Positions 1 to 59,997 of a stretch of DNA of 59,997 nt are shown piece by piece (positions within the stretch are counted from its first letter, which is position 1; each line of letters starts with the position of its first letter). The position numbers and the translations under genes are program-made. Source of the DNA: a virus; IMG/VR virus record IMGVR_UViG_3300029535_000005, positions 1 to 59,997 of that record. One strand, 5' to 3'. The notes beneath the pieces were generated by a model. The model did not search any database. It was not told the DNA's origin and was given only the letters and a program-made list of their open reading frames with translations.

Positions 1-1
1 G

Positions 2-574
2 GCAACCGGAGACAAGGGAGCATCCTCGGCAACCGGAGACTATGGAGCATCCTCGGCAACCGGATACTGTGGAGCATCCTCGGCAACCGGAGACTATGGA
101 GCATCCTCGGCAACCGGAGACAAGGGAGCATCCTCGGCAACCGGCACCTATGGAGCATCCTCGGCAACCGGAGACTATGGAGCATCCTCGGCAACCGGAG
201 ACTATGGAGCATCCTCGGCAACCGGATACTGTGGAGCATCCTCGGCAACCGGATACTATGGAGCATCCTCGGCAACCGGCACCTGTGGAGCATCCTCGGC
301 AACCGGATACTGTGGAGCATCCTCGGCAGAAGACAAGGATGCAGTAGCTGTTGCTTGGGGTTACAAATCAAAAGCCAAGGGCGTTCTTGGGGCATTTCTT
401 GTTTTTGCAGACTGGGAATACACTGGTTCAGAAGATGATACAGAATATGACAGAAATAACCAGAGTGCATGGGTTCTTAACGGTGCAAAAATGGTGCAGG
501 TTGATGGGGAAAATATCAAGCCGAATACTTGGTATACGATTGAAAATGGAGAGATTGCGGAGGTATCAGAATGA
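2..574 (+). CDS. Repeat protein, C-terminal part. The gene wraps the window junction; its N-terminal part is 59432..59997.
   Basis: Frame 2 is open from base 2 to TGA at 572-574. It is in phase with ATG 59432 once the 72-nt terminal overlap is removed. It translates as GASSATG[D/T/Y][Y/K/C] repeats followed by ...AVAVAWGYKSKAKG...NTWYTIENGEIAEVSE. The stop overlaps the next start (ATGA). Confidence 0.8.
   Translation, partial: ATGDKGASSATGDYGASSATGYCGASSATGDYGASSATGDKGASSATGTYGASSATGDYGASSATGDYGASSATGYCGASSATGYYGASSATGTCGASSATGYCGASSAEDKDAVAVAWGYKSKAKGVLGAFLVFADWEYTGSEDDTEYDRNNQSAWVLNGAKMVQVDGENIKPNTWYTIENGEIAEVSE
17..340 (+). repeat. 27-bp in-frame tandem repeat, 12 units (the last is degenerate). 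It continues the array at 59780..59997.
   Basis: GGAGCATCCTCGGCAACCGG recurs every 27 nt at 17, 44, 71 ... 314. Only the last two codons of each unit vary. Confidence 0.95.
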
Positions 575-1305
575 ATTACATAAAAGCAAAATATCCAAAC
601 CAGAGCCGGTCATATATATTTGCTACATCAGACGATGTAAAAGCCGGAGACATGGTTTTAAATGCCAAGGGCGCAAAGCTGACGGTTACGGATGAATCGG
701 TGGATATGAAGTGGGTGGCAACCTACGGTGCTGATAAGCTGGAGGTTGTGAAGAAATATGAAGATCCGGAAAAACGCTACATCATCGAGCGTGAGTTTGA
801 ACATGCAGGCTACAAATGTGTTGTCATATTTGGAAATGTCGGGCACAGATGCGGTTATGTCGGTATTCCAAAGAATCATCCGTTATACGGAAAAGATTAC
901 GGCGATCACCTTGAAATCAAGAAATCTGATGTTGTAGACAGAGCGGTAAGTGGAATTTTCCCTTTGCTCGGTGCTTGTCTTGACGAGGACGAGAGAATCC
1001 GCATCGAAGCATATTTTTCGTGCCACGGCGGTATTACTTACGCAGGAGGCGGGGATCATTCCGATTATCCGATTGAAAGTGATTTATGGTGGTTTGGATT
1101 TGACTGTGCGCACTATGGAGACGCGGATGATTTGGACCGTGCAATAGATTTGTTTCCAAGTAAAAAGGACATGTATTTGTTAAAGAAAAGGGTAACGAGT
1201 AGATATCCGATTGATGAGGCTGTCATTCGCACGGATGAATATGTCACGGATGAATGCAAGAAGTTAGCGGAACAGTTAAAAGAATTTGAAGAAAGCGAGG
1301 AATAG
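571..1305 (+). CDS. Hypothetical protein with conserved His/Cys/Asp motifs (HRCGYVGIP, CHGGITY, WWFGFDCAHYGD)
   Basis: 244-aa ORF. The ATG overlaps the upstream stop. The motif pattern suggests a metal-binding enzyme, but no family was recognised. Confidence 0.7.
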   Translation: MNYIKAKYPNQSRSYIFATSDDVKAGDMVLNAKGAKLTVTDESVDMKWVATYGADKLEVVKKYEDPEKRYIIEREFEHAGYKCVVIFGNVGHRCGYVGIPKNHPLYGKDYGDHLEIKKSDVVDRAVSGIFPLLGACLDEDERIRIEAYFSCHGGITYAGGGDHSDYPIESDLWWFGFDCAHYGDADDLDRAIDLFPSKKDMYLLKKRVTSRYPIDEAVIRTDEYVTDECKKLAEQLKEFEESEE

Positions 1306-1307
1306 AT

Positions 1308-1463
1308 ATGGTTATCAAAACAAAGAGATTTTATGTAAATAGTAAGTCATGCAAGGTAGAACTTAAGAAAGAGGGTGTTGATTACCTTGTGATAGTTGAC
1401 GGCAATGTGTATGCAAAGACTCCAAACGAGTTGTATGCGGTGCAGAAATTTAACGAGATTTAA
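1308..1463 (+). CDS. Small hypothetical protein (51 aa)
   Basis: The ATG lies 3 nt after the upstream stop, and the ORF fills the gap to the next gene. It is too short for the ORF track. Confidence 0.4.
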   Translation: MVIKTKRFYVNSKSCKVELKKEGVDYLVIVDGNVYAKTPNELYAVQKFNEI

Positions 1464-1484
1464 GGAAAGGACAGGTGAGTAATT

Positions 1485-2600
1485 ATGGCAGAAAACACAG
1501 CAGTAGCAAAGGCAGAGGAAAAGACAGAAATGAATACGCAGCTTTCCTACTATGCAAACCAGTACACAGGGCTTATGGAGCGTGACTTCGAAGAGCATGG
1601 ACTTGTGTTTGATGATTATTCCAAGCAGTGCGCTATGGCATCTATGAGCGCGATTTACAACCTTGTTACATCCAACAAAGCCACTATGAGCAACTTGAAT
1701 GGTTCTAATTTGAGACAGGTTATCGGGCAGGTATCAAGCCTTAAACTTAACGCCAATGCTGTACCAAGAGAGTGTTATTTCCAATTGAGAAGCAAGCAGG
1801 ACGCAAACGGAAACTGGTACAAGGAAGTAGAAATGGGAATCGAAGGAGACGGAAACGATGCGCTTCTTCGCAACTTTGGTGTTGATGTTAAAAAAGTATA
1901 TCCGGTATGGCTTGTGAAAGAAGGGGATGAGTTTACATATCCGAAGCACAGAGGCGTTGAAGTTACGCCGCCGGAGTGGGAAGAAAAAGGATTGTCACAG
2001 AAAGTAATCCGTGTTGTTTATCCTGTTGAAATGAATGATGGAAAAATCGAGTACATGATTGCAGAGCGTGAAAGCGTAAAAGGAAATCTTTTCGCTCATG
2101 TCCGTAATAATCTTTTGAATGAAACTTTCGGTTTACTTGGAACAAAAAAAGATAAGAGTGGAAAGGTTGTACCCAGAACGAGATATGATGCTACGGATGA
2201 AGAAAAGAAAGCTATCGCAGAAAAGAAAAATGAAATTCTGAAAGCACTTTTAGGCTGTAAGACTATTGAAGATATGCTCGCCTGTGAAGTTGCGAAACCA
2301 TATATGAGTGCTGCATGGCTTGATACATCGGAATCCATGATTGTTCGTAAGATGCGTAACAATGCAATCAAAAAGCATCCAAAAGACCTTAATGCTATTG
2401 CAAAACAGTCTCTTATGCAGATGGATGAAACTTATCAGCAGACACAGGAAGAAATTGCGGAAAATGCCAATACAGAGGATTTTCCTGTTGAGCCGGAAGT
2501 TGCAGAAACTGTGGAAGACCCAAAGATGGCAGATAAACCGGAAAAGGTAGAGACGGAAGTTGTTGAGAATGACAACGATTTGCCGGACTTCATGAAGTAG
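1485..2600 (+). CDS. Putative single-strand annealing protein (RecT-like), with an acidic C-terminal tail
   Basis: 371 aa with RBS GGACAGGTGAG upstream. The central region (VPRECYF...GIEGDGNDALL...VWLVKEGDEFTY) has RecT-like layout. It sits in a module with an MBL hydrolase, SSB and a nuclease. Confidence 0.5.
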   Translation: MAENTAVAKAEEKTEMNTQLSYYANQYTGLMERDFEEHGLVFDDYSKQCAMASMSAIYNLVTSNKATMSNLNGSNLRQVIGQVSSLKLNANAVPRECYFQLRSKQDANGNWYKEVEMGIEGDGNDALLRNFGVDVKKVYPVWLVKEGDEFTYPKHRGVEVTPPEWEEKGLSQKVIRVVYPVEMNDGKIEYMIAERESVKGNLFAHVRNNLLNETFGLLGTKKDKSGKVVPRTRYDATDEEKKAIAEKKNEILKALLGCKTIEDMLACEVAKPYMSAAWLDTSESMIVRKMRNNAIKKHPKDLNAIAKQSLMQMDETYQQTQEEIAENANTEDFPVEPEVAETVEDPKMADKPEKVETEVVENDNDLPDFMK

Positions 2601-2609
2601 GGGGATAGA

Positions 2610-3200
2610 ATGAACTTTCCAAAATCTGAATTGAGTAAGCAGGATGCATTGCACCTATGGATTACTTGCCGTTCGGAGTATGCCAAGGAGCAAATGATTC
2701 TTTGCAACTATGGGATTGTTTTTTCGGTTATGAAGAATTTAAGCATTCCTTTGACTGACGAAGATATGTTTCAGACGGGAATCATCGGACTGTTAAAGGC
2801 GATAAATACTTTTGATGCTTCTAAGGGATATTCATTTTCAACCTATGCATTTCCGATTGTGAGAAATGAACTACTCTTGGTATTTCGTAAAAGCAAAAGG
2901 TCAGTAAAGGTAGCATTCTCACTGGATGATAACGTGGACACCGGAAATTGTGAGAGCGTTCCCTATGCGGAAATGATTCCAGACGGCAAAGATTATGAGG
3001 AAAATGTAGTGAATCTTATGCTTGCTCAGCAGATTTTTGAAAGGTTGGGTTCAAGGGAAAAACATATTTTTACCATGTTCTTTATCGAGAATAGAACGCA
3101 ATCTGAAATATCCGAAGCACTTGGAATTTCACAATCCTATATTTCAAGGATTATTAAAGGAATAGGAAAAATAAAAAAGAAAGGAAGAAAAGCCAAATGA
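2610..3200 (+). CDS. RNA polymerase sigma factor, sigma-70 family (group 3, SigF/G-like)
   Basis: Region 2 motif GIIGLLKAINTFDASKGYSFSTYAFPIVRNEL. Region 4 HTH motif RTQSEISEALGISQSYISRIIKG. Confidence 0.85.
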   Translation: MNFPKSELSKQDALHLWITCRSEYAKEQMILCNYGIVFSVMKNLSIPLTDEDMFQTGIIGLLKAINTFDASKGYSFSTYAFPIVRNELLLVFRKSKRSVKVAFSLDDNVDTGNCESVPYAEMIPDGKDYEENVVNLMLAQQIFERLGSREKHIFTMFFIENRTQSEISEALGISQSYISRIIKGIGKIKKKGRKAK

Positions 3201-3484
3201 GAGTTATTAGCCAGGACGGCACGATTGATTTGCCGTATGAACAGGTAATTATTACGAGACACGATAAAAGCATTTACTTAATGGAACATCTTACTGAGGA
3301 CGTTGAAATTGCTAAATATTCCACGGAAGAAAAAGCAAAAGAAGCCATGGAAGAATTAAGAATGGCTTATATGTGCCATAATCTTGTAAAGATGGGGCAG
3401 ACACCGCCAGATGGAATTGACGAAAAACTTACTATGGGTTTGAGTGGAGTATTTGAGTTTCCGGCGGATGAAGGATTGGAGTAG
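3197..3484 (+). CDS. Hypothetical protein
   Basis: 95-aa ORF, translationally coupled to the upstream gene (ATGA overlap). Confidence 0.6.
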   Translation: MRVISQDGTIDLPYEQVIITRHDKSIYLMEHLTEDVEIAKYSTEEKAKEAMEELRMAYMCHNLVKMGQTPPDGIDEKLTMGLSGVFEFPADEGLE

Positions 3485-3487
3485 CAT

Positions 3488-3886
3488 ATGGAAGTTATAT
3501 CATTTTTAGAATCCGTACAGAAAGGAATGGAAGATAACATTTACAACTTTTGCAGAGATGGGAAATGTAGCCAATGCGGTAACTGCTGTTCCAATCTTTT
3601 ACCAATGAGCAGAAAGGAAGTAGATGCAATTCACAGATATATCCGTAAGAACCATATCAAAGAGTGTAGGCACCTGCTTCCTACTGTGAATCGACCATAT
3701 GATATGACATGCCCTTTTCTTGATACGGACAAGAGTTGTGAGAAATGCAGAATCTATCCGGTACGACCGGAAATCTGCAAACAGTTCATTTGCGACAATG
3801 AGCAGAGAGCAAAGCACAATAGGACATTGTTGGGACAGACGAGACAGATTATTGATGTGAGGAGTGAGTTCTTTAATGAGACTTAA
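3488..3886 (+). CDS. YkgJ-type cysteine-cluster (CxxCxxCC) zinc/iron-chelating domain protein
   Basis: CSQCGNCCSN ... CPFLD ... CRIYPVRPEICKQF pattern. Confidence 0.8.
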   Translation: MEVISFLESVQKGMEDNIYNFCRDGKCSQCGNCCSNLLPMSRKEVDAIHRYIRKNHIKECRHLLPTVNRPYDMTCPFLDTDKSCEKCRIYPVRPEICKQFICDNEQRAKHNRTLLGQTRQIIDVRSEFFNET

Positions 3887-4601
3887 AGTTTTAGGTTCTG
3901 GTTCATCCGGTAATTGCTACATGCTGGAGAATGACAAGGAAGCTTTGATAATCGAAGCCGGGTTGCCTTTTATGGAAGTCAAGAAAGCACTGGATTTCAA
4001 TGTGATGAAAATTAAGGCTGTGATTACTACCCATTTCCATACTGACCATAGTCTTTATAGCTTACAATATGTGCAAGCTGGCATTCCTGTTTTTGAACCA
4101 TGCAGACCGCCGATAAAAGATTCTGAAATGCGTTTTAGAAAAGGAAATTTTGACATAAGAGCATTTGAAAATCGTGATAAATCTGGAAGATGGCTACATA
4201 ACAACGGAGACGGTTCAGAGTGTCCGTGCGTTGGGTTTTACATTACGCATCCAGAGATGGGAAGTCTTGTGTATGCAACAGACACGGAATACGTCAGATG
4301 GCGATTTAATGGTGTTAATCACATCATGGTGGAAGCCAACTACGATATGCAGTTTGTGAACCGAGAAGAACCAAATTACGAGCACAGATTAAGAGGTCAT
4401 ATGAGTTTACTAACGGCACTTGACTTTATTTCTACTAACGATAATCCGGCATTGCGAAATGTCGTTCTAATTCACTTATCAGATAAAAGCGGAGATCCCG
4501 CACTATTCAAACAAAAGACAGAAGAAACAGTTAAATATGGATCAGATGTTTACGTGGCGGAACGTGGATTAGAGGTTGATATGAACCTTTACCCGTTTTA
4601 A
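3876..4601 (+). CDS. MBL-fold metallo-hydrolase
   Basis: MRLKVLGSGSSGNCY N-terminus and the HxHxDH motif (HFHTDH). ATG 3876 lies 11 nt after AGGAG; the track's GTG 3864 is less likely. Confidence 0.85.
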   Translation: MRLKVLGSGSSGNCYMLENDKEALIIEAGLPFMEVKKALDFNVMKIKAVITTHFHTDHSLYSLQYVQAGIPVFEPCRPPIKDSEMRFRKGNFDIRAFENRDKSGRWLHNNGDGSECPCVGFYITHPEMGSLVYATDTEYVRWRFNGVNHIMVEANYDMQFVNREEPNYEHRLRGHMSLLTALDFISTNDNPALRNVVLIHLSDKSGDPALFKQKTEETVKYGSDVYVAERGLEVDMNLYPF

Positions 4602-4620
4602 GGAAGCGAGGAATAAGTGA

Positions 4621-5043
4621 ATGAATAAAGTGATTTTAATGGGAAGATGCACCAAAGACCCGGAAGTAAGATGGTCGCAGGGCGAGAAGTCAACAGCTAT
4701 CGGTAGAATTACTCTGGCGGTTGACCGAAAATTTAAGCAGGATGGACAGCCAACGGCAGATTATATCTATTGCCTTGCGTTTGGTAAAAGAGCAGAGTTC
4801 CTTGAAAAATATTGCAAAAAGGGAACAAAGCTTGTAATTGAAGGAAGCTGGCAGACCGGAAGTTACACCAACAAAGACGGTAATAAGGTGTACACCAATG
4901 AGTGTTTGATCGAAAGCTGTGAATTTGCAGAGAGCAAACAGGCTTCGCAGGACAACGGAAGTTACAAACCGCAGCCTATGACAGATTCGGATGGTTTTAT
5001 GGATATTCCGGATGGAATTGAGGAAGAGTTGCCTTTTACTTAA
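4621..5043 (+). CDS. ssb: Single-stranded DNA-binding protein
   Basis: OB-fold N-terminus MNKVILMGRCTKDPEVR and an acidic tail ending in DGIEEELPFT. Confidence 0.9.
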   Translation: MNKVILMGRCTKDPEVRWSQGEKSTAIGRITLAVDRKFKQDGQPTADYIYCLAFGKRAEFLEKYCKKGTKLVIEGSWQTGSYTNKDGNKVYTNECLIESCEFAESKQASQDNGSYKPQPMTDSDGFMDIPDGIEEELPFT

Positions 5044-5079
5044 TAATGACTCGGATAAATCAATGGAAGGGAGATATGT

Positions 5080-5673
5080 ATGTTATTGATCGAGGACAAA
5101 GGCCAGAAAGAGGGTCAGCACATACTTAAGAATCGCTATTTTGATCGTAATGACATAGAGGTGCTACGAGCACCTCTTCCAGTTGGAGATTATGTTATCG
5201 CGGAAGAAACCGTTCTTGACGTTATAAGACGAAAGTCAGCAAGAAAGATGGAAGTTAAGAAGATGGACTTTATTGGAAGCTACAAGGTTGCCGTAGATAC
5301 TAAGAAGGACATGCAGGAGATTACGGGAAACGTCTGCGGAAAACAGCATCCAAGGTTCCGAGACGAGTGTATTTTGGCGCAGAACAACAATATAGCACTG
5401 TATGTTTTGGTTGAGAACATGGATGGAATAAAAACTATTGAAGACGTTTTTCATTGGCACAATCCAAGGCTTGAGAGATACAACAAGATAAAGTACATGC
5501 ACGGCATTGGAAAGTGGTTGAATGTACCGCTTCCAAAGGCACCGCCAACAAGCGGGGAAGTCCTTGGAAAAGCAATGCTGACAATGCAGATTAAGTACGG
5601 CGTGGAATTTGTTTTTTGCAGACCGGAAGATGCAGGATCGCGTGTCATTGAGCTTTTGGAAGTAGAAAAGTGA
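5080..5673 (+). CDS. Putative ERCC4-type nuclease or junction resolvase
   Basis: GDY ... VAVDTKKD ... layout resembles the ERCC4 GDxn-ERKxxxD core. Recombination-module context. Confidence 0.5.
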   Translation: MLLIEDKGQKEGQHILKNRYFDRNDIEVLRAPLPVGDYVIAEETVLDVIRRKSARKMEVKKMDFIGSYKVAVDTKKDMQEITGNVCGKQHPRFRDECILAQNNNIALYVLVENMDGIKTIEDVFHWHNPRLERYNKIKYMHGIGKWLNVPLPKAPPTSGEVLGKAMLTMQIKYGVEFVFCRPEDAGSRVIELLEVEK

Positions 5674-5701
5674 TAATTTTTTGGAACTTGAAGGAGATAT
5701 T

Positions 5702-6403
5702 ATGGCAAGTAAGCGGATGTTTCGTATAGATTTAGTGACGTCAGATGCTTTTCTTGACATGCCGCTCACAGCGCAGGGGTTGTTTTTTCATTTATGCATA
5801 CGGGCAGATGACGACGGTTTTGTTGACTGCGCCAATAAAACAGTAAGAGAGTGCCAGGCTTCAAAGGAAGACTTGCAAATTCTCATTGACAAACATTATG
5901 TTCTTACTTTTCCAGGATCTAATGTTATTGTCATAAAACATTGGAAATTACATAACTGCATTCAAAAAGACCGTTATAAGCCAACCAATTATGCAGAAGA
6001 AAAATCAATGCTTTATACGAAAAGAAATGGCGCATACACATTCGATGCTTCAAAAAATTTTTCTGGAGTGAATGCAATAAGGAGCGCAGGAAGCTCGCCG
6101 GGGAAAGAAGTGGAAGCGTGCATACCGTCATTGGCGGAAGTGGCTGATTATTGCCGTAAGAGGAAGAATGGTGTTAGCGCAGAATCATTTATTGATTACT
6201 ACAAATCAATAGGTTGGAAACGTAATGGAGAAATAATAACCGACTGGAAAGCCGCATTAAGGAGTTGGGAGAAGCAGGAAAAAGAGAGTAACCCAAGATC
6301 AAAAAACAAATTTAATAACTTTCATCAGAGATCTTATGACTATGATGAATTAGAAAAAACTTTGGTGGAGACAAATGTTAGGGAAGGGCGTGATAAGAAA
6401 TGA
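5702..6403 (+). CDS. Phage replisome organizer (N-terminal replisome-organizer domain plus a DnaD-like C-terminal region)
   Basis: MASKRMFRIDLVTSDAFLDMPLTAQGLFFHLCIRADDDGFV is typical of this family. ATG 5702 follows GAAGGAG. Confidence 0.75.
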   Translation: MASKRMFRIDLVTSDAFLDMPLTAQGLFFHLCIRADDDGFVDCANKTVRECQASKEDLQILIDKHYVLTFPGSNVIVIKHWKLHNCIQKDRYKPTNYAEEKSMLYTKRNGAYTFDASKNFSGVNAIRSAGSSPGKEVEACIPSLAEVADYCRKRKNGVSAESFIDYYKSIGWKRNGEIITDWKAALRSWEKQEKESNPRSKNKFNNFHQRSYDYDELEKTLVETNVREGRDKK

Positions 6404-6711
6404 TGGAAATGGGCGAATACGAAATTTGCAACAGGTACCGACATGCAAAGCATAAAGGTGAACAGTTGGAGATTCTTGCGGAACTAAACGACGTCCCAAG
6501 GCACAAAATTATTGGAATTTTATTGGAAAACGGAGAAAATGTAAAACTTCCAATAAGAACAAGGGGAAGAAAACGCAATACGGATTTTACAGAAAAAGAA
6601 TACCAGAAAGCATTACTTAATAGGCTCGATGAATTGGATGGTCAAATTTCTGATCGTGAAAATGAATTCAAAGATATATGCACAGTTCTTTTTGGAACTC
6701 GATTCGATTGA
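6400..6711 (+). CDS. Hypothetical protein
   Basis: 103-aa ORF overlapping the upstream stop (ATGA). Confidence 0.55.
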   Translation: MMEMGEYEICNRYRHAKHKGEQLEILAELNDVPRHKIIGILLENGENVKLPIRTRGRKRNTDFTEKEYQKALLNRLDELDGQISDRENEFKDICTVLFGTRFD

Positions 6712-6736
6712 GATGAAAAGAAAGGAGAACTGATTC

Positions 6737-7132
6737 ATGAGAAATAAAGATGAAGAACTTAGGCGAGAGGGAATGGCATATGCTCTGCGAATTGCAAAGG
6801 AGAATGGAATTGACTCTCTGGAAGAAGAGTGCCGATTTCGCGGAGCAACAAAATTACCACTTGCGCTACCAAAGAATGCAATAGATGAATGCGTCAGCAA
6901 GATTAAATTAAATACCATAGACACGGTAACGATTTTGTCTGCAATGGTTTTGCACGATGAGTTTGACTTTGGTAAAAGCCGCATACAGAGATTTGTTGAT
7001 CGCTTCAATAAAAAGGCAGAATGCATCATGGATGATTATGCTACATGGGAAGATCAGATACAGATCTTGAAAGAAGAGTGTGGGTTGGATTTTAAAATTC
7101 GCAGAAATGACACTGATGTGAAAGTGAGATAA
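6737..7132 (+). CDS. Hypothetical protein
   Basis: 131-aa ORF with RBS AAAGGAGAA upstream. Confidence 0.6.
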   Translation: MRNKDEELRREGMAYALRIAKENGIDSLEEECRFRGATKLPLALPKNAIDECVSKIKLNTIDTVTILSAMVLHDEFDFGKSRIQRFVDRFNKKAECIMDDYATWEDQIQILKEECGLDFKIRRNDTDVKVR

Positions 7133-7228
7133 AGGTATGAAAGAAAAAATGCGCAACGATAGCGTCGACGCGCTTAAGAGATTCAGAGAGGTGCCGTATC
7201 AGTTGCGGTACGGGAAGGAGCAGGGGAA

Positions 7229-7690
7229 ATGATTGAATGCATGAGAACGGATGCAAAGAAGCCGGAGCCTGAGGAGTGGATTTTGAAGGAATATTTATTC
7301 CGCGGGGAGCGGAGAGATGACAGGGAATGGGTGGAAGGATTTTTGTTTGTGGTAAATGATGTCCCATACATCTTGCCACATCACAACACAGGGCAACCAA
7401 TACACGCAGATAACTTGCTGAAAACAGCTGTCGAAGTGCTGAAAGATACCGTTTGCCGATGTACAGGGCAATACGATAAGAACGGAAAACTGATTTGGGA
7501 GGACGATATTGTTAAGTGCGGGAACACAACAGAGCTTGTTGGTTGGGATCAAAATTTTGCAAGCTGGCGTCTGCCCAAAAGAGGATGGTTCTACCGCCAT
7601 ATTTACGGGGATGCTTACAGTTCAGAGGATTGTGAGGTTATCGGAAACATATTTGACAATCTTGATCGTTTGGATGACGACGATGAATGA
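7229..7690 (+). CDS. YopX family protein
   Basis: EYLFRGERRDDREWVEGFL ... CTGQYDKNGKLIWEDDIV ... EVIGNIFDN. Confidence 0.8.
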   Translation: MIECMRTDAKKPEPEEWILKEYLFRGERRDDREWVEGFLFVVNDVPYILPHHNTGQPIHADNLLKTAVEVLKDTVCRCTGQYDKNGKLIWEDDIVKCGNTTELVGWDQNFASWRLPKRGWFYRHIYGDAYSSEDCEVIGNIFDNLDRLDDDDE

Positions 7691-7704
7691 TTTCCTGAAA
7701 TTTT

Positions 7705-7875
7705 TTGATTTTATACGGGAATTTTACGCTTCCGGACATCGGCAGATATGAAGTTGATAAGGACGGGAACGGTGCATTTTATCCTGGAGATGAGGATAGA
7801 AGTTGTGCGTCATTCGAGTTATTTGTGAACGCGTGGATGCCGCTGCCGAAACCATACAGAGAAAGCGAGGCATGA
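7705..7875 (+). CDS. Possible small protein (TTG start), C-terminus ...CASFELFVNAWMPLPKPYRESEA
   Basis: Frame 1 is open from 7699 to TGA at 7873-7875, ending 1 nt before the next ATG. The start codon is uncertain. Confidence 0.3.
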   Translation: MILYGNFTLPDIGRYEVDKDGNGAFYPGDEDRSCASFELFVNAWMPLPKPYRESEA

Positions 7876-7876
7876 T

Positions 7877-8083
7877 ATGAAAGAAGAAACGAAGATGGAG
7901 ATAAGCGCGGCACTAACGCTATTAAAAAACACACTGATAAAAAATGGTGTAAGCATTGCACTTGCCGGAAGTGAAGATGCTGGGAAAGATGATGGTCGCA
8001 TTCTGTTTTTTGATACGGATGAATATTACAGAACCGGGAAAATGGATGGAGTATCAGTAAAAACCGTGGATTTAGTGAGGTAG
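7877..8083 (+). CDS. Hypothetical protein
   Basis: 68-aa ORF, tightly packed with its neighbours. Confidence 0.5.
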   Translation: MKEETKMEISAALTLLKNTLIKNGVSIALAGSEDAGKDDGRILFFDTDEYYRTGKMDGVSVKTVDLVR

Positions 8084-8087
8084 AAAT

Positions 8088-8501
8088 ATGATGGAGTGTA
8101 TGAAAAGCATGGCGAAGAAACCAAAGGACGAACGTATTAAGGTTTCAGACTTAGAAATTATCGTAACAATGATGAATAAAGATCCGTATTATGAAATCAA
8201 GTACAAGGAAATCGGAGAGGATTATTATCATGTTGGCTACAGTTCCTATAAGCTAGAAAATGTTTTAGCTTGGAAGGATGAGTGCTTTGAGATTGTGAAA
8301 GAATGCAGACCGCAGACCAATGCAGACCGGATCCGGAGCATGACGGACGAGGAGTTGGCAGAGTTTTTGCCAATAGCTTCCAACTTTATCTGTCAGCCTA
8401 CGGAAGAATGTATAAGAAATACCGTTACGAATCATTGCGGAGAGTGTGAAAGAACGGAAGAATGCGCAATGAAGTGGCTTAAGGCGGAGAGTGAGGAATA
8501 G
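8088..8501 (+). CDS. Hypothetical protein
   Basis: 137-aa ORF. Confidence 0.6.
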   Translation: MMECMKSMAKKPKDERIKVSDLEIIVTMMNKDPYYEIKYKEIGEDYYHVGYSSYKLENVLAWKDECFEIVKECRPQTNADRIRSMTDEELAEFLPIASNFICQPTEECIRNTVTNHCGECERTEECAMKWLKAESEE

Positions 8502-8502
8502 C

Positions 8503-8877
8503 ATGGAGAATAGATATTTATCCCGTGGAAAGCGGATTGATAATGGCGAATGGGTGGAAGGATGTTATGTGCTCATAGACAACCACTGCTACATATATAC
8601 AGGTTCTTTGTGTAATGGCGGTTTATATGTTGTTGCCGAAAGATTTGAAATCCAGATTGATACATTATGCCAGTGTACCGGATATGAGGGAATCTATGAG
8701 AATGATATCTTCCGGTATGAAGATGAAGATTTCGTTATCAAATGGTCAGATGATTCATTGAGTTGGGAAGCCGTATCCATATTTACTGCTGAAAGCGTTT
8801 CCTTGGCAGAGTTCAATCCGGATTATATAGATGTCATTGGAAATGAGATTGACAATCCGGAACTGTTGGAGGTGTAG
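8503..8877 (+). CDS. YopX family protein (second paralogue)
   Basis: RYLSRGKRIDNGEWVEGCYV ... CTGYEGIYENDIF ... VIGNEIDNPELL. ATG 8503 is preferred over GTG 8491. Confidence 0.75.
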   Translation: MENRYLSRGKRIDNGEWVEGCYVLIDNHCYIYTGSLCNGGLYVVAERFEIQIDTLCQCTGYEGIYENDIFRYEDEDFVIKWSDDSLSWEAVSIFTAESVSLAEFNPDYIDVIGNEIDNPELLEV

Positions 8878-8879
8878 GG

Positions 8880-9248
8880 ATGACAGAAAATATAGCAATT
8901 TACTGTTTAAAAGCGGCAAGTGAATTAAATCCGGAAATGTGTGAGGAATGCCCTTTGTATGGTCAAACAGGCGCAGACCATTGTTGTGAAGACGCTCTTC
9001 AGGTGGCGATCAAGGCATTGGAGGAATTACAACAGTACCGCACAATCGGCACAGTGGAAGAATGCCGGGCGGCAGTGGAGAAGCAGACAGTGAAGAAAGT
9101 GAAATCAATATCCCAGGTAAAAGACGGAGACAGCTATGGCGGTCTTATAGGGAGATGTCCTTGCTGTGGAGACATATTGGAAGAGGATACCGTATATTGT
9201 GATTGCGGTCAGAGATTAGATTGGGGGACGAGCGATGAGACTGATTGA
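8880..9248 (+). CDS. Hypothetical Cys-rich protein
   Basis: 122-aa ORF with CPCCGD...CDCG motifs. Confidence 0.6.
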   Translation: MTENIAIYCLKAASELNPEMCEECPLYGQTGADHCCEDALQVAIKALEELQQYRTIGTVEECRAAVEKQTVKKVKSISQVKDGDSYGGLIGRCPCCGDILEEDTVYCDCGQRLDWGTSDETD

Positions 9249-9546
9249 TGCGGATAAATTAAAAGCGGATTTAGAAAAAGCAATTTCAAAGAACGAAGAT
9301 ATGGATTGCTTAGACTTTTTACGCGTTGCTTCTTTTATTGATGCGCAGCCGACCGCCTACGACCCGGACAAGGTTGTGGAGCAGTTGGAAGAACGCACAG
9401 CATTCCTGAAAGACTGTACGAAGTATGGAAATAAAACAGCAGATCAGCAGTCAAAATCCTACGACACTATGATGATGTACGAGGTCATGGATTTGGTAGA
9501 TGATTTGTTAGAGATTGTAAAGGCAGGTGTATCAGATGGCAATTAA
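9235..9546 (+). CDS. Hypothetical protein
   Basis: 103-aa ORF overlapping both neighbours. Confidence 0.6.
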   Translation: MRLIDADKLKADLEKAISKNEDMDCLDFLRVASFIDAQPTAYDPDKVVEQLEERTAFLKDCTKYGNKTADQQSKSYDTMMMYEVMDLVDDLLEIVKAGVSDGN

Positions 9547-10186
9547 ACCGATTTTATTCAATACCGAAATGGTTCGGGCAATTTTGGACGGACGGAAGAC
9601 CTGTACCCGTCGATTGATAAAGCCACAGCCGGATAAAAAGCATATATATCCACTTGGTTTTGTTACCGACAGTACAGAAAAGAAAGAGGTAGGATGCTTT
9701 GGATTTGCCGCTAATGAATATGGTGGCTCTATTCAATACGTTAAGCCGCCGTATAGGTATGCACCGGGAGATATCCTGTATGTTCGGGAGACATGGAAAA
9801 AGGCGCCGAACGGATACTATTACTACGAAGATTGGCAAAGAAATGACATTGCCGATGTTACAAAGTGGAAACCATCCATCCACATGCCGAAAGAAGCGGC
9901 GCGTATCTGGCTTAAGGTTACGAATGTGATGGTGGAGCGGTTGCAGGAGATAACACCAAAGGGGGCAGAAAGCGAAGGTGTTGGAAACCTTTTCTATGAT
10001 GATATCGGATACGGTGAAAAAAATTATGGAACAGAAGTAGACCCAGAGTACGGGATTGCAAAGGAGCAATTTGCTTGGCTGTGGGAATCAACCATCAAGA
10101 AATCCGACATTGACCGCTACGGTTGGGATGCATCACCGTGGGTTTGGGTAATCGAATTTGAAAGGTGCGAGAAACCGGAAGCATGA
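9536..10186 (+). CDS. Putative ASCH/PUA-like domain protein
   Basis: The N-terminus MAIKPILFNTEMVRAILDGRKTCTRR is typical of phage ASCH-like proteins. Confidence 0.5.
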   Translation: MAIKPILFNTEMVRAILDGRKTCTRRLIKPQPDKKHIYPLGFVTDSTEKKEVGCFGFAANEYGGSIQYVKPPYRYAPGDILYVRETWKKAPNGYYYYEDWQRNDIADVTKWKPSIHMPKEAARIWLKVTNVMVERLQEITPKGAESEGVGNLFYDDIGYGEKNYGTEVDPEYGIAKEQFAWLWESTIKKSDIDRYGWDASPWVWVIEFERCEKPEA

Positions 10187-10204
10187 TGATTTAGGAGGTG
10201 CAGG

Positions 10205-10405
10205 GTGAAATTATATCAAGGAAATGCAAAGGAACTTGTAGGCAAGAAGATTGATTGTTACAAAAGACGTTTCGGTTATTATCCAATGGAAGTTATTGAG
10301 ATAAACGGAGTGCCATATGTAAAAGATGCAGTTGGAGTATGTATGCCGATTCCAGAAAAAGAAACGGACTTTAACTGCACTGATTTTGATTTTGTCATTG
10401 AGTAA
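10205..10405 (+). CDS. Hypothetical protein
   Basis: 66 aa, GTG start after TAGGAGGTG. Confidence 0.5.
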   Translation: MKLYQGNAKELVGKKIDCYKRRFGYYPMEVIEINGVPYVKDAVGVCMPIPEKETDFNCTDFDFVIE

Positions 10406-10420
10406 ATTTGGAGGTGGAAG

Positions 10421-10693
10421 ATGGCTAAAGCAGTATTGGTTATGGATATGCCGGAACAGGTATGCCAGAAATGCACATTGTGCTATGAGACAGAGAATGA
10501 TGACGAATATCTATGCTGTGCGACAGGGAAACTTGTACCAGACGGAGCAAAGCCGGACTGGTGCCCACTCCGGGAACTGCCAGAGAGATCAGATCATCCA
10601 GATCATTGTGACAATGGAAGGTTCGATGCAGGGTGGAACGGATGCTTAGATGCCATAGAGGGAGGCGTGCATGGGAAAGAGCAGAGCGAGTAA
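10421..10693 (+). CDS. Hypothetical Cys-rich protein
   Basis: 90 aa with RBS GGAGGTGGAAG upstream. Confidence 0.55.
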   Translation: MAKAVLVMDMPEQVCQKCTLCYETENDDEYLCCATGKLVPDGAKPDWCPLRELPERSDHPDHCDNGRFDAGWNGCLDAIEGGVHGKEQSE

Positions 10694-10892
10694 GCTGAAC
10701 GGCTACCGGAGTGCGGTAAGCTGGAAGAGAAACGATGTGTATAAGTTCAAGACTAAGAGCGGTAAGAAAAAATAGTGTAAAACGCGATTGCGGATGAGAA
10801 ACAAATCTGTACCGAAAAAAATTTTTAGGGGCTTCTGACATATTAAAAGTGGATGCATTCAAAACATGTCACTTTTACGGGAGGGAAAAGAT

Positions 10893-10991
10893 ATGATGAA
10901 AGCCTTAATTATTAGCGTAGTTACAGATTTGGCACGAGAACTTGTATGTGATCTGATTTTAAATTACATATCGGAAAAATTAAAGAAATAG
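10893..10991 (+). CDS. Possible 32-aa hydrophobic peptide
   Basis: GGGAGGG lies 7 nt upstream of the ATG. Sequence MMKALIISVVTDLARELVCDLILNYISEKLKK. Confidence 0.3.
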   Translation: MMKALIISVVTDLARELVCDLILNYISEKLKK

Positions 10992-11051
10992 TTTAGGGAA
11001 AGGAGCCGAGACTCTGGCCAGAGTGATGCATATGCGGTCTCCTTTTGAAAA

Positions 11052-13565
11052 ATGACATACAAAGAATTTTTAGAATCCAAGATTGAACTTGCAACAGAAA
11101 GCGGGTTCGTTGTGGATCCAGAAAAAGTAAATAAGGTATTAAAGCCACATCAGAGGGATGCGGTGGTGTGGGCACTGAAAGGCGGCAGGCGTGCATTGTT
11201 TGAGAGTTTCGGACTCGGAAAGACCGTGCAGGAGATTGAGTTTTGCCACTTAGCGGCGGAACACAGCGACGGCCGTGCGTTGATCGTGTTGCCGCTTGGA
11301 GTAAAGCAGGAGTTCACGCATGATGCGGTGGAAGTGCTTGGATATGGAAAGCCGGAGTATTGCCGGACAATGGAAGAAGTGGAGAAAAGCACAAGCCAGA
11401 TCGTATTGACGAATTATGAACGTGTCCGGGATGGAGATATCCGGCCAGACTACTTTACAGCAACATCACTCGATGAAGCCAGTGTTTTAAGGAGTTTTGG
11501 CAGCAAGACTTATCAGACATTCTTGGATAAATTCAAGAATGTTCCGTATAAGCTGGTAGCCACGGCAACACCATCGCCGAACAAATACAAAGAGCTGATC
11601 CATTACGCCGGATATCTGGAAGTGATGGATACAGGGCAGGCGTTGACACGGTTCTTCCAACGCGACAGCACAAAAGCGAACAATCTCACATTGTACCCAA
11701 ACATGGAAGATGAGTTTTGGATGTGGGTAAGCAGCTGGGCGCTTTTTATCACGAAACCTTCAGATCTCAATCCAGTATATTCCGATGCGGGATATGATCT
11801 ACCGCCACTTGATGTAAGATGGCATGAATTGCCGGTGCATTATGGCGATACAGCGGATAAGGACGGACAGATTCAGCTGTTTCAGGAAGCCGCCGAGGGA
11901 TTGAAAGAAGCCGCGGCAGTCAAGAGAGAAAGTATTGACCGCCGTGTAGCAGAAATGAAACGGATTGTGGAAGAATCGCCGGATGATCATTTCTTGTTAT
12001 GGCATGATCTGGAGAATGAACGGCATGCAATCAAGAAAGCACTGCCGGAAGTGGTGGATATCTACGGCTCGATGGACTATGACCTGCGTGAGCAGAGAGT
12101 AATTGATTTCTCGAATGGACGGACAAAGTTATTTGCCACAAAGAAATCATTATCCGGATCCGGATGTAATTTTCAGAGATATTGCCACCGCGAAATATTT
12201 CTTGGAATTGATTATGAGTTCAACGATTTTATTCAGGCGGTACACCGGTGTTATCGATTTTTACAGAAAGAACCGGTTGTGATCGACATTATCTACATGG
12301 AGAACGAGCGGCAGATCAAGGAAGCTTTGCTTGAAAAATGGAAGAATCACAATCACATGGTCGCGAAAATGATCGAGATTGTAAAAAAGTATGGTCTTAA
12401 TTCGGAGAATAAGGCGCAGCGGTTAGAAAGGAAGATGGGCGTGGAAGGTAGCAGAGAAGAAAGAACAGTAAGAGGAAACCATTATGAAGCGGTATATGGG
12501 GATTGTGTGGAGGAAACTCGAGCAATGGAAACGAACAGCATTGATCTGATACATACCTCGATTCCATTCGGCAACCATTACGAGTACAGCGCAAATTATA
12601 ACGATTTCGGACACAACCAGAACACGGACCGGTTCTTTGAACAGATGGACTTCCTCACGCCGGAATTGCTCCGGGTGTTAAAACCGGGGCGTGTGGCTGC
12701 AATCCATGTCAAGGATCGTGTGCTTTTTGGAAATGCAACAGGAACCGGAATGCCAACCATTGAACCATTTCACGCGCTTTGCATTGCGCATTATATGAAG
12801 CATGGTTTCCAGTATTTCGGAATGATTACTGTCGTGACTGATGTGGTCCGTGAGAATAACCAGACGTACCGGTTAGGGTGGACGGAGCAGTGCAAGGACG
12901 GATCCAAGATGGGCGTAGGATGCCCGGAATATATTCTGCTGTTCCGGAAACTGCCGACCGACAGATCCACTGCATACGCGGATGAACCGGTCAAGAAATC
13001 CAAAGAGGGTTACACGCGTGCGCAGTGGCAGATTGATGCGCATGGATACTGGAGATCCTCCGGCAATCGGTTAATCAGTAAAGAAGAATTGAAAGAGTTC
13101 CCGGTGGACAGCTTACAGCAGGTGTACAGGGAGTACAGCCGCGGCAGCGTATACAACTATGGGGATCATGTGAAACTTGCGGAAGATCTGGACAAGGACG
13201 GGAAACTACCGGCAACATTTATGGTCGTTGCTCCGGGATCGTGGAACCAGTTGGAAGTGTGGGACGACATCAACCGGATGCGAACCCTTAACACTACGCA
13301 GAGCCGCAGACGTGCCCAGATGCACGTATGCCCGTTACAGTTGGATATCGTGGAGAGAATCATCAACAGATATAGCAATGAGGGCGATACGGTCTATGAT
13401 CCGTTTGGTGGACTTATGACAGTACCAATGACAGCGGTCAAGATGCATCGGAACGGCAAAGGATGCGAACTGAATCAGGATTACTTCCGGGATGGCGTTG
13501 GATATCTGCAGGCTGCGGAGAATGAAGTGGACGAGCCGACATTGTTTGATTTTATGAAAGAATAG
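11052..13565 (+). CDS. SNF2/DEAD-like helicase domain fused to a DNA methyltransferase (N6-A or N4-C, beta-type motif order)
   Basis: Helicase motif I FGLGKT and motif II LDEAS. Methyltransferase motif IV-like TSIPF precedes motif I DPFGGLMT. Confidence 0.85.
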   Translation: MTYKEFLESKIELATESGFVVDPEKVNKVLKPHQRDAVVWALKGGRRALFESFGLGKTVQEIEFCHLAAEHSDGRALIVLPLGVKQEFTHDAVEVLGYGKPEYCRTMEEVEKSTSQIVLTNYERVRDGDIRPDYFTATSLDEASVLRSFGSKTYQTFLDKFKNVPYKLVATATPSPNKYKELIHYAGYLEVMDTGQALTRFFQRDSTKANNLTLYPNMEDEFWMWVSSWALFITKPSDLNPVYSDAGYDLPPLDVRWHELPVHYGDTADKDGQIQLFQEAAEGLKEAAAVKRESIDRRVAEMKRIVEESPDDHFLLWHDLENERHAIKKALPEVVDIYGSMDYDLREQRVIDFSNGRTKLFATKKSLSGSGCNFQRYCHREIFLGIDYEFNDFIQAVHRCYRFLQKEPVVIDIIYMENERQIKEALLEKWKNHNHMVAKMIEIVKKYGLNSENKAQRLERKMGVEGSREERTVRGNHYEAVYGDCVEETRAMETNSIDLIHTSIPFGNHYEYSANYNDFGHNQNTDRFFEQMDFLTPELLRVLKPGRVAAIHVKDRVLFGNATGTGMPTIEPFHALCIAHYMKHGFQYFGMITVVTDVVRENNQTYRLGWTEQCKDGSKMGVGCPEYILLFRKLPTDRSTAYADEPVKKSKEGYTRAQWQIDAHGYWRSSGNRLISKEELKEFPVDSLQQVYREYSRGSVYNYGDHVKLAEDLDKDGKLPATFMVVAPGSWNQLEVWDDINRMRTLNTTQSRRRAQMHVCPLQLDIVERIINRYSNEGDTVYDPFGGLMTVPMTAVKMHRNGKGCELNQDYFRDGVGYLQAAENEVDEPTLFDFMKE

Positions 13566-13573
13566 GTGCGTCC

Positions 13574-13933
13574 ATGAAAGCAAAATCAGTAGGGGATAAA
13601 GTAAGTGAGTGTTGCCAGAACATCCGACAGGAGATAGAGCACTGGAAAGATATCAATCAGAACGGGTGCAGTGATCCGTTCTGGCCGGATGGATGCAATA
13701 TGAATCTGACACGGAACCATATCATTTATTATCAGCGACAGCTCCGGAAAATCTGCACAAAGAATCGGTTACCGCTGCCGGATGAATATTATTTCTCCGC
13801 GCCACCTGAGGTCGATAATCAGTATATGGCAAATCTGAAGCAGAAAGACCGGGTTGAGAGAATATTTTTCCAGAGGAAGATACCCGCAAAACAAAAATAT
13901 AAGTACGATGAGCGGCAAATGAGTTTGTTTTAG
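13574..13933 (+). CDS. Hypothetical protein
   Basis: 119-aa ORF. Confidence 0.6.
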   Translation: MKAKSVGDKVSECCQNIRQEIEHWKDINQNGCSDPFWPDGCNMNLTRNHIIYYQRQLRKICTKNRLPLPDEYYFSAPPEVDNQYMANLKQKDRVERIFFQRKIPAKQKYKYDERQMSLF

Positions 13934-13964
13934 CAGATTTAGTAAAGAAAGAGAGGTAATTAAC

Positions 13965-14267
13965 ATGATTCATGCGATATGTGACTTTTGTGGAAAAGAT
14001 TGTGATAGAACTGCAACATTATTATCGATGACACCGTTTCAGAATTTTGCGCGGTATCATACCGATAATACGCCGTATGGATTTGAAGCGAAGACGAGAA
14101 GTTTTGTGATATGCGGCGAATGCTGTAAAAAGCATGATTTACCGAATCCGTATGAGACATACACTGGAATCACAAACCAGAAAGCGACATACGAAAAATG
14201 TCTTGATAATTATACGGATACTGACCTTATCGAAGACGAAAAGTACGATAGAAGATTTGGTTTATAA
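13965..14267 (+). CDS. Hypothetical Cys-rich protein
   Basis: 100-aa ORF with CDFCGKDC ... CGECC motifs. Confidence 0.6.
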   Translation: MIHAICDFCGKDCDRTATLLSMTPFQNFARYHTDNTPYGFEAKTRSFVICGECCKKHDLPNPYETYTGITNQKATYEKCLDNYTDTDLIEDEKYDRRFGL

Positions 14268-14321
14268 AGCGGATGGGATAAAAATTGAGATAGATTGATA
14301 TTAAGGAGAGAAAAGCAAGCC

Positions 14322-14564
14322 ATGAAAAAGAAACTTATAGCAGCAATATTGACGGTAACACTCTTAATCGCCGGATGCGAGAGTGTGAATGTTGACGCAG
14401 AGCAGGATAATACGATGGTATTGGTAGAAGGTTGGCGGGATTACGGTATCTATGCGGACAAAGACACAGGCGTCATGTATCTGGTGTATCAGCGGAATGG
14501 TACCGGATGTACCGTTATGCTCAATGCAGACGGGACACCGAAGATCTGGCAGGGAGAAGAATAA
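14322..14564 (+). CDS. Small lipoprotein
   Basis: Signal peptide MKKKLIAAILTVTLLIAGC with a lipobox. AAGGAGAG RBS upstream of ATG 14322. Confidence 0.7.
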   Translation: MKKKLIAAILTVTLLIAGCESVNVDAEQDNTMVLVEGWRDYGIYADKDTGVMYLVYQRNGTGCTVMLNADGTPKIWQGEE

Positions 14565-14585
14565 AATATTGGAGGATATTGGCTT

Positions 14586-14810
14586 ATGAAGTTTTCAAAA
14601 CTGACTAAGCCAGAGCTTGAAGTAATTATTGAAAACGCCAATTTTACGGAGCAGGAAGAGGAAATATTTTCTCTTCTTGCCCGTGGATTTATACCAAAAG
14701 AAATATCAATGAAAATTTGTATTCCGCTAAGAACAGTAGAAAGGCGTATCTTTGATATAAAGCAAAAAGTCAAGAGATTGGAAGGTGATTTAAACGGAAA
14801 ATCTTTCTAA
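14586..14810 (+). CDS. Small sigma-70 region-4/LuxR-type HTH protein directly upstream of the integrase
   Basis: EEEIFSLLARGFIPKEISMKICIPLRTVERRIFDIKQKV. Confidence 0.65.
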   Translation: MKFSKLTKPELEVIIENANFTEQEEEIFSLLARGFIPKEISMKICIPLRTVERRIFDIKQKVKRLEGDLNGKSF

Positions 14811-14817
14811 GAGTGAA

Positions 14818-16020
14818 TTGTTGAATTTTGCCATTGAAAATGGTATTATCGACATAGACACCATTCAGAAAAAAATTGAGATGAACGAAAGGAAGAAATT
14901 TATTGAAAAACACAATTATAGCATTTGGGAAGGAAAAGACGGTAAGTTTTACACATATTTGCCCGATGAAGAAAGCCAGAGAGGGAAAAAACTTGTAAAA
15001 AGAACATCTGAAAAGGCGATAGAAGACGAGATAGTGAAGTTTTATAAAGCCATGGAAGATGAACCGACAATCAGCCAAGTATATTCTAGCTGGATTTCTG
15101 AAAAATTGGAATATGGTGAAATAACAAGGCAGACAAAAGACAAGTACGAGACAAATTTTAAAAGATTTTTTGAAAATAAGTATTTGCCGATTGCAAATAG
15201 AAAAATCCGGTATATTGACGAAGAAATATTGGAATCATTCATAAAAACAGCTATTTCAAAGCTGGAACTTACGCAGAAAGCGTACTCCGATATGCGGATA
15301 TTGATTAACGGAATTTTCAAATATGCAAAGAAAAAACATTATACCAGCTTAAGCATAACCAGTTTCATGGGTGATTTGGAAATTTCGGAAAAGTCATTTA
15401 AAAGGAATCATAAGTCTGACAACGAATTAGTTTTTTCTAAGGATGAAGAGCTTTTGATTGAACAATTCATAATGGAAAACCAGCCTACATTGATTGAACT
15501 TGGAATTATTTTGGCATTTAAAACCGGACTAAGGGTTGGAGAAATATCCACGCTTTCATGGTCAGATATTGAAGAAAATAAGATACATATATCAAAGACA
15601 GAAATACGATACCGAGATGATGGTGGCAAATATGTGTTTGATGTTCAGAATTTTCCAAAGAGCGATGCCGGATTTAGAGATGTTATAATTACCGAAGATA
15701 CCAATGAACTTATGAGAAAAATAAAAATGCTTAACCCTTTTGGAGAATATATTTTTATGAAAAACGGTAAAAGGATAAAAGGACAAGCATTTACAAGACG
15801 TTTATATGTGATATGCGATAAGGTGGGAATTGGTGAGCGATCGATTCATAAGGCGAGAAAGACATATGCTACAAAGCTTATAGATGGAAATGTTCCAGAA
15901 TCTGTAATAAAAACGCAAATGGGTCATACTGATATTAGAACAACGCTTGACCATTATTATTTTAATAATAAAACAGAGAGTGAGATGCAAGAATACATTG
16001 CGAAAGCACTATCGATGTAA
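14818..16020 (+). CDS. int: Tyrosine recombinase (phage integrase)
   Basis: GLRVGEISTLSWSDI, HKARKTYATKLI and MGHTDIRTTLDHYY give the R..HxxR..Y catalytic pattern. TTG start; the N-terminal boundary is uncertain. Confidence 0.9.
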   Translation: MLNFAIENGIIDIDTIQKKIEMNERKKFIEKHNYSIWEGKDGKFYTYLPDEESQRGKKLVKRTSEKAIEDEIVKFYKAMEDEPTISQVYSSWISEKLEYGEITRQTKDKYETNFKRFFENKYLPIANRKIRYIDEEILESFIKTAISKLELTQKAYSDMRILINGIFKYAKKKHYTSLSITSFMGDLEISEKSFKRNHKSDNELVFSKDEELLIEQFIMENQPTLIELGIILAFKTGLRVGEISTLSWSDIEENKIHISKTEIRYRDDGGKYVFDVQNFPKSDAGFRDVIITEDTNELMRKIKMLNPFGEYIFMKNGKRIKGQAFTRRLYVICDKVGIGERSIHKARKTYATKLIDGNVPESVIKTQMGHTDIRTTLDHYYFNNKTESEMQEYIAKALSM

Positions 16021-16022
16021 AA

Positions 16023-16228
16023 GGTAACACGAGGTAACACCTTTAGGTGTAAAGAAACCTAGTATTTATGCGGGTTTGCGGGGTTTGATACCGAGTTCAA
16101 ATCTCCCTTCCGCTACTATTTTTTTAAAATTGAAAACCTTGTGAAGCCTTGATTTTACTGGAAGAAAGGAGATTCTGAATGGTGTCTTTTCTGAAAGTAA
16201 AAATCAAAGGTAACACCAAAGGTAACAC
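16023..16228 (+). mobile_element. Candidate attP. Two pairs of GGTAACAC arm-type repeats flank a tRNA-3'-end-like core.
   Basis: GGTAACAC occurs at 16023, 16033, 16209 and 16221. The core GAGTTCAAATCTCCCTTCCGCTA (16093-16115) resembles T-loop, T-stem, acceptor 3' strand and discriminator. It lies immediately downstream of int. Confidence 0.5.
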
Positions 16229-16240
16229 GAACAAATGTAT

Positions 16241-16264
16241 GGACGCTTGATGCGTTCTTTTTTA
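16241..16264 (+). terminator. Intrinsic terminator
   Basis: GGACGC-TTGAT-GCGTTC followed by TTTTTTATT. Confidence 0.6.
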
Positions 16265-16306
16265 TTGCAATTTTGGCGGTAATGCGGCGGGAAACAGGCG
16301 TTATTT

Positions 16307-16341
16307 AGACGGTATTCTGGCGGTTTTACCGTCTTTTTTTA
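16307..16341 (+). terminator. Intrinsic terminator
   Basis: AGACGGTA ... TACCGTCT followed by TTTTTTT. Confidence 0.7.
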
Positions 16342-16493
16342 TGCCACAATATAAGCAAAGGGAGGGATGATAATGTTTTCTGACGATGTTCTTGAGAAAA
16401 TTTTTGCCAGAAAAGAATTGCAATCATTAGATTTGTCAACGCAGTCATCTATCATTCACGCAATCGAGGATGTTTTAGAGGAGGTTGAAGAAA

Positions 16494-17021
16494 ATGAACA
16501 TGAACGGAGTTTATCCGGCACCGGGCTATAGTCAGCAAATTCCTTATCAGGCATCATATGGGTATAATCCATATGGTAATCAGCAAAGAATTGAACAGCC
16601 GCAAAATTATTTTCAACCGGCGCAAACACAGCAAATTCAGCAGCCACAAATGACGCCTATTGGAATAAATGGAAAAATTGTGCCTTCTGTTGAAAATATT
16701 ACTGCAAACGATGTGCCGATGGATGGAAGCGTGGCGTTTTTCCCAAAGCAGGATATGACAGAAATATATGCTAAAAGTTGGAATGCAGATGGTACAATCC
16801 GCACAATCGTTTTTAATCCGGTTTTAAATGATATGACTAACAATTTATCGCATGAGCCGGGAAAAATGAAATTTGACCTATCAGACGAGTGCACAGGGGC
16901 ATTTATGGGAAAGTTTGATGAACTGTTTGGGAAAATTGAACAGTTAGAGGAACGTATCGGTAAAATTCCGGTTCCACAGAAAAAAACTTCTCAAATTAAA
17001 AAGGAGAGTGAATCCGAATGA
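16494..17021 (+). CDS. Hypothetical protein with a Gln/Pro/Tyr-rich N-terminus
   Basis: ATG lies 9 nt after GAGGAGG. Sequence MNMNGVYPAPGYSQQIPYQASYGYNPYGNQQRIEQPQNYFQPAQTQQIQQPQ... followed by a globular part. Confidence 0.6.
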   Translation: MNMNGVYPAPGYSQQIPYQASYGYNPYGNQQRIEQPQNYFQPAQTQQIQQPQMTPIGINGKIVPSVENITANDVPMDGSVAFFPKQDMTEIYAKSWNADGTIRTIVFNPVLNDMTNNLSHEPGKMKFDLSDECTGAFMGKFDELFGKIEQLEERIGKIPVPQKKTSQIKKESESE

Positions 17022-17218
17022 ATCCGATGCAAATGATTTTGAATCAAATGATAAATTCTCCGCAGATACAAAACAATCCAATGGCTAAAAATGCCATGCA
17101 GATGTATCAAAGCGGAGATACGGTCGGACTTAAGACAATGGCGGAGAATCTCTGCAAAGAAAGAGGAATTACAGTAGATGAAGCAAAGCAAAAGGTTATG
17201 AGTATGTTTAATCATTAG
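17018..17218 (+). CDS. Hypothetical small protein (Met/Gln/Asn-rich)
   Basis: 66 aa, overlapping the upstream stop (ATGA). Confidence 0.55.
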   Translation: MNPMQMILNQMINSPQIQNNPMAKNAMQMYQSGDTVGLKTMAENLCKERGITVDEAKQKVMSMFNH

Positions 17219-17287
17219 TACATTTTGGGTTGCGCGCATAATAACCGGTTATCCCATTTGTAAATAAATCAGATGGAGGTAAACAAA

Positions 17288-18079
17288 ATGTTTAATGGAA
17301 ACGCATCTCCTAGTCTTGCTGATATTGCAGCAGTGACAGGAAACGGAAGAAACAATGATGGCATGTGGGGCGGCGATGGCTGGTGGGCTATCATTATCTT
17401 CGCTATGATTTTTGGCTGGGGCGGCTTTGGCGGCAATGGCTGGGGAGGAAACGGAGGCATGGGAGCGACAGCATCTGCATACACCGACTCTGCAATTCAG
17501 CGTGGATTTGACACGCAGGCTATCATCGGGAAGTTAGATGGTATCACAAGTGGTCTATGTGATGGATTTTACGCACAGAATACCGCCGTTATGAACGGTT
17601 TCCATGGTGTAGACAATGCAATCTGCAACCTTGGATATCAGACGCAGCAGGGATTTAATACCACAAACGTAACACTTATGCAGGCACAGAATGCTTTGCA
17701 GTCCCAGATGGCTAATTGCTGCTGTGAGACCAGAGAAGCTATCCAGGGCGTGAACTACAATATGGCTCAGAACACCTGTGCACTGCAGAACACCATGAAC
17801 AGCAACACAAGAGACATTATTGACAGCCAGCAGGCAGGAACAAGGGCAATCCTTGATTACCTGTGTCAGGAAAAGATCTCTTCCTTACAGGCAGAAAATA
17901 ATGACTTAAGAATAGCTGCTTCACAGGATCGCCAGTCTGCATTGCTTACAACAGCAATGAGTGCACAGACACAGCAGATTATCAATGCCGTTAATCCGGC
18001 AGCTATCCCGGCTTACGTTGTTCCAAATCCAAACGCTTATGCTTACGGATGCGGATGCAACACAAGTTGCGGATGTTAA
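17288..18079 (+). CDS. Hypothetical membrane-associated protein: Gly/Trp-rich hydrophobic N-terminus, Gln/Asn-rich middle, Cys-rich C-terminus
   Basis: GGAGGT lies 7 nt upstream of the ATG. Motifs DGWWAIIIFAMIFGWGGFGGNGWGGNGG ... MANCCCETRE ... YAYGCGCNTSCGC. Confidence 0.65.
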   Translation: MFNGNASPSLADIAAVTGNGRNNDGMWGGDGWWAIIIFAMIFGWGGFGGNGWGGNGGMGATASAYTDSAIQRGFDTQAIIGKLDGITSGLCDGFYAQNTAVMNGFHGVDNAICNLGYQTQQGFNTTNVTLMQAQNALQSQMANCCCETREAIQGVNYNMAQNTCALQNTMNSNTRDIIDSQQAGTRAILDYLCQEKISSLQAENNDLRIAASQDRQSALLTTAMSAQTQQIINAVNPAAIPAYVVPNPNAYAYGCGCNTSCGC

Positions 18080-18134
18080 AGGCACTAAATTACAGACAGA
18101 TAACTAAAATTTAATATAAAATAACTTAATCAAT

Positions 18135-18182
18135 TTGAGTTCTTTTTGAGTTCCTTTTGAGTTCCTCTTGATTTGAACTCAA
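18135..18182 (+). promoter_or_regulatory. Phased repeat cluster: TTGAGTTC three times at 11-bp spacing, plus one inverted copy
   Basis: TTGAGTTC occurs at 18135, 18146 and 18157. GAACTCAA occurs at 18175-18182. Confidence 0.7.
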
Positions 18183-18234
18183 AACACACTCGAAAGAATG
18201 TGATTATGTCTGCTTTGCAGAATTATGAACACAA

Positions 18235-18261
18235 GGGCAGGCTATAAGACCTGCCCTTTTT
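18235..18261 (+). terminator. Intrinsic terminator or attenuator just upstream of the next RBS
   Basis: GGGCAGG-CTATAAGA-CCTGCCC followed by TTTTT. Confidence 0.7.
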
Positions 18262-18281
18262 ATGATTGGAGGTAAAACATT

Positions 18282-18704
18282 ATGGCAGAATTTACAGGAA
18301 TTGCAATTCAAACTGTCGCGCAGGGAGAAGATGTGGCATTTACAGAAACTCCGGTATGCGCAACAAAATGCATTGTTCATAGACAGGGAAGTGGCATTGT
18401 TAAATTAAGAGGACTTACAAATCAGTGCCGGGCAAGATTTTTAGTATCTTATTCCGGAAACATTCAAATTCCTACCGGTGGCACAGTTGAAGCTATTTCA
18501 CTGTCTATTGCAATTGACGGAGAACCGTTGCAGTCAACTCGAATGATTGTTACACCGGCGGCAGTTGAAAACTTCTTTAACGTTTCGGCGCAGGCATATG
18601 TGGACGTTCCTCGCGGTTGCTGTGTTACGGTAGCGGTACAGAATACGTCTACGCAGGCAATCGAAGTTCAGAACAGCAATTTAATTGCAGTCCGGGAAGC
18701 GTAA
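18282..18704 (+). CDS. Hypothetical beta-rich protein, possibly a C1q/TNF-like jelly-roll as in the BclA C-terminal domain
   Basis: 140 aa with RBS GGAGGT. The alternating beta pattern ...FLVSYSGNIQIPTGG...ISLSIAIDGEPL...CCVTVAVQNTS...IEVQNSNLIAVREA suggests this fold. The fold call is inference only. Confidence 0.6.
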   Translation: MAEFTGIAIQTVAQGEDVAFTETPVCATKCIVHRQGSGIVKLRGLTNQCRARFLVSYSGNIQIPTGGTVEAISLSIAIDGEPLQSTRMIVTPAAVENFFNVSAQAYVDVPRGCCVTVAVQNTSTQAIEVQNSNLIAVREA

Positions 18705-18717
18705 GGAGGGCGGTTTT

Positions 18718-19365
18718 ATGGATATTATGAGAATGCACGACATGATTGAAAAACTGTCTGAAAGCGCAGAGTGTGAGTTTGCAAAAGGTATCGAATGTGT
18801 AGATACAGAAGAGATGGGAAAAGTCACGGACATGCTTAAAGACCTTGCGGAAGCTATGTATTATCGGACACTTACAAAATCAATGGACGAATCAGACCCA
18901 GAGCAGGTTCTTGATATGTTTGAGCGTTACGGAGATGGCAGACGGTATTATGACCGTTACCGGTATGCAGACGGCAGATTTGCGCCAAAGGGAAGAGGAA
19001 CGCGGAGAGGATATGACGAGCCGCCTTACTGGCACATGACACCGGAAATGTATCACGATATGGAGCATGACCGCGACATTGATCGACCACATGGGCGAAT
19101 GTATTACACAGAGCCTACAATTGCGGCAGATGGCGGTATGCGTGACCGCAGAGAGGGTAAAAGCGGAATGAGCCGCAGAAGCTACATGGAAAGCAAAGAG
19201 CTTCACAAAGGCAATACGCCGGAGGATAAGGACGCAAAGATGCATGACCTTGAAAAATACATGAAAGAGCTTTCGGAGGATATGGCGGAACTTATCTCCG
19301 ACATGACGCCGGAAGAGCGCACAATGACAAAAAGCAAGCTTTCGACGCTTGTTTCCAAAATGTAA
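18718..19365 (+). CDS. Hypothetical highly charged protein (Arg/Asp/Tyr/Met-rich)
   Basis: ATG follows AAGGAGGG; 215 aa. Confidence 0.65.
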   Translation: MDIMRMHDMIEKLSESAECEFAKGIECVDTEEMGKVTDMLKDLAEAMYYRTLTKSMDESDPEQVLDMFERYGDGRRYYDRYRYADGRFAPKGRGTRRGYDEPPYWHMTPEMYHDMEHDRDIDRPHGRMYYTEPTIAADGGMRDRREGKSGMSRRSYMESKELHKGNTPEDKDAKMHDLEKYMKELSEDMAELISDMTPEERTMTKSKLSTLVSKM

Positions 19366-19367
19366 TG

Positions 19368-19396
19368 ACAGGGGCAGAAATGCCCCTGTTTGTTTG
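19368..19396 (+). terminator. Intrinsic terminator closing the cargo block
   Basis: ACAGGGGCA-GAAA-TGCCCCTGT followed by TTGTTTG. Confidence 0.75.
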
Positions 19397-19493
19397 AACA
19401 TTGACAACTGAATATCAGCTAGTGATTTGTGGATTTGAATGTACTGATTCCCAAATAGGGGTGCTGATTTCTTGAAAATTTTCAAAAAATGTA

Positions 19494-19546
19494 TTGACAA
19501 TTATTGCAAGGGCATATATTATAAAAACATAAATATTGCAAGGGCA
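19494..19546 (+). promoter_or_regulatory. Sigma-A-type promoter with two ATTGCAAGGGCA direct repeats
   Basis: TTGACA (19494-19499), 17 nt spacer, TATTAT (19517-19522). Repeats at 19503-19514 and 19535-19546. Confidence 0.55.
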
Positions 19547-19550
19547 ATAA

Positions 19551-19754
19551 TTGAAAGGAGTGATTTTTATTAGTCCTGCAGGAAGACCACACAAAGAAAA
19601 TCCTAGGAATGTTAATCTTAACATCAGAATAAAAAAAGATGAAGCTAATCGCATTCAAAAATGTGCTGATGAGCTGGAATTAACAAGAACGGATACCATT
19701 ATGAAAGGTATAGGGCTAGTGGAAAAAGAACTAGCAGATAACAAAAAAGAGTAG
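19551..19754 (+). CDS. Putative ribbon-helix-helix (CopG/MobC-like) DNA-binding protein
   Basis: AGRPHKENPRNVNLNIRIKKDEANRIQKCADELELTRTDTIMKGI. The start codon is uncertain (TTG, GTG or ATT). Confidence 0.5.
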   Translation: MKGVIFISPAGRPHKENPRNVNLNIRIKKDEANRIQKCADELELTRTDTIMKGIGLVEKELADNKKE

Positions 19755-19878
19755 CCACTACAAGTTTTGACCGACTTGTGACTACTCTGACACCAATCCG
19801 AAATGAATTGATAAATCAATTATATCACTTTCTTTCGGAGGAATCAAACATTTTTTGAAAGAAAGGCGGTGCAAGATA

Positions 19879-20121
19879 ATGAACAAATTTTTAGAAATAG
19901 TATACGCAAGTCAAATTGCAGATGAAGAACAGGGCGGGAAATGGCGTGAATTTTTTGAGCCGCTCATGGAGAGACTTAAGGGAATTGTGAGCGAAAGCGT
20001 TTATGATGAATTGCTCGAACTTCTTATTGACTGTACTACTGACAGCAACCGATTCTATGCCGTAGAGGGCATGAAACTTGCTATCGGCATTATGGACGGA
20101 ACTTATGTTCCGAAAGTATAA
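19879..20121 (+). CDS. Hypothetical protein
   Basis: 80 aa from ATG 19879. Confidence 0.55.
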   Translation: MNKFLEIVYASQIADEEQGGKWREFFEPLMERLKGIVSESVYDELLELLIDCTTDSNRFYAVEGMKLAIGIMDGTYVPKV

Positions 20122-20138
20122 GAGAGGGGGATTTGCTG

Positions 20139-20772
20139 ATGAATGATATTCAGATGAAGCAATTAGAACAAACTCTAACCAGTATGGAAGTCGCGGAAAT
20201 GGTTGGAAAGACACACGCCAATTTATTAAAAGATATCCGGGCGATACTGTAAGCAATTAGGAGAAGTAAATATTGACTTTTCCGATTTCTTCATAGAAAG
20301 CACATATTGTACAGAGCAGAAAAAAAGTTTTCCATGCTACGACATTACCAAGAAAGGTTGCGAATTTATCGCCCACAAGCTGACCGGAGCAAAGGGAACG
20401 GCTTTCACAGCTCAATACATCAATCGCTTTCACGACATGGAACAGGCTCTGAAAAATCCGCAGGCTGAAATTCCGGAGAAAGACCCGTTTGAGCACTGGG
20501 AGATTCGATGGAAACATGAAATGGAAACATGGTTTTCAAAGAACAACTGGAAGTTAAGTATAATCCTAGAACGGTTTGGTTGGACTCGAAAATTTTTATA
20601 TCACAAGATTCTCGTGGAATTATCGGATCTGCATAACTTACGCGCAATCGAAAAGGCATATTACGCCAGTTATGGATATCCACCGGAATACGCTCTTGAT
20701 CTGCTTGATTTTAATAGAGACCTCAACGATACGGCGACAAGATACATCAATTACCTACTTATTGAAGAATAA
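20139..20772 (+). pseudogene. Rha-family phage regulatory protein interrupted by a +1 frameshift near 20235-20243
   Basis: Frame A reads MNDIQMKQLEQTLTSMEVAEMVGKTHANLLKDIRAIL*. The next frame continues RYCKQLGEVNIDFSDFFIESTY...KKGCEFIAHKLTGAKGTAFTAQYINRFHDME to 20772. One extra G in ATCCGGGCG explains the break. Confidence 0.65.
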
Positions 20773-20845
20773 AAGGTAAAATAAGCATGAATTTAGAAAC
20801 CACTAGCTGATATTTGGCTGGTGGTTTCTTTTTTGGAGGTAAAAT

Positions 20846-21166
20846 ATGTTTTTAATAAATGGTATTGAATGGAAAATAAAATTTGTTCACGGCGCAAGTA
20901 ATAAATTGATGCGCTCTGATGGCTCTACCAGCCTTGCTGTGACCGATTGGAACGACAGGTCTATATATGTTTCAGATAAACCGAAAAATGGTTATTTGCG
21001 CAAAATACTGGCTCATGAGCTTTGCCATTGCTTTTGTTTTTCCTATAACATTCATATGCCGATTGAGCAGGAAGAGTATCTTGCGGACTGGATAAGCCTG
21101 TATGGGGAAGATTTGATTTATTTGCTGGATGATTTGATGTCAAACATTGATTGGAGGGCGGCATAG
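20846..21166 (+). CDS. HExxH zinc-metallopeptidase-like protein (ImmA/IrrE M78-like or SprT-like)
   Basis: LRKILAHELCHCFCFSY motif; 106 aa. Confidence 0.55.
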   Translation: MFLINGIEWKIKFVHGASNKLMRSDGSTSLAVTDWNDRSIYVSDKPKNGYLRKILAHELCHCFCFSYNIHMPIEQEEYLADWISLYGEDLIYLLDDLMSNIDWRAA

Positions 21167-21318
21167 TGGACAAAATAGACGATTTACTTCATTACGTTCA
21201 GAAGACAAACCCTGGGATGACAAGAGAGAAATTGATAGATGAATTAAACAAAAGCGATTATACCGCAAAAGCTTTGCTTTTTACTTCGGAAAACTTTCGG
21301 AAAAATTTTCGATCCCCC

Positions 21319-21522
21319 CTACCTTAAAATTCGGAAAAGGATTTTTGGTTTTGGATTTTTAAAAATTTTTTGAAATTTTCGCCCAGATATTCGAAAAAAA
21401 TTTGATACCCCCCTAGGGTCAGATTTCGGCACGAAAAACCGTTTTTGAGATTTTGAGAATTTTGTCCAGATTTTTGCAAAATTTTTTTGAAACTTTTTTG
21501 CAAGTGAAAGTTCAGATTTCAC
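21319..21522 (-). CDS. Questionable ORF: a 67-aa, extremely basic Lys/Phe-rich low-complexity protein
   Basis: GTG start with a weak RBS. It lies about 170 nt downstream of a consensus minus-strand promoter. It may instead be non-coding A/T-tract DNA. Confidence 0.25.
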   Translation of the reverse strand: MKSELSLAKKFQKNFAKIWTKFSKSQKRFFVPKSDPRGVSNFFRISGRKFQKIFKNPKPKILFRILR

Positions 21523-21691
21523 TCATCCATGCTCTGGTCGTACTTGATCTTGCTATGTTCTTTCGCCCCTTTGGAAGCGCTGAAATAATGTAGGCGCGGA
21601 AACCTCCGCACAAATGCGCAAAATGAGTACAACAAATAAAGAAAATGTATACGTGACATTGCAATTATAGGCGCGCACATGCCTATAAGCC

Positions 21692-21721
21692 ATTATATGC
21701 ACAAGACATCCAAAATGTCAA
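21692..21721 (-). promoter_or_regulatory. Near-consensus sigma-A promoter on the minus strand
   Basis: The minus strand reads TTGACA-18 nt-TATAAT. On the plus strand these are tgtcaa 21716-21721 and attata 21692-21697. Confidence 0.55.
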
Positions 21722-21925
21722 CGCGCAATGCATATGCTTTGTGTCAACAAGTATAAACAAAAAAGAGCACAGATCGCCAGACAATACCCAAGTGAGATAA
21801 TGACGATATGCATATTGCGTGCATTTTATCTCTTTGTACGCTTTTTTGCGCGCTGTACTCCACGGTATATGGATAAAAGCAAGCCGGGAAAATTGCCCCC
21901 GGAACATTGCACCGCCTGCACTTGC

Positions 21926-22102
21926 TTAAATGATAACACCCAATCGCATACAATCCATTTTCCGATCACAAAGGGCGCGCCACTTTTCGGGATCCCCTTT
22001 GATGTTTTCGGCAGTTCTGGTTTCCGCCCATTCGTTCCGCGCTTTAATGTATGCGCTTTTTGCGTCGTCTTTTTTTGTTTGTAAGTTTCCCATAAATCCC
22101 AT
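21926..22102 (-). CDS. Hypothetical 58-aa protein (third cassette gene)
   Basis: AAGGATGG RBS followed by ATG. Sequence MGFMGNLQTKKDDAKSAYIKARNEWAETRTAENIKGDPEKWRALCDRKMDCMRLGVII. Preferred over the overlapping track ORF 21826..22113. Confidence 0.6.
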   Translation of the reverse strand: MGFMGNLQTKKDDAKSAYIKARNEWAETRTAENIKGDPEKWRALCDRKMDCMRLGVII

Positions 22103-22131
22103 AATTTAACCATCCTTTCATTGTGCGCCCT

Positions 22132-22189
22132 GTCTCATCGGTGCAGGTGGGGCAGTTCCTGCAGACGGTGGACACTCCACCGTTTCGAC
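22132..22189 (-). ncRNA. Hammerhead-ribozyme-like motif C (type II permutation; core variant CCGAUGA)
   Basis: The minus strand reads GTC-GAA-A[CGGTGGA-GTG-TCCACCG]T-C / [TGCAGG-AACTGCCCCA-CCTGCA]-CCGATGA-GAC. Confidence 0.6.
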
Positions 22190-22416
22190 TATTTTTCGCC
22201 GTATAGTTTGGTTGATTTTCTAAAGGTCTTAATCACTCCGCCCGGCGTCCCGTCTTTCTTTGTCCTCCAGTGTGCCGGAAAGCTCGAAAAGTCAGAGCAG
22301 AGACGAACCGTTATTGTTTTTTCCGTCTCCCTTACGATTTCTGCCACATCAAAAAGAAAACCGTCTGATTCTGCTAACTTTGTGCCCACTTTTATTTCGC
22401 TTGCTTTGATAATCAT
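22189..22416 (-). CDS. Hypothetical 75-aa protein (second cassette gene)
   Basis: RBS AAAGGAGG upstream of the ATG. The TAG stop abuts the GAAAC of motif C. Confidence 0.65.
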   Translation of the reverse strand: MIIKASEIKVGTKLAESDGFLFDVAEIVRETEKTITVRLCSDFSSFPAHWRTKKDGTPGGVIKTFRKSTKLYGEK

Positions 22417-22441
22417 GTGTAAACCTCCTTTATGAGTGCTT

Positions 22442-22499
22442 GTCTCATCAGTGGCAAGGTTGCAACCCTACACCAGACCGCCGCTCGGGCGGTTTCGAC
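22442..22499 (-). ncRNA. Hammerhead-ribozyme-like motif B (type II permutation; canonical CUGAUGA and GAAA cores)
   Basis: The minus strand reads GTC-GAA-A[CCGCC-CGAGC-GGCGG]T-C / [TGGTG..GGT-TGCA-ACC..GCCA]-CTGATGA-GAC. Confidence 0.75.
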
Positions 22500-22885
22500 T
22501 ATTCGCAAATTTTTCGAAAGATGTCTATTGTAAGATTTGCAGCGGCTCTTTTTTTATCCGAAACGTAGCCGCGGCGCTTGCTTTTCAAGGCTTTTTCTGC
22601 CTGCTTAATATTTCCAATTCCCCAGTTTCCGGCTTTTTCAAGTTTTTCCCATTCTTCCGGCGAAACCTTTATAGCTTTAAGCGTTTTCGGGTTAATGCTA
22701 AAGCAGTTACTGTCTTCTGGGTGCAAAAGCTGACACAGTGGAATATATTCATGTGTTCCCATGTTATCGCCGATATTCCAGACAAAAAATCCTTTCGGAA
22801 TTTTTGTGACAATCTCAAAAACATCTGTTTTACCAATTGATGTAGTGGTATAAATTTTATTGTTTTCAATTCTTAAATTTTCCAT
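22499..22885 (-). CDS. Hypothetical 128-aa protein (first cassette gene)
   Basis: ATG preceded by AGAAAGGGAT. The TAG stop abuts the GAAAC of motif B. Confidence 0.7.
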   Translation of the reverse strand: MENLRIENNKIYTTTSIGKTDVFEIVTKIPKGFFVWNIGDNMGTHEYIPLCQLLHPEDSNCFSINPKTLKAIKVSPEEWEKLEKAGNWGIGNIKQAEKALKSKRRGYVSDKKRAAANLTIDIFRKICE

Positions 22886-22903
22886 AGAATCCCTTTCTGG
22901 TCT

Positions 22904-22962
22904 GCCATCATCAGAGCCGGGAGACCATCCCGCGGCTTACGGTCATTTCTGACCGTTTCGGC
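22904..22962 (-). ncRNA. Hammerhead-ribozyme-like motif A (type II permutation; GUA cleavage triplet; extra U before stem II)
   Basis: The minus strand reads GCC-GAA-A[CGGTCA-GAAA-TGACCG]T-A / [AGCCGCGGGA-TGGTC-TCCCGGCT]-CTGATGA-T-GGC. It lies in the 5' leader of the cassette. Confidence 0.65.
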
Positions 22963-23036
22963 TTTTTTATCTATGTTCGATATAAAAACGCTTTCTTGTC
23001 CTCCTGGAATAATATTTTTGTTTTCCTGTTGGTATT

Positions 23037-23127
23037 ATAATATCACTTTTTTTAGTTATAGTCAATATGAAATATCACTTTTTTAAGAAATATTTTTCTT
23101 GACTTTTCCAACGTGTAAATATATGAT
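23037..23127. promoter_or_regulatory. Divergent promoter region with two ATATCACTTTTTT repeats
   Basis: Minus strand: TTGACT (23060-23065), 17 nt, TATTAT (23037-23042). Plus strand: TTGACT (23099-23104), 17 nt, TATGAT (23122-23127). Repeats at 23040-23052 and 23072-23084. Confidence 0.55.
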
Positions 23128-23164
23128 CTATTTATAAAGGCAATTAGGAAAGGAGAGGATTGCA

Positions 23165-23404
23165 ATGCTAAAATATAGGTTTGACGTTGGGGATGCTTTG
23201 GAGCGTATCGGCTTTAACTCTTACAAGGCAAAAACTAGCGGTTTGTTAAGCCAAGACACGTTAAAAAAGATTAAGAATGAGGATACAAACATAAACGCCA
23301 AAAGTATAAACAATCTTTGCTTGCTTTTGGATATGCAGCCGAAAGACCTATTTATCTATGTAGAGAGCCCGGAAGATTTGGAGCTAAAAAAGAAATTACA
23401 ATAA
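23165..23404 (+). CDS. XRE-family helix-turn-helix transcriptional regulator
   Basis: 79 aa. LSQDTLKKIKNEDTNINAKSINNLCLLLDMQPKDLF is an HTH_3-like pattern. Confidence 0.75.
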   Translation: MLKYRFDVGDALERIGFNSYKAKTSGLLSQDTLKKIKNEDTNINAKSINNLCLLLDMQPKDLFIYVESPEDLELKKKLQ

Positions 23405-23412
23405 TTTTTAAA

Positions 23413-23448
23413 ATATCACTTGCAAAAGTGACAAAAGTATGCTATTAT
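23413..23448 (+). promoter_or_regulatory. Promoter overlapped by the palindrome TCACTT-GCAA-AAGTGA, which shares the ATATCACTT motif
   Basis: TTGCAA (23420-23425), 17 nt, TATTAT (23443-23448). Palindrome at 23416-23431. Confidence 0.45.
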
Positions 23449-23491
23449 AATATTGTCGAAAGGCAATAGGCGAAAGCCAGAAAGGGGAATC

Positions 23492-23635
23492 ATGGGCGAA
23501 ATGAACATGCAGGAAAACGCAAGGCTTGTACTGGGGCTTAGATCAGCAGGATGGAGTGAGAAAAAGATAAACGATTTTTTGCTTTACATCGAGACCGGAG
23601 ATGAGAAATATAAGCCAACACCGGACAAGAAGTAA
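23492..23635 (+). CDS. Hypothetical 47-aa protein
   Basis: ATG follows AGAAAGGGGAATC. Confidence 0.5.
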   Translation: MGEMNMQENARLVLGLRSAGWSEKKINDFLLYIETGDEKYKPTPDKK

Positions 23636-23702
23636 AATAACAAAGGGCGGCGCAAAAGCCGCCCAGTAACCAATAAAAAAGATAAAAAAAGGAGAATGAA
23701 CT

Positions 23703-23948
23703 ATGACGGACGTAGAAATCTTAATGAAAGACGGATGCACAAAAAGAGAAGCAGAAAAGCACTTGAATGCCGGATCAACGATTTTCACAGACTTTGAAGA
23801 GAATTTCACGCAATATATGGATGAATGGGGAGTTGATGAGGAAGAACGGGAAGAATACAAGCAGATGATAGAAGGAAAGAAGATTCTCCCTGATTGGGGA
23901 ATAGTAAAAGATGCTGGGAAAGTTTACTATATCGCATACTGCTTATAA
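23703..23948 (+). CDS. Hypothetical protein
   Basis: 81 aa with RBS AAAGGAGAA. Confidence 0.6.
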   Translation: MTDVEILMKDGCTKREAEKHLNAGSTIFTDFEENFTQYMDEWGVDEEEREEYKQMIEGKKILPDWGIVKDAGKVYYIAYCL

Positions 23949-23957
23949 AAGATAGAG

Positions 23958-23987
23958 AAAGAGAGGTTTTTTACCTCTCTTTTTTTG
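23958..23987 (+). terminator. Intrinsic terminator
   Basis: GAGAGGT-TTTTT-ACCTCTC followed by TTTTTTTG. Confidence 0.8.
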
Positions 23988-24390
23988 ATGTATTCAAACA
24001 CTCACACTTTAAAGCTGTAAATTTTGTATACAGAATGGATACGAAATGGAAACGTAGATAAGATTAGTATATTCTTTTAAATACATTGTATTTTTAATCA
24101 AGGAGTAAATAATATATAATATATATCAACAGTAAAAAAATCATAAACTATATATTGTAACACGCGCGGATATAATCTATATATGCGACATATCCAGTAG
24201 TTTAAATTTATACTTGACAAAGGACATCCACAAATGATATTGTTATCGTAAATTAAAAAGCATCCGGGCAACAGAGAGCGCACAGGACCCGGAGGATGGA
24301 AACGGAAGTCATGCAGCCGGTACAGTTAAGATCTTGATGATCTTGATTGTATCGGTTTATTTTTTTACGATCCAGAAAGGAGGTATATAT

Positions 24391-25056
24391 ATGCCAGATG
24401 CACAGAGAACAGAAAGAGTAGATATAGACGAGATATACAAAGATGACATCGATAAATATATCCACCTCTGGATGGACGATAGAAATATAACAGATATGTG
24501 CAAGGTATCACAGAATAGATGGTATAACTGTTGTCAGTATGTATATGACAATGTTTTTAAGATCAACCCTGTATACCTTAAAGATGACAACCATATTAGC
24601 AATCAATATGATATTGACAAGGTCAATAAAGTCTTAGATATATATATAAGGCTTTGCAATGATTACGAGAAAGTAATAAATATAGTTGGGTTTACTTTTT
24701 TTACTGGCATACATAGAGATACACTTAACGGCTGGGTAAATGGCGAAAGGCTAGGCTCCACGGCTTCCGACATTTGCAAAAAGATTGACCAAATGAGGGA
24801 AGAAAGCCTTGTAGGATTGCAGATCTCCGGAAAAAACAATCCCATGTGCTACATGCCGTCGCTCAACAAGTACTGCGGTTTTAATATGCCGGGCGTAAGA
24901 GACCAGGGATCCAGAGCAAGAGCGTTGACAGCTTCGGAGCTCCCCAAACTGGGAGGCGGGAATTGTGCGAGATTGCCGGACAACTTTGACAATTCAAGCC
25001 CAGATAATGGTGAAATCGTGATAGACAATTCAAACAATTTAAACCCCAGTATTTAA
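24391..25056 (+). CDS. Possible terminase small subunit or DNA-binding packaging protein
   Basis: ATG follows AGAAAGGAGG. GFTFFTGIHRDTLNGWVNG (HTH-like) and GKNNPMCYMPSLNKYCGF resemble TerS families. It lies 5.4 kb upstream of terL. Confidence 0.4.
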   Translation: MPDAQRTERVDIDEIYKDDIDKYIHLWMDDRNITDMCKVSQNRWYNCCQYVYDNVFKINPVYLKDDNHISNQYDIDKVNKVLDIYIRLCNDYEKVINIVGFTFFTGIHRDTLNGWVNGERLGSTASDICKKIDQMREESLVGLQISGKNNPMCYMPSLNKYCGFNMPGVRDQGSRARALTASELPKLGGGNCARLPDNFDNSSPDNGEIVIDNSNNLNPSI

Positions 25057-25571
25057 GCGCCTTACGCCGCATGATTTCGTTTAAACAGTTTAAGAAACTT
25101 AGGTTTAACGAATAGTTAGAACGCAAACAGAGAATTGCACGAACAATTAGAATAATTTAAAGAAAAGGCAAACGCCGGAAGAAGCAGCCAGCAGGAGGGG
25201 GAGGGGGTTGCAAAAGCCCAGAAGGAGCTGCCTACTAAGTCACTCAAATATCCCCAAAAACAAAAAGGCCTGTCTATCGTGGAGGGACTATATAAGACCA
25301 CTTAAAATCACGGCACCAATAGAATCGGATTCTGAAATTAGCTTCCGGGATATGGTCAATAGGAAAATAGAATGATTGACCGAAGTACATTCGGAAGTTG
25401 TAGGCATAAAGTACGGGGTACAAAAGATCGCGGATATAACACATGGTATAGTGCGATAATACTTTATCGATAATCACATCAAAGACAATCAAATCAAATT
25501 CACATCAGATAAATTTCAAAAATTACACTCGATAATAAAATTCAAAAAGATTCCAAAAGGCAGCAAATAAA

Positions 25572-25718
25572 ATGTTAGAAATGTGTTTTAATTGCGATTA
25601 TTGTGAAGAGCAGAATGGAGATTACTTTTGCACAAACAATGAGAGCGAATATGTCGGAGATTATGTAGAAAAAGAGTTTTCTTGTCCGGACTGGGACGGA
25701 TCGGAGGAAGATGAATGA
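25572..25718 (+). CDS. Small Cys-rich acidic protein (48 aa)
   Basis: MLEMCFNCDYCEEQNGDYFC... The stop overlaps the next ATG. Confidence 0.45.
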   Translation: MLEMCFNCDYCEEQNGDYFCTNNESEYVGDYVEKEFSCPDWDGSEEDE

Positions 25719-26044
25719 GGGTTGTGTCACAGAAAAAAGATGCTTCATATGATTTTGACCGGACCGAATTTAGAACAAGCTATGAATGCATAAGCGCTAC
25801 TTTTGATGGAAGAACTTTTGTCATTGGGAAATATGCTACACCAGAACGAGCAGCAGAAGTATTTATGGACATGCATAAAGCATATGCGCCTGTACAGGTA
25901 GTTTGCACAAATATGGACGAGAAACAAGTTTCTGCATTAGTTGCAGCATCACAAAATGCACCGATTAGATGCGTCAAGATGGATGATCCAAGGATGGCAG
26001 TAACAGTATTTGATAACCTTGTTTACTATATGCCGGAGAAATAG
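25715..26044 (+). CDS. Hypothetical protein
   Basis: 109-aa ORF. Confidence 0.6.
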   Translation: MRVVSQKKDASYDFDRTEFRTSYECISATFDGRTFVIGKYATPERAAEVFMDMHKAYAPVQVVCTNMDEKQVSALVAASQNAPIRCVKMDDPRMAVTVFDNLVYYMPEK

Positions 26045-26055
26045 ATTGTTTGCAT

Positions 26056-26127
26056 TGCTCGTTTGCCAAATGGTAAGGCACTGGGTTTTGATCCCAGCAT
26101 TTATCGGTTCGAGTCCGGTACGGGCAG
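26056..26127 (+). tRNA. tRNA-Gln (anticodon TTG)
   Basis: Hand-folded cloverleaf: TGCTCGT/ACGGGCA acceptor, GCC..GGC D-stem, CTGGG-TTTTGAT-CCCAG anticodon arm, ATCGG-TTCGAGT-CCGGT T-arm, discriminator G. No encoded CCA. Confidence 0.85.
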
Positions 26128-26148
26128 TTTTGAAAATGGAGGTAAATC

Positions 26149-26307
26149 ATGTTGATTTTAAAAACAGTCATAACAACATTTGATGCCCTTGCGATTTTGA
26201 CGTTTTTCTTGCTTGGAAGAGATGGCAGCAACGAAAAGGACGCTGTGGCAGTCTGGGGATCACTTATTGCATTGTTTCTTATCAATATATTTGCAATGTG
26301 GAGATGA
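26149..26307 (+). CDS. Small two-TM membrane protein (52 aa)
   Basis: GGAGGT RBS 6 nt upstream of the ATG, with hydrophobic segments. Confidence 0.5.
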   Translation: MLILKTVITTFDALAILTFFLLGRDGSNEKDAVAVWGSLIALFLINIFAMWR

Positions 26308-26605
26308 TGATATGGTTTTGTATGACCCGATATTTGGTATTCGCTTCCTGCCGGAAATTTTAACTACGGTCGGAAGAATACATATAAGCAGAAAAAAACA
26401 TACGGGAGAAACCGACGTTCTGGATCTTGACAGTGACGCTGAGCACCAGTCTGAGAAGTCGGAGCATCCAGTATAGCTTAAGTCCACTGGCATTCGGTTT
26501 TTGCAAGAAAAAACTCGGCGTAAGCAATTATTCGGTGTTAGTGGACGTCGGCAAAATAAAAAGATCAAAAATACTATCATAAACGGCGCGCTATGCGCGC
26601 TGTGA

Positions 26606-26694
26606 CGGAACGTAGTTCAGAGGAAAGAACAATCTTTTTATTCTTCCATGCTCTAGTGAATTGATAGCCGCAGGTTCAAGTCCTGCCGTTCCGA
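26606..26694 (+). ncRNA. Non-canonical tRNA-like element. Acceptor, D-arm and T-arm are present, but there is no foldable anticodon arm.
   Basis: CGGAACG/CGTTCCG acceptor, GTTC-AGAGGAAA-GAAC D-arm, GCAGG-TTCAAGT-CCTGC T-arm. The 39-nt middle segment does not form a 5-bp stem with a 7-nt loop. Confidence 0.4.
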
Positions 26695-27351
26695 TTGAGA
26701 AATAGGTTTAAAGCTTATCTCGGAATACGAAAAGTTCGTATTTCTCCTTTCGCTACTAGGAAGTTTCTGTTAAGGACGGTGCGAGACCGTCCGGTGGCGT
26801 TTGCCGCGGAGTGCGGCAAGGCGGAAGACCGCTTGGTGTTGGATAATGGTTGTCCCGTAATTTGCTGACGAGCAATACAGGCGGATTCCTATTGATAGTT
26901 CGGGTGCCTATCCCACGGTGCCTGAGCTGTCAAAAATACAATTAGGCTGTGGCGGAAAAAGGTAGACGCTTAAGCATAAGACAACCACGCTTTGGTTAGG
27001 AACAAGTCATTGAATTAACAAGGCAATGAAGGAACCTGTTAAGGGTGTTACCCGTTGTGGAAAGTCGTTGTTATGTGAGGTGCAAATCCTCACCAGCCTA
27101 TTTCCCGTGATATCGCACAGGATAGTGCAACGCATGGCACGAAAAATATGATTGCTAACCGTCTGATGGCGGTTCTCGTGGATGGCAAGAAAGGTATTTG
27201 CCGGAGTAAGACGCTTCGTGAAACTGATAGTCGAAAGGTTTCAAGTGCAAGGTTCAAGTCCTTGCTCCACGATGGTGCCGAGCTGATTTGATACTGTATG
27301 CGTAGCGCGCGGTCGCGTACAGAGATATGGAGTGAGGTGTCCGCGCATTTT
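26695..27351 (+). ncRNA. Candidate large structured ncRNA region containing two further tRNA-like modules (26944-27099 and 27176-27272)
   Basis: No credible ORF on either strand. Many GC-rich hairpins: GGACGG/CCGTCC 26774-26791, TTGCCGC/GCGGCAA 26801-26819, TTGCT-GACG-AGCAA 26862-26875, CTGTATGCG/CGCGTACAG 27293-27321. T-arm-like GTGAGG-TGCAAAT-CCTCAC and GCAAGG-TTCAAGT-CCTTGC. Confidence 0.45.
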
Positions 27352-27441
27352 GGGGAAGCGGCAACGATTGGAGGTGTTGCGGCTGACTGTAAATCAGTTC
27401 CCAAGTGGTAAACAATAGAGGTTCGATTCCTCTCTTCCCTA
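27352..27441 (+). tRNA. tRNA-Tyr (anticodon GTA), class II with a long variable arm
   Basis: GGGGAAG/CTTCCCT acceptor, GCTGA-CTGTAAA-TCAGT anticodon arm, AGAGG-TTCGATT-CCTCT T-arm, discriminator A. Confidence 0.75.
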
Positions 27442-27531
27442 TTTCACTCAACTCCCTAAAAACACTGTTTGGCAGGTGCGTGGTAGACAGTTGTAATGGA
27501 TGGGTTGTTTAAGAAATCGCACCATCAAGAT

Positions 27532-27616
27532 GCAGTGTTCCCATAATGGAATTGGAGCCGGTTGCTATCCGGTCGGGCGTTTATTCGCCTTGTAGGTTCG
27601 AGTCCTACACACTGCG
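27532..27616 (+). tRNA. tRNA-Ser (anticodon GCT), class II
   Basis: GCAGTGT/ACACTGC acceptor, GCCGG-TTGCTAT-CCGGT anticodon arm, GGCG..CGCC variable stem, GTAGG-TTCGAGT-CCTAC T-arm, discriminator G. Confidence 0.75.
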
Positions 27617-27731
27617 CTAACTTACGACAGGGATGAACCTTGCCGTAAGCGGTAGAAAGTCCGTGTGAAATTGTACAAAGTGGTGGCAAAAGCAATTTCG
27701 GATATAGCAGTTCCACCACACTGCTATATTT

Positions 27732-27815
27732 GCCGTATGTCCGGGTGGTGAGGGGGGGCGGTCTTGAAAACCGTTGGCTGTAAAAGGCTTGCAGGTTCAA
27801 ATCCTGTGTACGGCG
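27732..27815 (+). tRNA. tRNA-Ser (anticodon TGA), class II
   Basis: GCCGTAT/GTACGGC acceptor, GCGGT-CTTGAAA-ACCGT anticodon arm, GCAGG-TTCAAAT-CCTGT T-arm, discriminator G. The D-arm pairing is weak. Confidence 0.65.
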
Positions 27816-27925
27816 TTTGATTGAAAAAAAATCGAGCGTTAATGTGTGACGGAAAATGAACCGGAAATGATAGAAGTAACAACTTTGGAAGATTGTGAAC
27901 CTAGGTTTATGAGGAAGTGATTGAA

Positions 27926-28141
27926 ATGTGTGAATTTTGCAAGGATTACGATAACGGCAGAATATTCGGCGCTAATATTCCCATTCAGAAGTGTGCAAAT
28001 GAAACGAATTTGACAAATGCACAGATTATGATGAATGAAGGGGACGAAGTCCCAGGAATTGTGATTTATTCAAACTACTGTATGGCGAAAGGATACTTTG
28101 ATATTGCATTTTGCCCGATGTGCGGCAGAAAGTTGGTGTAA
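27926..28141 (+). CDS. Zinc-ribbon protein (CxxC ... CPMC)
   Basis: MCEFCKDYDNG ... FCPMCGRKLV. ATG 27926 follows GAGGAAGTG. Confidence 0.65.
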   Translation: MCEFCKDYDNGRIFGANIPIQKCANETNLTNAQIMMNEGDEVPGIVIYSNYCMAKGYFDIAFCPMCGRKLV

Positions 28142-28142
28142 G

Positions 28143-28352
28143 ATGATTAAAGAAGCGTTGCTTGCCTGTTCAAATAAGGGAACTATAACGCTATCACTTG
28201 ATGGAAAAATGGTAAAGGGAGTAGTAGGCATTGATAACATATCAGGTATCTACTCAAAAGACACAGCAAAGGAAATTACAATAAGAGTAATTGCGAACGA
28301 AGTTAAAGTTAAACTGCCAAATGGAGAAATAAAGGATATATCAGAAATGTAG
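28143..28352 (+). CDS. Hypothetical small protein
   Basis: 69 aa with an ATG adjacent to the upstream stop. Confidence 0.6.
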   Translation: MIKEALLACSNKGTITLSLDGKMVKGVVGIDNISGIYSKDTAKEITIRVIANEVKVKLPNGEIKDISEM

Positions 28353-28367
28353 AAAGCTGGTGTAGAG

Positions 28368-28547
28368 GTGGATCTTGCAGAAGCAAAAGAAAAGTTTTAT
28401 CCAGAATACAAATACGCACTTGTTAGTGTCAAAAGCAACAAACCGCATTCACTTTATGTTGATAGAAAAACAGCCGAAGAAGAAAGATGTGATTTATGGA
28501 AATGTTATGGTTCTGTGTTAATTGTTATTGATTTGTCAGAGGTGTAA
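28368..28547 (+). CDS. Possible small protein (GTG start)
   Basis: 59-aa ORF that fills a gap. Weak RBS. Confidence 0.35.
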   Translation: MDLAEAKEKFYPEYKYALVSVKSNKPHSLYVDRKTAEEERCDLWKCYGSVLIVIDLSEV

Positions 28548-28549
28548 GA

Positions 28550-28714
28550 ATGAAACATCAAAAAGAATGGCGCACTTGCGACAGGTGCGGAAAAGAAATA
28601 AAAGTAGGACTATTGGCTACAAACTCAATTACGAGAAATGGCATATTGAATACAACCTACGATTTATGCAATGAGTGCATGGAAGATTTTAAGGAGTTTA
28701 TGAGAAATGAGTAA
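28550..28714 (+). CDS. Small zinc-ribbon protein (54 aa)
   Basis: CDRCGKE ... CNEC motifs. Confidence 0.5.
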   Translation: MKHQKEWRTCDRCGKEIKVGLLATNSITRNGILNTTYDLCNECMEDFKEFMRNE

Positions 28715-28883
28715 TGTAAAAGATTGTTCAACTTGCAAATATTGTGATGAGGATTTTATTTTTGACGAAGAGACAGGGGAAGAATATCCGTTTTATAAAT
28801 GCCAAAAAGGGAATGACACATCACTTGACTATGAGTGCAAAGATTTTGAAAGGTTTATGAAAAATGATTGTAAATATCAATAA
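28707..28883 (+). CDS. Small Cys-rich protein (58 aa)
   Basis: CSTCKYCDED ... YKCQ ... ECKDF. Confidence 0.45.
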   Translation: MSNVKDCSTCKYCDEDFIFDEETGEEYPFYKCQKGNDTSLDYECKDFERFMKNDCKYQ

Positions 28884-29079
28884 CAGCACATACGAGATGA
28901 ACAGCAAACAGTATAAAGCAGTCCTTGATACGGCGAGCAAAGCTGTTACCTGCGGCATATACGCTGTGGAAAAGAACAAGGTAGCAATCATGCTTCGAGA
29001 GGAATATAAAAGCAAGGAAGAACTGAAACAGGCAGTTGGTAATTATACGGCGAAAGGGTTTAAGGTGCATTGGAAATGA
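28864..29079 (+). CDS. Hypothetical protein
   Basis: 71-aa ORF. Confidence 0.55.
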   Translation: MIVNINNSTYEMNSKQYKAVLDTASKAVTCGIYAVEKNKVAIMLREEYKSKEELKQAVGNYTAKGFKVHWK

Positions 29080-29324
29080 AAAAAACACGTTCAAAAATTA
29101 TAATCAAAACTAGAAAAGGCGGTTACACAAAGATTTATGCTAACGGAAAATGGCAAAAGGGAGTGTATAATATTGATTTCCATGCTGACTGCACGCCATT
29201 GAGATATCCGTACATAAAAGTTTCATGCGAATTTGACAAAAATAAGACTGATAAAAACGGTTCGGTTATTTACGACCCGGAAAAAGAAGAAATTGCAAAA
29301 GAACACGTAGTTGCAAGAATTTAG
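29076..29324 (+). CDS. Hypothetical protein
   Basis: ATGA overlap with the upstream stop; 82 aa. Confidence 0.6.
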   Translation: MKKTRSKIIIKTRKGGYTKIYANGKWQKGVYNIDFHADCTPLRYPYIKVSCEFDKNKTDKNGSVIYDPEKEEIAKEHVVARI

Positions 29325-29508
29325 AAGGAGATTTTATGAAGAAGCTATTTGTAAGCGTGCCAATGAAACGGATTTAACAGATGCGCAGATTATGAAGAAT
29401 ACCGGCGATAAAGTGCCAGGTATCATAATTTATAAAGGATGTAAGGCAGCAGGCTACTTTGATATTGTATTTTGTCCGATGTGCGGCAGAAAGTTGGCGG
29501 AAGAATGA
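29311..29508 (+). pseudogene. Degenerate paralogue of the 27926..28141 zinc-ribbon gene. The N-terminal CxxC is lost, and the strong RBS+ATG at 29336 is out of frame.
   Basis: 29355-29497 is a diverged copy of 27991-28136 (ANETDLTDAQIM...GYFDIVFCPMCGRKL). The ATG 29336 frame stops after 13 codons. Confidence 0.45.
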
Positions 29509-29810
29509 CGTGTTATGATTGTGCTTACCTTGGATTTGATAGAAACGAAGTTGTAGGGATGGCTGAAATGTGCAACCATCCGGGAAAATGGATTCCTGGT
29601 GCTGGATTTGCTGACAGTGAACATGAATGTGAATTTTTCAAAAAGAAATCTGGAGTTTCTAAATGGGATTCATATTCCGAAGATGAAAAAGAAAAGGCCA
29701 GGGAATATTTCCAAGAATACTATGTTCAAAATCCTGTTGGCGATTTAACATGCGAACAGGCTTGGGCACAGTTCGTTGAATATTTAAAAACTACTGATTC
29801 AAATGCATGA
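29506..29810 (+). CDS. Hypothetical Cys-containing protein
   Basis: 101 aa from ATG 29506. Confidence 0.6.
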
Positions 29811-29830
29811 TTTGATAGGAGTATTGAAGA

Positions 29831-30430
29831 ATGAGCATGGCAGAAGTAATTGAATCAATAGAGCGTGAAGCACTTAGAGAAGCACAATCGCGCGAAATAG
29901 GCGGTAGAAACGGCGAGCCTATAGATTGTTCCAATTTAGAAGATGAACTTGTTATTGTGGCAAATAACGAGGCAGACAGGCAAAAACTTTATGAATGTTT
30001 TTATAAACAAGAGCCTATCGAACCTAATAATAAAAAATGCAACCTGACCTTTTGCCGATATAACACAGACAGAGAATGCACTAATGACGAAAAGAGAAAA
30101 GAATGTGTCGAAGTGGCTGAAAAGGTTTTATGCGTAGATAAGGAGAAATTTATGGATGAAATAAGAGAAGCTGACGAGAAGCAAGCAGGAAGGTGTTGTG
30201 TGAGAATGGAAATGATTATTGATTTTATAAAATCGTGGTTTTACTATCCGAAGATGAAAAAGTATTTGAAAGACAGATGTTGCATTTACTATTCGCAATC
30301 AAGGCTTAATTATGCGTTGTGGCATTGTAAATTCTCAAAGAAAATAGAAAAAGCAAAACAAAATATCGACAACAACGATATTTCAGAGTGGACTTGTCAA
30401 TATCAGCAAGAACCAATAATAAGAAAATAA
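29831..30430 (+). CDS. Hypothetical protein
   Basis: 199-aa ORF. Confidence 0.6.
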   Translation: MSMAEVIESIEREALREAQSREIGGRNGEPIDCSNLEDELVIVANNEADRQKLYECFYKQEPIEPNNKKCNLTFCRYNTDRECTNDEKRKECVEVAEKVLCVDKEKFMDEIREADEKQAGRCCVRMEMIIDFIKSWFYYPKMKKYLKDRCCIYYSQSRLNYALWHCKFSKKIEKAKQNIDNNDISEWTCQYQQEPIIRK

Positions 30431-30496
30431 AATAATATTACCGGCTAACAAATGGAGTTAGTCGCTACCCTAAAACAGTTATAGGCAGAGGTCAAG

Positions 30497-30529
30497 GCAC
30501 TTCTGCTTTTGCGGAGGTGCTTTTCTTTT
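30497..30529 (+). terminator. Strong terminator-type hairpin whose 3' arm contains the terL RBS
   Basis: GCACTTCTGC-TTTT-GCGGAGGTGC followed by TTTTCTTTT. The TTG start of terL (30528) lies in the U-tract. Confidence 0.7.
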
Positions 30530-32261
30530 GGCAAGTTCAAGCCTAATTTCCACAGTAAATGGATATGAAAATTACATACAGGTGCATGGCGTTGATGAAC
30601 AGGTAATAGATGCCATGGAAGAAGCGGCAAGGGTAGCCATTCTGACGGAAAAGGATGTTGAGTATGGATTAAAGGTTTCTGCCAGAGCGAAAGAACTGAC
30701 GGAGCAGTTTATATTTCAATCTACAGGTGGCACACCATGGGATTTAGAGAAATATTCATTCCAAAACAAGGTATCTTATGAAATTCTGGACAAATACTAC
30801 GGAATTTTGCTTTTAGAAGCGCAAAACAAAGTTGTGGATAGTGCTTTCCAGTATTTGGAGAAGAAGAGAGAGCCTAAAGAGCGGTTTTACATGCCAAGAA
30901 AAAAGAAATTCTTAAAAATCGGACTCATAGATGCGCTGCAAGGCATGATTGATGATAGATATGACATCCTGTGCGTATCACTTGTCCCGGGTGCAGGAAA
31001 AACAACGGTTGAAAAAATGTTTCACGCTCTTGTTGCCGGATGGTTTCCGAGAGATTTCAGCCTCTTTTATTCACACAGCGGTGATATTACCAGAATGTAC
31101 TATGACGGTGTGTACGATATCGTTACAAATACGGAAGAATATACATGGAATGAAATTTTCCCGGATCTTTCAGTGACAAGCACAAATGCAAAGATGGAGC
31201 AGTTTAATGTCGGGAAGTACAAATCGTTTCAATCCGTACAATGTACGTCTGTTGGTAGTAAGAATGCCGGTAAGGTTCGTGCGTCTAAGTTTCTTCTGGT
31301 AGATGATATGATTGGCGGCATTGAAGAAGCTATGAATCCGGCAATACTTGATAAATTGTGGGATAAATACGCTGTAGATGCCCGCCAGAGAAAGATACAG
31401 GACACCGACGGTAAGAACTGCAAGGAAATACATATAGCCACCAGATGGAGCGTACACGACGTTATAGGGCGCATACAGAATATGTATGAGGGAAACCCGC
31501 GGGTAAAGGTAATAGCTGTGCCGGATGTAGATCCAAAAACCGGAGAGAGCAATTTTGATTATGAATTTTCTGGGTTTACGAAAGAATTTTTTGAGGATCA
31601 GCAATTGTTGATGGATGATATTTCGTATCGTTGCCTTTACAAGCAGGAACCAATCGAACGTGAAGGGCTTTTATTCCCGGAAGATAAAATTCGCCGTTAT
31701 CTTAATTTGCCGCACGGAGAGCCGGAGATTGTTACGGGACAATGCGATACAAAGGGAAAAGGAACAGACTATTTTGTATTGCCGGTATTACAGAAATACG
31801 GAGAAGATTACTATTGCATTGATTGTGTTTGTGACAATACGGCTGATTATGAGATGCAATATGAGAATGCAGCAAATGTGTTGGCAAACAACAAAGTGCA
31901 GGAATGTGAATTTGAGAGAAACGCCGGCGGAGACCGTGTCGCAATGGAAGTAAACAAGCGTGTCGAAAAAAAAGGATGGATATGTAACATTACTGACACA
32001 CCGACGGAGACAAACAAGGAAGCAAGGATTTTCCAGTGTTCAAACTGGATATTGCAGCACGTTATATTTAAAGACCCGTCATTATATAAGCCAAATGAGC
32101 CATATGGAGTAATGATGTCTCTTATCAAGAGATATTCAGTGTCCGGTAAAAAGCAGTTGGATGATGTGCCGGATGTATTTTCAAACTTTGCGCTTAGAGT
32201 GACAAATGGAAATAATGTAGCCAAAGTAGAAGCAGCAGTAAATCCGTTTAGGAGGTATTGA
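30528..32261 (+). CDS. terL: Terminase large subunit
   Basis: Walker A LVPGAGKTT, Walker B FLLVDDM, and a C-terminal nuclease-like region. The N-terminal boundary is uncertain (TTG 30528, or a downstream GTG or ATG). Confidence 0.9.
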   Translation: MASSSLISTVNGYENYIQVHGVDEQVIDAMEEAARVAILTEKDVEYGLKVSARAKELTEQFIFQSTGGTPWDLEKYSFQNKVSYEILDKYYGILLLEAQNKVVDSAFQYLEKKREPKERFYMPRKKKFLKIGLIDALQGMIDDRYDILCVSLVPGAGKTTVEKMFHALVAGWFPRDFSLFYSHSGDITRMYYDGVYDIVTNTEEYTWNEIFPDLSVTSTNAKMEQFNVGKYKSFQSVQCTSVGSKNAGKVRASKFLLVDDMIGGIEEAMNPAILDKLWDKYAVDARQRKIQDTDGKNCKEIHIATRWSVHDVIGRIQNMYEGNPRVKVIAVPDVDPKTGESNFDYEFSGFTKEFFEDQQLLMDDISYRCLYKQEPIEREGLLFPEDKIRRYLNLPHGEPEIVTGQCDTKGKGTDYFVLPVLQKYGEDYYCIDCVCDNTADYEMQYENAANVLANNKVQECEFERNAGGDRVAMEVNKRVEKKGWICNITDTPTETNKEARIFQCSNWILQHVIFKDPSLYKPNEPYGVMMSLIKRYSVSGKKQLDDVPDVFSNFALRVTNGNNVAKVEAAVNPFRRY

Positions 32262-32262
32262 T

Positions 32263-32685
32263 ATGACAACAAAGGACTATCTAAACCAGATAAGCAGGCT
32301 TAACCGGATGATAAATAATAAGCTAATAGAGCTTGCACAACTTAAAGAGCTAGCATGCAGCATATCGTCAATTACAAATGAAGAAAGAGTAATGACAACA
32401 CCAAATTTTGACAGGATAGGCGCGAAGCAGGCAAAGATTGATGAAATGGAAAGGAAGATCGATGCACTGGTTGATGATTATATCATTAAAAGAGATCAGA
32501 TTGTCAGTCAGATAGACAGCATGGAAGATGAGAATGTCTATAATGTGTTGTTTTCAAAGTACATAGAAAAAAAGACATTTGAGGTTATTGCAACCGAAAT
32601 GAATTACTCTTGGAGACAAACAATAAGGCTTCATGGAATTGCATTAAAAAAATTTGAGCAAAAATATGGAGCAACTTATTTGTAA
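32263..32685 (+). CDS. Sigma-70 region-4-like HTH protein (possible late-gene activator)
   Basis: Coiled N-terminus and a C-terminal VLFSKYIEKKTFEVIATEMNYSWRQTIRLHGIALKKF. Confidence 0.65.
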   Translation: MTTKDYLNQISRLNRMINNKLIELAQLKELACSISSITNEERVMTTPNFDRIGAKQAKIDEMERKIDALVDDYIIKRDQIVSQIDSMEDENVYNVLFSKYIEKKTFEVIATEMNYSWRQTIRLHGIALKKFEQKYGATYL

Positions 32686-32776
32686 AATGTCATAGAATGT
32701 CATATTGAAAAAATGATATAGTTATAATCGAAGAAAACAACAAAAGTTGAATACTTCACCTCCCCCAATTTAGAAA

Positions 32777-32811
32777 AGCATCGTAGAGAAATCTCCGGTG
32801 CTTTTTCTTTT
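32777..32811 (+). terminator. Intrinsic terminator
   Basis: AGCATCG ... CGGTGCT followed by TTTTTCTTTT. Its tail resembles that of the 30497 hairpin. Confidence 0.65.
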
Positions 32812-32830
32812 GAAAAGAAAAGAGGATTTT

Positions 32831-33028
32831 ATGGGATATAAACCAAAAACAATATATTGCCCGCGGTGTGGAAGAAAAGTCGCCACGTACGATGGGCGTT
32901 CAACAATGAACATTTCTGTGGAATGTAGGAAATGCCACAAGAAAGTTGTTTTTTATCCGGAGAATGGGAAGACGGAATTAAAATCTCTTCCAATCCGGTC
33001 AACATCCAGTGGGATGACGTTTATTTAG
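32831..33028 (+). CDS. Zinc-ribbon protein
   Basis: CPRCGRK ... CRKCHKK; 65 aa. Confidence 0.6.
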   Translation: MGYKPKTIYCPRCGRKVATYDGRSTMNISVECRKCHKKVVFYPENGKTELKSLPIRSTSSGMTFI

Positions 33029-33037
33029 GAGCTAATT

Positions 33038-34444
33038 ATGAATAATAAATCTCTCCAAGATCTTGTTAAAGGCTGTTATGGGCGAAAAATTTTATATACT
33101 GATGTTGAAACCATCACAGCAGAAAATATTGTCAAGGTGGTTGGAGACTGCATCGGAAATTATTATTACAACAAAACCATCATAGAATACCTATGGCGGT
33201 ATTACAAAGGAGATCAGCCGATTTTATACCGATTAAAGGTACAAAATGCTGATATTACAAACAAAATAGTAGAAAATCATGCGTATGAGATTGTTCAGTT
33301 CAAAGTAGGTCAGACATACGGTGAACCAATCCAGTTTATTAGTCGAAAAGATGACGATGTGATCAATAAGGCAGTGGATGAGCTGAATGACTATCTTGTA
33401 GACGCAAATAAGCAGGAAAAGGACATTAAAGCTGGTGAATGGCAGTCAGCAACCGGAACATCTTTCAAGGCGGTGAGATTTGCAAATGGAGATATACCAT
33501 TTCAGATTGTTGCCCCTACTCCGATGAATACTTGTGTTATTTATAATCGGAGCACGGAAGAACCGGTTCTTGCAGTACAAGAACTTAAGGACGAGGATGG
33601 AAGATGGTACAAACTGTGCTATACAGACAGTCATTCGTGCAAAATTCAAAATGGAGTAGCTTCTGAATGGAAATTGCATGCGTTTGGAAGCATTCCTATT
33701 GTTGAGTTCCCAAACAATCACGAAAGAATATCAGACATTGAGCTTGTCATAGGTCTTCTGGATGCCATCAACAACATGCAGTCAAACAGAATGGATGGAA
33801 TTGAGCAGTTTGTTCAGTATTGGGTAAAATTTGTAAACTGTGAGATTGACCAAAAAACGTTTGAAGAGATGAAAATGAGCCATGCTTTGACTGTAAAGTC
33901 TAACAATAAGGATAACAAAGCCGATGTTGAAATCATGACGCAGGAACTTAACCAGAGTCAGTGTCAGGTGGCAAAGGATGATTTGATTGATAATTTACAA
34001 GCAATACTAGCAATACCAAACAGAGAGTCTCAAAACTCTGGAGGAGATACACAGGGTGCCGTATCCTTAAGAGCTGGGTGGGATTTCTCAAAGACTAGGG
34101 CAAAACAAAAAGACCCTATTATCAAGTCAGCAGAGAAAAGACTGGCAATAATAATATTAAATATTTTAAGGGTAACTGGAAATGACTTGAAAATATCCCC
34201 AAGAGACTTTGATGTTCAAATTAACCATAGCCCATTAGATAACCTTTACACAAAAACACAGGCGCTTGCACAAATGCTGCAATCTGGAATAAATCCAAGA
34301 ATAGCAGTTGAAACTTGTGGATTATGGGGAGATGCCGAAAAGGTATCTTTACAATCACAGCCATATTTTGATGCTTTATATAAAACAATAGATATGGTAA
34401 ATGAAGAAAAGAAAAATATAAAAAATCAAGAGCCGACAGTTTAG
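33038..34444 (+). CDS. Portal protein (SPP1 Gp6-like)
   Basis: 468 aa. The position after terL and motifs such as YYKGDQPIL fit the family. Confidence 0.9.
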   Translation: MNNKSLQDLVKGCYGRKILYTDVETITAENIVKVVGDCIGNYYYNKTIIEYLWRYYKGDQPILYRLKVQNADITNKIVENHAYEIVQFKVGQTYGEPIQFISRKDDDVINKAVDELNDYLVDANKQEKDIKAGEWQSATGTSFKAVRFANGDIPFQIVAPTPMNTCVIYNRSTEEPVLAVQELKDEDGRWYKLCYTDSHSCKIQNGVASEWKLHAFGSIPIVEFPNNHERISDIELVIGLLDAINNMQSNRMDGIEQFVQYWVKFVNCEIDQKTFEEMKMSHALTVKSNNKDNKADVEIMTQELNQSQCQVAKDDLIDNLQAILAIPNRESQNSGGDTQGAVSLRAGWDFSKTRAKQKDPIIKSAEKRLAIIILNILRVTGNDLKISPRDFDVQINHSPLDNLYTKTQALAQMLQSGINPRIAVETCGLWGDAEKVSLQSQPYFDALYKTIDMVNEEKKNIKNQEPTV

Positions 34445-34608
34445 TTTTTGTTTGCTCTTGATTTCACATAATCATTTAAAATGCTTACCATAAGGTTATT
34501 AAGAGAACGCATATCTTCTTTTGCAATAAGTTCAAGAGAGGATTTGAGTTCCTTCTCCATAACAATGGTAGTTTTAACCTTATTTTTAGAAATTTGTCCT
34601 TGAGACAT
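34441..34608 (-). CDS. Ribbon-helix-helix (Arc/CopG-like) protein, 55 aa
   Basis: Minus strand: GTGAGGTGATAAT then ATG. Sequence MSQGQISKNKVKTTIVMEKELKSSLELIAKEDMRSLNNLMVSILNDYV. Confidence 0.6.
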   Translation of the reverse strand: MSQGQISKNKVKTTIVMEKELKSSLELIAKEDMRSLNNLMVSILNDYVKSRANKN

Positions 34609-34713
34609 ATTATCACCTCACTTTTATACATTATAAATTGCTGCAAGATAATTGTCAAGTTGCTTGCAAGTTGCTAGTGACTATGATATAATAAAAACAA
34701 AGGAGATGATAAT

Positions 34714-35361
34714 ATGCCAGATAAAATAAAAGGGAAGAATTATACTCATGGATTAACAGGTACAAGAGTATATAAAACTTGGGAAAGCATGAAAGCAAGG
34801 TGTTATAACAAAAATGATAACAAATATGAAAAGTATGGAGGAAGAGGTATTAAAGTATGCGATGAATGGCTAGGGAAAAATGGTGTAAAGAGTTTTGCTG
34901 AATGGGCATATGCCAATGGATTTGACGAAAATAAACACCAAAAAGAACAGAGCATTGACAGAATAAATGTTGATGGCGACTATGAACCAAATAATTGTAG
35001 ATTTGTAAACGCAAAGGTTCAAGCAAATAATAAAACAAATACAGTTTTTCTTGAATATCAAGGGAAAAGAAAAAGTTTACAAGAATGGTCGGATGAATTA
35101 GGAATTGCAGAATCGACTATTCGATGGAGAATAAGCAAAGGGTATTCAGCAGAAAAAGCGTTGACTACCAAAGTTAGAAAAACATTAAATACAGGGAAAA
35201 AGTATTTAACATACAAAGGAGATACAAAGACAATTTCAGAATGGGCAAGATATTTAAAAATTGACCCTAAAATATTATATTCAAGATTGGGAAGAGGGTG
35301 GACAATAGAAAAAACAATAGAAACACCCGTAGGTGCTGATAAGTGGCACAAAACAAAATAA
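34714..35361 (+). CDS. DNA-binding or homing-endonuclease-like protein (a family often annotated as HNH/AP2-like)
   Basis: GLTGTRVYKTWESMKARCYNKNDNKYEKYGGRGIKVCDEW ... IDRINVDGDYEPNNCRF. Own promoter: TTGCAA-17-TATAAT upstream. Confidence 0.55.
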   Translation: MPDKIKGKNYTHGLTGTRVYKTWESMKARCYNKNDNKYEKYGGRGIKVCDEWLGKNGVKSFAEWAYANGFDENKHQKEQSIDRINVDGDYEPNNCRFVNAKVQANNKTNTVFLEYQGKRKSLQEWSDELGIAESTIRWRISKGYSAEKALTTKVRKTLNTGKKYLTYKGDTKTISEWARYLKIDPKILYSRLGRGWTIEKTIETPVGADKWHKTK

Positions 35362-35378
35362 TAACTATTGAAAATAAG

Positions 35379-35409
35379 ACAGCTACCGAGTAATCGGCGG
35401 CTGTTTTTA
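35379..35409 (+). terminator. Intrinsic terminator
   Basis: ACAGCTACCGA-GTAA-TCGGCGGCTGT followed by TTTTTATTTT. Confidence 0.6.
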
Positions 35410-35507
35410 TTTTATAAAAATTCGCAAAGTTGTGAGCGTAAAAAACAACAGTGTCATTCGGTGTCGTTGCACCGCAAAAATTCGTAAAGACATATCGGAG
35501 GTAATCA

Positions 35508-36056
35508 ATGAAAAGAGAAGAGTTAATTGCAATGGGTATCAGTGAGGAAAATGTTGAAAAAATCATTGCTGATTACGGCAGTGCCGTACAGAGAGAACAG
35601 GCAAAAGCAGCAGAGCTTAAGGCAAAGGCAGACAGCGCAGATGAGTTGCAGAAAAAGCTGGATGAAATGGAAGCAGGAAACCTCACGGAACTTGAAAAAG
35701 CAAACAAGGCGTTAGAGACAGCAAATCAGCAGATTGCAGATATGCAAAAGAAAAACGCCATCAGAGACCAGCGAGAAGCATTGATGGAAAAGTTAAAAAT
35801 CAATGCAGAACAGGCAAAAACGGTCGTCAAAGATGATGGAAGCCTTGATTATGACGCTCTTGGAAAGATTACATCCGAAAAGGAAACCGCAGCAGCGCAG
35901 GCAAAGGAACAGGAGATTGCAAATAATTCTGCAAATCCGGGCGGCGGTACTGCAGGTGGAGAGAATAAAAAAACGGCAGATGTTGAAAATGCCGAAAGTA
36001 TCAGCTTTGGCGAACCGGCAAAAAATGCAGAAGCCAAAGACCATTATGTTTTATAG
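35508..36056 (+). CDS. Scaffolding protein
   Basis: Ala/Glu/Lys-rich coiled coil located between the portal and capsid genes. Confidence 0.7.
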   Translation: MKREELIAMGISEENVEKIIADYGSAVQREQAKAAELKAKADSADELQKKLDEMEAGNLTELEKANKALETANQQIADMQKKNAIRDQREALMEKLKINAEQAKTVVKDDGSLDYDALGKITSEKETAAAQAKEQEIANNSANPGGGTAGGENKKTADVENAESISFGEPAKNAEAKDHYVL

Positions 36057-36066
36057 GAGGTAAATT

Positions 36067-36396
36067 ATGGGAAAACCGATTGAAAGAGACTTTACACAGA
36101 GTAAAGGAATTTTAAAATTCTTTCCTTATGAGGGTGCGGCGTGCATCGTTCCGCAGACAATGGTAACAAGTGCAGATGCTAACGGAAAGAAAATTGCAAA
36201 GGCAGGAACACCATTTCCTAGCAATGATGCATCTTGCAAAGGATATCTTCTGGAAGATGTTGACGTAACAATGGGAGATGCGCCGGGAACTTATGTATAT
36301 CAGGGTTCTATTGACAGCGCAAAGGTAACAGCGAACGGAGTGACCGTGGAAGAAACTGCAAAAGCAGCAACACCGCGTGTCACTTTTTTTGATTAA
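36067..36396 (+). CDS. Possible head decoration or minor head protein
   Basis: 109 aa, lying between the scaffold and major capsid genes. Confidence 0.5.
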   Translation: MGKPIERDFTQSKGILKFFPYEGAACIVPQTMVTSADANGKKIAKAGTPFPSNDASCKGYLLEDVDVTMGDAPGTYVYQGSIDSAKVTANGVTVEETAKAATPRVTFFD

Positions 36397-36415
36397 GAAA
36401 TGGAGGTATTAGAGA

Positions 36416-37510
36416 ATGGCATTACCATTAGCAGAAGCATTTACCGCAAGAAGCCTTGGGGTTATGTGGAATAATTATGAAAAAACGCTTGGTTCTGCGC
36501 CTTACTTAGGTAGACAGAAATTTGGAACCAGAAAACAGGACAGCCTTGAGCTTAGATTTATCAAAGGGAAAAACGGTCTTCCAGTATCCTTAAAGGCATC
36601 CAATTTTGATGCGCAGGCAGAGTTAAGAGACGTTGGTGGATTTTCGGACATTCAGAACGAGATGCCTTTCTACCGTGAATCTTACATGGTAACAGAGCGT
36701 GAAGAGCAGGAGTATGCAAATTACCAGTCGGCAGAAAATTCCAACATGGCAAACCAGGTGCTTAGAGAAATCAGCAAAAAACCGATGATGCTTATTGAGG
36801 GGGCAAGAGTGGTGCCGGAACGCCAGATTTGGCAGTTATTAGCACCATCTGATGGTATTCCAAGAGTACAGGTAACAATTGGCGGAAAGAGCTACTATGT
36901 GGATTATACTTCGGACAATGGAGTGGCGCACAAGAGAGATCATTACAAGGATATATCCGGAAGCGATACCGATAAATGGTCTGCATCCGAAACAGCAACG
37001 CCACTTGATGACCTTATCGAGATTAAACGTGAGTTTGCAAAGAAAACCGGATATTCCCTTGCACGCTTTAGCATGAATACAGAAACATGGGAAATGGTCC
37101 TTAAAGCGGAAGATACAAAGAAACAGGTGCTTGGAATTACTGCTTACAATGGCGGCATTCGCTTACAGCAGGGGCAGGTTACAGAGTATCTTAGAGGATA
37201 CGGCATCGAGATTGAAGTTTACGACAAACTTTACATCGACCCTGCAGACGGTGCCACCAAATATTTTATTCCTACAGGAGTTATTTCAGCGCAGGCATCC
37301 GGCGTGTACCTTGGAGATTATGTCTTTGGAAAGACACCGGAAGAGAGAAGCGGAAGTTTGACAGACGGAAACCTTTCTATTGTAGAAACAGGTATTTCGG
37401 TATATACATACGCAACAAATCATCCGATCAACACTCATTGCGTTGTGTCAATGATCGGATTGCCTACTTTTGAGGGAATGGACAGCGTTGTTGTCATGAA
37501 AGTTGCGTAG
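36416..37510 (+). CDS. Major capsid protein (protein E-like family)
   Basis: 364 aa. The position and the N-terminal pattern ...WNNYEKTLGSAPYLGRQKFGTRKQDSLELRFIKG fit. Confidence 0.85.
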   Translation: MALPLAEAFTARSLGVMWNNYEKTLGSAPYLGRQKFGTRKQDSLELRFIKGKNGLPVSLKASNFDAQAELRDVGGFSDIQNEMPFYRESYMVTEREEQEYANYQSAENSNMANQVLREISKKPMMLIEGARVVPERQIWQLLAPSDGIPRVQVTIGGKSYYVDYTSDNGVAHKRDHYKDISGSDTDKWSASETATPLDDLIEIKREFAKKTGYSLARFSMNTETWEMVLKAEDTKKQVLGITAYNGGIRLQQGQVTEYLRGYGIEIEVYDKLYIDPADGATKYFIPTGVISAQASGVYLGDYVFGKTPEERSGSLTDGNLSIVETGISVYTYATNHPINTHCVVSMIGLPTFEGMDSVVVMKVA

Positions 37511-37520
37511 GAGGTGCGGT

Positions 37521-37751
37521 ATGATTGCTGAATACACGGTAAAACGCAATGGAAGATGGTATAAAGCAGGAGATGAAATCCCGGACATTGTTCCGGGAGA
37601 GAAATCTTCCGGCGGGTACACCAAGACAGAGATTAACAGAATGAGCACTGCTGATTTACAGGCACTTGCCGCTGAACATGGGATAGAGGGTGCAGAAGAA
37701 ATCAGTGGAGCGGAACTGAAACGCATTTTGATCGAGCAGTTCGGATTATAG
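37521..37751 (+). CDS. Small protein with a SAP/Rho-N-like C-terminal motif
   Basis: TAGGAGGTG RBS. Sequence ...TADLQALAAEHGIEGAEEISGAELKRILIEQFGL. Confidence 0.5.
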   Translation: MIAEYTVKRNGRWYKAGDEIPDIVPGEKSSGGYTKTEINRMSTADLQALAAEHGIEGAEEISGAELKRILIEQFGL

Positions 37752-37761
37752 GTGGGGAAGA

Positions 37762-38142
37762 ATGAGCGAATACACAACATTAGAGCAGGTCAAAATCAGA
37801 CTGAAACAATTTCATATTGAAACCGTTACGGATGAAGATGGTGTTATTTCTGATGTTGTCGTGTTCGACCAGAAAGAAGATAATCCTTACATTGAACAGC
37901 TTATCAAACAGGCAAGAAATGAAGTGGTAAGCAAGCGGAATTACCCGGAAAGCTACACGGATGAAAAAATATCCGAAGACTTGAAACAGTTTGAGGATGT
38001 AATCGTCAATTTATCCGTGTACGACCATTCACAGGCAGGAGAAGCCTATATGGCAAGTTATTCAGAAAACGGCGTAAGCCGTAGCTGGAAAGACAGGGAA
38101 AGCTTATTTGTTGGAGTATTTCCGTTTGTAAAAGCAATTTAA
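37762..38142 (+). CDS. Head-tail connector (gp6-like) protein
   Basis: Called from size and position downstream of the capsid gene. Confidence 0.55.
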   Translation: MSEYTTLEQVKIRLKQFHIETVTDEDGVISDVVVFDQKEDNPYIEQLIKQARNEVVSKRNYPESYTDEKISEDLKQFEDVIVNLSVYDHSQAGEAYMASYSENGVSRSWKDRESLFVGVFPFVKAI

Positions 38143-38239
38143 CATCGCCTATAGGGCATTAATAAAAGAAGATTGTGCGTTACGTTTTGCCGATGTTGGA
38201 AAAACGTAGCAGGCGGCACACATTGAGCGGTGGTGGGCG

Positions 38240-38587
38240 GTGTGCCAATTACAAAGAAAGGCGGTATATGATTTGACGATTGAAATATCAACAGCAATCA
38301 TTATAAGCGTGTTATCACTCGGTTTTTCCGTCTATATGGGATTAAAGAATAACAAGCGAACAGACACAAAGGATGTTGAGGAACGCGTGAAAGAAAATAC
38401 ACGCATCAATATGAAACTGGATGCCATCTCAAACAACACGACGGATATTAAGAATGAAGTCTCGGAGATGAGAAAAGAAATCAACTCACATGACAACCGG
38501 ATTATTAAAGTTGAGGAAAGTGTGAAATCGGCTCATCACAGAATTGACGGAATAGAAACCCGTCTTAATGATGACAAGGAGGTTTAA
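38240..38587 (+). CDS. Membrane-anchored coiled-coil protein (possible holin accessory, XhlA-like)
   Basis: N-terminal TM IEISTAIIISVLSLGFSVYMGL followed by a coiled coil. The start is uncertain (GTG 38240 or TTG 38273). Confidence 0.5.
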   Translation: MCQLQRKAVYDLTIEISTAIIISVLSLGFSVYMGLKNNKRTDTKDVEERVKENTRINMKLDAISNNTTDIKNEVSEMRKEINSHDNRIIKVEESVKSAHHRIDGIETRLNDDKEV

Positions 38588-38589
38588 TC

Positions 38590-38916
38590 ATGGATATTAT
38601 ACAGGCGGTAATTGCTAACATGACAATTATTCTGGCCATTATTGGTGCTCTGGCATTTGTTGTGTCTGTGGTAACACAGGTAATCAAAGGTGTAGGCGTA
38701 TTTTCTAAGGTTCCGACGGACATCTTGGTATTTGCCCTTTCCATCGGTATCACGGTCGCTGCGTTTGTGGCATACATGCAGTACATACAGACAACAATTT
38801 TATGGTATATGATCTTGGCGGCTATTATTGCAGGATTTATTGTTGCGTTTGTCGCGATGTATGGATGGGAAAAGCTTTCTGAGCTGTGGAAGCGGTTCGG
38901 CAAGGATGTGAAGTGA
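38590..38916 (+). CDS. Putative holin (multi-TM small membrane protein with a charged C-terminus)
   Basis: Three to four hydrophobic helices and a C-terminal EKLSELWKRFGKDVK. Confidence 0.55.
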   Translation: MDIIQAVIANMTIILAIIGALAFVVSVVTQVIKGVGVFSKVPTDILVFALSIGITVAAFVAYMQYIQTTILWYMILAAIIAGFIVAFVAMYGWEKLSELWKRFGKDVK

Positions 38917-38917
38917 A

Positions 38918-39388
38918 ATGCTTGAGATCAATAAGCAAAAAATGAGTTATTCGCTACAGAGCGGAAAGGTTCCGGTGTATGTGACGGACGAGGATGGAAA
39001 CATCGAATATTCTTCATATACTGATTCAGATGGAAATGTAATTTATTACCTCGATGAAGATGGAAACAAAATACCGAAAACAACCGGAGAGTATACCACA
39101 GGTTATGAGAAGCCTGTGGTTTTTTATTCTTCAATCAGCAATAAGTTGAGTGAAGCACTTATAAAAGAGTTTGGCGTTGACAATTCAACAAACTTTGTTC
39201 AGATTGTCGAGGACAAAGGGAAACTTCCATTGAGCGTCGGCTCTTTGGTATGGAAAAGGTCAGATGTAAGGTACAAAGATGAAGAGAATACAATCGTTGA
39301 CGAAAATTCGGCTGATTACATCGTAAAAGGTGTTGCAGACGAGGGATTGACGGTTGATTTGTTCTTATTGCAAAAAAATGTGAAGTAG
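38918..39388 (+). CDS. Hypothetical structural protein
   Basis: 156-aa ORF in the head-tail joining region. Confidence 0.5.
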   Translation: MLEINKQKMSYSLQSGKVPVYVTDEDGNIEYSSYTDSDGNVIYYLDEDGNKIPKTTGEYTTGYEKPVVFYSSISNKLSEALIKEFGVDNSTNFVQIVEDKGKLPLSVGSLVWKRSDVRYKDEENTIVDENSADYIVKGVADEGLTVDLFLLQKNVK

Positions 39389-39395
39389 GTGCGGC

Positions 39396-39923
39396 ATGGG
39401 GAAGAAAGTAATCACAATGAGCCTGTCTGAAAAGTCTATTCAGAACGCCGTACGAGAGCTTAGAGCCTATCAAAACAGCTTGACATATAAATGCCAGCTG
39501 TTGGCAGAAAAACTCGCGGAAAAGGGCGTAGAGATTGCCAGAGTGCAAATTGCTGACCTTGACGCAATATTTACATCGGAACTGATTTCAAGTGTTCACG
39601 CGGAATATAAAGGAAGCACTAAGGGCGGCGGGATATGGGCGGTAATAGCCGGTACAGACCATGCCGCATTTGTTGAGTTTGGAACCGGAATTGTGGGACA
39701 GCAAAGTCCTTATCCTGGGAAACTTCCGGAGGGTGTTTCGTGGCAGTACGCAAGTGGAAAAACTATCCATCAGATTTCAGATGGAAGATATGGATGGTTT
39801 TATCAGGACGACAATGGCGATTGGTGGTTTACAGAGGGAATGCCAAGCCGACCATTTATGTATCTGACCGCAAATGAGTTGCGGCAGATTGTAACACAGA
39901 CAGCGAAGGAGGTGTTTGGATAA
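39396..39923 (+). CDS. HK97 gp10-family tail-completion protein
   Basis: HAAFVEFGTGIVG motif. Confidence 0.7.
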   Translation: MGKKVITMSLSEKSIQNAVRELRAYQNSLTYKCQLLAEKLAEKGVEIARVQIADLDAIFTSELISSVHAEYKGSTKGGGIWAVIAGTDHAAFVEFGTGIVGQQSPYPGKLPEGVSWQYASGKTIHQISDGRYGWFYQDDNGDWWFTEGMPSRPFMYLTANELRQIVTQTAKEVFG

Positions 39924-40354
39924 TGGCAGGCAACCAGTGGGTATTTGACCTTGAAACAAACATTTTTTCCAATGTGGTAACGATTGCCAAACCAAAACTC
40001 CAGAAGAAATACAAAAGCATAAATTTTGACACTGCATTTACAACGGTTGAAAAGAACCTGGATAAAGACCCTGTTTTCCCGACCATTTACATTCACGAGA
40101 TGCCTGGGCTTGAACGTGGGGCAGATTTAGAGGGCACATCCGTAAATGCGGTGCAGGAAACAATACAGGTTGACGTCATTACAAACACAAAGCAGAGCGA
40201 TGCAAAAGGGATTATGGCTATTTTAGCTGATGCCTTTAAGCAGATGCGATTTCAAATTACAGCAATTCCGGAGTTTAAAAATGACAGTGAGAAAAAATTT
40301 AGAAGTGTTGCAAGGTTCCGTCGGATAATCGGAGCCAACGACAGGTTGATGTAA
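39923..40354 (+). CDS. Hypothetical tail-terminator-region protein
   Basis: 143 aa with an ATGA-type overlap. Confidence 0.5.
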   Translation: MAGNQWVFDLETNIFSNVVTIAKPKLQKKYKSINFDTAFTTVEKNLDKDPVFPTIYIHEMPGLERGADLEGTSVNAVQETIQVDVITNTKQSDAKGIMAILADAFKQMRFQITAIPEFKNDSEKKFRSVARFRRIIGANDRLM

Positions 40355-40443
40355 AAGAGCCGAAATGCTCTATTTTTTATGCACCGGGTGCAAAAAGATG
40401 TGCCCGATAACCGCATTATTTGGCGGTAGAAAGAGAGGCAAAA

Positions 40444-40920
40444 ATGGCAGCAGCAGGATTGTCTACGTTAGGAATTACGTTTGGCTATGGCACAGAAGCG
40501 ACAGCCGGAACAAAGCCTACATCGTTTAAACAACTCACAAGAATTAACTCGATTGGCGGTATTAACATTGAGCCAGAACAGATCGAAGCATCCGCTTTAG
40601 AGGATGTAATTACCAGATATGTAAAGGGGCGCGCAGATACAGGCGGTTCATTCCCTATCACGGTAAACCTTACAGACGCCACAAAAGAAGAGTGGGAAGC
40701 ACTTATCACGGCGTACAAAGCGCTTACCGATGGGAAAAGAATGTGGTTTGAAACCATTATTCCTGGATTCGCAGATGCGTTTTTTGTGGTTGCGCAGCCA
40801 CCGGAACAGATACCGCAGCCGGAGATTGGTCAGAATGAGCTTTTAACGGTTGAAATGAACCTTACCATTGAGGAATACAAGGAAATGGACACGGCCGTGG
40901 CGTTTACACCGGGGGAATAA
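40444..40920 (+). CDS. Major tail protein
   Basis: MAAAGLSTLGITFGYGTEATAGTKPTSFKQLTRINSIGG... pattern. Located upstream of the chaperone and tape measure genes. Confidence 0.7.
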   Translation: MAAAGLSTLGITFGYGTEATAGTKPTSFKQLTRINSIGGINIEPEQIEASALEDVITRYVKGRADTGGSFPITVNLTDATKEEWEALITAYKALTDGKRMWFETIIPGFADAFFVVAQPPEQIPQPEIGQNELLTVEMNLTIEEYKEMDTAVAFTPGE

Positions 40921-41056
40921 CACGTCAGTCGAATAGTTCGGTTGAATCGGCTGACGATAATCAGACAACCGAATCGGAACTTGAGGGAACAGTTTAAAAG
41001 AATAGGGCGGTCTTCGGACTGCCCTTTCCCTATAAAAAGGGAGAAAGGGAAAGAAT

Positions 41057-41455
41057 ATGACAAAATTAAAGCTTGGAGAGAAAGAGTTACAGATCAAATT
41101 CGGATATGAAGCAACCGTGAAAAGCGGAATTATCAAGAAAGTAGCAAAATTAGACCAGATGAAAAATATTGAAGCGGTTGACGAAATCCTTTTATTCATT
41201 CCGGAGTTAATCCTTGTAGGCGCGCAGAAGTTTCACAAAGAGGAGCTTGGATACAACTTGGAAACTGAAGAAGAAAAGGAACAGCAGCTTGGAAAAGTAT
41301 ATGCCATGCTGGATGACTACTTTGACGGAGAAGATGCAGATGTTCATGCACTTTACAATGCACTTTTAGCAGAGTTACTTGAAAACGGTTTTTTATCAAA
41401 ACTGCTCAAAGCAGAGCAGAAAGAAGTGGAGAAGAAAACTACCAGGAAAAAGTAG
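41057..41455 (+). CDS. Tail assembly chaperone (gpG-like)
   Basis: 132 aa in the usual position. Confidence 0.65.
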   Translation: MTKLKLGEKELQIKFGYEATVKSGIIKKVAKLDQMKNIEAVDEILLFIPELILVGAQKFHKEELGYNLETEEEKEQQLGKVYAMLDDYFDGEDADVHALYNALLAELLENGFLSKLLKAEQKEVEKKTTRKK

Positions 41456-41880
41456 AAGAACAGAGAGAGCTTACATGGGAAACGTATTGCACGGAAATCC
41501 GCCCGTTTTGGCTTTTAGTTACAAAGGGGTACGGATTTACTGTGCATGACATAGACACGTCTTGTCCGGCCGATTTAAAGCCATATGCAGACGTTTACAA
41601 CTTAGAGAAAAAGCAAAAAGACAATGATATGTGGATGTGGTTTGGAACATATGGATTGTCTGCAGTATCGGTGGCAGTAGAACATTGTCTTGCGGGTAAA
41701 AAAGCTAAATCAAAGTATGTGGACAAGCCTATCACAGAGCATAGCTTGTTAAACGATTCTGAAATGACAGAAGAGGAAATTCAGAAACAAAGAGAATTAT
41801 TTGTGGCAAAACTCAAAATTATGCAATCAAATTATGAGTTGAGCCACCCAAAGAAAGAAGAGGTGCCACATGAAAATTAA
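41389..41880 (+). CDS. Predicted -1 frameshift extension (gpGT-like) of the tail assembly chaperone
   Basis: Slippery T TTT TTA at 41389-41395. The -1 frame is open from 41383 to 41880. An alternative slip site is GGAAAAAG at 41445-41452. Confidence 0.5.
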   Translation, partial: FFIKTAQSRAERSGEENYQEKVEEQRELTWETYCTEIRPFWLLVTKGYGFTVHDIDTSCPADLKPYADVYNLEKKQKDNDMWMWFGTYGLSAVSVAVEHCLAGKKAKSKYVDKPITEHSLLNDSEMTEEEIQKQRELFVAKLKIMQSNYELSHPKKEEVPHEN

Positions 41881-42880
41881 AGGTATTGATGTTTCCGGGT
41901 ACAATGGAAATATTAACTGGTCAAAAGCAGCAGAAAACGGCGTTGAATTTGCCATTTTGAAAGTAATCCGAAAAGATTTGCAGCCGGACAAGTATTTTGA
42001 AGCAAACTGGACAGGATCAACAGAAGCTGGCGTTCCGGTGCAGGGCGTATATAATTACAGCTACGCAACCAACGCAGAAAAAGCGCAGACCGATGCGCAA
42101 AGAGTGATCGAAGTTCTTGCCGGAAGAAATGTGATGGTGTGGCTGGATGTAGAGGATAAGTGCCAGCAGAATATTGGCGATAAGATTGTCTCTATTATCA
42201 ATGAATATCAGAAGATCATTGAAGCCGCAGGGTGCAAATTTGGTGTATACACAGGTCTGTCTTTTTACAACAGCTATATCAAGCCATATCTTGAGCATAT
42301 TGATTGCCCGTTTTGGGTCGCAAAATACCCGTCCAGTACGCCTATGATGATTACGGCAGACGCACCAGAAGACAAGAAGCCTGATATTCTTCATGAACTT
42401 TACGGATGGCAGTACAGTTCAAAGGGATTTGTAGCCGGTGTTTCCGGATGCGTCGATCTGAATGAACTGTATGTAGCGGTAGACACGGTAAATGTAATGC
42501 CAGAGCCAGAGAACACGCTTCATAAGGTTGGAGAGGAAATCACGGTTTCTTCTTACTACAAATCTTCCACGGCTGGTATTGGAGATGCGATCATCAAGTA
42601 TGCTTCCGGAACGATTACACGAATCAAGGCGGGTACGCATAATCCATATTGCTTTTCAAAAAATGGAGTTGCAGTAGGTTGGTGCAACGATGGAGATATT
42701 CGATCAACGGATGCTTCTGTGCAGTCTACAGATAAAAAGACAACGTATACGGTACGACGCGGCGATACACTTTCAAAGATCGCAAAAGAAAACAATGTAA
42801 CGGTTGCAAAATTGCAGAAAGACAACGGGATCAAGAACCCAAACAAAATTTATGTAGGGCAGAAAATTTTGATTCAGTAA
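41870..42880 (+). CDS. Endolysin: GH25 muramidase with a C-terminal LysM domain
   Basis: MKIKGIDVSGYNGNINWSKAAENGVEFAILK (GH25). YTVRRGDTLSKIAKENNVTVAKLQKDNGIKNPNKIYVGQKILI (LysM). Confidence 0.9.
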   Translation: MKIKGIDVSGYNGNINWSKAAENGVEFAILKVIRKDLQPDKYFEANWTGSTEAGVPVQGVYNYSYATNAEKAQTDAQRVIEVLAGRNVMVWLDVEDKCQQNIGDKIVSIINEYQKIIEAAGCKFGVYTGLSFYNSYIKPYLEHIDCPFWVAKYPSSTPMMITADAPEDKKPDILHELYGWQYSSKGFVAGVSGCVDLNELYVAVDTVNVMPEPENTLHKVGEEITVSSYYKSSTAGIGDAIIKYASGTITRIKAGTHNPYCFSKNGVAVGWCNDGDIRSTDASVQSTDKKTTYTVRRGDTLSKIAKENNVTVAKLQKDNGIKNPNKIYVGQKILIQ

Positions 42881-42888
42881 AAAATCAA

Positions 42889-42921
42889 GGACGGTAAGGT
42901 GTCACAGCCTACCGTCTTTTT
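42889..42921 (+). terminator. Intrinsic terminator after the endolysin gene
   Basis: GGACGGTAAGG ... CCTACCGTC followed by TTTTT. Confidence 0.7.
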
Positions 42922-42947
42922 ATTATGCGTAGAAAGTTGGTGCGGTC

Positions 42948-45900
42948 ATGGCAGATATTGATGAATTACAGATAAAAATTAAGGCTGATTCTGCAAAAGC
43001 GAGCGATTCCATTGATAAACTTGCATCAAGTTTGGATAGTCTTGGAAAAAGTCTATCATTTGATACCAGTAAACTTTCAAACATAGCATCTGGAATTAGA
43101 AGCATGTCTGACGCGGCAACAGGGTTTAAGGGTGCAAAATCAAAAGAGATTACATCACTTGCCACCGCATTAAGCAAATTCTCAAATGTAGACACATCAT
43201 CTTTCTATGGTATATCTGCGGCAATGAAAAATCTTGCGGCAGGAATGAAAGATACAAAAACGATTGATGCAAGTGGAATTATGAATACGGCGGCGGCACT
43301 GTCTAAAATGGGCGGAACGTTGGCTACTGTAGGAACAAGCAATCTAGTTAAAATTAAGGATGACCTTGCTTACTTTGTCAAAGGAATGAACAGCGTAGGG
43401 GCACTTAACTTTGATACAACAGGTTTGACCAATCTGATAGGAAGTATCAGCAGACTTGGTGGTAAAATTTCTACACAGGCGACAGCCAATTTGCCGCAAA
43501 TATCAGCGCAACTACAGAATTTTGTGCGCCAGATGAATAAAATCGGCGAACTGAAATTTGATATGACAAACATGAGTAGTCTTGTGACGTCTATATCAAG
43601 GTTAGGAAGCGTTGCGAGCGGCAGGGCAGTAAACAACATACCTTTGCTTGCAGATAATCTTAAATACCTGTTTGAGACTATTTCAAAAGCGCCTAACGTA
43701 AGCGCAAACATCATCCGGATGACAGAAGCACTTGCAAATTTGGCAAAAACAGGCGCATCATCCGGTAGAGCAGCAACATCTCTCGGAAAAAGTTTGAACA
43801 TTTTTAGTGGATCTGCGAACAAGGCGAAGAGTAGCAGCTTTAGTCTTGCGTCAGCATTTGGAAAACTATATGCATCATACTGGCTGTTATTCCGTGCTTT
43901 TTCAAAGATTAAGGATGCAATCGACATTTCATCTTCTTTGACAGAGGTTGAGAACGTTGTACGTACCACATTCGGCAATTATGAGAAGCTGATACAGGAC
44001 TTTTCAAAAACATCCATACAGGATTTTGGCATGTCAGAGTTGACCGCTAAACAGGTGGCAAGCCGATTCCAAGCTATGGGTACAGCCATGGGATTTTCAC
44101 AAGGAAAGATGGCTGACATGTCGCTACAGCTTACAAAGCTGACCGCGGATATGGCTTCTTTCTATGATATGGAGCAGTCTGACGTTGCTAGAAACTTGCA
44201 GGCAGTATTTACCGGAGAGACAGAGCCTTTAAGAAAATATGGTCTTGACCTCACACAGGCTACCCTTAAAGAGTGGGCTATGAAGCAGGGATTGGATGCT
44301 GACATTTCGTCTATGACGCAGGCAGAAAAGACCATGCTCCGGTATCAGTATGTTATGGCTAATACAGCCGCGGCGCAAGGAGACTTTGCGAGAACATCAG
44401 ACACATGGGCAAACCAGATAAGAATCCTTAAGCAGTCATTTGAACAGCTTGCGGCTATTATCGGTGGCGCATTAATTAACGCTTTTAAACCGTTTGTGCG
44501 AACTCTTAATGCAGTCATGCAGAAAGTTATTGCTTTTGCAACGACAGTAACCAATGCGTTAGGATCAATCTTCGGATGGAAATTTGAGATTTCTGCAGGT
44601 GGTTTTGCAGATGATTGGTCTGATGCAGCAGGTAGCGCGGCTGATATAGCAGACAGCACTGGACAGGCAGCGAAGAACGTTGAAAAGATGAATAAGGGCT
44701 TAAGAGCCTTTGACGAACTGAATCTGATTACCACTCCGGATAATTCAAGCGGATCTGGTTCTGGTGGTTCCGGCGGTGGTGGTGCATCCGGCGGTGGTGC
44801 GTCTGGTGGGCTGGTACAGGTAGATACCATTTTCAAAGACTATGAAAGCCAGATCAGAAGTTTGCGTGAACTTGGGGCATATATCAGCGATGCGCTATCA
44901 GATGCCATGGAATCTATTGACTGGGATAGAATTTATTCCAAGGCTAGAAATTTTGGAAAAGGGCTGGCAGATTTCCTTAATGGGCTTATTACACCAAGAT
45001 TGTTCGGAGATGTCGGCATGACGATTGCAAGTGCGCTTAACACAGCAATTTATTCAGCCTTGTCATTTGGAGAAGAATTTGACTGGACAAATCTTGGAGA
45101 TTCTATTGCCGCAGGAGTGAATCGCTTCTTTGAAACGTTTGATTTTTCGGCACTTGGTAGAACAATCAATACATGGGTTCATGGAATATATGACACTATT
45201 ACAACAGCAATTGGAAATATCAAGTGGTCAGAAGTATGGGATGGTGTAACGGATTTTTTGAGTGAAATTGATCTTGAGACAATATCTCTTATTATTGGAG
45301 CATTTGCACTTAAGTATGCAGGTAAAATTCTTACAGGTAAAATTCTTAAGGAAACGATAGGAAAACTGATTAGTGAGAAGTTTGTGGCGGCGTTTGGACA
45401 AGAGTCAGTAAAGTCAATTCTTTCTTATGTAGTTCCGATTTCACTTTCCGTTGCAGTTGGGGCGTTAACTTTTACTATTGGAAAAGACAGTATAAAAAAA
45501 GATGCAGAAAATCTAGTAAAAGCATATAAGGATGGTGGATTTTTACAATATTTGCAAGAAAGCTTAAAGCAGCTTATAAATCCGTTTGAGTGGATAAATG
45601 CATATGGTGGGGGCATTTTAAGTCAAAAAGGAATACTTGAGAGTTATTCAGACGGAGTTGACTTAAACATTAAGATGCCGAAAAAAGAAGATTATGCATC
45701 TTTAGATGAATACCAAAAGGCGCTAAACGATTTCAATAATAATGTTCCAGACAGCCTAAAAGTTCCAAGTAGCTTTGATTTAAAAGCATGGATAGATGAG
45801 TGGAAACAAATAAATGGTCTAGATAATGTGGACTTAAGAGCAGAAGTTGTTCTTCCAAACTTGAGAGAAAAAATATCTGGGTTTAAAGACGACGTAAAAG

Positions 45901-46880
45901 AATGGTGGGGATTATATGTTGAACTACCCGTTCGCAATAAATTAACAACAACTTTAGAGGATGTTTCTTCATGGTGGGAAGATGTAAAGGAATATTGGGG
46001 AGAAAAAAAGCTCTCAATACAGACAGAAATAGGAGAAATAAAAGGTAAAATAGAAGAAAAGTGGAATGAAGCATCTGAATACATTCAAGAAAATATTTTG
46101 CCTTGGTTTACTAAAGATCATTGGCTTGAAATAGGAAACGGAATAAAAGAAGGTCTTTCCACTAAATGGGAGGAATTCTCTACATGGTGGAGTGACACAG
46201 GTATAGCCGTTTGGTGGAACGAAAAAGTTTCTCCATGGTTTACAGTAAATACATGGAAAAGCCTTGGAGAAAATATAAGAAAAGGTCTATCTAAAAAGTG
46301 GGAGGAATTTACTGGATGGTGGGAAAACACCGGATTCTATAAGTGGTGGAATCAAGATGTTGCTCCAAAGTTTACAACAGACAAGTGGACATTTAGTGGT
46401 ATTTCAGATGGATTAAAAAATGCATGGAATAATGCTATAGCCGCTGTAAAGCACATATGGAACGGATTTGCAAACTGGATGAACTCAAAGCTTTCTTTTT
46501 CGTGGGACGCTGTAAACATTGCTGGAAAGCAGATTGTTGGAGCCGGAAGTATAAATCTTGGGAAAATTCCTACTTTTGCCGCCGGAGGATTTCCGAGCCA
46601 GTACAGTATGTTTATGGCGGGAGAAAATGGACGGGCAGAAATGCTGGGGACTGTTGGAGGGAAAACAGCGGTTGCCGGTGGACAGGAAATTACAGGTATT
46701 CGAGATGCAGTGTACAGTACGGCGCAACAGGAAATGGAATTGCTAAGACAGCAAAATCAGTTGCTTCAAGGAATTTTGGAAAAAGAATTTGGGATTACAT
46801 CCGAGCAGATCGGAAAAAGCGCTCGCAATTATGCAAAAGATTACTTTAACAGAACTGGAAGAGAAGCATATATTTTCTAA
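42948..46880 (+). CDS. Tape measure protein
   Basis: 1310 aa, helical and repetitive, with an internal Gly/Ser tract SGSGSGGSGGGGASGGGASGG. Confidence 0.9.
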   Translation: MADIDELQIKIKADSAKASDSIDKLASSLDSLGKSLSFDTSKLSNIASGIRSMSDAATGFKGAKSKEITSLATALSKFSNVDTSSFYGISAAMKNLAAGMKDTKTIDASGIMNTAAALSKMGGTLATVGTSNLVKIKDDLAYFVKGMNSVGALNFDTTGLTNLIGSISRLGGKISTQATANLPQISAQLQNFVRQMNKIGELKFDMTNMSSLVTSISRLGSVASGRAVNNIPLLADNLKYLFETISKAPNVSANIIRMTEALANLAKTGASSGRAATSLGKSLNIFSGSANKAKSSSFSLASAFGKLYASYWLLFRAFSKIKDAIDISSSLTEVENVVRTTFGNYEKLIQDFSKTSIQDFGMSELTAKQVASRFQAMGTAMGFSQGKMADMSLQLTKLTADMASFYDMEQSDVARNLQAVFTGETEPLRKYGLDLTQATLKEWAMKQGLDADISSMTQAEKTMLRYQYVMANTAAAQGDFARTSDTWANQIRILKQSFEQLAAIIGGALINAFKPFVRTLNAVMQKVIAFATTVTNALGSIFGWKFEISAGGFADDWSDAAGSAADIADSTGQAAKNVEKMNKGLRAFDELNLITTPDNSSGSGSGGSGGGGASGGGASGGLVQVDTIFKDYESQIRSLRELGAYISDALSDAMESIDWDRIYSKARNFGKGLADFLNGLITPRLFGDVGMTIASALNTAIYSALSFGEEFDWTNLGDSIAAGVNRFFETFDFSALGRTINTWVHGIYDTITTAIGNIKWSEVWDGVTDFLSEIDLETISLIIGAFALKYAGKILTGKILKETIGKLISEKFVAAFGQESVKSILSYVVPISLSVAVGALTFTIGKDSIKKDAENLVKAYKDGGFLQYLQESLKQLINPFEWINAYGGGILSQKGILESYSDGVDLNIKMPKKEDYASLDEYQKALNDFNNNVPDSLKVPSSFDLKAWIDEWKQINGLDNVDLRAEVVLPNLREKISGFKDDVKEWWGLYVELPVRNKLTTTLEDVSSWWEDVKEYWGEKKLSIQTEIGEIKGKIEEKWNEASEYIQENILPWFTKDHWLEIGNGIKEGLSTKWEEFSTWWSDTGIAVWWNEKVSPWFTVNTWKSLGENIRKGLSKKWEEFTGWWENTGFYKWWNQDVAPKFTTDKWTFSGISDGLKNAWNNAIAAVKHIWNGFANWMNSKLSFSWDAVNIAGKQIVGAGSINLGKIPTFAAGGFPSQYSMFMAGENGRAEMLGTVGGKTAVAGGQEITGIRDAVYSTAQQEMELLRQQNQLLQGILEKEFGITSEQIGKSARNYAKDYFNRTGREAYIF

Positions 46881-46939
46881 TGACAAATACCGCCACTTGT
46901 GGTAGAATCATTTTATTACAAGTGGCGGGAGGGTAACAC

Positions 46940-47443
46940 ATGGCGTTGATTAAATGTCCTGAATGTGGAAAAGAAATTTCAGACAAAGCAGAAATGTGTA
47001 TCAATTGCGGATTTCCGTTGAAACAACACGAAAACAATGAAATGTCTGCGGGGAAAAGTGAATTTTATAAATCATACGAACAAGAAAACGAAAATGATAG
47101 AGGGTGGGAACGCCCAAAAGAGCCAGAGATTACAGGTGTTGGAAAATTATTCTTAAGAAATTCTGTTGAAAGATTTCAAAACACGGGATTTAATGGTATA
47201 TATAAATATACTTTATTCGGAGAAAAAAAAGAGGTTTACTGTCCAAGATGTGGGAGCGAAAATTGTTCTCATTATACGGAGCAGAAATTTGTACCAGGAA
47301 AAACAAAGACAAGATACACTGCAAATCTAAATCCATTTAAACCGTTTACTTTAGTAAATAAAAAGGAAAAGATTTTGAGAAAAGATCAAACATATGAAAT
47401 AAATAAAATTATATGTAATGATTGTGGCTACACTTTCATATAA
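46940..47443 (+). CDS. Zinc-ribbon domain protein
   Basis: MALIKCPECGKEISDKAEMCINCGFPL, with CPRCGSENC and CNDCG further on. Confidence 0.65.
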   Translation: MALIKCPECGKEISDKAEMCINCGFPLKQHENNEMSAGKSEFYKSYEQENENDRGWERPKEPEITGVGKLFLRNSVERFQNTGFNGIYKYTLFGEKKEVYCPRCGSENCSHYTEQKFVPGKTKTRYTANLNPFKPFTLVNKKEKILRKDQTYEINKIICNDCGYTFI

Positions 47444-47471
47444 ATTTGGATTTAATATGTGGAGAATTACG

Positions 47472-47939
47472 ATGGAGAATAGGGAGTCTGAATCAGAACT
47501 AAATGAGTGCAAAAAGAAGTTGAATAAAGCACATCAAACGATAGAAGAATTGAAAATTAAGATGACGCAAGATAAAAAGAATTACAAATGGGAAATAAGA
47601 GAGTTAAATAAAGAAAAAGATGCATTAAAGGCGCACAATACTGATCTTTTTAATCGGGAGTCAAACGCGCTTATTCGTGCGGACGATTTGGAAAAAGAGA
47701 ATATTGCATTGAAAAAAGAGAAAAAGAAATTGGAAATAAAAATAGAAAAACTGGAAAAAGAGAACGAAAACTTATTGAAGAAAAAGGATGAATGTACTAG
47801 GGATGCAGATTGGGAAAGGCTGGGGAAACGGGTATATAAGAGGGAGCGCAGAGATGCGCTTCTTTTCATTTTTAAATTCAATAGGAGGTATATATGGAAA
47901 AACAGGAAATCAAGATTACATATGGGAACACGGAAGTAA
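47472..47939 (+). CDS. Lys/Glu-rich coiled-coil protein
   Basis: GGAGAA RBS. The C-terminal about 15 aa may be read-through into the next small ORF. Confidence 0.5.
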   Translation: MENRESESELNECKKKLNKAHQTIEELKIKMTQDKKNYKWEIRELNKEKDALKAHNTDLFNRESNALIRADDLEKENIALKKEKKKLEIKIEKLEKENENLLKKKDECTRDADWERLGKRVYKRERRDALLFIFKFNRRYIWKNRKSRLHMGTRK

Positions 47940-47998
47940 CTCACACGTCGGAGAAAATTTTGATTAAAGCGCCCAATATTGAAGTAATCACAAAATAG
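47894..47998 (+). CDS. Possible 34-aa protein
   Basis: Strong RBS ATAGGAGGTATAT directly upstream of the ATG. Confidence 0.3.
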   Translation: MEKQEIKITYGNTEVTHTSEKILIKAPNIEVITK

Positions 47999-48072
47999 AT
48001 AAAGAAAGAAAAGCAGCATCTATCAAATTGGTGGTAGGTGCTATTTTTATACTCATTTTTAGGAGAATAGTC

Positions 48073-48243
48073 ATGAAAAAATATAAACCAATAGACTGGA
48101 GCAAGTGCCCGGAAAGTCGCACACCAATAGGAAATCCGAATAATTGCGTCGTGGCGGATATTCTGCCGGACGGAAAAACTGAAATCTTATTTTTAAGTGA
48201 TAATAACGGTGCTCATATTTGCAAAACTGAAAAGAAAACTTGA
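48073..48243 (+). CDS. Small hypothetical protein (56 aa)
   Basis: TAGGAGAATAGTC precedes the ATG. Confidence 0.45.
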   Translation: MKKYKPIDWSKCPESRTPIGNPNNCVVADILPDGKTEILFLSDNNGAHICKTEKKT

Positions 48244-48258
48244 TTGGAGGTGTTCGGC

Positions 48259-48675
48259 ATGGCGTACAGCGGTTGGTTGTTAAAGATTGGAAATTATACA
48301 GTTCCAATGTCTTTTATGAAACCAGAGACATATAGCCCATATGTGAATATGCAGGACTTGGACGATTATACGGATGCCAACGGATATCTACATAGAAATG
48401 CCGTGGAATTAAAGGCGTTAAAAGTTGAGTTTGAAACACGGGCTATGCTTACAAACACGGAATTTAATGCCATTATAAGTAAAATCCGCCAGCAGTTTAC
48501 TAATGCAACCGGAAGAGCCTGCTATATTACGGCGTACATACCGGAGTATGACGATTATGTAACACAGTATGGTTACATGGCAGATTTTCAGCCTACGATA
48601 TACGGAACGTATGGCGGTCAAATCCATTACAACTCTGTAAGACTTGCATTTATAGGGGGTGTATACGATGGTTAA
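48259..48675 (+). CDS. Small tail protein (distal-tail position)
   Basis: GGAGGTG RBS. It lies in the usual position between the tape measure and the tail-tip protein. Confidence 0.6.
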   Translation: MAYSGWLLKIGNYTVPMSFMKPETYSPYVNMQDLDDYTDANGYLHRNAVELKALKVEFETRAMLTNTEFNAIISKIRQQFTNATGRACYITAYIPEYDDYVTQYGYMADFQPTIYGTYGGQIHYNSVRLAFIGGVYDG

Positions 48676-50830
48676 TTACCAATATTCAAGCCTGTTTTTA
48701 AAGGACAGCGTAGACAAACAGTTAAACATCGTATCTGATGATGGGAAAATCAATATCACAAACACCGAACTACACCAAGAAAAATTTGAATTGACAGAAA
48801 GCTTGTGTTCGGAATCTGAATTAACATTCGGGGCATGTGAAGCCGGTATGATTAAATTCACGGTGTCCAATGTATTCTTGCCAATGAAAGGAAAGTGGTT
48901 GACTGCAAAGATGACTCTTGATGGTCACGAAGATAAACCATTCCAAATAGGAAGATACAAGGTTTATTCTGACACACCTACGGCAGATCGGACGTGCCGG
49001 GATGTGGTAGCTTACGATGTTTTGTATGATATTTTATCATCTGATGTTACTGATTGGTACAATCAGATACTTCCACAAAAAGATAGCAAGGTAACTCTCA
49101 AACAATTCAGAGATAGCTTTTTTAATCATTTTGGAGTGGAACAGGAAGAAGTATCTCTTGTAAATGATGAAATGATTATTGAAAAAACTGTAGAAGTGAA
49201 AGCATCAAGTAGCGGAAGTTCAGATACCGCAGAGACAAACACGATAGGCGAAGCCATAAGCGGAAAAGAGGTTTTGTCTTGTATACTTGAAATTAACGGT
49301 TGTATGGGAAATATCGGGCGCGTTGGAAAGTTTCGCTATGTGTACTTAACGCAAGAGATGCAGGGGCTTTATCCGGCGAATGATCTTTACCCGGCGGATG
49401 ATCTTTATCCTAGAAATCCAAAGAGCACCAGCATAAGTAAAAGTCAGTACATTTCAGCACAATATGAAGATTATATTGTCAGAACGATTGACAAATTGCA
49501 AATTCGTGAAAAAGAGAATGATATAGGAGTGATTGTAGGTGATGGCAAAAACACTTATGTGATCGAGGGAAATTTCCTTGTTTATGGGAAAGGGACAAAG
49601 GAATTAAACGAAATTGGAGAAAAAACGTTATCAAAGATAAAAGGAATTATATACAGACCATTTAGTGCTGACTGCAAAGGAAATCCATGCTTTGAGGTTG
49701 GAGATGCGGTGCGGCTGCAGACCCGGTATGAATTGATCGAATCGTACATCTTAAAGCACACGCTGAAAGGTATACAGGCACTAAGGGACAGTCTGGAAGC
49801 TGACGGGGAAGAGTATAGGACAAGCAAAGTCAACGGCGTTCAGAGAAGTATCCTGCAGCTTAAGGGGAAGAGCAATACTCTCGAACGGTCGATTGAGGAA
49901 ACGAAGTCAACGATTGTTGATGTGGAAAAAGGTTTGCAGTCACAGATTACACAGACTGCATCAGAAATCCGGGCAGAGGTAAAAAATACCACAGATGGGT
50001 TATCATCACGGATTACCCAGAATGCGAGTAGCATTACTGCAGAGGTCAACCGGGCAACGAGCGCCGAGGGTACGCTATCCAGTAAGATCAGCCAGACGGC
50101 AGAGAGCATTACTGCAGAGGTCAACCGGGCAACGGAAAAAGAAGGACAGCTTGCGGCGGCAATACAGGTCAATGCAGAGGGGATCACAAGCAAAGTTTCC
50201 CGGGACAGTGTCGTTTCGGAAATTAACCAGTCAGCAGAGGGAATAAAGATTAGAGCTGATTTACTGGAACTCAGGGGATCTGTGGAGATGACCGGTGGGT
50301 ATGTGCATATTGACGCGACAGAGAGTACGGACAACTTGGTTGAACTGAAACGGGAAGGAACTCTCGTGCAGATAGGAACGGATGGTTTGAAGTCAGCAGC
50401 AGATACGAGAGAACTCACGGCAAGTTACTCTGCTGTGGCGGTGCGTGACACGTCGGCAAACACCATAGCGCAAATGCTCTCAAGTGGAAAAGGAATCTCG
50501 TCCTACGGCTGGGAATCCTATTCGGACAAGCGTCTAAAACACGGTATAGAATCCCTTGACCGGGAGAAGAGCGCAGTGCTTATACAGTCCTTGCGCCCTT
50601 GCAGATTTGTTTATAACTACGACCGGGACGGTCATTACCGGCATGGTCTGATTGCGCAGGAAGTGCTGGCGGCGATTGGAGATGAAGACTGGGCGATCTG
50701 CTCCGAAAATCCAGATCCAGACGGCAATATCTATTATGCGCTTGACAAAACAGAACTAATCGCTGATCTGATTGCTACAGTGCAGCTATTACAAGAAAAT
50801 CTGGAAGAAGTAAAAAAGAGAGTAGGGTAA
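48668..50830 (+). CDS. Tail-tip or tail-fiber protein with a C-terminal S74-type intramolecular chaperone domain
   Basis: The C-terminal YSDKRLKHGIESLDREKSAVLIQSLRPCRFVYNYD...GLIAQEV pattern. Internal I-x-Q-x-A-x-x-I-x-A-E-V repeats. Confidence 0.8.
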   Translation: MVNYQYSSLFLKDSVDKQLNIVSDDGKINITNTELHQEKFELTESLCSESELTFGACEAGMIKFTVSNVFLPMKGKWLTAKMTLDGHEDKPFQIGRYKVYSDTPTADRTCRDVVAYDVLYDILSSDVTDWYNQILPQKDSKVTLKQFRDSFFNHFGVEQEEVSLVNDEMIIEKTVEVKASSSGSSDTAETNTIGEAISGKEVLSCILEINGCMGNIGRVGKFRYVYLTQEMQGLYPANDLYPADDLYPRNPKSTSISKSQYISAQYEDYIVRTIDKLQIREKENDIGVIVGDGKNTYVIEGNFLVYGKGTKELNEIGEKTLSKIKGIIYRPFSADCKGNPCFEVGDAVRLQTRYELIESYILKHTLKGIQALRDSLEADGEEYRTSKVNGVQRSILQLKGKSNTLERSIEETKSTIVDVEKGLQSQITQTASEIRAEVKNTTDGLSSRITQNASSITAEVNRATSAEGTLSSKISQTAESITAEVNRATEKEGQLAAAIQVNAEGITSKVSRDSVVSEINQSAEGIKIRADLLELRGSVEMTGGYVHIDATESTDNLVELKREGTLVQIGTDGLKSAADTRELTASYSAVAVRDTSANTIAQMLSSGKGISSYGWESYSDKRLKHGIESLDREKSAVLIQSLRPCRFVYNYDRDGHYRHGLIAQEVLAAIGDEDWAICSENPDPDGNIYYALDKTELIADLIATVQLLQENLEEVKKRVG

Positions 50831-50834
50831 GAAT

Positions 50835-51035
50835 ATGGTCAATGCCAAAATTCGTGAATTTGAAAATGATATTATAAATTACATCAATGCGAATAGTGAT
50901 ATTCCAATAGAAGTTAAACATCTGGTGATTAAGGATATTTTACACCAGGTAGAAGCGGAAGCAAACCGGCACGTTATCGCCGAGCGGGAGCAGATGCAGG
51001 AAAATCTTAAAAAGGAGAGCGAGGATCATGAATAA
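50835..51035 (+). CDS. Hypothetical protein
   Basis: 66-aa ORF. Confidence 0.55.
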   Translation: MVNAKIREFENDIINYINANSDIPIEVKHLVIKDILHQVEAEANRHVIAEREQMQENLKKESEDHE

Positions 51036-52794
51036 AGCATATAACCGTATCAACTGGGAGAATTACCCAAGCGATGCTACGCCTTTGAATGAAGCGAATC
51101 TCAACAGTTTGGACAGTGCCACAGATACCATTGACGACCGTGTGATTACGCTTGACACAACCAAGGCAACAAAAACAGAGGTTGCTACACTTGTATCAGA
51201 TGTGACATTTGAGGAATCTACAGGAATTATTACCATTACGAAGAAAAATGGCTCTAGGGTTACCATTGACACACAGATGGAGAAAATTGCTGTCAACTTT
51301 ACTTATAACCCGACTACACAGCAGATTATACTGACTCTGATCGATGGCACGAAGCAGTACATAGATTTATCGGCGCTGATTACGCAGTATGAATTTTTAG
51401 ACACGGATACAGTAGCATTTATCATCGATACAGACGGCAAGGTGTCAGCTATCGTAAAAGAGGGAAGCATCAAAGAAGAACATCTGGAACCAAACTATCT
51501 GGCAAAGGTCAAAGTAGAGGTTGCAAAGGCGCAAACAAGCGCAAGCAATGCTGCAACATCCGAGGATAATGCAAGAAGTGCGGCAACAGAGGCGCAGGAT
51601 AGTGCGACAGCGGCGGCAACATCCAAAAGCAATGCACAGACAAGTGCGGCGGCAGCGGCACAATCAGAATCTAATGCAAAGGCATCTGAGAATGTGGCAA
51701 AATCAAGCAGAGATTCAGCTGTTGAATCAGCACAGACCGCGACAGCGGCGGCAACATCCGCCAGTGAATCAGCAATTACAGCTAGTGAGAAAGCCGATAT
51801 TGCCACACGAAAAGCAACAGAAATTATCGGAAAAGCAGAATCTGCAGCAGATAGTGCAACCAAAGCACAGAGTTATGCCGTTGGCGGTACCGGCAGCCGG
51901 GAGGGAGAGGACTCTGATAATGCTAAATATTATTATCAGCAGGCAAAAGACGTATCAGAGGGACTAAAAGGTGGATTGCAGCCGCATGGCACGGTGGCTT
52001 TTGCAGATCTTCCGGCGCTTCCGGATGTCAATGCAGGATGGATGTACAATATTTCGGATGAATTTACGACCACGGACGATTTTAAAGAGGGCTCCGGCAA
52101 TGCAGTTCCCGCCGGCGCGAATATCTACAAAACGTCAGACGGAAAGTGGGATGTTCTGGCCGGTACCCCGGTGACGGGGGTCAAGGGTGCAAAAGAAACA
52201 TCCTATCGGCGAGGAAATGTCAATCTCACCCCAGAAAACATTGGGGCAGTAGCGACAGGTGGAGACACAGCGAGCAATGTCACATCATTTACAAGTAGTG
52301 ATGTGGCAGATGGATCAGCGCCATCGTGGACAAACGTTGCTACACTGACAAGTGGCGAAACGCATACTTCTCTTTTTGCGAAGGTATCGCAGATGTTTAA
52401 AAACGTGCGGTACTTGTATAAGATGTTCGGTACTACCGACATATCCTCTATTGGTGGCGGAACGGTAACGGGGGCTATCTCGTCGCAAAACAAAGCTTTA
52501 GCGCAAACTGTATTTTACGTTAATTCAAATAAAGAGCATACACCGGCATCTATAGTGGCCATATCTCGTCCTATAGCTTATACTAACGGAGTAGCAGAAC
52601 TTGACATATCGAGTTTTAAAATAACACCTATAATAGTGTTGTCTGTCAACGTTTTAGGATCGGAGATTACTCATGGTGCTCTTGCAAAAACGATTAACAA
52701 TGGGACTGCTCTTCGTTCTGTGCTGAATAACACGGAGTACAATGGCACGCTGATCACAGTTTTTACGGTAATGTGTTCTATGCCAGACGTATAG
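51028..52794 (+). CDS. Tail fiber or receptor-binding protein
   Basis: 588 aa. Ala/Ser/Thr-rich coiled segment (AKAQTSASNAATSEDNARSAATEAQDSATAAATS...) followed by globular C-terminal domains. Confidence 0.7.
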   Translation: MNKAYNRINWENYPSDATPLNEANLNSLDSATDTIDDRVITLDTTKATKTEVATLVSDVTFEESTGIITITKKNGSRVTIDTQMEKIAVNFTYNPTTQQIILTLIDGTKQYIDLSALITQYEFLDTDTVAFIIDTDGKVSAIVKEGSIKEEHLEPNYLAKVKVEVAKAQTSASNAATSEDNARSAATEAQDSATAAATSKSNAQTSAAAAAQSESNAKASENVAKSSRDSAVESAQTATAAATSASESAITASEKADIATRKATEIIGKAESAADSATKAQSYAVGGTGSREGEDSDNAKYYYQQAKDVSEGLKGGLQPHGTVAFADLPALPDVNAGWMYNISDEFTTTDDFKEGSGNAVPAGANIYKTSDGKWDVLAGTPVTGVKGAKETSYRRGNVNLTPENIGAVATGGDTASNVTSFTSSDVADGSAPSWTNVATLTSGETHTSLFAKVSQMFKNVRYLYKMFGTTDISSIGGGTVTGAISSQNKALAQTVFYVNSNKEHTPASIVAISRPIAYTNGVAELDISSFKITPIIVLSVNVLGSEITHGALAKTINNGTALRSVLNNTEYNGTLITVFTVMCSMPDV

Positions 52795-53233
52795 CCATCA
52801 TTCTCGCCCATCCAATTTCTACGTTGCTATCAGCTGCATAATGCTTGATCGTTGCGCTGACGGTTGCTGTATCGCTTGTTACATTGATAGTGTAAGTTTG
52901 CAAAAAATTAGCCCATATGCCCGTATCTGTATGAGGAGTACACAAATACGCCATTGATCCATATAAATCACCATCACTCTTTTTTAGCCCTAAATTGTAC
53001 GCAAAAGGTGTATGTGCGTTCAATTCGCCGCTTGATACTACTAACCACTTCCCTTTTGCTAATAGTAAAGTGTTTAGCTCGTATTCTATATTAGCGGACA
53101 ATTTACTGCTAATTAACAGCGTATCGGTTTGTTTATAATTACCTATGTTATTTAACTGTGCTAAAGCTTTGTTTGACGCACGAAATAGATGCATGTTAAA
53201 ATATGACGTAAAAAACGTTATATTTTTTCGCAA
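52778..53233 (-). CDS. Hypothetical protein, convergent with the tail fiber gene and overlapping it by 17 nt
   Basis: 151-aa ORF with no convincing RBS for either candidate start. It lies beside the repressor gene, where lysogeny-expressed genes often sit. Confidence 0.4.
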   Translation of the reverse strand: MRKNITFFTSYFNMHLFRASNKALAQLNNIGNYKQTDTLLISSKLSANIEYELNTLLLAKGKWLVVSSGELNAHTPFAYNLGLKKSDGDLYGSMAYLCTPHTDTGIWANFLQTYTINVTSDTATVSATIKHYAADSNVEIGWARMMAIRLA

Positions 53234-53439
53234 TTTAAACGTTTTTGTTGACCTAAAGTGACAAATCAGACGATTTGTGTCGAAACTTGCGACCGAAATG
53301 ATTTGAATAATGCTGGCAAAATTTGTAAAATAAAATTGTCCGATAAGGGCACTTCAAGTTCTGGAGAGGGGGCGATGTTTGGCGATTCATTGCCCTCTCA
53401 AATGTTACTGGTAAATAATGGTAATTTTTTTGTGTGGGG

Positions 53440-53468
53440 TTGACTGCAAAGAACGTACGTTCTATAAT
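53440..53468 (+). promoter_or_regulatory. Consensus sigma-A promoter with a GAAC-N4-GTTC (LexA/Cheo-type) palindrome in its spacer
   Basis: TTGACT 53440-53445, GAACGTACGTTC 53451-53462, TATAAT 53463-53468 (17-nt spacing). Confidence 0.65.
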
Positions 53469-53509
53469 GACATTAACATTATCGGTTGCAGAGATTGGAG
53501 GAGAATAAA

Positions 53510-53650
53510 ATGGGGGAAAATGAGTGCAATAAGGAAACAGCGTTTTACAAGGAAAAAATAACTGAAATGGTCGTTAAGTGCGACAACGAGCGATTTTTGA
53601 AATTTTTATATAACACAATACTTTCATTCAAAAAAAAGTGGGGCATTTAG
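53510..53650 (+). CDS. 46-aa protein under the LexA-box promoter (candidate antirepressor)
   Basis: TTGGAGGAGAATAAA RBS before the ATG. Sequence MGENECNKETAFYKEKITEMVVKCDNERFLKFLYNTILSFKKKWGI. Confidence 0.5.
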   Translation: MGENECNKETAFYKEKITEMVVKCDNERFLKFLYNTILSFKKKWGI

Positions 53651-53663
53651 TGCCCCTCTTTTT
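53630..53663. terminator. Bidirectional intrinsic terminator shared by the convergent genes
   Basis: An A-run, GGGGCA-TTTAG-TGCCCC, then a T-run. It overlaps both stop codons. Confidence 0.65.
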
Positions 53664-53997
53664 CATGCCAATAGGTTATATTGTCAAATATAGTCTGTCT
53701 ATGTTCTTTGCTAAGTTTCATTAGCATTTTTAAGTTATCGAGCAATTCACTATCTGACATAAGGTCTGGAAGAATATCTTGTGCGTTTTCTAAATTATCT
53801 TCCCAACCCATTAAATAAGATGGAGAAACTTCAAGAACTTTCCCAATAATTTCTATTTTATCACTTGGAATATTAGTAATAATGTTGTTTTCATATTTAT
53901 ATAGTGTTTGCTTTGAAACTTTTATTTTCTCTGCAAGCTCTACTTGTGAAATACCTAAAAGCTCTCTCTGCTTTTTTATCTTATCTCCGATTGTCAT
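53647..53997 (-). CDS. cI-like repressor: XRE HTH with no S24 peptidase domain
   Basis: MTIGDKIKKQRELLGISQVELAEKIKVSKQTLYKYENN...SPSYLMGW. Only 116 aa. Confidence 0.85.
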   Translation of the reverse strand: MTIGDKIKKQRELLGISQVELAEKIKVSKQTLYKYENNIITNIPSDKIEIIGKVLEVSPSYLMGWEDNLENAQDILPDLMSDSELLDNLKMLMKLSKEHRQTIFDNITYWHEKEGH

Positions 53998-54021
53998 TTG
54001 AGTTTTCCTCCTTTCCTATTG

Positions 54022-54118
54022 GTAACTTTATTATAACACAAAAAAGTTACTCGTCAAGAAAAAAATAACTTGACAAGTTACCAAAATGGAATATAATAAA
54101 AGTAACTTCAAAAGTTAC
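54022..54118. promoter_or_regulatory. Lysogeny switch: divergent promoters with GTAACTT-N3-AAGTTAC operators
   Basis: Plus strand: TTGACA 54070-54075, 16 nt, TATAAT 54092-54097. Minus strand: TTGACG (54052-54057), 16 nt, TATAAT (54030-54035). Operators at 54065-54081 and 54102-54118, with half-sites at 54022 and 54044. Confidence 0.7.
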
Positions 54119-54140
54119 GAAGTTAGAAAGGAGTAGTCAT

Positions 54141-54347
54141 ATGGTTGATACAAACAAACTTCGCGGCGTTATTGCTGAAAATGGCAAAACACAGGCTGAT
54201 GTTGCGGAAATGATTGGAGTTACGCCAAAAACATTTTATATGAGAATGAGTAAGGGCGTTTTTGGAAGCGACGAAATTCAGGTTATGATTGATAACCTTC
54301 ACATCCAAAATCCAATGGATATTTTTTTTGCAAAGAAAGTAACTTAA
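54141..54347 (+). CDS. Cro-like HTH regulator
   Basis: 68 aa, divergent from the repressor. Sequence KLRGVIAENGKTQADVAEMIGVTPKTFYMRMSKG. Confidence 0.7.
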   Translation: MVDTNKLRGVIAENGKTQADVAEMIGVTPKTFYMRMSKGVFGSDEIQVMIDNLHIQNPMDIFFAKKVT

Positions 54348-54377
54348 AAAGTTACTAGAAAGGAGATGTAAAAAACA

Positions 54378-54632
54378 TTGGAAAAATCAAGATATTCTGT
54401 TTTGGATTCATCTGGAAAAGCAACGATTGTTGAGCGTAAAGACGGAAGATATATTGACATTGAAGAAATGGCGCAGCATGTCGCATTTAATGTTTTGGAC
54501 GATTACAGCAAAATTCTTAATGGCGAAAAGAAAATTGATGAGACAAACATTAGATTGTCTATCAATGTTCTCAACGCCGTTGCTCCGTTAGCAAAATATT
54601 TTAGAACGGGCTGTGCCTACGGAAAGGATTAG
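54378..54632 (+). CDS. Hypothetical protein (TTG start)
   Basis: 84-aa ORF that overlaps a convergent small ORF. Confidence 0.4.
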   Translation: MEKSRYSVLDSSGKATIVERKDGRYIDIEEMAQHVAFNVLDDYSKILNGEKKIDETNIRLSINVLNAVAPLAKYFRTGCAYGKD

Positions 54633-54789
54633 CAGATGCAGATACTTTTGCTAAAGTTGGTTTTTCTTCCGAAATTTCTTCATTGATTTCTTCGCAGTAT
54701 TGGTCGTACTTGATTTTGAAATCATTGAAAGAACCGTTATATCCACAGATTTTAGCAATAGCGTAGGCAGATACATATTCATCGTTCAA
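54601..54789 (-). CDS. Hypothetical 62-aa protein on the minus strand
   Basis: GGGAGGTG RBS 5 nt upstream of a TTG start. Confidence 0.45.
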   Translation of the reverse strand: MNDEYVSAYAIAKICGYNGSFNDFKIKYDQYCEEINEEISEEKPTLAKVSASANPFRRHSPF

Positions 54790-54839
54790 AATTACACCTC
54801 CCTTATTTAATGATAAGGGAATTATAACACAGAAAGGGG

Positions 54840-55580
54840 TTGGAGAAAACGGACGAGTTAGTGAAAGTCAATTTTGATACACAGACAGTATCGGCAAGAG
54901 AACTGCACGATCAGTTACATATTGGAACAAGATTTAACGATTGGTTCCCACGTATGACAGAATATGGATTTGTAGAGGGAACAGACTTTTACTCAAAAAT
55001 GAGTAAAACCGATAATGGTGGCAGACCATCAACAGATTACGAAATTTCTGTAGACATGGCAAAGCAGATTTGCATGATTCAGAGAACACCAGAGGGTAAA
55101 GCAGTCCGCCAGTACCTCATCGACTTGGAAAAGGCGTGGAACACACCAGAGCAGGTATTTGCCAGAGCGTTAAAGATGGCTGACGAGAAAATCAACAGCC
55201 TTAAGGAAAACAACACAAGGCTGATTGCGGAAAATCAGCGTATGAGACCGAAGGAAATTTTTGCAGATGCGGTGTCGGCAAGCCACACATCAATTCTTAT
55301 CGGAGATTTGGCAAAGCTGATTTGCCAGAACGGCTATCAGATAGGACAGAAGCGGTTGTTTGAGTGGTTGCGTGAGAATAACTTCCTTATTAAATGTGGT
55401 TCATCGAAGAATATGCCACAGCAGAGATATGTTGAACAGGGGTTATTCGAGGTAAAGGAAAGCAACGTGCAGAATCCGGATGGATCAGTAAGGATCACTC
55501 GGACAACTAAGGTAACTGGAAAAGGACAGATATATTTTGTCAACAAATTCTTGAACAGAGGTTATTTTTATGAAAAATAG
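54840..55580 (+). CDS. Phage antirepressor (AntA-like N-terminal and KilAC C-terminal domains)
   Basis: VSARELHDQLHIGTRFNDWFPRMTEYGFVEGTDFY and IFADAVSASHTSILIGDLAKLICQNGYQIGQKRLFEWLRENNFLIK. Confidence 0.8.
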   Translation: MEKTDELVKVNFDTQTVSARELHDQLHIGTRFNDWFPRMTEYGFVEGTDFYSKMSKTDNGGRPSTDYEISVDMAKQICMIQRTPEGKAVRQYLIDLEKAWNTPEQVFARALKMADEKINSLKENNTRLIAENQRMRPKEIFADAVSASHTSILIGDLAKLICQNGYQIGQKRLFEWLRENNFLIKCGSSKNMPQQRYVEQGLFEVKESNVQNPDGSVRITRTTKVTGKGQIYFVNKFLNRGYFYEK

Positions 55581-55642
55581 AAAGGAAAACTGGTAGATTC
55601 CAATAACTCATATGGAATTGGAAAGATTAACAGGAGGAATTC

Positions 55643-56029
55643 ATGGATAAACAAACGAACATTGCTTTAAGAAAAACGTTAGATCAGATCGGCGCAAGCC
55701 ATTCGCTCAAAGGATACACATACACAATTAGAGCGATAGAGAAATGTCTGGACGACAGGGATGCGCTTAGATGTGTTATGAAGGAAATTTATGCAAAAAT
55801 CGCAGAAGAGAACGGAACTACCGCATCCAAAGTAGAAAGAAACATCCGGAACTTAATAGAGGTCACATGGATAAATGGCAATGTGAATGCGATCAATGAG
55901 ATTTTTGGCTATACGGTTTCGCCGAAAAAGGGGAAGCCAACCAATTCAGAATTTATTGCGGTAATAACAGATTTTGTGTCCTTGCACGGGCAGGAAATTG
56001 AAAGTGATTCTTATAAGTGGCGGGAGTGA
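55643..56029 (+). CDS. Spo0A C-terminal (DNA-binding) domain protein without a receiver domain
   Basis: KGYTYTIRAIEKC...IYAKIAEENGTTASKVERNIRNLIEVTW...INEIFGYTVSPKKGKPTNSEFIAVI closely parallels the Spo0A effector domain. Confidence 0.85.
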   Translation: MDKQTNIALRKTLDQIGASHSLKGYTYTIRAIEKCLDDRDALRCVMKEIYAKIAEENGTTASKVERNIRNLIEVTWINGNVNAINEIFGYTVSPKKGKPTNSEFIAVITDFVSLHGQEIESDSYKWRE

Positions 56030-56037
56030 AGTTCGTA

Positions 56038-56312
56038 TGAAGAAGTTGGCAAGGGTGATTGAATTTGTAGGCGCGGCGATCTTTTTTCTTTGTATGTGTG
56101 CGGATGCAACGGAAAATCCTATTGTAGCGGTACCGACCATAATCAGCTTACTCTTATTGTATGCCGGATCAAGAATTGAAGGAGGATGGCAGGATGCGGA
56201 AGAGATTGTCGAAGATCATTATTATTATGTTGATGGTGATGACACTGACGATGGTATTACCTACATTACATACGACAGCAACGGAACCGAGCGATACATG
56301 GATTTCAAATGA
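56038..56312 (+). CDS. Possible small membrane protein
   Basis: MKKLARVIEFVGAAIFFLCMC... It overlaps the next gene by about 120 nt, so it is doubtful. Confidence 0.3.
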
Positions 56313-56724
56313 GTATCTTCCTTATATAAAGGAGATTTCAAACGAATATCATATTTGCCCGGAAATGGTAATGGCGATCATCGAGCATGAAAGCAGTGGA
56401 CAAGCCGATGTGGAGAATGGTGGATGCAAAGGTCTCATGCAAATTTATGAAAAATATCACAGAGACCGGATGGAAAGTCTTGGAGTAGAAGATCTCTATG
56501 ATCCGTATGGGAATATTCTCGTTGGATGCGATTATTTGGCGGAGTTGTTTGAAAAATATGATGGAGACATGAGCACAGTCCTTATGATCTATAGCGGAAA
56601 ATCAGATGCGTTGACCAGAACATACGAGAATCGCACTGAATATGCCAAAAGCATAATGAACAGGACGGTTGAACTTGAAAGACTTCATGAAGAAACGGAA
56701 TCAGACTTTGGAGAGGGTCTATAA
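56194..56724 (+). CDS. Lytic transglycosylase (SLT domain) with an N-terminal signal or TM segment
   Basis: GAAGGAGGA RBS. MRKRLSKIIIIMLMVMTLTMVL. The catalytic region is IIEHESSGQADVENGGCKGLMQI. Confidence 0.8.
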   Translation: MRKRLSKIIIIMLMVMTLTMVLPTLHTTATEPSDTWISNEYLPYIKEISNEYHICPEMVMAIIEHESSGQADVENGGCKGLMQIYEKYHRDRMESLGVEDLYDPYGNILVGCDYLAELFEKYDGDMSTVLMIYSGKSDALTRTYENRTEYAKSIMNRTVELERLHEETESDFGEGL

Positions 56725-56760
56725 ACACTACTACATTATAATACGAGGAGAATTTCAAAT

Positions 56761-57411
56761 ATGAATAAAGAAACAATGGAAAACAACAAAGTGGAACTGG
56801 CAGGCGTGATTATTTCAGAGCCGGAGTTTATGTATGAATCATACGGAGAAAAATTTTACAAAATGTCTCTTGGAATAAAAAGAAAGAGCGGCGCCGTAGA
56901 CGAGATCCCATTAACCATTTCAGAAAGACTGTTTGATATTGAGGACAGATATTCGGGAATGGAGGTAATGGTTTCTGGAAGTTATCGCTCATTCAACAAA
57001 CAGGAGGGCACTAGACGCCGGTTGATCTTATCGGTGTTCGTTCGTGAAATCGAGGCGATTGATTCAAAAGATGCGGATATTGATAAGAATTGCATTACGA
57101 TCAATGGATATGTTTGCAAAGAACCAAATTACAGAGAGACGCCACTTGGTCGCGAGATCACAGACATGCTGATTGCAGTAAACAGAGATTATGGGAAATC
57201 TGATTACATTCCGTGCATTGCCTGGGGGAGAAATGCAAGATTTGCAGGCGGATTTAAAATCGGTACCCGTGTTAAGTTGATTGGAAGAATCCAGAGCCGA
57301 GAATACGACAAGAAGATTTCTGACACGGAGTTTGAGAAGAAAGTGGCTTATGAGGTTTCCGTAAGCAAATGTGATGTGATTGAGGAGGGGAAAAATGAAA
57401 ATAACAATTAA
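56761..57411 (+). CDS. Putative double-OB-fold ssDNA-binding protein
   Basis: Two repeats of an SSB-like pattern (VELAGVIISEPEF..., ITINGYVCKEPNYRETPLGREI...IPCIAWGRNARF). Confidence 0.5.
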   Translation: MNKETMENNKVELAGVIISEPEFMYESYGEKFYKMSLGIKRKSGAVDEIPLTISERLFDIEDRYSGMEVMVSGSYRSFNKQEGTRRRLILSVFVREIEAIDSKDADIDKNCITINGYVCKEPNYRETPLGREITDMLIAVNRDYGKSDYIPCIAWGRNARFAGGFKIGTRVKLIGRIQSREYDKKISDTEFEKKVAYEVSVSKCDVIEEGKNENNN

Positions 57412-59431
57412 GAGTATTCACATCGAGAATTTCAAGGGCATCAATATGCTTGACGTGAATTTCTCTGTGAAAACGAAGATCAGCGGGCAGAATGCCGTAG
57501 GAAAGACAACGATCTTTGATGCGTTTACATGGCTGCTTTTCAACAAGAACAGTTCCGGAGAGGAAAAGTTTAATGTCCGCCCTTTAAATAAGGAAGGAAC
57601 ACGTATTGATAACGTGGAAATAAAGGTTGTAGCAATTATGGACGTTGATGGCAAAGAAGTAGAGCTTTCCAAGGTTCAGAAGCAGAATTGGGTCAAGAAG
57701 CGTGGCACAAATACAGTGTCATTGCAGGGAAATCCAAATTCATACGAGATTGACGGCTATCCAAAAAGTGAAGCTGAATTTAAGGAGTATGTATCTGGTA
57801 TTGCGCAGAGTGAGGAAATGTTCAAAATGCTGACTAATCCGCAGTATTTTTCTTCTTTGAAATGGAAAGACCAGAGAGATATTTTGATGAAACTTGTTTC
57901 AGATGTTTCAGATGTAGAGCTGGCACAGACGGACGCGAAGTATGCACCATTGCTTTCAGAATTGGAGAAAGCACCGTCTACGGATGATATTAGAGCAAAA
58001 TTCTCCAAAGCATTGAACGAGTGGAAGAAGAAACAGGCAGAGATTCCAGTCCGAATTGACGAAGCCATGAAATCCAAGGTTGACATCGATGTTGCAGAAC
58101 AGGAACTTGCGAAAACAGACTTGGAAACCAAAATTGCAGATATTGATGCGAAGATCAAAGATTCTGACGGAGTAATGATGGAGTTAGAACGTGAAGAAAT
58201 GCAGCTGCAGTTTGATATGTCTGGGATTATGCAGACTATGAATCGCGATCTGACAAACAGGAGAAGCGAGATCCAAGCAGAATTACGCGATTTGCAAAAC
58301 GAGATGAAGCGATTTGCAGATACGATTGCTTTGAAAGAGAGACGGGTTTCAGAAAATGAGACGGTTATTTCCAATGCTGATTCAGAGCGGAAAAGGATTG
58401 GAGAGGAGTACATCGCAGAAACAGCAAAGGCTTTTGATGAATTCCCATATCTGTTTGATGAATCCAAGTGGGTATTTGATGAAAACAGCACCGTTTGCTC
58501 ATTGTGTGGTCAGAAGTTGCCGGAAGATAAAATTGAGCAGTTAAAGGCTGATTTTGAAAGCAGAAAGCGAAAAGCCAAGGCAGATGCAGAAGAAAAGTTA
58601 AAATCAGAAAAGATCAGATTTGACACAGAAAAGAGAACAGCACTGAACAGATTAGTTGATATTGGCACAGAGAGAAAAAATCTTATCACAAAATTAAGGG
58701 ATGAAAATGCCAAAGTAAAGGAAGAAATAAAGTCCTTAAAGGAACAGGAGCAGGAAGATATTGCAAAAAAAGAAAAGCTCTGCCAGCAGTTATCATTGAT
58801 TCCGGAAATTGCCGATTATTTGCAGAATGAAGAGTACATGGAGTTGAAAGCAAGGTATGACGAAGTTCTGGAAGAAATTGAAAAGATGAACGCCAATGGA
58901 GAGGATGCAGCAGTTGAATCCTTAAAATCTGAAAAAGAAGAGCTTCAGGCGCGTCTTGATGATGTAAACAAAATCATTGCAAAAGCATCTATGAATGTTG
59001 AGATTGATGAGCGTATCTGGCAGTTGCAGGAAGAACAGAAAGAAATCGGGCAGAAGGTTGCGGATCAGGAACAGATTCTTTACCTGTTGGAAGAGTTCAT
59101 TCGTTTCAAACTCAACAAGGTTTCTGAATCCATCAACAGCCATTTTAAGACAGTTAATTTCAAACTCTTTGAAATGCAGTTAAATGGCGGTATGAAAGAT
59201 TGCTGTGAGTGCACCGTAAATGGAGTGCCGTATTCGACTTTGAATAGCGGTCATAGAATTGTAGCCGGACTTGATATTATCCGTTCTCTTAGCGAGTTAT
59301 ATGGCGTTATCGTGCCGATTTTTGTGGATAACGCAGAGAGCTTAAATGATTTCAATGTGCCGGATATGGATGCACAGTTAATCCTTTTGAGTGTATCAGC
59401 GGACAAGCAGTTGAAAGTGGAGGGTGTTTAA
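57395..59431 (+). CDS. SMC/Rad50/RecN-like AAA ATPase with a long coiled coil
   Basis: Walker A GQNAVGKTT at the N-terminus, a central coiled coil with CSLCGQ (zinc-hook-like), and C-terminal Walker B IFVDNAESL. Confidence 0.8.
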   Translation: MKITIKSIHIENFKGINMLDVNFSVKTKISGQNAVGKTTIFDAFTWLLFNKNSSGEEKFNVRPLNKEGTRIDNVEIKVVAIMDVDGKEVELSKVQKQNWVKKRGTNTVSLQGNPNSYEIDGYPKSEAEFKEYVSGIAQSEEMFKMLTNPQYFSSLKWKDQRDILMKLVSDVSDVELAQTDAKYAPLLSELEKAPSTDDIRAKFSKALNEWKKKQAEIPVRIDEAMKSKVDIDVAEQELAKTDLETKIADIDAKIKDSDGVMMELEREEMQLQFDMSGIMQTMNRDLTNRRSEIQAELRDLQNEMKRFADTIALKERRVSENETVISNADSERKRIGEEYIAETAKAFDEFPYLFDESKWVFDENSTVCSLCGQKLPEDKIEQLKADFESRKRKAKADAEEKLKSEKIRFDTEKRTALNRLVDIGTERKNLITKLRDENAKVKEEIKSLKEQEQEDIAKKEKLCQQLSLIPEIADYLQNEEYMELKARYDEVLEEIEKMNANGEDAAVESLKSEKEELQARLDDVNKIIAKASMNVEIDERIWQLQEEQKEIGQKVADQEQILYLLEEFIRFKLNKVSESINSHFKTVNFKLFEMQLNGGMKDCCECTVNGVPYSTLNSGHRIVAGLDIIRSLSELYGVIVPIFVDNAESLNDFNVPDMDAQLILLSVSADKQLKVEGV

Positions 59432-59997
59432 ATGGGAGAAGTTATCAAATCTTACAAAGGATTTAACAAAAATATGACTTGTCGTGGCTTTCAGTACGAA
59501 GAAGGAAAAGAGTATGAGGAAGAAATCGTAGAAGTTTGCGATCATGGATTTCACGCTTGCGAGTATCCGCTTGATTGCTTGAATTATTATTATCCAAATG
59601 AAAGCGTATACCACGAGGTAGAGCAGAGCGGAGAAATCCAGAAACATAATGATGATACTAAGGTAGAATCTACAAAAATTAAGATCGGAGCAGAAATTAG
59701 CATTGCGGGTCTTGTTAAAGCTGCAATCGAATATACAGTAAAACGTGTAAAAAAGGACGCTGAAAGCGATGAAAAGCATGGAGCATCCTCGGCAACCGGA
59801 TACAAGGGAGCATCCTCGGCAACCGGCACCTATGGAGCATCCTCGGCAACCGGCACCTATGGAGCATCCTCGGCAACCGGATACTATGGAGCATCCTCGG
59901 CAACCGGATACTATGGAGCATCCTCGGCAACCGGAGACAAGGGAGCATCCTCGGCAACCGGAGACTATGGAGCATCCTCGGCAACCGGATACTGTGG
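59432..59997 (+). CDS. Repeat protein, N-terminal part (continues at 2..574): Cys/His N-domain (DUF7666-like by recollection) followed by GASSATGxx repeats
   Basis: ATG 59432 overlaps the upstream stop (TAAATG). Sequence MGEVIKSYKGFNKNMTCRGFQYEEGKEYEEEIVEVCDHGFHACEYPLDCLNYY... The frame is open to the window end. Confidence 0.8.
   Translation, partial: MGEVIKSYKGFNKNMTCRGFQYEEGKEYEEEIVEVCDHGFHACEYPLDCLNYYYPNESVYHEVEQSGEIQKHNDDTKVESTKIKIGAEISIAGLVKAAIEYTVKRVKKDAESDEKHGASSATGYKGASSATGTYGASSATGTYGASSATGYYGASSATGYYGASSATGDKGASSATGDYGASSATGYC
59780..59997 (+). repeat. 27-bp tandem repeat, 8 units; the last two are duplicated at the window start
   Basis: Units start at 59780, 59807 ... 59969. 59926-59997 equals 1-72 exactly. 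Confidence 0.95.

Follow-up and report, generated by a model that had tools for sequence, protein, structure and literature searches.

A fixed-order gene module with a predicted BclA-C/ExsF-type jelly-roll protein and a three-hairpin RNA at the prophage end of a Clostridia phage

Morons such as lom and bor of phage lambda, or the streptococcal and staphylococcal toxin genes found after the lysis module, are sporadic inserts of one or two genes. The superinfection-exclusion (Sie) genes of Gram-positive temperate phages, of which Sie2009 and Ltp are closest to the present case, classically lie between the integrase and repressor genes. On the bacterial side, the nearest described counterparts are the BclA C-terminal domain, ExsFA/BxpB and F-BclA of Bacillus, and the endospore appendages, in which ENA subunits and a tip fibrilla with a C1q domain show disulfide coupling via CC motifs (PMC12357932). 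The phage gene block described here shares traits with each of these. Like morons, it adjoins an att site, comes with terminators and a putative promoter, and is exchanged horizontally among phages with unrelated structural modules, but it forms a fixed module of six to nine genes that has its own regulator and is conserved across host families, and ordinary morons are inserted inside it, between its genes D and E. In the window, it is flanked by the integrase and by the repressor region and includes one protein with a hydrophobic segment, both of which are reminiscent of Sie2009 and Ltp. Nonetheless, it shows neither a lipoprotein signal nor sequence similarity to these proteins, comprises many more genes, and follows the lysis genes in other lineages. 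The predicted fold of protein E is like that of the Bacillus proteins, and its size is near that of standalone ExsFA/BxpB. Yet E stems from phages of Lachnospiraceae and Oscillospiraceae, lies outside any sporulation regulon, lacks collagen-like repeats, an exosporium leader and an N-terminal extension, and has a sequence identity of only 9-16% to its structural matches. Finally, the conserved Cys-Cys motifs of the module recall the CC-motif coupling in ENA systems (PMC12357932).

The window, i.e., the whole stretch of 59,997 nucleotides of viral DNA that was analyzed, carries the block at positions 16373-19365 of the plus strand, where six co-oriented genes (A-F) are each preceded by a Shine-Dalgarno/GGAGG-type ribosome-binding site. 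An earlier note on this DNA had listed five ORFs, missing the 52-aa gene A. The gene-to-gene spacing from A to F is -38, -4, 69, 202 and 13 nt (negative values are overlaps), and our ORF sizes agree with the public gene calls for a contig of identical sequence. Gene A (16373-16531) encodes an acidic protein with homologues in loci L004 (71% identity) and L001 (46%), and could be recognized in just 14 of 90 loci. Gene B (16494-17021; 175 aa; phrog_21718, 1.6e-11) combines a Q/P/Y-rich N-terminus with a conserved domain in its middle part and a helix at the C-terminus; it is present in 77 of the 90 loci, always upstream of D. Gene C (17018-17218; 66 aa) is rich in Met (15%), Asn (12%) and Gln (11%) and has homologues in the same two loci as A (73% and 52%), while most other loci have a space of about 250 bp without an assigned gene at this place between B and D. 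Gene D (17288-18079; 263 aa) matches phrog_16490 (1.6e-57), and gene E (18282-18704; 140 aa), a predicted TNF/C1q-like jelly roll, has a PHROG match of 2e-68. Gene F (18718-19365; 215 aa) encodes a highly charged protein with helical ends, rich in Glu/Asp/Met/Arg and also in Arg/Tyr/Asp/Met. It occurs in 82 of the 90 loci, always directly after E, and each of its roughly 3800 homologues is named hypothetical. The compositions that the earlier note had described for B, C, D and F were reproduced from the ORF translations, and its view that none of the products looks like a phage function agrees with our finding that no protein of the block matches a known virion or lysis family. The PHROG families matched by B, D and E are annotated as unknown function. 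F has no PHROG, NCBIfam or PADLOC match, and its Pfam matches are insignificant (E-value 0.088 or worse), including that to SpoIVA_middle (0.088).

The AlphaFold model of E is all-beta (pLDDT 81.7, pTM 0.77). Its best Foldseek matches in the PDB (9h38, 7r1m, 9h3d, 8d02 and 1wck; TM 0.70-0.77, E-values 3.5e-7 to 1.9e-5) are F-BclA, ExsFA, BxpB and BclA C-terminal domains. As modeled, E is a TNF/C1q-like jelly roll of the BclA-C/ExsF type, in support of the BclA-C/C1q/TNF fold that had been guessed from the sequence pattern. Among viral models and PDB entries, the fibres of cyanophages A4 and A-1(L), the phi812 spike and giant-virus collagen-C1q proteins match as well. At the profile level, Pfam BclA_C (PF18573) gives no match for the window E at E-values up to 1 and appears below threshold in 3 of 38 diverse members of the E family (best E-value 1.8e-4), while an E-family profile searched against PDB sequences finds no BclA or ExsF chain. 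Among the module proteins, E shows the highest conservation, with an invariant GCC motif; it has about 8000 homologues, and its family forms 660 clusters at 50% identity. It is a standalone protein, and none of the best 150 representatives (approximately 70-200 aa) is long enough for a collagen-like region.

Protein D, which also has about 8000 homologues, contains WWAIIIFAMIFGWGGFGGNGWGGNGG, a CCC motif and the C-terminal YAYGCGCNTSCGC, with 11 Cys in total. Residues 31-50 form a hydrophobic segment rich in Gly and Trp; two long helices are predicted as well, and the protein also has a P-x-PAY motif and a C-terminal tail rich in Gly, Asn, Tyr and Cys. The CCC motif is invariant over 72 sequences, and Cys motifs are family-wide in both proteins (CCC in D, GCC in E). 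The AlphaFold model of D consists of low-confidence helices only (pLDDT 39.9) and is unusable. With a hydropathy maximum of 1.41 (Kyte-Doolittle, 19 residues), D has a borderline candidate for a membrane helix; this is the only such segment among the block proteins. None of these proteins has a signal peptide, and D has no lipobox.

About 80 species-level Clostridia prophages and thousands of metagenomic contigs show the same unvarying gene order, B-(C)-D-E-F, and all hosts of the module are Clostridia. The earlier term "cargo block", in the sense of a variable insert, therefore has to give way to that of a fixed-order module. Its place is downstream of the lysis genes or next to attP but never within head or tail modules, and it is independent of the virion genes. 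For instance, MT835516 shares 86% identity in E and 67% in D with the window, and Dulem virus 33 shares 63% and 42%, while in both phages any similarity to the window's large terminase, portal or major capsid protein is undetectable. These two phages do not bear out a joint inheritance with one particular head or tail module. In Dulem virus 39, the identity is 73% for E versus 61% for the capsid protein. Genes Z, B, D and E are also present in Butyrivibrio virus Ceridwen (host: Butyrivibrio fibrisolvens), which lacks an integrase and has been observed in lytic growth only. Prophages with the module also occur in Lachnospira, Agathobacter and Subdoligranulum, genera that are not known to sporulate. 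Among them, Lachnospira intestinalis CLA-AA-H89B harbours a close relative (L090). In Oscillospiraceae-type phages, the first module gene starts within a few bases of the preceding stop codon, directly downstream of the endolysin region and without separate upstream transcription signals; there, the module looks like part of the late operon.

Two partner genes frame the module elsewhere. Its conserved first gene encodes an HTH regulator of the LuxR/sigma-region-4 type, which in the window (14586-14810, plus strand; 74 aa; Pfam GerE/LuxR 2e-4, below the cut-off) is separated from A by the integrase and attP. In most of 55 loci (approximately 50), a jackhmmer search recovers a plus-strand homologue that precedes the module by 50-700 nt; a few of these are spurious (e.g., a sigG fragment in L004/L090) because HTH domains are promiscuous. 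The usual last gene encodes an HExxH protein, located -7 to +88 nt after F in about 20 loci. In the window, this 106-aa protein with the motif HELCH (20846-21166, plus strand; phrog_1233, 1.3e-12; weak metalloprotease match to phrog_87) is displaced by approximately 1.5 kb by inserted regulatory genes.

Upstream of the block, a tyrosine integrase gene (14818-16020, plus strand; Pfam Phage_integrase 2e-17; phrog_1 1.9e-38) is followed by attP (16022-16228). The latter comprises a core (16093-16116) that is identical to the 3' end of the host tRNA-Met(CAT), and four arm-type repeats of AGGTAACAC, which occurs in the window only at 16022, 16032, 16208 and 16220 (0.23 copies expected by chance). 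That the block lies beside attP and comes to sit at the prophage end after integration, as the earlier note proposed, is seen directly in L171, a lysogen contig of the same phage. This contig is identical to the window from 16093 on; upstream of the junction it carries the host tRNA-Val and tRNA-Met(CAT) genes, the 3' end of the latter coincides with window position 16116, and 257 nt separate the block from the tRNA-Met gene. The block likewise adjoins host genes in a relative (L004), and in three other loci (L120, L143 and L169) tRNA or tmRNA genes lie just 3' of F. Close relatives of the phage are integrated within a sigG-like sporulation sigma-factor gene, which is thereby split.

The description of the block as terminator-bounded is confirmed as well. 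On its upstream side, the plus strand holds two intrinsic-terminator-like hairpins (within 16241-16340), at 16241-16257 (-8.4 kcal/mol) and 16319-16333 (-7.2 kcal/mol), with a T-run after each; the second one is kept in related phages with compensatory changes (alignment of four lineages). On its downstream side, the block is closed by a 10-bp GC-rich hairpin at 19367-19390 of the same strand (-18.7 kcal/mol, z -4.74). An additional hairpin, absent from the earlier note, is located just before E (18233-18258, -16.4 kcal/mol). A promoter-like motif, RTG-N-NAAAAT, precedes A (16341-16352, plus strand; here ATGCCACAAT) and is conserved in 13 Lachnospiraceae-type loci. Judged by its sequence, it would be an extended -10 element, and the resulting transcript would keep the ribosome-binding site of A. 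By consensus comparison, it appears closer to an extended -10 promoter of the sigma-A type than to promoters of the sigma-K or sigma-E type; compared to the sigma-K -10 consensus CATA---TA, the first and third positions vary or mismatch. The next operon has a sigma-70-type promoter of its own (TTGACA-17-TATTAT, 19494-19522, plus strand), with 11 out of 12 positions matching the consensus.

A structured RNA (18169-18284, plus strand) is present directly 3' of D. It comprises three hairpins: P1, which runs into an invariant AUG, P2, and P3, the above-mentioned terminator hairpin at 18233-18258 with its U-run, after which the ribosome-binding site and ATG of E follow. The window RNA folds into these three hairpins with -31.9 kcal/mol (z -4.45) and scores 25.1 bits against the covariance model (E-value 0.0013). 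Matches to this model occur in approximately 57 of 85 sources, always just 3' of the D stop codon. Across P1-P3, 96.4% of the cells are paired and 21 out of 23 pairs show compensatory changes, compared to 42-59% paired in slid controls, and none of 500 shuffles reaches the observed values. The alignment used for covariation was fitted to the model; MAFFT-only alignments and RNAalifold agree with it. No Rfam family reaches its threshold for the RNA, and none of nine loci passes the cut-off of Termite-leu. An identity with Termite-leu (RF01730) was rejected, given 28.4 bits against a threshold of 51, a match on the minus strand and no match for the best exemplar, L145. The three-hairpin RNA is previously undescribed. 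It resembles attenuator and riboswitch leaders in having two upstream hairpins, then a GC-rich terminator with a U-run before the next gene, and in a possible alternative pairing between P2 and the 5' arm of the terminator, as most sequences, when folded as nascent transcripts, show the P2 region paired to the 5' arm of P3. It differs from known attenuator leaders in that the antiterminator covariation is weak (82% paired versus 37-57% in slid controls, but 79.9% in shuffles, with few compensatory changes), and the nearest Rfam entry, Termite-leu, stays under threshold. The RNA is likely a transcription attenuator gating E-F. Morons, e.g., a cytosine methyltransferase, have entered the module downstream of the RNA element, in the space that separates D from E. 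This insertion point marks a transcription-unit boundary.

Tentatively, and at somewhat less than an even chance, we interpret the block as the core of a lysogen-expressed, host-directed accessory cassette that moves horizontally and whose products build a Cys-rich stalk-plus-knob assembly inside the cell. This interpretation draws on the fixed order, the virion independence, the prophage end, the transcription signals, the HTH link, the fold of E, the Cys motifs, the absence of signal peptides, the insertion hotspot between D and E, and the RNA covariation. The full operon would consist of the HTH regulator, A, B, C, D, the RNA element, E, F and the HExxH protein, forming a self-contained unit that travels among phages of gut Clostridia and is aimed at the host cell, not the virion. 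As signal peptides are absent, the products would act or assemble inside the cell. D may serve as a long helical stalk with a hydrophobic anchor and a Cys-rich tail, and E, its presumed partner, as a BclA-C/ExsF-like trimeric knob with a CC motif, in an assembly that may be cross-linked; B, C and F would be low-complexity partners. Transcription of A-D would start from their own sigma-A-type extended -10 promoter, with the two terminators providing insulation from the host tRNA operon. A-D would thus be expressed in the lysogen, which amounts to lysogenic conversion in a broad sense, while E-F would only be made when the three-hairpin attenuator lets RNA polymerase through. The assembly might be destined for the spore surface in sporulating hosts or for the cytoplasmic face of the membrane. 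Several observations do not favor this host-directed cassette. Ceridwen, lacking an integrase and seen only in lytic growth, makes a role in lytic growth plausible, and the Oscillospiraceae-type module directly continues the late/lysis operon. Moreover, lysogenic-conversion cargo is not typically so highly conserved or so constant in its gene order, and D has a poor model (pLDDT 39.9) and a borderline membrane anchor (1.41).

Exosporium and endospore-appendage proteins head the structural matches of E, and the CC/CCC motifs parallel the CC-motif coupling of ENA (PMC12357932). The products may accordingly be imagined as spore-coat, exosporium or appendage components that the mother cell of a sporulating lysogen produces and that become cross-linked to the spore surface; E would then resemble ExsF/BxpB or the C-terminal domain of BclA, and D a Cys-rich protein of the basal-layer or anchor type. 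Absent signal peptides would fit assembly in the mother-cell cytoplasm, the hosts are all Clostridia, and the sigG-like gene is the integration site of close relatives. We nonetheless consider this role unlikely. At the sequence level, the window proteins match none of the coat or exosporium families (ExsY/CotY, CdeC/CdeM, CsxA type): Pfam returns nothing for B, C and D and noise-level matches only for A, E and F (E-value 0.01 or worse), and none of A-F matches NCBIfam. Neither E nor its relatives have a collagen-like region or exosporium leader, and many phages couple the module to the late/lysis operon. A spore-coat function is possibly weakened further by the upstream motif, which is sigma-A-like and misfits the sigma-K -10 consensus, by hosts that are not known to sporulate, and by the lytically growing phage of B. 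fibrisolvens. From the spore-surface resemblance suggested earlier, the fold of E and the family-wide Cys motifs stand, whereas the missing coat or exosporium sequence match speaks against it, and the sigma-A-like motif may do so.

A rather small chance is also given to an intracellular or membrane system for host takeover, superinfection exclusion or defence, with D in the membrane and an E trimer that, with its partners, blocks incoming phage DNA or alters a conserved host machine. The window block between the integrase and a repressor-like gene, with its own putative promoter and terminators, would suit such a system, as would D if its borderline segment makes it a single-pass hydrophobic protein. 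Virion independence and the very high conservation of E suggest a conserved host target, and the function would serve a lytic phage too. However, PADLOC returns no family above noise, D has neither lipobox nor signal peptide, and a low-complexity, Cys-rich module of six to nine genes is unlike known Sie systems; defence and Sie cargo usually varies among related phages, whereas this module is fixed. Quite improbable is a set of virion-associated accessory proteins, in which E would be a fibre or decoration knob and D a stalk or membrane-penetrating ejection protein. TNF/C1q-like knobs are common at phage and viral fibre tips, as illustrated by structural matches of E; signal peptides are absent here as well, and the late-operon linkage in many phages and the presence of the module in Ceridwen would be expected. 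Receptor-binding domains, however, are usually far less conserved than E, and phages with E at 63-86% identity show no detectable terminase, portal or capsid similarity. Furthermore, the module always follows the lysis genes or lies beside attP, and in the window the block is located approximately 11 kb upstream of the terminase gene, with its own putative promoter and terminators.

The phage in the window is temperate and siphophage-like, with a genome of about 60 kb in which the plus strand carries nearly all genes. A recombination and replication region, with a RecT-like gene (1485-2600), a DnaD-like gene (5681-6403) and a helicase/methyltransferase gene (11052-13565), is followed by a tyrosine integrase (14818-16020) and by the block of interest (16373-19365). 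The latter comprises six co-oriented genes with good ribosome-binding sites, A (52 aa), B (175 aa), C (66 aa), D (263 aa), E (140 aa) and F (215 aa), whose sizes agree with the public gene calls on an identical contig. The five ORFs reported in the earlier note are all real according to the ORF calls and the public gene calls, with A having been missed, and every composition and motif quoted there is found in the block proteins. After the block come regulatory genes and five tRNA genes, then the packaging, head and tail genes (large terminase, 30528-32261; portal, 33038-34444; major capsid protein, 36416-37510; tape measure, 42948-46880; tail fibres), and an SbcC-like gene at the right end of the window. 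The tRNA genes (26055-27816) are Gln-TTG, Lys-CTT, Tyr-GTA, Ser-GCT and Ser-TGA, several of which are over-long (86-92 nt).

In L171, a lysogen contig of exactly this phage, a host tRNA-Val and tRNA-Met(CAT) are followed by phage sequence. Identity to the window runs from the last 24 nt of tRNA-Met (window 16093) onward, and gene A starts 257 nt past this tRNA. The 9-mer AGGTAACAC occurs in four exact copies, two on each side of the att core (16022-16040 and 16208-16228), and nowhere else in the window, with 0.23 copies expected by chance; judging by this arrangement, the repeats are probably arm-type integrase binding sites. In the relative L004, a large serine recombinase replaces the tyrosine integrase and the block likewise adjoins host genes. 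The L171 and L004 junctions, together with the AGGTAACAC repeats, confirm the attP and the prophage-end position of the block, both of which had been proposed from the window alone. The predicted terminators are real as well: two hairpins with T-runs lie upstream of the block and a strong hairpin closes it (19367-19390), while a fourth terminator-like hairpin is located directly before E (18233-18258). In a lysogen, the two upstream terminators would block read-through out of the host tRNA operon. The second upstream hairpin and its T-run are kept in four lineages, with compensatory changes, and are followed in each by an RTG-N-NAAAAT motif, about 7 nt and the ribosome-binding site of A. This motif is found again upstream in 13 Lachnospiraceae-type loci and fits a putative extended -10 sigma-A promoter. 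By consensus comparison, a sigma-K or sigma-E reading fits less well, as the first and third positions vary or mismatch against CATA---TA (sigma-K).

Scans of the six window proteins and of the partners at related loci against Pfam, NCBIfam and PADLOC gave nothing significant, and no description of the module was found in the literature searched. Its parts are of known kinds (a prophage-end accessory cassette, a C1q/TNF-fold knob and a terminator leader); the module itself and its RNA element are new in that they are undescribed in the libraries and papers searched. B, D and E fall in PHROG families without known function (1.6e-11, 1.6e-57 and 2e-68, respectively). Homologues number about 8000 for D, 8000 for E and 3800 for F in gut metagenomes, Caudoviricetes MAGs and Lachnospira/Ruminococcus MAGs, all labelled hypothetical except for one D homologue labelled 'glycoprotein', and a single F variant is present on at least 1000 contigs, one of them 2.75 Mb long. 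When one genome of each species was scanned, E turned up at 163 places. The best 80 of these are almost all in Clostridia (Lachnospiraceae, Oscillospiraceae, Acutalibacteraceae, Ruminococcus, Eubacterium, Hungatella, Agathobacter, Subdoligranulum, Butyricicoccus and others), with Lachnospira intestinalis (strain CLA-AA-H89B carries a relative with this E) being the closest at 94% identity; some odd entries probably reflect mis-binning. The module is among the most widespread uncharacterised gene sets of human and animal gut phages. A locus search with a shallow E alignment returned near-identical viral contigs only. Iterative profile searches of the ORFs of 90 loci detected B in 77, D in 83, E in 89 and F in 82, invariably in the order B-(C)-D-E-F, with A and C detected in closer lineages only.

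The module has recurrent partners. A small gene for an HTH protein of the LuxR/sigma-region-4 type (window 14586-14810, 74 aa) lies 50-700 nt upstream in most of 55 loci, separated from the module by the tyrosine integrase and attP in the window and in locus L104, or by a serine recombinase in loci L001 and L005-L009. A 106-aa HExxH protein (window 20846-21166) is encoded directly after F in about 20 loci. These two are the usual first and last module genes in other phages, and both lie outside the block as delimited in the earlier note. In most lineages B is preceded by a further gene, whose product Z measures about 125 aa and has invariant Asp-Cys, His and Asp residues; it is present in 55 loci (e.g., L112 5941-6333, L003 6707-7084, L174 19785-20165 and about 50 others) and absent from the window. 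Neither a family scan against Pfam nor a search of PDB sequences with a Z-family profile found a relative; by appearance, its residues resemble a predicted papain- or NlpC-type catalytic triad. Just upstream of Z, a RAGATH-31 RNA scores above threshold (79.5 bits) in an Oscillospiraceae-type prophage (L111 5717-5771).

In the Oscillospiraceae-type prophages and in Dulem virus 33, the structural genes are followed by an endolysin, a regulator, Z-B-C-D-E-F, a small gene, the attP and an integrase on the opposite strand. In these phages, no more than a few bases lie between the Z stop codon and the start of B, and the layout makes the module resemble the end of the late operon. With tRNA or tmRNA genes just past F in three loci (L120, L143 and L169), these and the other layouts place the module last before the attachment site in every architecture examined. 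The D-E junction, past the RNA element, is an insertion hotspot, occupied by a C5 cytosine methyltransferase (L096 6825-7940), a PAPS-reductase-like protein (judged by eye; L092 7226-7939) or an unassigned 143-aa gene (L164 7499-7930). These mouse-gut Lachnospiraceae prophages also encode a Phage_min_cap2 protein (SPP1 gp7-like) 2.5-3 kb upstream of the module, with no capsid gene after it (L096 1156-2433; L164 1864-3138; L092 1484-2737).

E has an all-beta AlphaFold model, obtained from a shallow alignment (pLDDT 81.7, pTM 0.77), whose top PDB match is the F-BclA C-terminal domain (9h38; E 3.5e-7, TM 0.72-0.74), followed by ExsFA (7r1m; TM 0.76), ExsF (9h3d; TM 0.77), BxpB (8d02; TM 0.74) and the BclA C-terminal domain (1wck; TM 0.70). 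TNF-family ligands and phage fibre knobs rank lower, and viral structure models give the same picture, with small phage 'BclA protein' entries and giant-virus collagen-C1q proteins. The earlier guess that this 140-aa protein recalls C1q/TNF-like BclA C-terminal domains is thus borne out by the structural model. At the sequence level the link to BclA is weak: E of the window has no Pfam match, BclA_C is matched below threshold by three of 38 diverse relatives, and neither E nor its family profile meaningfully matches PDB sequences. The family forms 660 clusters at 50% identity, and the 150 of these that were listed contain no collagen fusions (sizes of about 70-200 aa). A GCC motif is invariant in close relatives and common family-wide. 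Within the module, E shows the highest conservation: its identity is 93% for L004 and 73% for Dulem virus 39, compared to 79% and 34% for D.

The homologues listed for D all exceed 76% identity, and its AlphaFold model (33-sequence alignment, 79-97% identity) is unusable at a pLDDT of 39.9; the low-confidence prediction is one short hydrophobic helix plus two long ones, which span residues 76-136 and 156-234. Across 72 diverse members, D conserves a G/W-rich hydrophobic segment, CCC (97%), the motifs TRDIID..RAILD..ENQ.L..AASQ and P-x-PAY, and a tail rich in Gly, Asn, Tyr and Cys; every member except one contains 8-17 Cys. As a membrane helix, the hydrophobic segment is borderline (KD 1.41), and its flanking charges leave the topology unset. 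D has no meaningful match among PDB sequences, and no signal peptide was seen in any of A-F when the sequences were read by eye and by hydropathy. A RiPP or bacteriocin reading of the Cys-rich tail, prompted by the Cys-His protein Z, was rejected as no transporter or maturase genes are linked.

The spacer between D and E is conserved among very distant loci and contains a well-supported new structured RNA of three hairpins. P1 (8 bp) follows a CUU and has a 3' arm that extends into an invariant AUG. P2 (5 bp) appears as UCGGC/GCCGA, UCAGC/GCUGA, UCCGC/GCGGA or CUGCU/AGCAG and leads through a UAYUGACA linker to P3, a GC-rich 10-bp hairpin with a U-run, after which comes the ribosome-binding site of E. 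From a plain MAFFT alignment, RNAalifold predicts P2 and P3 again, each with compensatory changes. In a seed of 11 sequences, pairing reaches 98.8% and 10 pairs have changed on both sides, which none of 500 shuffles equals; a covariance model finds the element on the plus strand in about 57 of 85 sources. In an alignment of 48 sequences, pairing holds for 96.4% of the cells, against 42-59% in slid controls, and compensatory change is present in 21 of 23 pairs; the fitting of this alignment to the covariance model favours the structure. The start of the element is never more than a few bases away from the D stop codon, even with a methyltransferase or other moron between D and E. The 116-nt window copy (18169-18284, plus strand; 25.1 bits, E 0.0013) adopts the three-hairpin fold (z -4.45), and was overlooked in the earlier note; others include L145 7885-8003, L169 7886-8003, L120 7882-8003 and about 50 more loci. 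No Rfam family reaches threshold; Termite-leu was rejected (28.4 bits versus a cut-off of 51, opposite strand, best exemplar unmatched).

From its structure, we read the element as a terminator-based attenuator that would limit or regulate E-F. When nascent transcripts are folded, the P2 region pairs with the P3 5' arm in most sequences, which would make this pairing an antiterminator; covariation for it is weak. A leader peptide starting at the invariant AUG is disfavoured rather than dismissed outright, as the compensatory changes in P2 alter codons and so leave the peptide unconserved, and the spacing between purine-rich bases and the AUG is only 1-4 nt. The element offers a concrete experimental entry to regulation. 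Just upstream of it (18128-18182), the window carries three tandem copies of about 11 nt (GAGTTCTTTTT, GAGTTCCTTTT and GAGTTCCTCTT), followed by TTGAACTCAAAA, which is able to pair with them.

The module moves independently of virion genes. MT835516 shares B (37%), C (46%), D (67%), E (86%) and F (50%) with the window and, in a whole-genome protein comparison, nothing further save a tape-measure stretch. Dulem virus 33 retains 42% identity in D and 63% in E, while similarity of its large terminase, portal and major capsid protein to those of the window is undetectable; for Dulem virus 39, identity is 61% in the capsid protein and 73% in E. A virion component would be expected to travel with the head or tail type, which the module does not, and a role in the virion is therefore judged improbable. 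That the module is more conserved than the capsid genes of its carriers points to an important interaction with a conserved host-cell feature. A possible reading, which we tentatively prefer, is that the block is a self-contained accessory operon that carries its own regulator, is exchanged horizontally and would act in or on the host cell through proteins assembled intracellularly and expressed in the lysogen. Lysogen expression is the simplest expectation because the operon has, in this phage, a putative sigma-A-like promoter of its own and a position next to a host tRNA gene. A role in exclusion or host takeover at the membrane appears rather unlikely.

Together, D and E would make up a Cys-rich stalk-and-knob structure, on the model of ExsF/BclA and of endospore appendages, for which coupling through CC motifs has been described (PMC12357932). 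It is doubtful that the operon, spread by gut Clostridia phages, builds such a BclA/ENA-like, Cys-cross-linked structure on the host spore or envelope, with the knob switched by a new riboswitch-like or protein-controlled attenuator RNA; if it did, this would be a new class of lysogenic conversion, changing the surface of abundant commensals. A spore-specific function has a similarly small chance of being correct: it agrees with the E fold, the Cys motifs, the absence of signal peptides and the location of close relatives in a sigG-like gene, whereas the promoter type (sigma-A-like by consensus), the coupling to the late operon in many phages and Butyrivibrio virus Ceridwen, which has no integrase and was observed in lytic growth only, argue against it. 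So do some of the hosts (Lachnospira, Agathobacter and Subdoligranulum), which we take to be non-sporulating. If the spore or cell surface of Lachnospiraceae and Oscillospiraceae were altered, transmission, immune recognition and phage susceptibility of major commensals would be affected. The close relatives mentioned carry a large serine recombinase and have inserted into a Lachnospira gene for a sigG-like sporulation sigma factor (L090 5427-5915 and L004 8398-8886, both on the minus strand), presumably sigG by likeness to the Bacillus subtilis sequence; the remnant beside the block consists of the C-terminal 162 aa only (IIGEIKRYLRDSNPIRVSRSLRD...GISQAQVSRLEK).

Follow-up and report, generated by a model that had tools for sequence, protein, structure and literature searches.

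We identified three type II hammerhead ribozymes in a small operon of the window, that is, of the whole 59,997-nt stretch of viral DNA that was analyzed (IMG/VR record IMGVR_UViG_3300029535_000005). By their sequence and predicted structure, all three are authentic hammerheads of this type, and the best overall explanation, which we consider reasonably probable, is that they cut the operon transcript into single-gene messages with insulated ends. The copies lie within 1.07 kb, bracketing the genes g1 and g2 and preceding g5 (Table 1). A first-pass annotation had described three minus-strand genes at this locus with a hammerhead-like motif in front of each ORF, and both the genes and the motifs were found where it had placed them.

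Table 1. Features of the ribozyme-containing operon and its surroundings (SD, Shine-Dalgarno sequence; positions in the window)
Feature	Position	Strand	Remarks
Predicted sigma-70-type promoter	23065-23037	minus	TTGACT, 17-nt spacer, TATTAT; 10/12 matches
Repeat AAAAAGTGATATT, 13 nt	23039-23051 and 23071-23083	minus	only two exact copies in the window
Cro/C1-type HTH gene, 79 aa	23165-23404	plus	PF13443 HTH_26, E = 2.3e-6; divergent from the cassette
5' leader	22965-23030	minus	holds an SD and the final codons of g3, an upstream gene of relatives that is deleted here
Hammerhead A, type II	22964-22894	minus	leader copy; core CUGAUGA; H17 = A22938
g1, 128 aa	22885-22499	minus	ORF reading
Hammerhead C, type II	22501-22432	minus	g1/g2 spacer; core CUGAUGA; H17 = C22476
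g2, 75 aa	22416-22189	minus	ORF reading
Hammerhead B, type II	22191-22122	minus	g2/g5 spacer; core CCGAUGA (U4 to C); H17 = C22164
g5, 58 aa	22102-21926	minus	ATG start defined by the conserved linker, behind SD AAAGGAUGG
Intrinsic terminator	21874-21925	minus	CCGGGGGCAAUUUUCCCGG within GCAAG...CUUGC, then U-run

All three copies show the same order of parts: a 3-nt strand, GAAA, a hairpin, U-H, a second hairpin, C(U/C)GAUGA, and the complementary 3-nt strand. Both direct reading and the covariance-model alignments revealed that stems I and III are loop-closed and stem II is open in each copy. Copies A and C have the canonical core (CUGAUGA, GAA, an A-U pair closing stem III, and A or C at H17), and in copy B all core positions are canonical but U4, which is replaced by C. 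In copy A, stem II is GCC/GGC with a U bulged after A9, stem III is CGGUCA/UGACCG, and stem I is AGCCG/CGGCU, while GGUCU in loop I can pair with AGACC in the 3' tail to form a 5-bp pseudoknot. The U inserted between A9 and stem II is kept in all relatives of this copy. Copy C combines stem II GUC/GAC and stem III CCGCC/GGCGG with a stem I composed of UGGUG/UGCCA plus AGG/CCU and a bulged U, and its potential pseudoknot has only 3 bp (UGC/GCA). Copy B has the stems GUC/GAC (II), CGGUGGA/UCCACCG (III), and UGCAGG/CCUGCA (I) and a 5-bp pseudoknot of UGCCC with GGGCG.

Using RNAfold, stems III and I were predicted to form in all three copies, and stem II was also predicted in copy A, the minimum-free-energy fold of which is the hammerhead fold (z-score, -2.7). 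The thermodynamic z-scores of B and C were unremarkable, and the minimum-free-energy fold of B contains an alternative GUCG/CGAU pairing that is strengthened by the U4-to-C change. The cleavage sites predicted by the first-pass annotation, after A22938, C22476, and C22164, agree with the H17 positions of the putative ribozymes. Its caveats were also accurate, namely, the 3-bp stem II, the U4-to-C change at 22191-22122, and the additional U that follows A9 in copy A. Furthermore, it had noted a TAG within or next to stem II in two copies; indeed, the TAG of g1 overlaps the first stem II base of C, and the TAG of g2 does likewise in B.

A search with the Rfam hammerhead models, which had been proposed for this region, was successful in that the type II model (RF02276 Hammerhead_II; gathering score, 37) matched all three copies, although two of the scores were below the gathering score. 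Copy A reached 56.4 bits (E = 5e-9 in the whole window), copy B 28.9 bits (E = 0.002 within 1.6 kb), and copy C 25.8 bits (E = 0.015 within 1.6 kb). At the gathering threshold only copy A was returned, and B and C were detected by a permissive search and with custom models. An independent covariance model (R2), built only from unrelated viral hammerheads with window-related sequences left out, gave 61.3 bits for B, 52.4 bits for C, and 48.6 bits for A (E = 1e-15 to 5e-12), the next best match in the window having 10.6 bits. In another covariance-model search, B and C scored 66.5 and 59.5 bits, respectively. There are exactly three hammerhead copies in the 60-kb window; the Rfam and custom-model searches revealed no further hammerheads and no other ribozyme classes in it.

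Comparative data point to selection on the RNA structure. In 146 unique, unrelated viral hammerhead sequences, for which only the core and stem II were fixed, stems III and I had approximately 6.5 bp, compared to 1.8 and 0.7 bp in shuffled sequences. A 68-sequence alignment contained 303 compensatory cells, versus 83 ± 7 in shuffles, and its covariation score was 0.58, versus approximately 0.09 for slid registers; alignment A1 was restricted to rows in which stems I and III had 5 bp or more, and the picture did not change when all 146 sequences were taken without selection. Across these 146 sequences, stems I and III and the pseudoknot covary strongly. A pseudoknot of at least 5 bp was present in 52% of cases, compared to approximately 12% with swapped tails, and comprised 59 distinct helices. 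The pseudoknot between loop I and the 3' tail, which covaries, was absent from the first-pass description.

The relatives of the individual copies were in line with these data. Stem III, stem I, and the pseudoknot covary among the relatives of copy A, and Dulem virus 39 has a wholly changed pseudoknot (UAGCC/GGCUA). Relatives of copy B show compensatory changes in stem I and the pseudoknot (U.G, C-G, and U-A pairs), including a compensatory double change in stem I in relative L014 (TGTAGG/CCTACA), and position 4 of their core is C in 23 of 33 cases and U in the remaining 10. Copy C is conserved in relatives with U.G-to-C-G changes, and stem I and tail of type C are conserved in many phages. 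As read from the alignments, these comparisons establish the core, the three-helix topology, the covariation of the stems, and, in A and B, the pseudoknot as a tertiary contact. In summary, the earlier assignment to type II, with stem II open and stems I and III capped, is upheld by Rfam, the independent model, the compensatory changes in relatives, and the covarying pseudoknot. In public phage records, such as that of Dulem virus 39, the hammerheads are not annotated.

The source of the window is a temperate tailed phage of gut Clostridia, and the operon is a short accessory-gene unit. An integrase (14818-16020), a terminase, and an SPP1-type portal are encoded in the window; Clostridia genomes carry homologous cassettes, and the host assignment is Clostridia. 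In relative L175, an integrase is next after the cassette. The cassette is a single promoter-to-terminator transcription unit, counter-oriented to the rest of the genome. A transcription-unit scan gave one promoter and one terminator, and no internal terminators were found on the minus strand of the cassette by a terminator scan. The promoter sequence proposed by the first-pass annotation (TTGACT-17-TATTAT) is present and has a TG upstream of TATTAT (extended -10), which would place the transcription start at approximately 23030. The operon terminator has a 7-bp stem with five G-C pairs and a T-rich tail, and L175 has the same terminator element after its cassette. A terminator-like match on the plus strand (22163-22185) was rejected as a separate element: it is the antisense of copy B stem III, followed by GTTTCGACTATTTT, and a by-product of the GAAAC core.

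The repeat said to overlap the promoter is AAAAAGTGATATT, which indeed occurs exactly twice in the window; its copies flank the -35 element and overlap the -10 element. At the same place, relative L011 has a different repeat, TTTTGTGCCTTGTAT, in approximately five copies. The two AAAAAGTGATATT copies are probably operators for the divergently encoded HTH protein, and this 79-aa protein is a probable regulator of the cassette promoter; the operon is probably repressor controlled. The HTH gene is also located beside the cassette in L175 and in Dulem virus 39. Compared to L011, the leader in the window lacks the sequence that begins directly behind GGAGG and extends to ACAAGAAAGCG. Copy A is immediately preceded by the end of a gene in relatives, and a deletion has removed this gene from the window. 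The first-pass placement of copy A in a 5' leader is right as to position, but this situation is secondary.

In both intercistronic spacers, the ribozyme occupies the interval from the upstream stop codon to the downstream SD. A similar arrangement was seen in the 146 unrelated examples, 79.5% of which have a stop codon 0 to 8 nt from stem II, compared to 4.5% at random positions; offsets of 0 to -4 accounted for 43, 20, 16, 17, and 11 cases, respectively (n = 146). In 78% of the viral examples, an SD and a start codon follow downstream at a median of 26 nt, and it is a class-wide regularity that the SD lies approximately 15 to 20 nt past the pseudoknot. Of 100 unrelated viral loci, approximately 38 had at least two same-strand copies, the largest arrays comprising 8 to 9. 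Another predicted regularity of the class is that hairpins cap both cleavage products.

Homologous cassettes in related phages keep the ribozyme linkers. In approximately 50 relatives, the three stop-ribozyme-SD-ATG linkers recur around small genes that belong to more than 25 unrelated families, and linker conservation runs exactly from the stop codon to the ATG. The ATG after linker B starts 12 different gene families in these phages, and 10 gene families precede stem III of type C. At the junction where the 75-aa gene is missing, relatives have a hybrid ribozyme with stem III of C and stem I of B, joined exactly at the shared GUC-UG. We did not take the hybrid to prove that exchange occurs precisely where the ribozyme cleaves, since donors with the same linkers and ordinary recombination give the same product. 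The idea that the linkers are homogenized or hyperconserved relative to the genes was not supported, their nucleotide identity being 0.83 to 0.96 versus 0.95 to 0.97 in neighboring ORFs.

The proteins g1, g2, and g5 gave no significant Pfam or PHROG match, ten further cassette families gave no Pfam match, and a PDB sequence search with the cassette proteins gave none either. The g1 family comprises 745 homologues, all without names, and the AlphaFold model of g1 (pLDDT, 77) had no fold match in the PDB (best E, 0.2; TM, <0.3). The g2 gene is present or absent among relatives, others of which carry an unrelated 79-aa gene (g4) instead. An obligatory association of g1 with hammerheads was rejected: homologues at ≤58% identity are without flanking hammerheads, showing that g1-type genes do not need the ribozymes. 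In relative L052, a twister-P5 ribozyme is located 1.9 kb upstream of a homologue of the 75-aa gene. An anti-defense role of the cassette proteins is only a guess based on the type of locus.

How could three hammerheads serve such an operon? According to the explanation that we favor, each element of approximately 65 nt would fold as RNA polymerase completes its transcription and would cleave after H17. The products would be a leader of approximately 93 nt and monocistronic mRNAs of approximately 462, 312, and 290 nt, which would separate, given the loops closing stems I and III and a stem II of only 3 bp. The 5'-OH of each mRNA would sit immediately at the stem I hairpin, which the pseudoknot often locks, and each upstream product would carry its 2',3'-cyclic phosphate at the stem III hairpin, approximately 22 nt past the stop codon; for these 5' products, a 1-nt overhang is predicted. 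In a host with RNases J/Y and 3' exonucleases, such capped ends may uncouple the stability and translation of each gene from its neighbors and from the promoter leader, and this uncoupling would make each ORF a context-independent, swappable unit. Unmasking of the ribosome-binding sites by cleavage was rejected (predicted unpaired probability, 0.44/0.51, 0.59/0.58, and 0.54/0.56). Since the predicted accessibility of these sites is unchanged upon cleavage, any benefit must come from the end structure or from the uncoupling, and general knowledge of RNA decay suggests a benefit of this kind.

Relative to copy A, cleavage is probably slower in B, with its U4-to-C change, and in C, with its 3-bp pseudoknot. 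The U4-to-C change "considerably decreases activity in vitro" (PMC3088659), and shortening of the pseudoknot in a published construct cut the activity 20- to 100-fold (PMC3088659). U4C is also documented as a natural variant with which viroids remain infectious (PMC3088659). It is possible, if doubtful, that at least one copy, most likely B or C, is a decayed, catalytically dead relic and that the operon is processed only in part. Such decay would be in line with the U4-to-C change and the alternative fold that it strengthens in B, the short pseudoknot of C, the sub-threshold Rfam scores of both copies, and the clear core decay in relative L178 (C3 to A). However, the prevalent C4 allele stands before many different genes in the related copies, with intact stems and, in L014, a compensated stem I; furthermore, the viroid example argues against a dead U4C ribozyme, and stem I and tail of type C are kept in many phages. 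It is unlikely that cleavage is gated by translation, meaning that a terminating ribosome sits on stem II, GAA, and the beginning of stem III and that processing depends on the traffic on the upstream ORF. Although the strong skew of the stop-to-stem II distance to 0 to 4 nt and the overlapping TAG in both intercistronic copies would fit such gating, simple compaction of the stop-to-start linker predicts the same pattern. Moreover, the ribozyme needs approximately 55 nt more transcript to fold and would usually be free between ribosomes, and any activity of copy A would occur with no ORF in front of it in this phage.

The exchange of ORFs between constant linkers suggests another reading, in which the linkers act mainly as DNA, providing conserved homology blocks of approximately 100 bp for ordered ORF exchange, and RNA cleavage is secondary or incidental. 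The homology between phages spans the stop codon to the next ATG with unrelated ORFs on either side, the families after linker B and before stem III of type C are numerous, the 75-aa gene is present or absent with the hybrid ribozyme at the junction, and the different stems of the three linkers would keep the slot order and avoid deletions. We nevertheless regard this reading as improbable: the compensatory stem and pseudoknot changes reflect selection on RNA structure beyond DNA identity, the linkers are no more conserved than the neighboring ORFs, and any conserved intergenic sequence would be equally good for recombination. In addition, a role in DNA exchange is compatible with the cutting of the transcript into single-gene messages and does not exclude it. 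Very little speaks for cleavage followed by ligation, either by the reverse reaction or by RtcB. The RNA between two sites has the 3' half of one ribozyme at one end and the 5' half of the next at the other, with compatible stem II strands, and these ends could re-form a hammerhead and yield circular or spliced RNAs. Linkers C and B share stem II (GUC/GAC) and cores taken as identical, A and C are compatible with one wobble, and the genomic hybrid has its joint precisely at the shared sequence; but Perreault et al., who sought spliced and circular RNAs from arrays of this type, detected none (PMC3088659), a reverse transcriptase is absent, and recombination between linkers would account for the hybrid if the donors already carried them. 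Just as improbable is the proposal that the stretch between cleavage sites, from stem I through core, SD, ORF, stop codon, and second core to stem III, is the unit of both RNA excision and genetic exchange. Its ends would form a complete chimeric hammerhead through the cores and stem II strands that neighboring linkers share, which would hold the 5'-OH beside the 2',3'-cyclic phosphate; the excised RNA would be circularized, by the reverse reaction or by host RtcB, to an exonuclease-resistant mRNA, and ribosome traffic at the stop codon would tune the balance between cutting and joining.

The prophage arrangement has been known since 2011 (PMC3088659), and the locus in the window adds no new kind of element. 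Perreault et al. described clustered hammerheads flanking single prophage genes in Clostridium scindens, Azorhizobium caulinodans, and Agrobacterium tumefaciens (ardA), and three tandem prophage arrangements were cleaved in vitro and one in vivo (PMC3088659). Like those arrays, the cassette has several same-strand hammerheads in 1 to 2 kb around small genes of variable identity, and belongs to a prophage with an integrase; its ribozymes are likewise of type II, with pairing between loop I and the 3' tail (5 bp in A and B, potentially 3 bp in C) and a stem II of 2 to 3 bp, and the 2011 set also includes a gut Clostridia example. However, the sequences and the flanked genes differ, and cleavage, which was demonstrated there, is here predicted from sequence. 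New beyond that study are the extent of the linkers from stop codon to ATG, the statistics of stop abutment and SD spacing, and the slot-wise ORF exchange in approximately 50 relatives. The locus shares with RF02276 the core, the topology, and the position of the pseudoknot immediately 3' of stem II, but B differs by U4 to C, C by its long bulged stem I and weak pseudoknot, and the local subfamily by a 3-bp stem II (GUC/GAC).

In Desulfovibrio vulgaris, three type II hammerheads were found active in cells by cyPhyRNA-seq (PMC8782182). They are likewise near hypothetical and phage-like genes, but at separate loci and not in one operon, and the host belongs to a different phylum. Lou et al. and Qi et al. 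reportedly described, in 2012, synthetic insulators such as RiboJ and engineered operon processing. As with RiboJ-type insulators, cleavage in the cassette would probably remove upstream RNA context, leave a hairpin at the new 5' end, and make downstream expression context independent; this likeness is a functional analogy, not membership, as those devices are engineered type III hammerheads (sTRSV derived) or Csy4 sites, whereas the elements in the window are natural type II hammerheads capping both products. In fungal RNA viruses, an intergenic hammerhead just upstream of the next ORF yields a separate translatable RNA (bioRxiv 10.1101/2024.05.16.594327). There, too, the ribozyme fills the short intergenic region before the next ORF, but it is of type I and, in these eukaryotic RNA viruses, linked to cap-independent translation, in contrast to a DNA phage with SD-dependent initiation. 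Twister ribozymes, another self-cleaving class near the same kinds of phage genes (PMC6765202), have a fold unrelated to the hammerhead, and none is present in the window.

Hammerheads occur by the hundreds in phage and bacterial DNA (PMC6765202), and the first-pass statement that they are known in prophages without a known role agrees with the literature (PMC3088659, PMC6765202). The locus in the window is a compact test case in this respect: a single promoter and a single terminator enclose three small genes and three ribozymes whose predicted quality is graded (canonical, weak pseudoknot, and U4 to C), and approximately 50 natural variants exist in which different ORFs stand between unchanging linkers. 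Given the regularities seen across the class, "processing of polycistronic transcripts" becomes a set of concrete testable predictions.

The first-pass annotation had described three hammerhead-like elements on the minus strand of the window. Reading of the sequence showed the architecture as described, with one element of ~70 nt before each cassette ORF, and the residues after which cleavage is predicted (H17) coincide exactly with those originally proposed. Rfam Hammerhead_II matched all three copies. As an independent test, IMG/VR was scanned with a pattern that held the catalytic core and stem II constant and left both hairpins free. The scan returned at least 120 loci, and the matches listed comprise 146 unique sequences, in which stems III and I span ~6.5 bp each versus 1.8 and 0.7 bp after shuffling, and H17 is C in 143. 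In a 68-sequence alignment from the matches listed, 87.8% of cells were paired, a percentage inflated for stems I and III because the rows had been picked for at least 5 bp in these helices; the pseudoknot is free of this bias, and the picture was the same in the unselected set. Both-side changes occurred in 303 cells of this alignment versus 83 ± 7 after shuffling (0 of 500 shuffles reached 303), and the covariation score was 0.58 compared to 0.08-0.12 for slid registers. Furthermore, a covariance model trained on 55 of the scan sequences listed, leaving out the window and all sequences with its stem types, scored copies B, C and A at 61.3, 52.4 and 48.6 bits, while the next match in the 60 kb reached 10.6 bits; the window holds exactly three copies.

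Missing from the first description was a pseudoknot that pairs loop I with the tail 3' of stem II, a contact critical for fast cleavage (Perreault et al., PMC3088659). Among the viral matches listed, its helix has at least 5 bp in 52%, versus ~12% with tails swapped between ribozymes, and 59 distinct helix sequences were found. One pair of the copy B pseudoknot varies between U.G, C-G and U-A in relatives, and in Dulem virus 39 the A-type ribozyme pairs through a wholly different yet complementary helix (UAGCC/GGCUA). The Rfam matches, the independent model and the covariation thus bear out the proposed identity: all three match type II hammerheads in sequence, topology, covariation and tertiary contact, the contact in copy C being only a potential one of 3 bp.

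Features of the window and of other contigs (the latter named by handle or virus). Bits for hammerheads A, B and C are from Rfam Hammerhead_II (gathering score 37); the E values of B and C apply within 1.6 kb.
Feature	Position	Strand	Details
SNF2-related domain fused to N6/N4 DNA methylase	11052-13565	+	837 aa; upstream of cassette region
Tyrosine integrase	14818-16020	+	400 aa; upstream of cassette region
Termite-leu RNA match (Rfam)	18166-18263	-	28.4 bits; gathering score 51; E 0.045
Cro/C1-type HTH gene			79 aa; divergent from cassette
Promoter TTGACT-17-TATTAT, upstream TG	23065-23037	-	predicted
Repeat AAAAAGTGATATT	23039-23083	-	two exact copies flanking and overlapping promoter; sequence search
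Leader, short	22965-23030	-	between promoter and hammerhead A
Hammerhead A	22964-22894	-	in leader; H17 A22938; 56.4 bits; pseudoknot GGUCU/AGACC
Hammerhead C	22501-22432	-	H17 C22476; 25.8 bits, E 0.015; pseudoknot UGC/GCA only
Hammerhead B	22191-22122	-	H17 C22164; 28.9 bits, E 0.002; pseudoknot UGCCC/GGGCG
Three cassette ORFs		-	128, 75, 58 aa; ORF calling
Intrinsic terminator	21902-21884	-	closes cassette
Terminator-like hairpin, T-rich tail	22163-22185	+	
Five clustered phage tRNA genes	26055-27816	+	
tRNA gene with extra stretch	26606-26694	+	89 nt; ~22 extra nt in anticodon region
Dulem virus 39 hammerheads, type II (L184)	1493-1563; 1979-2045	-	51-53 bits; intergenic gaps
55-aa gene region (L011)	2700-2925		
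Repeat TTTTGTGCCTTGTAT (L011)	2300-2700		~5 copies
A-type hammerhead (L178)	3921-3992		AUGAUGA core
Twister-P5 ribozyme (L052)	1079-1143	+	53.5 bits; gathering score 37.6
8-9-copy array (L090)	8157-11327	one strand	within ~3 kb; unrelated viral contig
8-9-copy array (L091)	2150-5085	one strand	within ~3 kb; unrelated viral contig
8-9-copy array (L059)	6221-9597	one strand	within ~3 kb; unrelated viral contig

From 23065 to 21874, the minus strand reads as one compact unit from promoter to terminator, and the hammerheads fill the stop-to-SD gaps of this single transcription unit. On the opposite strand, the terminator-like hairpin, probably a by-product, is the antisense of hammerhead B stem III with the complement of GAAAC after it. 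The window represents a temperate tailed phage (integrase, SNF2-methylase, large terminase, SPP1-type portal) with nearly all genes on the plus strand; the cassette is therefore a small counter-oriented module. The same kind of counter-oriented small-gene cassette, adjoining a Cro/C1 gene, is present in Dulem virus 39 (PP511791.1), a complete 59.8-kb lemur-gut phage whose terminase is 80% identical to that of the window; its GenBank record carries no RNA annotation at the two hammerheads. The 128-aa gene has homologues in genomes of Lachnospiraceae, Oscillospiraceae and other Clostridia. Hammerheads still flank those with 59-72% identity, and more distant homologues lack them. Elsewhere in the window, the weak Termite-leu match is probably due to chance. 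One phage tRNA gene is called Lys(CTT) by ARAGORN with an oddly placed anticodon, and its extra stretch holds CUCUAGU, a possible anticodon loop with the amber suppressor anticodon CUA.

Relatives were 54 IMG/VR loci retrieved through the 128-aa and 75-aa proteins. In 47 of them, two or three of these hammerhead types are present, always on the gene strand, and the ORFs in between vary: 12 unrelated families follow linker B (a linker being the stop codon-ribozyme-SD-ATG stretch), 10 precede stem III of type C, and the slot in the middle is occupied by either the 75-aa gene or a 79-aa gene unrelated to it. Similarity between phages starts at the stop codon, spans ribozyme, pseudoknot tail and SD, and stops at the next ATG. 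Loci with an empty middle slot carry a hybrid ribozyme, composed of stem III of C and stem I of B, after the 128-aa gene. The window's gene combination is unique in this set. Copy A is intercistronic in the relatives, which, as seen in viral locus L011, have a 55-aa gene between the SD and hammerhead A; the window has only its last codons (…RKRFYIEHR). By this comparison, its leader is a deletion derivative that lost everything from just after the upstream gene's SD to its last codons, which is why copy A lies in a leader here. No Pfam domain was detected in the 13 cassette families tested; the three window proteins had no significant PHROG match and no PDB relative, and a moderately confident structure model of the 128-aa protein gave no fold match. 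The operator-like repeats at the promoter differ between similar phages (AAAAAGTGATATT, without further exact copies in the window, versus TTTTGTGCCTTGTAT in L011), which suggests that phages sharing this cassette scaffold differ in immunity specificity.

The linker anatomy holds across the class. Of the 146 unrelated ribozymes among the matches listed, 79.5% have an ORF of at least 45 codons whose end lies 0-8 nt ahead of stem II (4.5% at random positions), the last base of the stop codon is the first base of stem II in 43, and an SD with start codon lies downstream in 78% (median distance from stem II, 26 nt). Among 100 unrelated loci from these matches, ~38 have at least two copies on one strand, and arrays reach 8-9 type II copies spaced 250-650 nt apart. 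In these arrays very small genes follow one another, each with ribozymes on either side; several copies in L090 were also matched by Rfam. A 178-kb viral contig (L052), in which no hammerhead was found, has a twister-P5 ribozyme 1.9 kb upstream of a 75-aa gene homologue, in line with the known sharing of gene neighborhoods by twister and hammerhead ribozymes.

Co-transcriptional cutting would yield a leader of ~93 nt and monocistronic RNAs of ~462, 312 and 290 nt. In the type II topology, and with stem II only 3 bp long, these products should separate. Each product would keep a terminal hairpin, stem I at the 5'-OH end and, by structure prediction, stem III at the 2',3'-cyclic-phosphate end. 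Since a stem-loop at the 5' end protects RNA in Firmicutes from RNase J, and a 3' hairpin from exonucleases, such ends should uncouple each cistron from its neighbors and the leader, an effect that synthetic ribozyme insulators also have. Unmasking of the ribosome-binding site by cleavage was rejected as a benefit, a direct test being negative. Tandem prophage hammerheads cleave ~2-kb transcripts in vitro and in Escherichia coli (PMC3088659), and type II hammerheads cleave in bacterial cells (PMC8782182).

Not all copies conform to the consensus. An extra U follows A9 in copy A and is kept in all relatives of this copy. [quoted passage not shown] Partial decay of copy B or C is possible; B-type ribozymes of related phages have C4 in 23 of 33 copies and U4 in 10, and a compensatory double change in stem I on the C4 background (locus L014) argues that the B-type structure is still under selection. 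Real core decay is seen in a Clostridium prophage (Clostridium sp. CAG:510, FR880834.1; L178), whose A-type hammerhead has C3→A with stems otherwise intact and is probably an inactivated copy. Given the core and pseudoknot deviations, we expect fast cleavage of A and slower cleavage of C and B.

The earlier suggestion that a terminating ribosome gates ribozyme folding is plausible on physical grounds and consistent with the stop-codon statistics, but simple compaction fits them too, and copy A has no upstream ORF in the window. The ORF-precise mosaicism agrees with linkers acting at the DNA level as recombination modules, a role that may well coexist with cleavage. Against this, linker conservation does not exceed that of the genes, and the linker stems evolve through compensatory changes. 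Joining of the products into circular or spliced RNAs is topologically possible, since neighboring linkers share cores and stem II, but such products were sought in comparable arrays and not found (PMC3088659).

Processing of clustered hammerhead transcripts into gene-length mRNAs was proposed by Perreault et al. (PMC3088659) and repeated in a 2019 review, which says that more work is needed (PMC6765202); in the literature searched, no later functional work on type II arrays of phages was found. In summary, the initial observation is confirmed and its hammerhead interpretation supported. The kind of arrangement is already known (Perreault et al., PMC3088659), and the cassette adds a clean example of the class. 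What is added are quantitative regularities, namely the stop-to-ATG linker, stop abutment, SD spacing and array frequency, and the slot-wise exchange of ORFs within one phage lineage.

Follow-up and report, generated by a model that had tools for sequence, protein, structure and literature searches.

The section from 26476 to 27351 of a viral genome from IMG/VR (record IMGVR_UViG_3300029535_000005) is best read, with a probability of roughly two in three, as part of a modular + strand tRNA island in which tRNA genes are interleaved with four independent, non-decoding, tRNA-shaped RNA genes that are putative tRNA mimics. The four units – module 1, E0, module 2 and module 3 (Table 1) – are inherited independently of one another. 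E0, module 2 and module 3 are + strand RNAs, and their helices are maintained by compensatory change. In module 2, in module 3 and in E0a, the 5' domain of E0, an acceptor helix is stacked on a T arm to give 13 bp (7+6) rather than 12. In two of these three, G replaces U at position 55 of the T loop. None of the four units carries a 5-bp stem capped by a 7-nt anticodon loop, and for modules 1, 2 and 3 this bears out the preliminary description of the region, which had reported no 5-bp/7-nt anticodon arm.

Genomic context and composition

The window – the whole stretch of DNA that was analysed, positions 1–59,997 of the record – comes from a temperate, siphovirus-like phage with an integrase, 11 kb from the region. 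Its genome matches were to Roseburia/Lachnospiraceae MAGs only, and among the INPHARED phages there was no relative spanning more than 5% of the region. Within a 1.8-kb tRNA island (26055–27816, + strand), it forms the middle section; the island lies between a terS-like ORF at 24334 (a weak GP3_package match) and terL at 30528.

Table 1. Features of the tRNA island, with positions in the window
Feature	Position	Strand	Description
tRNA-Gln(UUG)	26055–26128	+	Canonical (ARAGORN; Rfam tRNA, 56.1 bits); left end of island
Leader	26477–26605	+	Non-coding; ends in GCGCGC-UAU-GCGCGC hairpin (26586–26600) directly before module 1
Module 1	26606–26694	+	tRNA-Ile(UAU) frame: acceptor CGGAACG/CGTTCCG, T arm, 4-bp D stem
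Spacer hairpins	26697–26721, 26722–26744	+	Two hairpins, fold z = -3.3; second followed by UCUCCUUUC (26743–26751)
E0a	26751–26799	+	tRNA-minihelix mimic; 7-bp acceptor-like helix (26751–26757 with 26793–26799)
E0b	26803–26884	+	Hairpin 26803–26817, then three-way junction
E0c	26893–26932	+	16-bp G.U-rich hairpin, loop UAUCCCAC, fold z = -5.1
Module 2	26943–27099	+	Leu-type scaffold RNA: 7-bp acceptor, 105-nt core, 6-bp T stem
Cassette leader	27101–27175	+	Conserved; hairpins 27104–27121, GUGC...GCAC 27125–27140, AACCGUC-UGAU-GGCGGUU 27157–27174
Module 3	27176–27272	+	Class-II-like cloverleaf: acceptor TCGTGGA/TCCACGA (7 bp), 6-bp D stem
Trailer	27273–27350	+	Begins GGUGCCGAGCUGAU; hairpin 27294–27322; same trailer after other odd modules in relatives
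tRNA-Tyr(GUA)	27351–27442	+	Canonical (ARAGORN; Rfam); right part of island
tRNA-Ser(GCU)	27532–27617	+	Canonical (ARAGORN; Rfam); right part of island
tRNA-Ser(UGA)	27731–27816	+	Canonical (ARAGORN; Rfam); right part of island

Several general features of the region had been described before, and these held. Credible coding frames are absent: on the + strand, ORFs inside the region reach at most 57 aa (26695–26868), and the longest on the - strand (104 aa, 27090–27404) runs antisense through tRNA-Tyr and is disrupted in relatives without 27175–27347. The region is richer in G+C (0.46–0.50 over 26400–27600) than its flanks (0.32–0.42). It is also dense in hairpins, the 876 nt folding at -304.8 kcal/mol compared with -264.6 ± 9.9 for 20 shuffles (z = -4.05). 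The three modules with an acceptor stem and T arm lie where they had been placed, with module 2 shifted slightly, to begin at 26943 with the acceptor TAGGCTG/CAGCCTA. The largest unit, E0, a structured RNA of 180 nt at 26751–26932, was absent from that earlier account.

Searches for known RNAs returned little other than tRNA. With the whole window at the gathering threshold, Rfam gave tRNA and Hammerhead_II only, and over the window, its relatives and the distant class members described below it gave only tRNA, with Hammerhead_II and int-alpA elsewhere. A cmscan of 25900–28000 at E <= 10, which covers the search for ROOL and GOLLD proposed earlier, listed tRNA, tRNA-Sec and chance snoRNA/IS009 matches only, and within 26695–27350 no Rfam family had a match at this cut-off. 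No family in Rfam 15 covers E0, module 2 or module 3. The YrlA and mascRNA models had no match. Neither the window nor 17 relatives received a tmRNA call from ARAGORN, and Rfam had no tmRNA match in the window at E <= 10. In literature searches these units were not found described. On the + strand, promoters and terminators did not exceed shuffle expectation. A scan of 27 phage ORFs found no RNA ligase, splicing endonuclease, Ro60 or reverse transcriptase.

Independent inheritance of the units

BLAST of 26045–27916 against 149 related loci gave recurrent breakpoints at 26711, 26745, 26936/43, 27117–23, 27174, 27295, 27348, 27442 and 27532, which are edges of the units. Relatives that are 93–99% identical elsewhere are without module 2 (26937–27120), or module 3 (27175–27347), or the whole of 26712–27855. 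E0a, module 2 and module 3 have each been found alone in other phage lineages.

The sequences between the units are also modular. A 58-nt block of the cassette leader precedes module 3, other odd modules, tRNA-Tyr, tRNA-Glu or tRNA-Ile in various relatives and lineages, and its last hairpin ends 1–2 nt upstream of the next tRNA or tRNA-like gene. At the positions of the hairpin that ends the first leader and of the spacer hairpins, other lineages have a different hairpin. That first leader has the lowest nucleotide diversity of the region (0.009 among 25 colinear relatives). Within the close family diversity is 1–5% throughout, and in the module interiors (0.035 for module 2) it does not stand out from that at third codon positions (0.033) – too little variation to reveal selection on module 1 or on the module 2 core.

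E0

The E0a domain resembles a tRNA minihelix. Its acceptor-like helix stacks directly on a T-arm-like hairpin, GGACGG-UGCGAGA-CCGUCC (26774–26792), and a near-invariant linker of 16 nt stands where the D and anticodon arms would be. The acceptor-like helix varies in a compensatory manner – an A-U pair is U-A in L152, and the helix is also changed in L161, L193 and L230. The core pattern of E0a was found in at least 120 contig stretches of IMG/VR and in 3 Lachnospiraceae MAGs.

In E0b, a closing helix (26829–26835/26878–26884) joins two branches (26841–26855 and 26862–26875). Double compensatory changes were found in 15 of the 23 pairs of E0b (helices 4–7), and the domain is optional, being missing from L150 and substituted in L012. 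The loop of E0c is identical in all 13 aligned sequences; in other lineages the E0c stem is shorter and its sequence differs, but most keep the loop.

Over the 57 pairs of the E0 alignment, 95.9% of cells are paired and 19 pairs have double changes, compared with 9.9 ± 2 in shuffled alignments (0 of 500 reached this number) and at most 7 when the pairing partners were slid. The helices contain 118 G.U cells and 12 A.C cells, which identifies the RNA as the + strand.

Module 2 and the Leu-type scaffold class

Module 2 belongs to a class defined by five features: a 7-bp acceptor, a D arm of the form UGGCGGAAnnnGGUAGACGC, a variable core, a 6-bp T stem and the loop UGCAAAU. It has all five, with a D arm of the tRNA-Leu type (UGGCGGAAAAAGGUAGACGC) and the T loop UGCAAAU, and there are 21 further divergent members in IMG/VR. 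This D-arm pattern is otherwise diagnostic for tRNA-Leu (30 of 32 ARAGORN calls). Module 2 is an insertion, missing from L001, L012 and L132. The spacer between its D and T arms is long, as first described, at about 105 nt rather than the 95 nt then estimated.

Among the 22 divergent members, 12 of the 16 pairs covary, including 6 of the 6 variable acceptor pairs and 6 of the 6 T-stem pairs, and there are 83 double-change cells (22 ± 4 in shuffled alignments; 0 of 500). After filtering, 33 distinct sequences remained, and 29 of them have UGCAAAU as the T loop. Because sequences were kept if at least 6 of 7 acceptor pairs and at least 5 of 6 T pairs formed, the percentage of paired cells is inflated in this class; the count of pair types and the invariant loop are unaffected by the filter.

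The core is hypervariable across the class. Helices predicted by minimum free energy within the core of module 2 were rejected, being contradicted by two uncompensated polymorphisms. An anticodon-like triplet is polymorphic, AAG here and AAA in about half of the close relatives. Outside this phage family the class is found mostly away from tRNA arrays, with a tRNA within 1.5 kb in 4 of 23 cases, as would be expected either of a leader acting in cis or of a mimic acting in trans.

Module 3

Module 3 folds as a clean cloverleaf in which the minimum free energy and centroid structures are the same (z = -3.7). It has a 6-bp T stem with the loop UUCAAGU, a 5-bp stem with a 5-nt loop, AAGAC, and a 7-bp variable arm. 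Compensatory double changes occur in 6 of its 31 pairs, and 99.5% of cells are paired. A second lineage (L236, L276, L324) has a different acceptor and T stem but exactly the same 62-nt interior. Neither module 2 nor module 3 had a match to the Rfam tRNA or tRNA-Sec models at E <= 10, or an ARAGORN call with or without introns.

Module 1

Module 1 differs from the other units in its close relation to an ordinary tRNA. Its acceptor/T stack is 7/5, as in ordinary tRNA, and in 86 locus entries the same slot is occupied by an ordinary 73-nt tRNA-Ile(UAU) whose acceptor and T arm are identical to those of module 1. In module 1 the anticodon arm has been exchanged for an irregular hairpin of 34 nt with a pyrimidine-rich AUCUUUUUAUUCUUCC. 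It matches the Rfam tRNA model (RF00005) at 47.0 bits, where the cut-off is 29, with an insertion of 22 nt at the anticodon arm and two non-standard pairs in the alignment. The calls of ARAGORN are incompatible with one another: Lys-CUU, Pyl-CUA with a 15-nt 'intron', and '???' in some relatives. As regards the earlier concern that tRNA finders would resolve the modules as ordinary tRNAs, module 1 is detected, with these inconsistent calls, and modules 2 and 3 are found by neither tool.

The D stem of module 1 varies between GUUC/GAAC and GCUC/GAGC, and its odd interior is found in this phage family only. The evidence for function of module 1 is weak, and it may be a recent, possibly neutral derivative of the phage tRNA-Ile(UAU). 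The preliminary description had suggested decayed or anticodon-less tRNA mimics as a second possibility for all three modules. 'Decayed' is a fair word for module 1 only; modules 2 and 3, with compensatory stems and no decoding-competent anticodon loop, are mimic-like.

Comparison with known systems

The tRNA cluster of phage T4 holds small stable RNAs, 'species 1 and 2' (rnaC and rnaD), which have tRNA-like ends, undergo tRNA processing and are of unknown function. By description the arrangement is alike, a co-oriented phage tRNA array interleaved with tRNA-sized RNAs. The present island differs in its Firmicute (Lachnospiraceae) host, its temperate phage, the defined 7+6 stack and the UGCRA T loop of two units.

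Non-translating tRNA mimics, among them the tRNA-like domain of tmRNA and mascRNA, act through proteins that recognise the shape of tRNA. E0a resembles the tRNA-like domain of tmRNA in consisting of acceptor and T arm only, with a loop instead of the D arm. The 'tRNA-Other' of Bacillus cereus is a pseudo-tRNA outside translation (PMC3399842), and YrlA is likewise a tRNA mimic (PMC4201824). Compared with tmRNA, YrlA and mascRNA, the units here have no model match, no G3.U70 and no tag reading frame, and there is no Ro60 domain in the 27 ORFs scanned. In contrast to these RNAs and to tRNA-Other, the units are phage-borne, and several are clustered.

Allo-tRNAs have irregular acceptor/T branches of 8/5, 9/4, 8/4 or 9/3 with a normal 7-nt anticodon loop, decode in E. 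coli, and have been found in phages and in polycistrons of irregular tRNAs (PMC5389517). The units share with them and with tRNA-Sec a branch that is not 7/5, and with tRNA-Sec the 13 stacked pairs; module 3 also shares the 6-bp D stem and long variable arm. However, the split is 7/6 and not 8/5, and the Rfam tRNA-Sec model matches none of the three modules at E <= 10.

Candidate structured RNAs from IMG/VR include 'tRNA or tRNA-like' candidates and a highly transcribed 86-nt candidate in Lachnospiraceae phages (PMC10690425). These come from the same data source, IMG/VR gut phages, and compared by description they may overlap with the units here; the paper describes no 7/6 stack, UGCAAAU loop or hypervariable core.

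Alternative explanations

The main alternative, though unlikely, is that the units act in cis as parts of an operon – as RNase P/Z punctuation, or as a leader that controls the packaging or late genes. The island sits between the terS-like ORF and terL. In L152, E0a is directly upstream of a terminase-like ORF, and the GGAGG of its 3' strand precedes the ATG by 7 nt. Elsewhere, the module 2 class occurs between ORFs in the same orientation as these, and three of its members adjoin terminase or portal genes. Against this, no ORF directly follows E0a, module 2 or module 3 in the window, and L152 is the one example in which E0a is coupled to a ribosome-binding site. A mere cleavage signal would need neither the hypervariable core of the module 2 class nor the invariant interior of module 3.

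A distinctly less probable explanation is neutral debris, with decayed or chimeric tRNA pseudogenes produced by recombination within the array and their structure inherited from tRNA ancestors. T-arm recombination is frequent and has left chimeric tRNAs joined at the T arms in L078 and L536; it could create and homogenise odd modules without function. Module 1, with its acceptor and T arm exactly as in the relatives' tRNA-Ile(UAU) and its confinement to one family, fits such an origin, as does the agreement of module-interior diversity with third codon positions. However, the stems of the module 2 class, module 3 and E0 have been maintained by compensatory change across divergent lineages, and the module 3 interior is identical between lineages whose stems have diverged. 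The UGCAAAU loop and the E0a linker are near-invariant, and pseudogenes would lose such features.

It is very unlikely that the modules are true decoding tRNAs with removable introns or insertions. In intron mode ARAGORN takes 15 nt of module 1 as an intron and reads the rest as tRNA(CUA), an amber suppressor; in module 2 the sequence UAAGC-AUAAGAC-(AACCAC)-GCUUU is a near-canonical Leu(AAG) anticodon arm with a 6-nt interruption. However, the 'intron' of module 1 falls at 30/31, within a stem that also carries a mismatch, and if module 2 decoded, the AAG/AAA polymorphism of its supposed anticodon would lead to missense. In tRNA genes, group I introns interrupt the anticodon loop and are at least about 200 nt long; the inserts in the window (17–105 nt) are far too short, and the Intron_gpI model of Rfam had no match. 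The long phage ORFs read in the standard code, so the phage has no need for a suppressor. The 13-bp acceptor/T stack differs from the 12 bp compatible with EF-Tu, and the 27 ORFs scanned encode no RNA ligase or splicing endonuclease domain.

The preliminary description had favoured a single large, ornate RNA of the ROOL/GOLLD type over 26476–27351, with the tRNA-like modules as its domains. ROOL and GOLLD are found in Firmicute phages and prophages, adjoining or interleaved with tRNA genes, and their function is unknown (PMC5737381, PMC12286853). The phage tRNA cluster and the G+C-rich, structured sequence (z = -4.05) agree with this reading, but it is now highly improbable: no large-RNA family, ROOL and GOLLD included, matched at E <= 10, and the units are present or absent independently in otherwise 93–99% identical relatives, with E0a, module 2 and module 3 each solitary in other lineages. 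The covariation among homologues that had been proposed as a check was found, in the stems of E0, the module 2 class and module 3; all supported helices are within units, and no covarying long-range helix joins one unit to another. ROOL and GOLLD are single RNAs of 500–800 nt with one conserved architecture, whereas here there are four independent units of 50–180 nt.

The stems might instead act in DNA, at the core of an attP site, at a replication origin or in packaging: tRNA gene fragments are common in phage attP sites, and the phage is temperate with packaging genes nearby. This reading has a negligible chance of being correct. The excess of G.U over A.C cells (118 vs 12) means that the helices can form in + strand RNA only, the integrase lies 11 kb from the region, and both halves of each acceptor stem are present and covarying, unlike a one-sided att fragment.

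Possible function and significance

The island would be transcribed as a precursor from which host RNase P and RNase Z/CCA-adding enzyme excise the units as stable small RNAs by way of their tRNA-like ends; this maturation is probable. The 13-bp stack and the missing anticodon loop would keep the units off EF-Tu and the ribosome. As tRNA mimics they might then occupy host or phage factors that read the upper half or the elbow of tRNA. Candidate targets include tRNA-directed defence enzymes, a synthetase such as LeuRS (suggested by the Leu-type D arm) and T-box leaders. This last step is tentative, with the odds somewhat against it.

A broader proposal, which is possible though doubtful, is that phages of gut Firmicutes and others in IMG/VR encode an undescribed set of non-decoding tRNA-shaped RNAs with a 13-bp (7+6) stack, which would be matured by the host's tRNA enzymes, be excluded from EF-Tu and the ribosome, and act in trans on host machinery that recognises the shape of tRNA. 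Its members here would be the E0a minihelix, the Leu-type scaffold with its UGCAAAU loop and hypervariable core, and the cloverleaf with the AAGAC loop. They might, for instance, be decoys that divert anti-phage enzymes targeting tRNA, or give a false signal of 'uncharged tRNA'.

The tRNA genes of phages are usually explained by codon supply and, recently, by the replacement of tRNAs destroyed by host defences. The same islands also bear conserved RNAs that have the upper half of a tRNA and are unable to decode. At least two of the families extend beyond this phage, the E0a core in at least 120 stretches and the Leu-type scaffold in at least 22 divergent members. If they are tRNA mimics, they are testable candidates for RNAs with which abundant gut phages of Lachnospiraceae manipulate the tRNA-recognising enzymes of the host, and new families for RNA databases. 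Even as mere processing signals they would account for unannotated 'gaps' in many phage genomes. They are also a caution on tRNA finders, which overlook some of these genes and mislabel others (module 1 as Lys, Pyl or unknown), and the 7+6 stack with a G55 T loop is a simple search signature.

Additional observations

Several other readings of sequences in the region were considered and rejected. The sequence CUGACGAG (26865–26872) in E0b suggested a hammerhead, but there is no model match in the region, the sequence is the loop of a covarying hairpin, and the site in relatives is CUGACAAG, which would inactivate a hammerhead core. A tmRNA-like reading of E0a, based on a common GAUUCUG, has neither model support nor G3.U70. 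In other lineages the E0c-like hairpins contain a mini-ORF (MHLSHGA*), a by-product of palindromic CATG stems that is missing in the window. A search of the window for antisense targets gave no reverse-complement match longer than 11 nt for the module cores or E0, and the motif GGAAGAAUGAAAAGAU has 4 matches at up to 3 mismatches where 2.7 are expected. A 16-nt complementarity between the leader (26550–26565) and module 1 (26632–26647) is A/U-rich and unsupported.

A small ORF at 26312, upstream of the region, has its highest nucleotide diversity at codon position 3 and its lowest at position 2, consistent with coding.

Organisation of the region

The two flanking proteins were used to retrieve over 140 IMG/VR contigs of close relatives, each ~58 kb long. 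In the alignment to 149 related loci, breaks recur at the same few coordinates. Some relatives lack only 26937–27120 (module 2), some fuse 27174 straight to 27348 (with module 3 gone) or to 27532, and some skip from 26711 to 27856. The same slots hold other odd tRNA-like genes in some relatives, and a conserved 58-nt leader, ending in the hairpin AACCGUC-UGAU-GGCGGUU, lies 5' of whichever tRNA or tRNA-like gene fills the slot. The recurrent breakpoints, swapped slot contents and common leader argue that the region is an array of cassettes within a 1.8-kb island, from tRNA-Gln (26055) to tRNA-Ser (27816). The preliminary description had likened the region to one large RNA of the ROOL or GOLLD type; this reading fails, as units drop out separately in relatives. 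Rfam 15 gave no family match at E ≤ 10 over 26695–27350, a null result less decisive against a single RNA than the breakpoint pattern.

Other parts of that description held. There is no credible coding frame (the longest ORFs are 57 aa on the + strand and 104 aa on the − strand, antisense to tRNA-Tyr), G+C is 0.46–0.50 compared with 0.32–0.42 in the flanks, the RNA folds more stably than shuffled sequence by 4 standard deviations, and the three acceptor/T-arm modules lie where they had been placed. The inventory of units was incomplete, with a further structured RNA of the region, E0, absent from it. Of the three modules, ARAGORN and Rfam recognise module 1 and neither detects modules 2 and 3.

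Features of the tRNA island and of the minus-strand gene, with other ORFs of the window
Feature	Coordinates	Description
Region under study	26476–27351	starts after the stop of the second small ORF, runs to tRNA-Tyr
Module 1	26606–26694	tRNA-Ile(UAU) acceptor and T arm with replaced D and anticodon arms
E0	26751–26932	structured RNA with domains E0a, E0b and E0c
E0a	26751–26799	7-bp helix, its 3' strand directly after a 6-bp stem with 7-nt loop UGCGAGA
E0b		hairpin and three-way junction; densest covariation of the E0 domains
E0c		16-bp G.U-rich hairpin, loop UAUCCCAC
Module 2	26943–27099	D arm UGGCGGAAAAAGGUAGACGC
Module 3	27176–27272	MFE and centroid the same clean cloverleaf, z = −3.7
First small ORF	26149–26307	+ strand, 52 aa
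Second small ORF	26312–26476	+ strand, 54 aa
tRNA-Ser(UGA)	27731–27816	seven-G run in D region (GGUGAGGGGGGGCGG)
Minus-strand gene	22434–23062	− strand
Promoter of minus-strand gene	about 23062–23033	sigma-70-like, TTGACT...TATAAT
Type II hammerhead	22896–22963	strong match, 56.4 bits
Minus-strand ORF	22885–22499	128 aa
Second hammerhead	22434–22500	weak match, 25.8 bits, E 0.013
Small-terminase-like ORF	24334–25056	240 aa; GP3_package, E 0.003 (weak)
SbcC/AAA_15-like ATPase-nuclease	57380–59431	at right end of window

Both small ORFs fall in the interval from tRNA-Gln to module 1. The first encodes two hydrophobic segments and carries GGAGG as ribosome-binding site. Diversity across codon positions fits coding, and neither ORF has a family match. 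In tRNA-Ser(UGA), the run of seven G is two bases longer than its counterpart in relatives (GGGAG or GGGGG), a difference that might reflect homopolymer variation or an error in assembly. The gene is under the tRNA cut-off and matches the tRNA-Sec model best (37.8 bits, against a cut-off of 47 for that model).

The E0 RNA

Eight helices of E0 are supported by 13 distinct sequences, in which 95.9% of 57 pairs form. Changes on both sides occur at 19 pairs, compared with 9.9 ± 2 in shuffles (none of 500 has as many) and at most 7 in slid controls. Since the helices have 118 G.U cells and only 12 A.C cells, the structure is that of + strand RNA, not DNA. E0a has the geometry of a tRNA acceptor/T-arm minihelix, with a 16-nt almost invariant linker in place of the D and anticodon arms. 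E0b is missing from one locus (L150) and replaced in another (L012). The hairpin GC-UGACGA-GC is found in E0 helix 7 (26865–26872) and in the core (ACGCUGACGAGCGU) of the unrelated L362, a Leu-type scaffold RNA; a hammerhead was rejected here, and the hairpin may be a loop motif shared by the two.

At least 120 stretches of IMG/VR carry the E0a core pattern, as 42–51 distinct variants. Among the matches listed (51 variants), YCUCCUUUC is always directly 5' of E0a (26743–26751 in the window); it has the same sequence as the anti-Shine-Dalgarno tail in 16S rRNA of Firmicutes. Cleavage at the E0a 5' end would leave it as a 3' end. In other lineages a short hairpin with a different stem lies directly 3' of the E0a core, and the E0c loop is kept in most. 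Two MAGs of Roseburia and one of Lachnospiraceae also contain a 28-nt conserved piece of the region. In a distant Lachnospiraceae prophage (L152:680–790, a MAG from water-deer caecum), E0a is alone, behind another acceptor/T-arm minihelix, and an A-U pair of its helix 1 has become U-A. A terminase-like ORF comes immediately after the element, with GGAGG as the helix 1 3' strand, 7 nt before the ATG – an arrangement that suggests possible translational control.

Modules 2 and 3

The D arm of module 2 resembles that of tRNA-Leu, and IMG/VR was therefore scanned for GTGGCGGAANNNGGTAGACGC. The scan returned ordinary tRNA-Leu in 30 of the 32 ARAGORN-callable cases, together with many elements with no ARAGORN call. 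Requiring an acceptor and T arm left 22 mutually divergent elements, the module 2 class, with a 7-bp acceptor, a Leu-type D arm, YAU 5' of a 6-bp T stem, and a core of 29–161 nt with no common sequence; Rfam has no family over them. Of the 33 distinct sequences passing the filter, 29 have UGCAAAU as T loop. Six of six variable acceptor pairs and six of six T-stem pairs covary, with 83 double-change cells compared with 22 ± 4 in shuffles (0 of 500); the pairing filter raises the percentage paired, and cannot produce many pair types or an invariant loop. In the window, the core opens with UAAGC-AUAAGAC, arranged like the anticodon arm of a tRNA-Leu(AAG), except that the 3' strand is delayed by six additional bases. 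About half of the close relatives read AAA in place of AAG, and uncompensated changes contradict the helices that MFE folding places in the core. This variation and these changes indicate that conservation in module 2 lies in the upper half and elbow of the tRNA shape rather than in the core.

Module 3 has a 7-bp acceptor, a 6-bp D stem, a 5-bp stem with the 5-nt loop AAGAC, a 7-bp variable arm and a 6-bp T stem with loop UUCAAGU. Variation within the family comprises one compensatory change in the D stem and two wobble-preserving ones. In a second phage lineage (L236, L276, L324) the 62-nt interior is identical, and the acceptor differs at 3 pairs and the T stem at 2, all five compensatory. 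Module 3 is constrained by sequence in its interior and by structure in its stems. A heptamer, R-UAAGA-Y, follows the D-arm-like hairpin in E0b, modules 2 and 3, and several unrelated class members.

A further tRNA-like RNA of 103–107 nt is found outside the window (L003:8088–8190; homologues in L126, L132, L133, L136, L138 and L148), in both close and distant (66–72% protein identity) phage groups. It has a T arm and acceptor without a normal D or anticodon arm, and the acceptor covaries between lineages (AGCGGUA/UGCCGCU, AGUUGCA/UGCAACU, AGUGACA/UGUCACU).

A shared 13-bp stack and its proposed role

The acceptor/T stack is 7 + 6 = 13 bp in E0a, the module 2 class and module 3, and U55 is G in two of the three; tRNAs have 12 bp. 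The acceptor/T minihelix is the recognition target of RNase P, RNase Z and the CCA-adding enzyme. EF-Tu needs a stack of 12 bp, the 13-bp tRNA-Sec depends on SelB, and bacterial LeuRS does not read the anticodon. The tRNA branch lengths behind the comparison of 12 with 13 bp are from PMC5389517. Taken with these properties of tRNA enzymes, the 13-bp stack suggests that the units would be cut out of the island transcript the way tRNAs are, would be kept out of translation, and may work through proteins or RNAs that read tRNA shape; such action has a probability of about 0.35. The main rival is a role in cis, with the units as leader or punctuation of the packaging operon. Class elements are co-oriented between ORFs, three adjoin terminase or portal genes, and a tRNA gene lies within 1.5 kb of only 4 of 23. 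The cis role is judged unlikely.

Neutral debris is plausible mainly for module 1. Its slot holds an ordinary 73-nt tRNA-Ile(UAU), with identical acceptor stem and T arm, in 86 locus entries, while in the window and ~40 entries the D and anticodon arms are replaced. AAUC-UUUUUAUUCUUCCAUGCUCUAGUGA-AUUGAU stands where the 17-nt anticodon arm would be; Rfam aligns module 1 with a 22-nt insertion in that arm, and the ARAGORN anticodon calls contradict one another. The pyrimidine-rich motif AUCUUUUCAUYCUU is common to a shorter variant and a third one (L043). The D stem has one compensatory switch (GUUC/GAAC to GCUC/GAGC), and in a collection-wide scan the interior was confined to this phage family and this tRNA frame. 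Chimeric tRNA genes (L078:4570–4690, L536:8744–8850), which switch at the T arm from the 5' portion of one tRNA to the 3' portion of a different one, show that recombination between arrayed tRNA genes is frequent.

Relation to known RNAs

Mimics of tRNA and tRNAs of irregular form have precedents, among them tmRNA and the species 1/2 RNAs of T4. With irregular allo-tRNAs (PMC5389517), tRNA-Other (PMC3399842) and YrlA (PMC4201824) also known, the kind is not new. The three families, the 7+6 signature and the clustering are absent from Rfam 15, and no description was found in the literature searched, where the 2023 IMG/VR catalogue was compared by description only. As described, that catalogue has 8,495 unnamed IMG/VR candidates and mentions tRNA-like structures (PMC10690425), and it may already list the three families.

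The phage and its minus-strand gene

All large ORFs in the window are on the + strand, including those for a RecT-like protein, a sigma factor, a tyrosine integrase, a T7-type large terminase, an SPP1-type portal and an E-type capsid protein. By its gene content, the source is a temperate siphovirus-like phage. The large terminase is 5.5 kb downstream of the island, whereas the small-terminase-like ORF is upstream.

One gene is on the minus strand in this otherwise + strand genome. The strong hammerhead match lies after its promoter, the ORF (with no Pfam or PHROG match) is 3' of this hammerhead, and the weak hammerhead match is beyond the ORF. The pair might trim or circularise the mRNA. The hammerhead is kept in relatives, and L043 has two above threshold.
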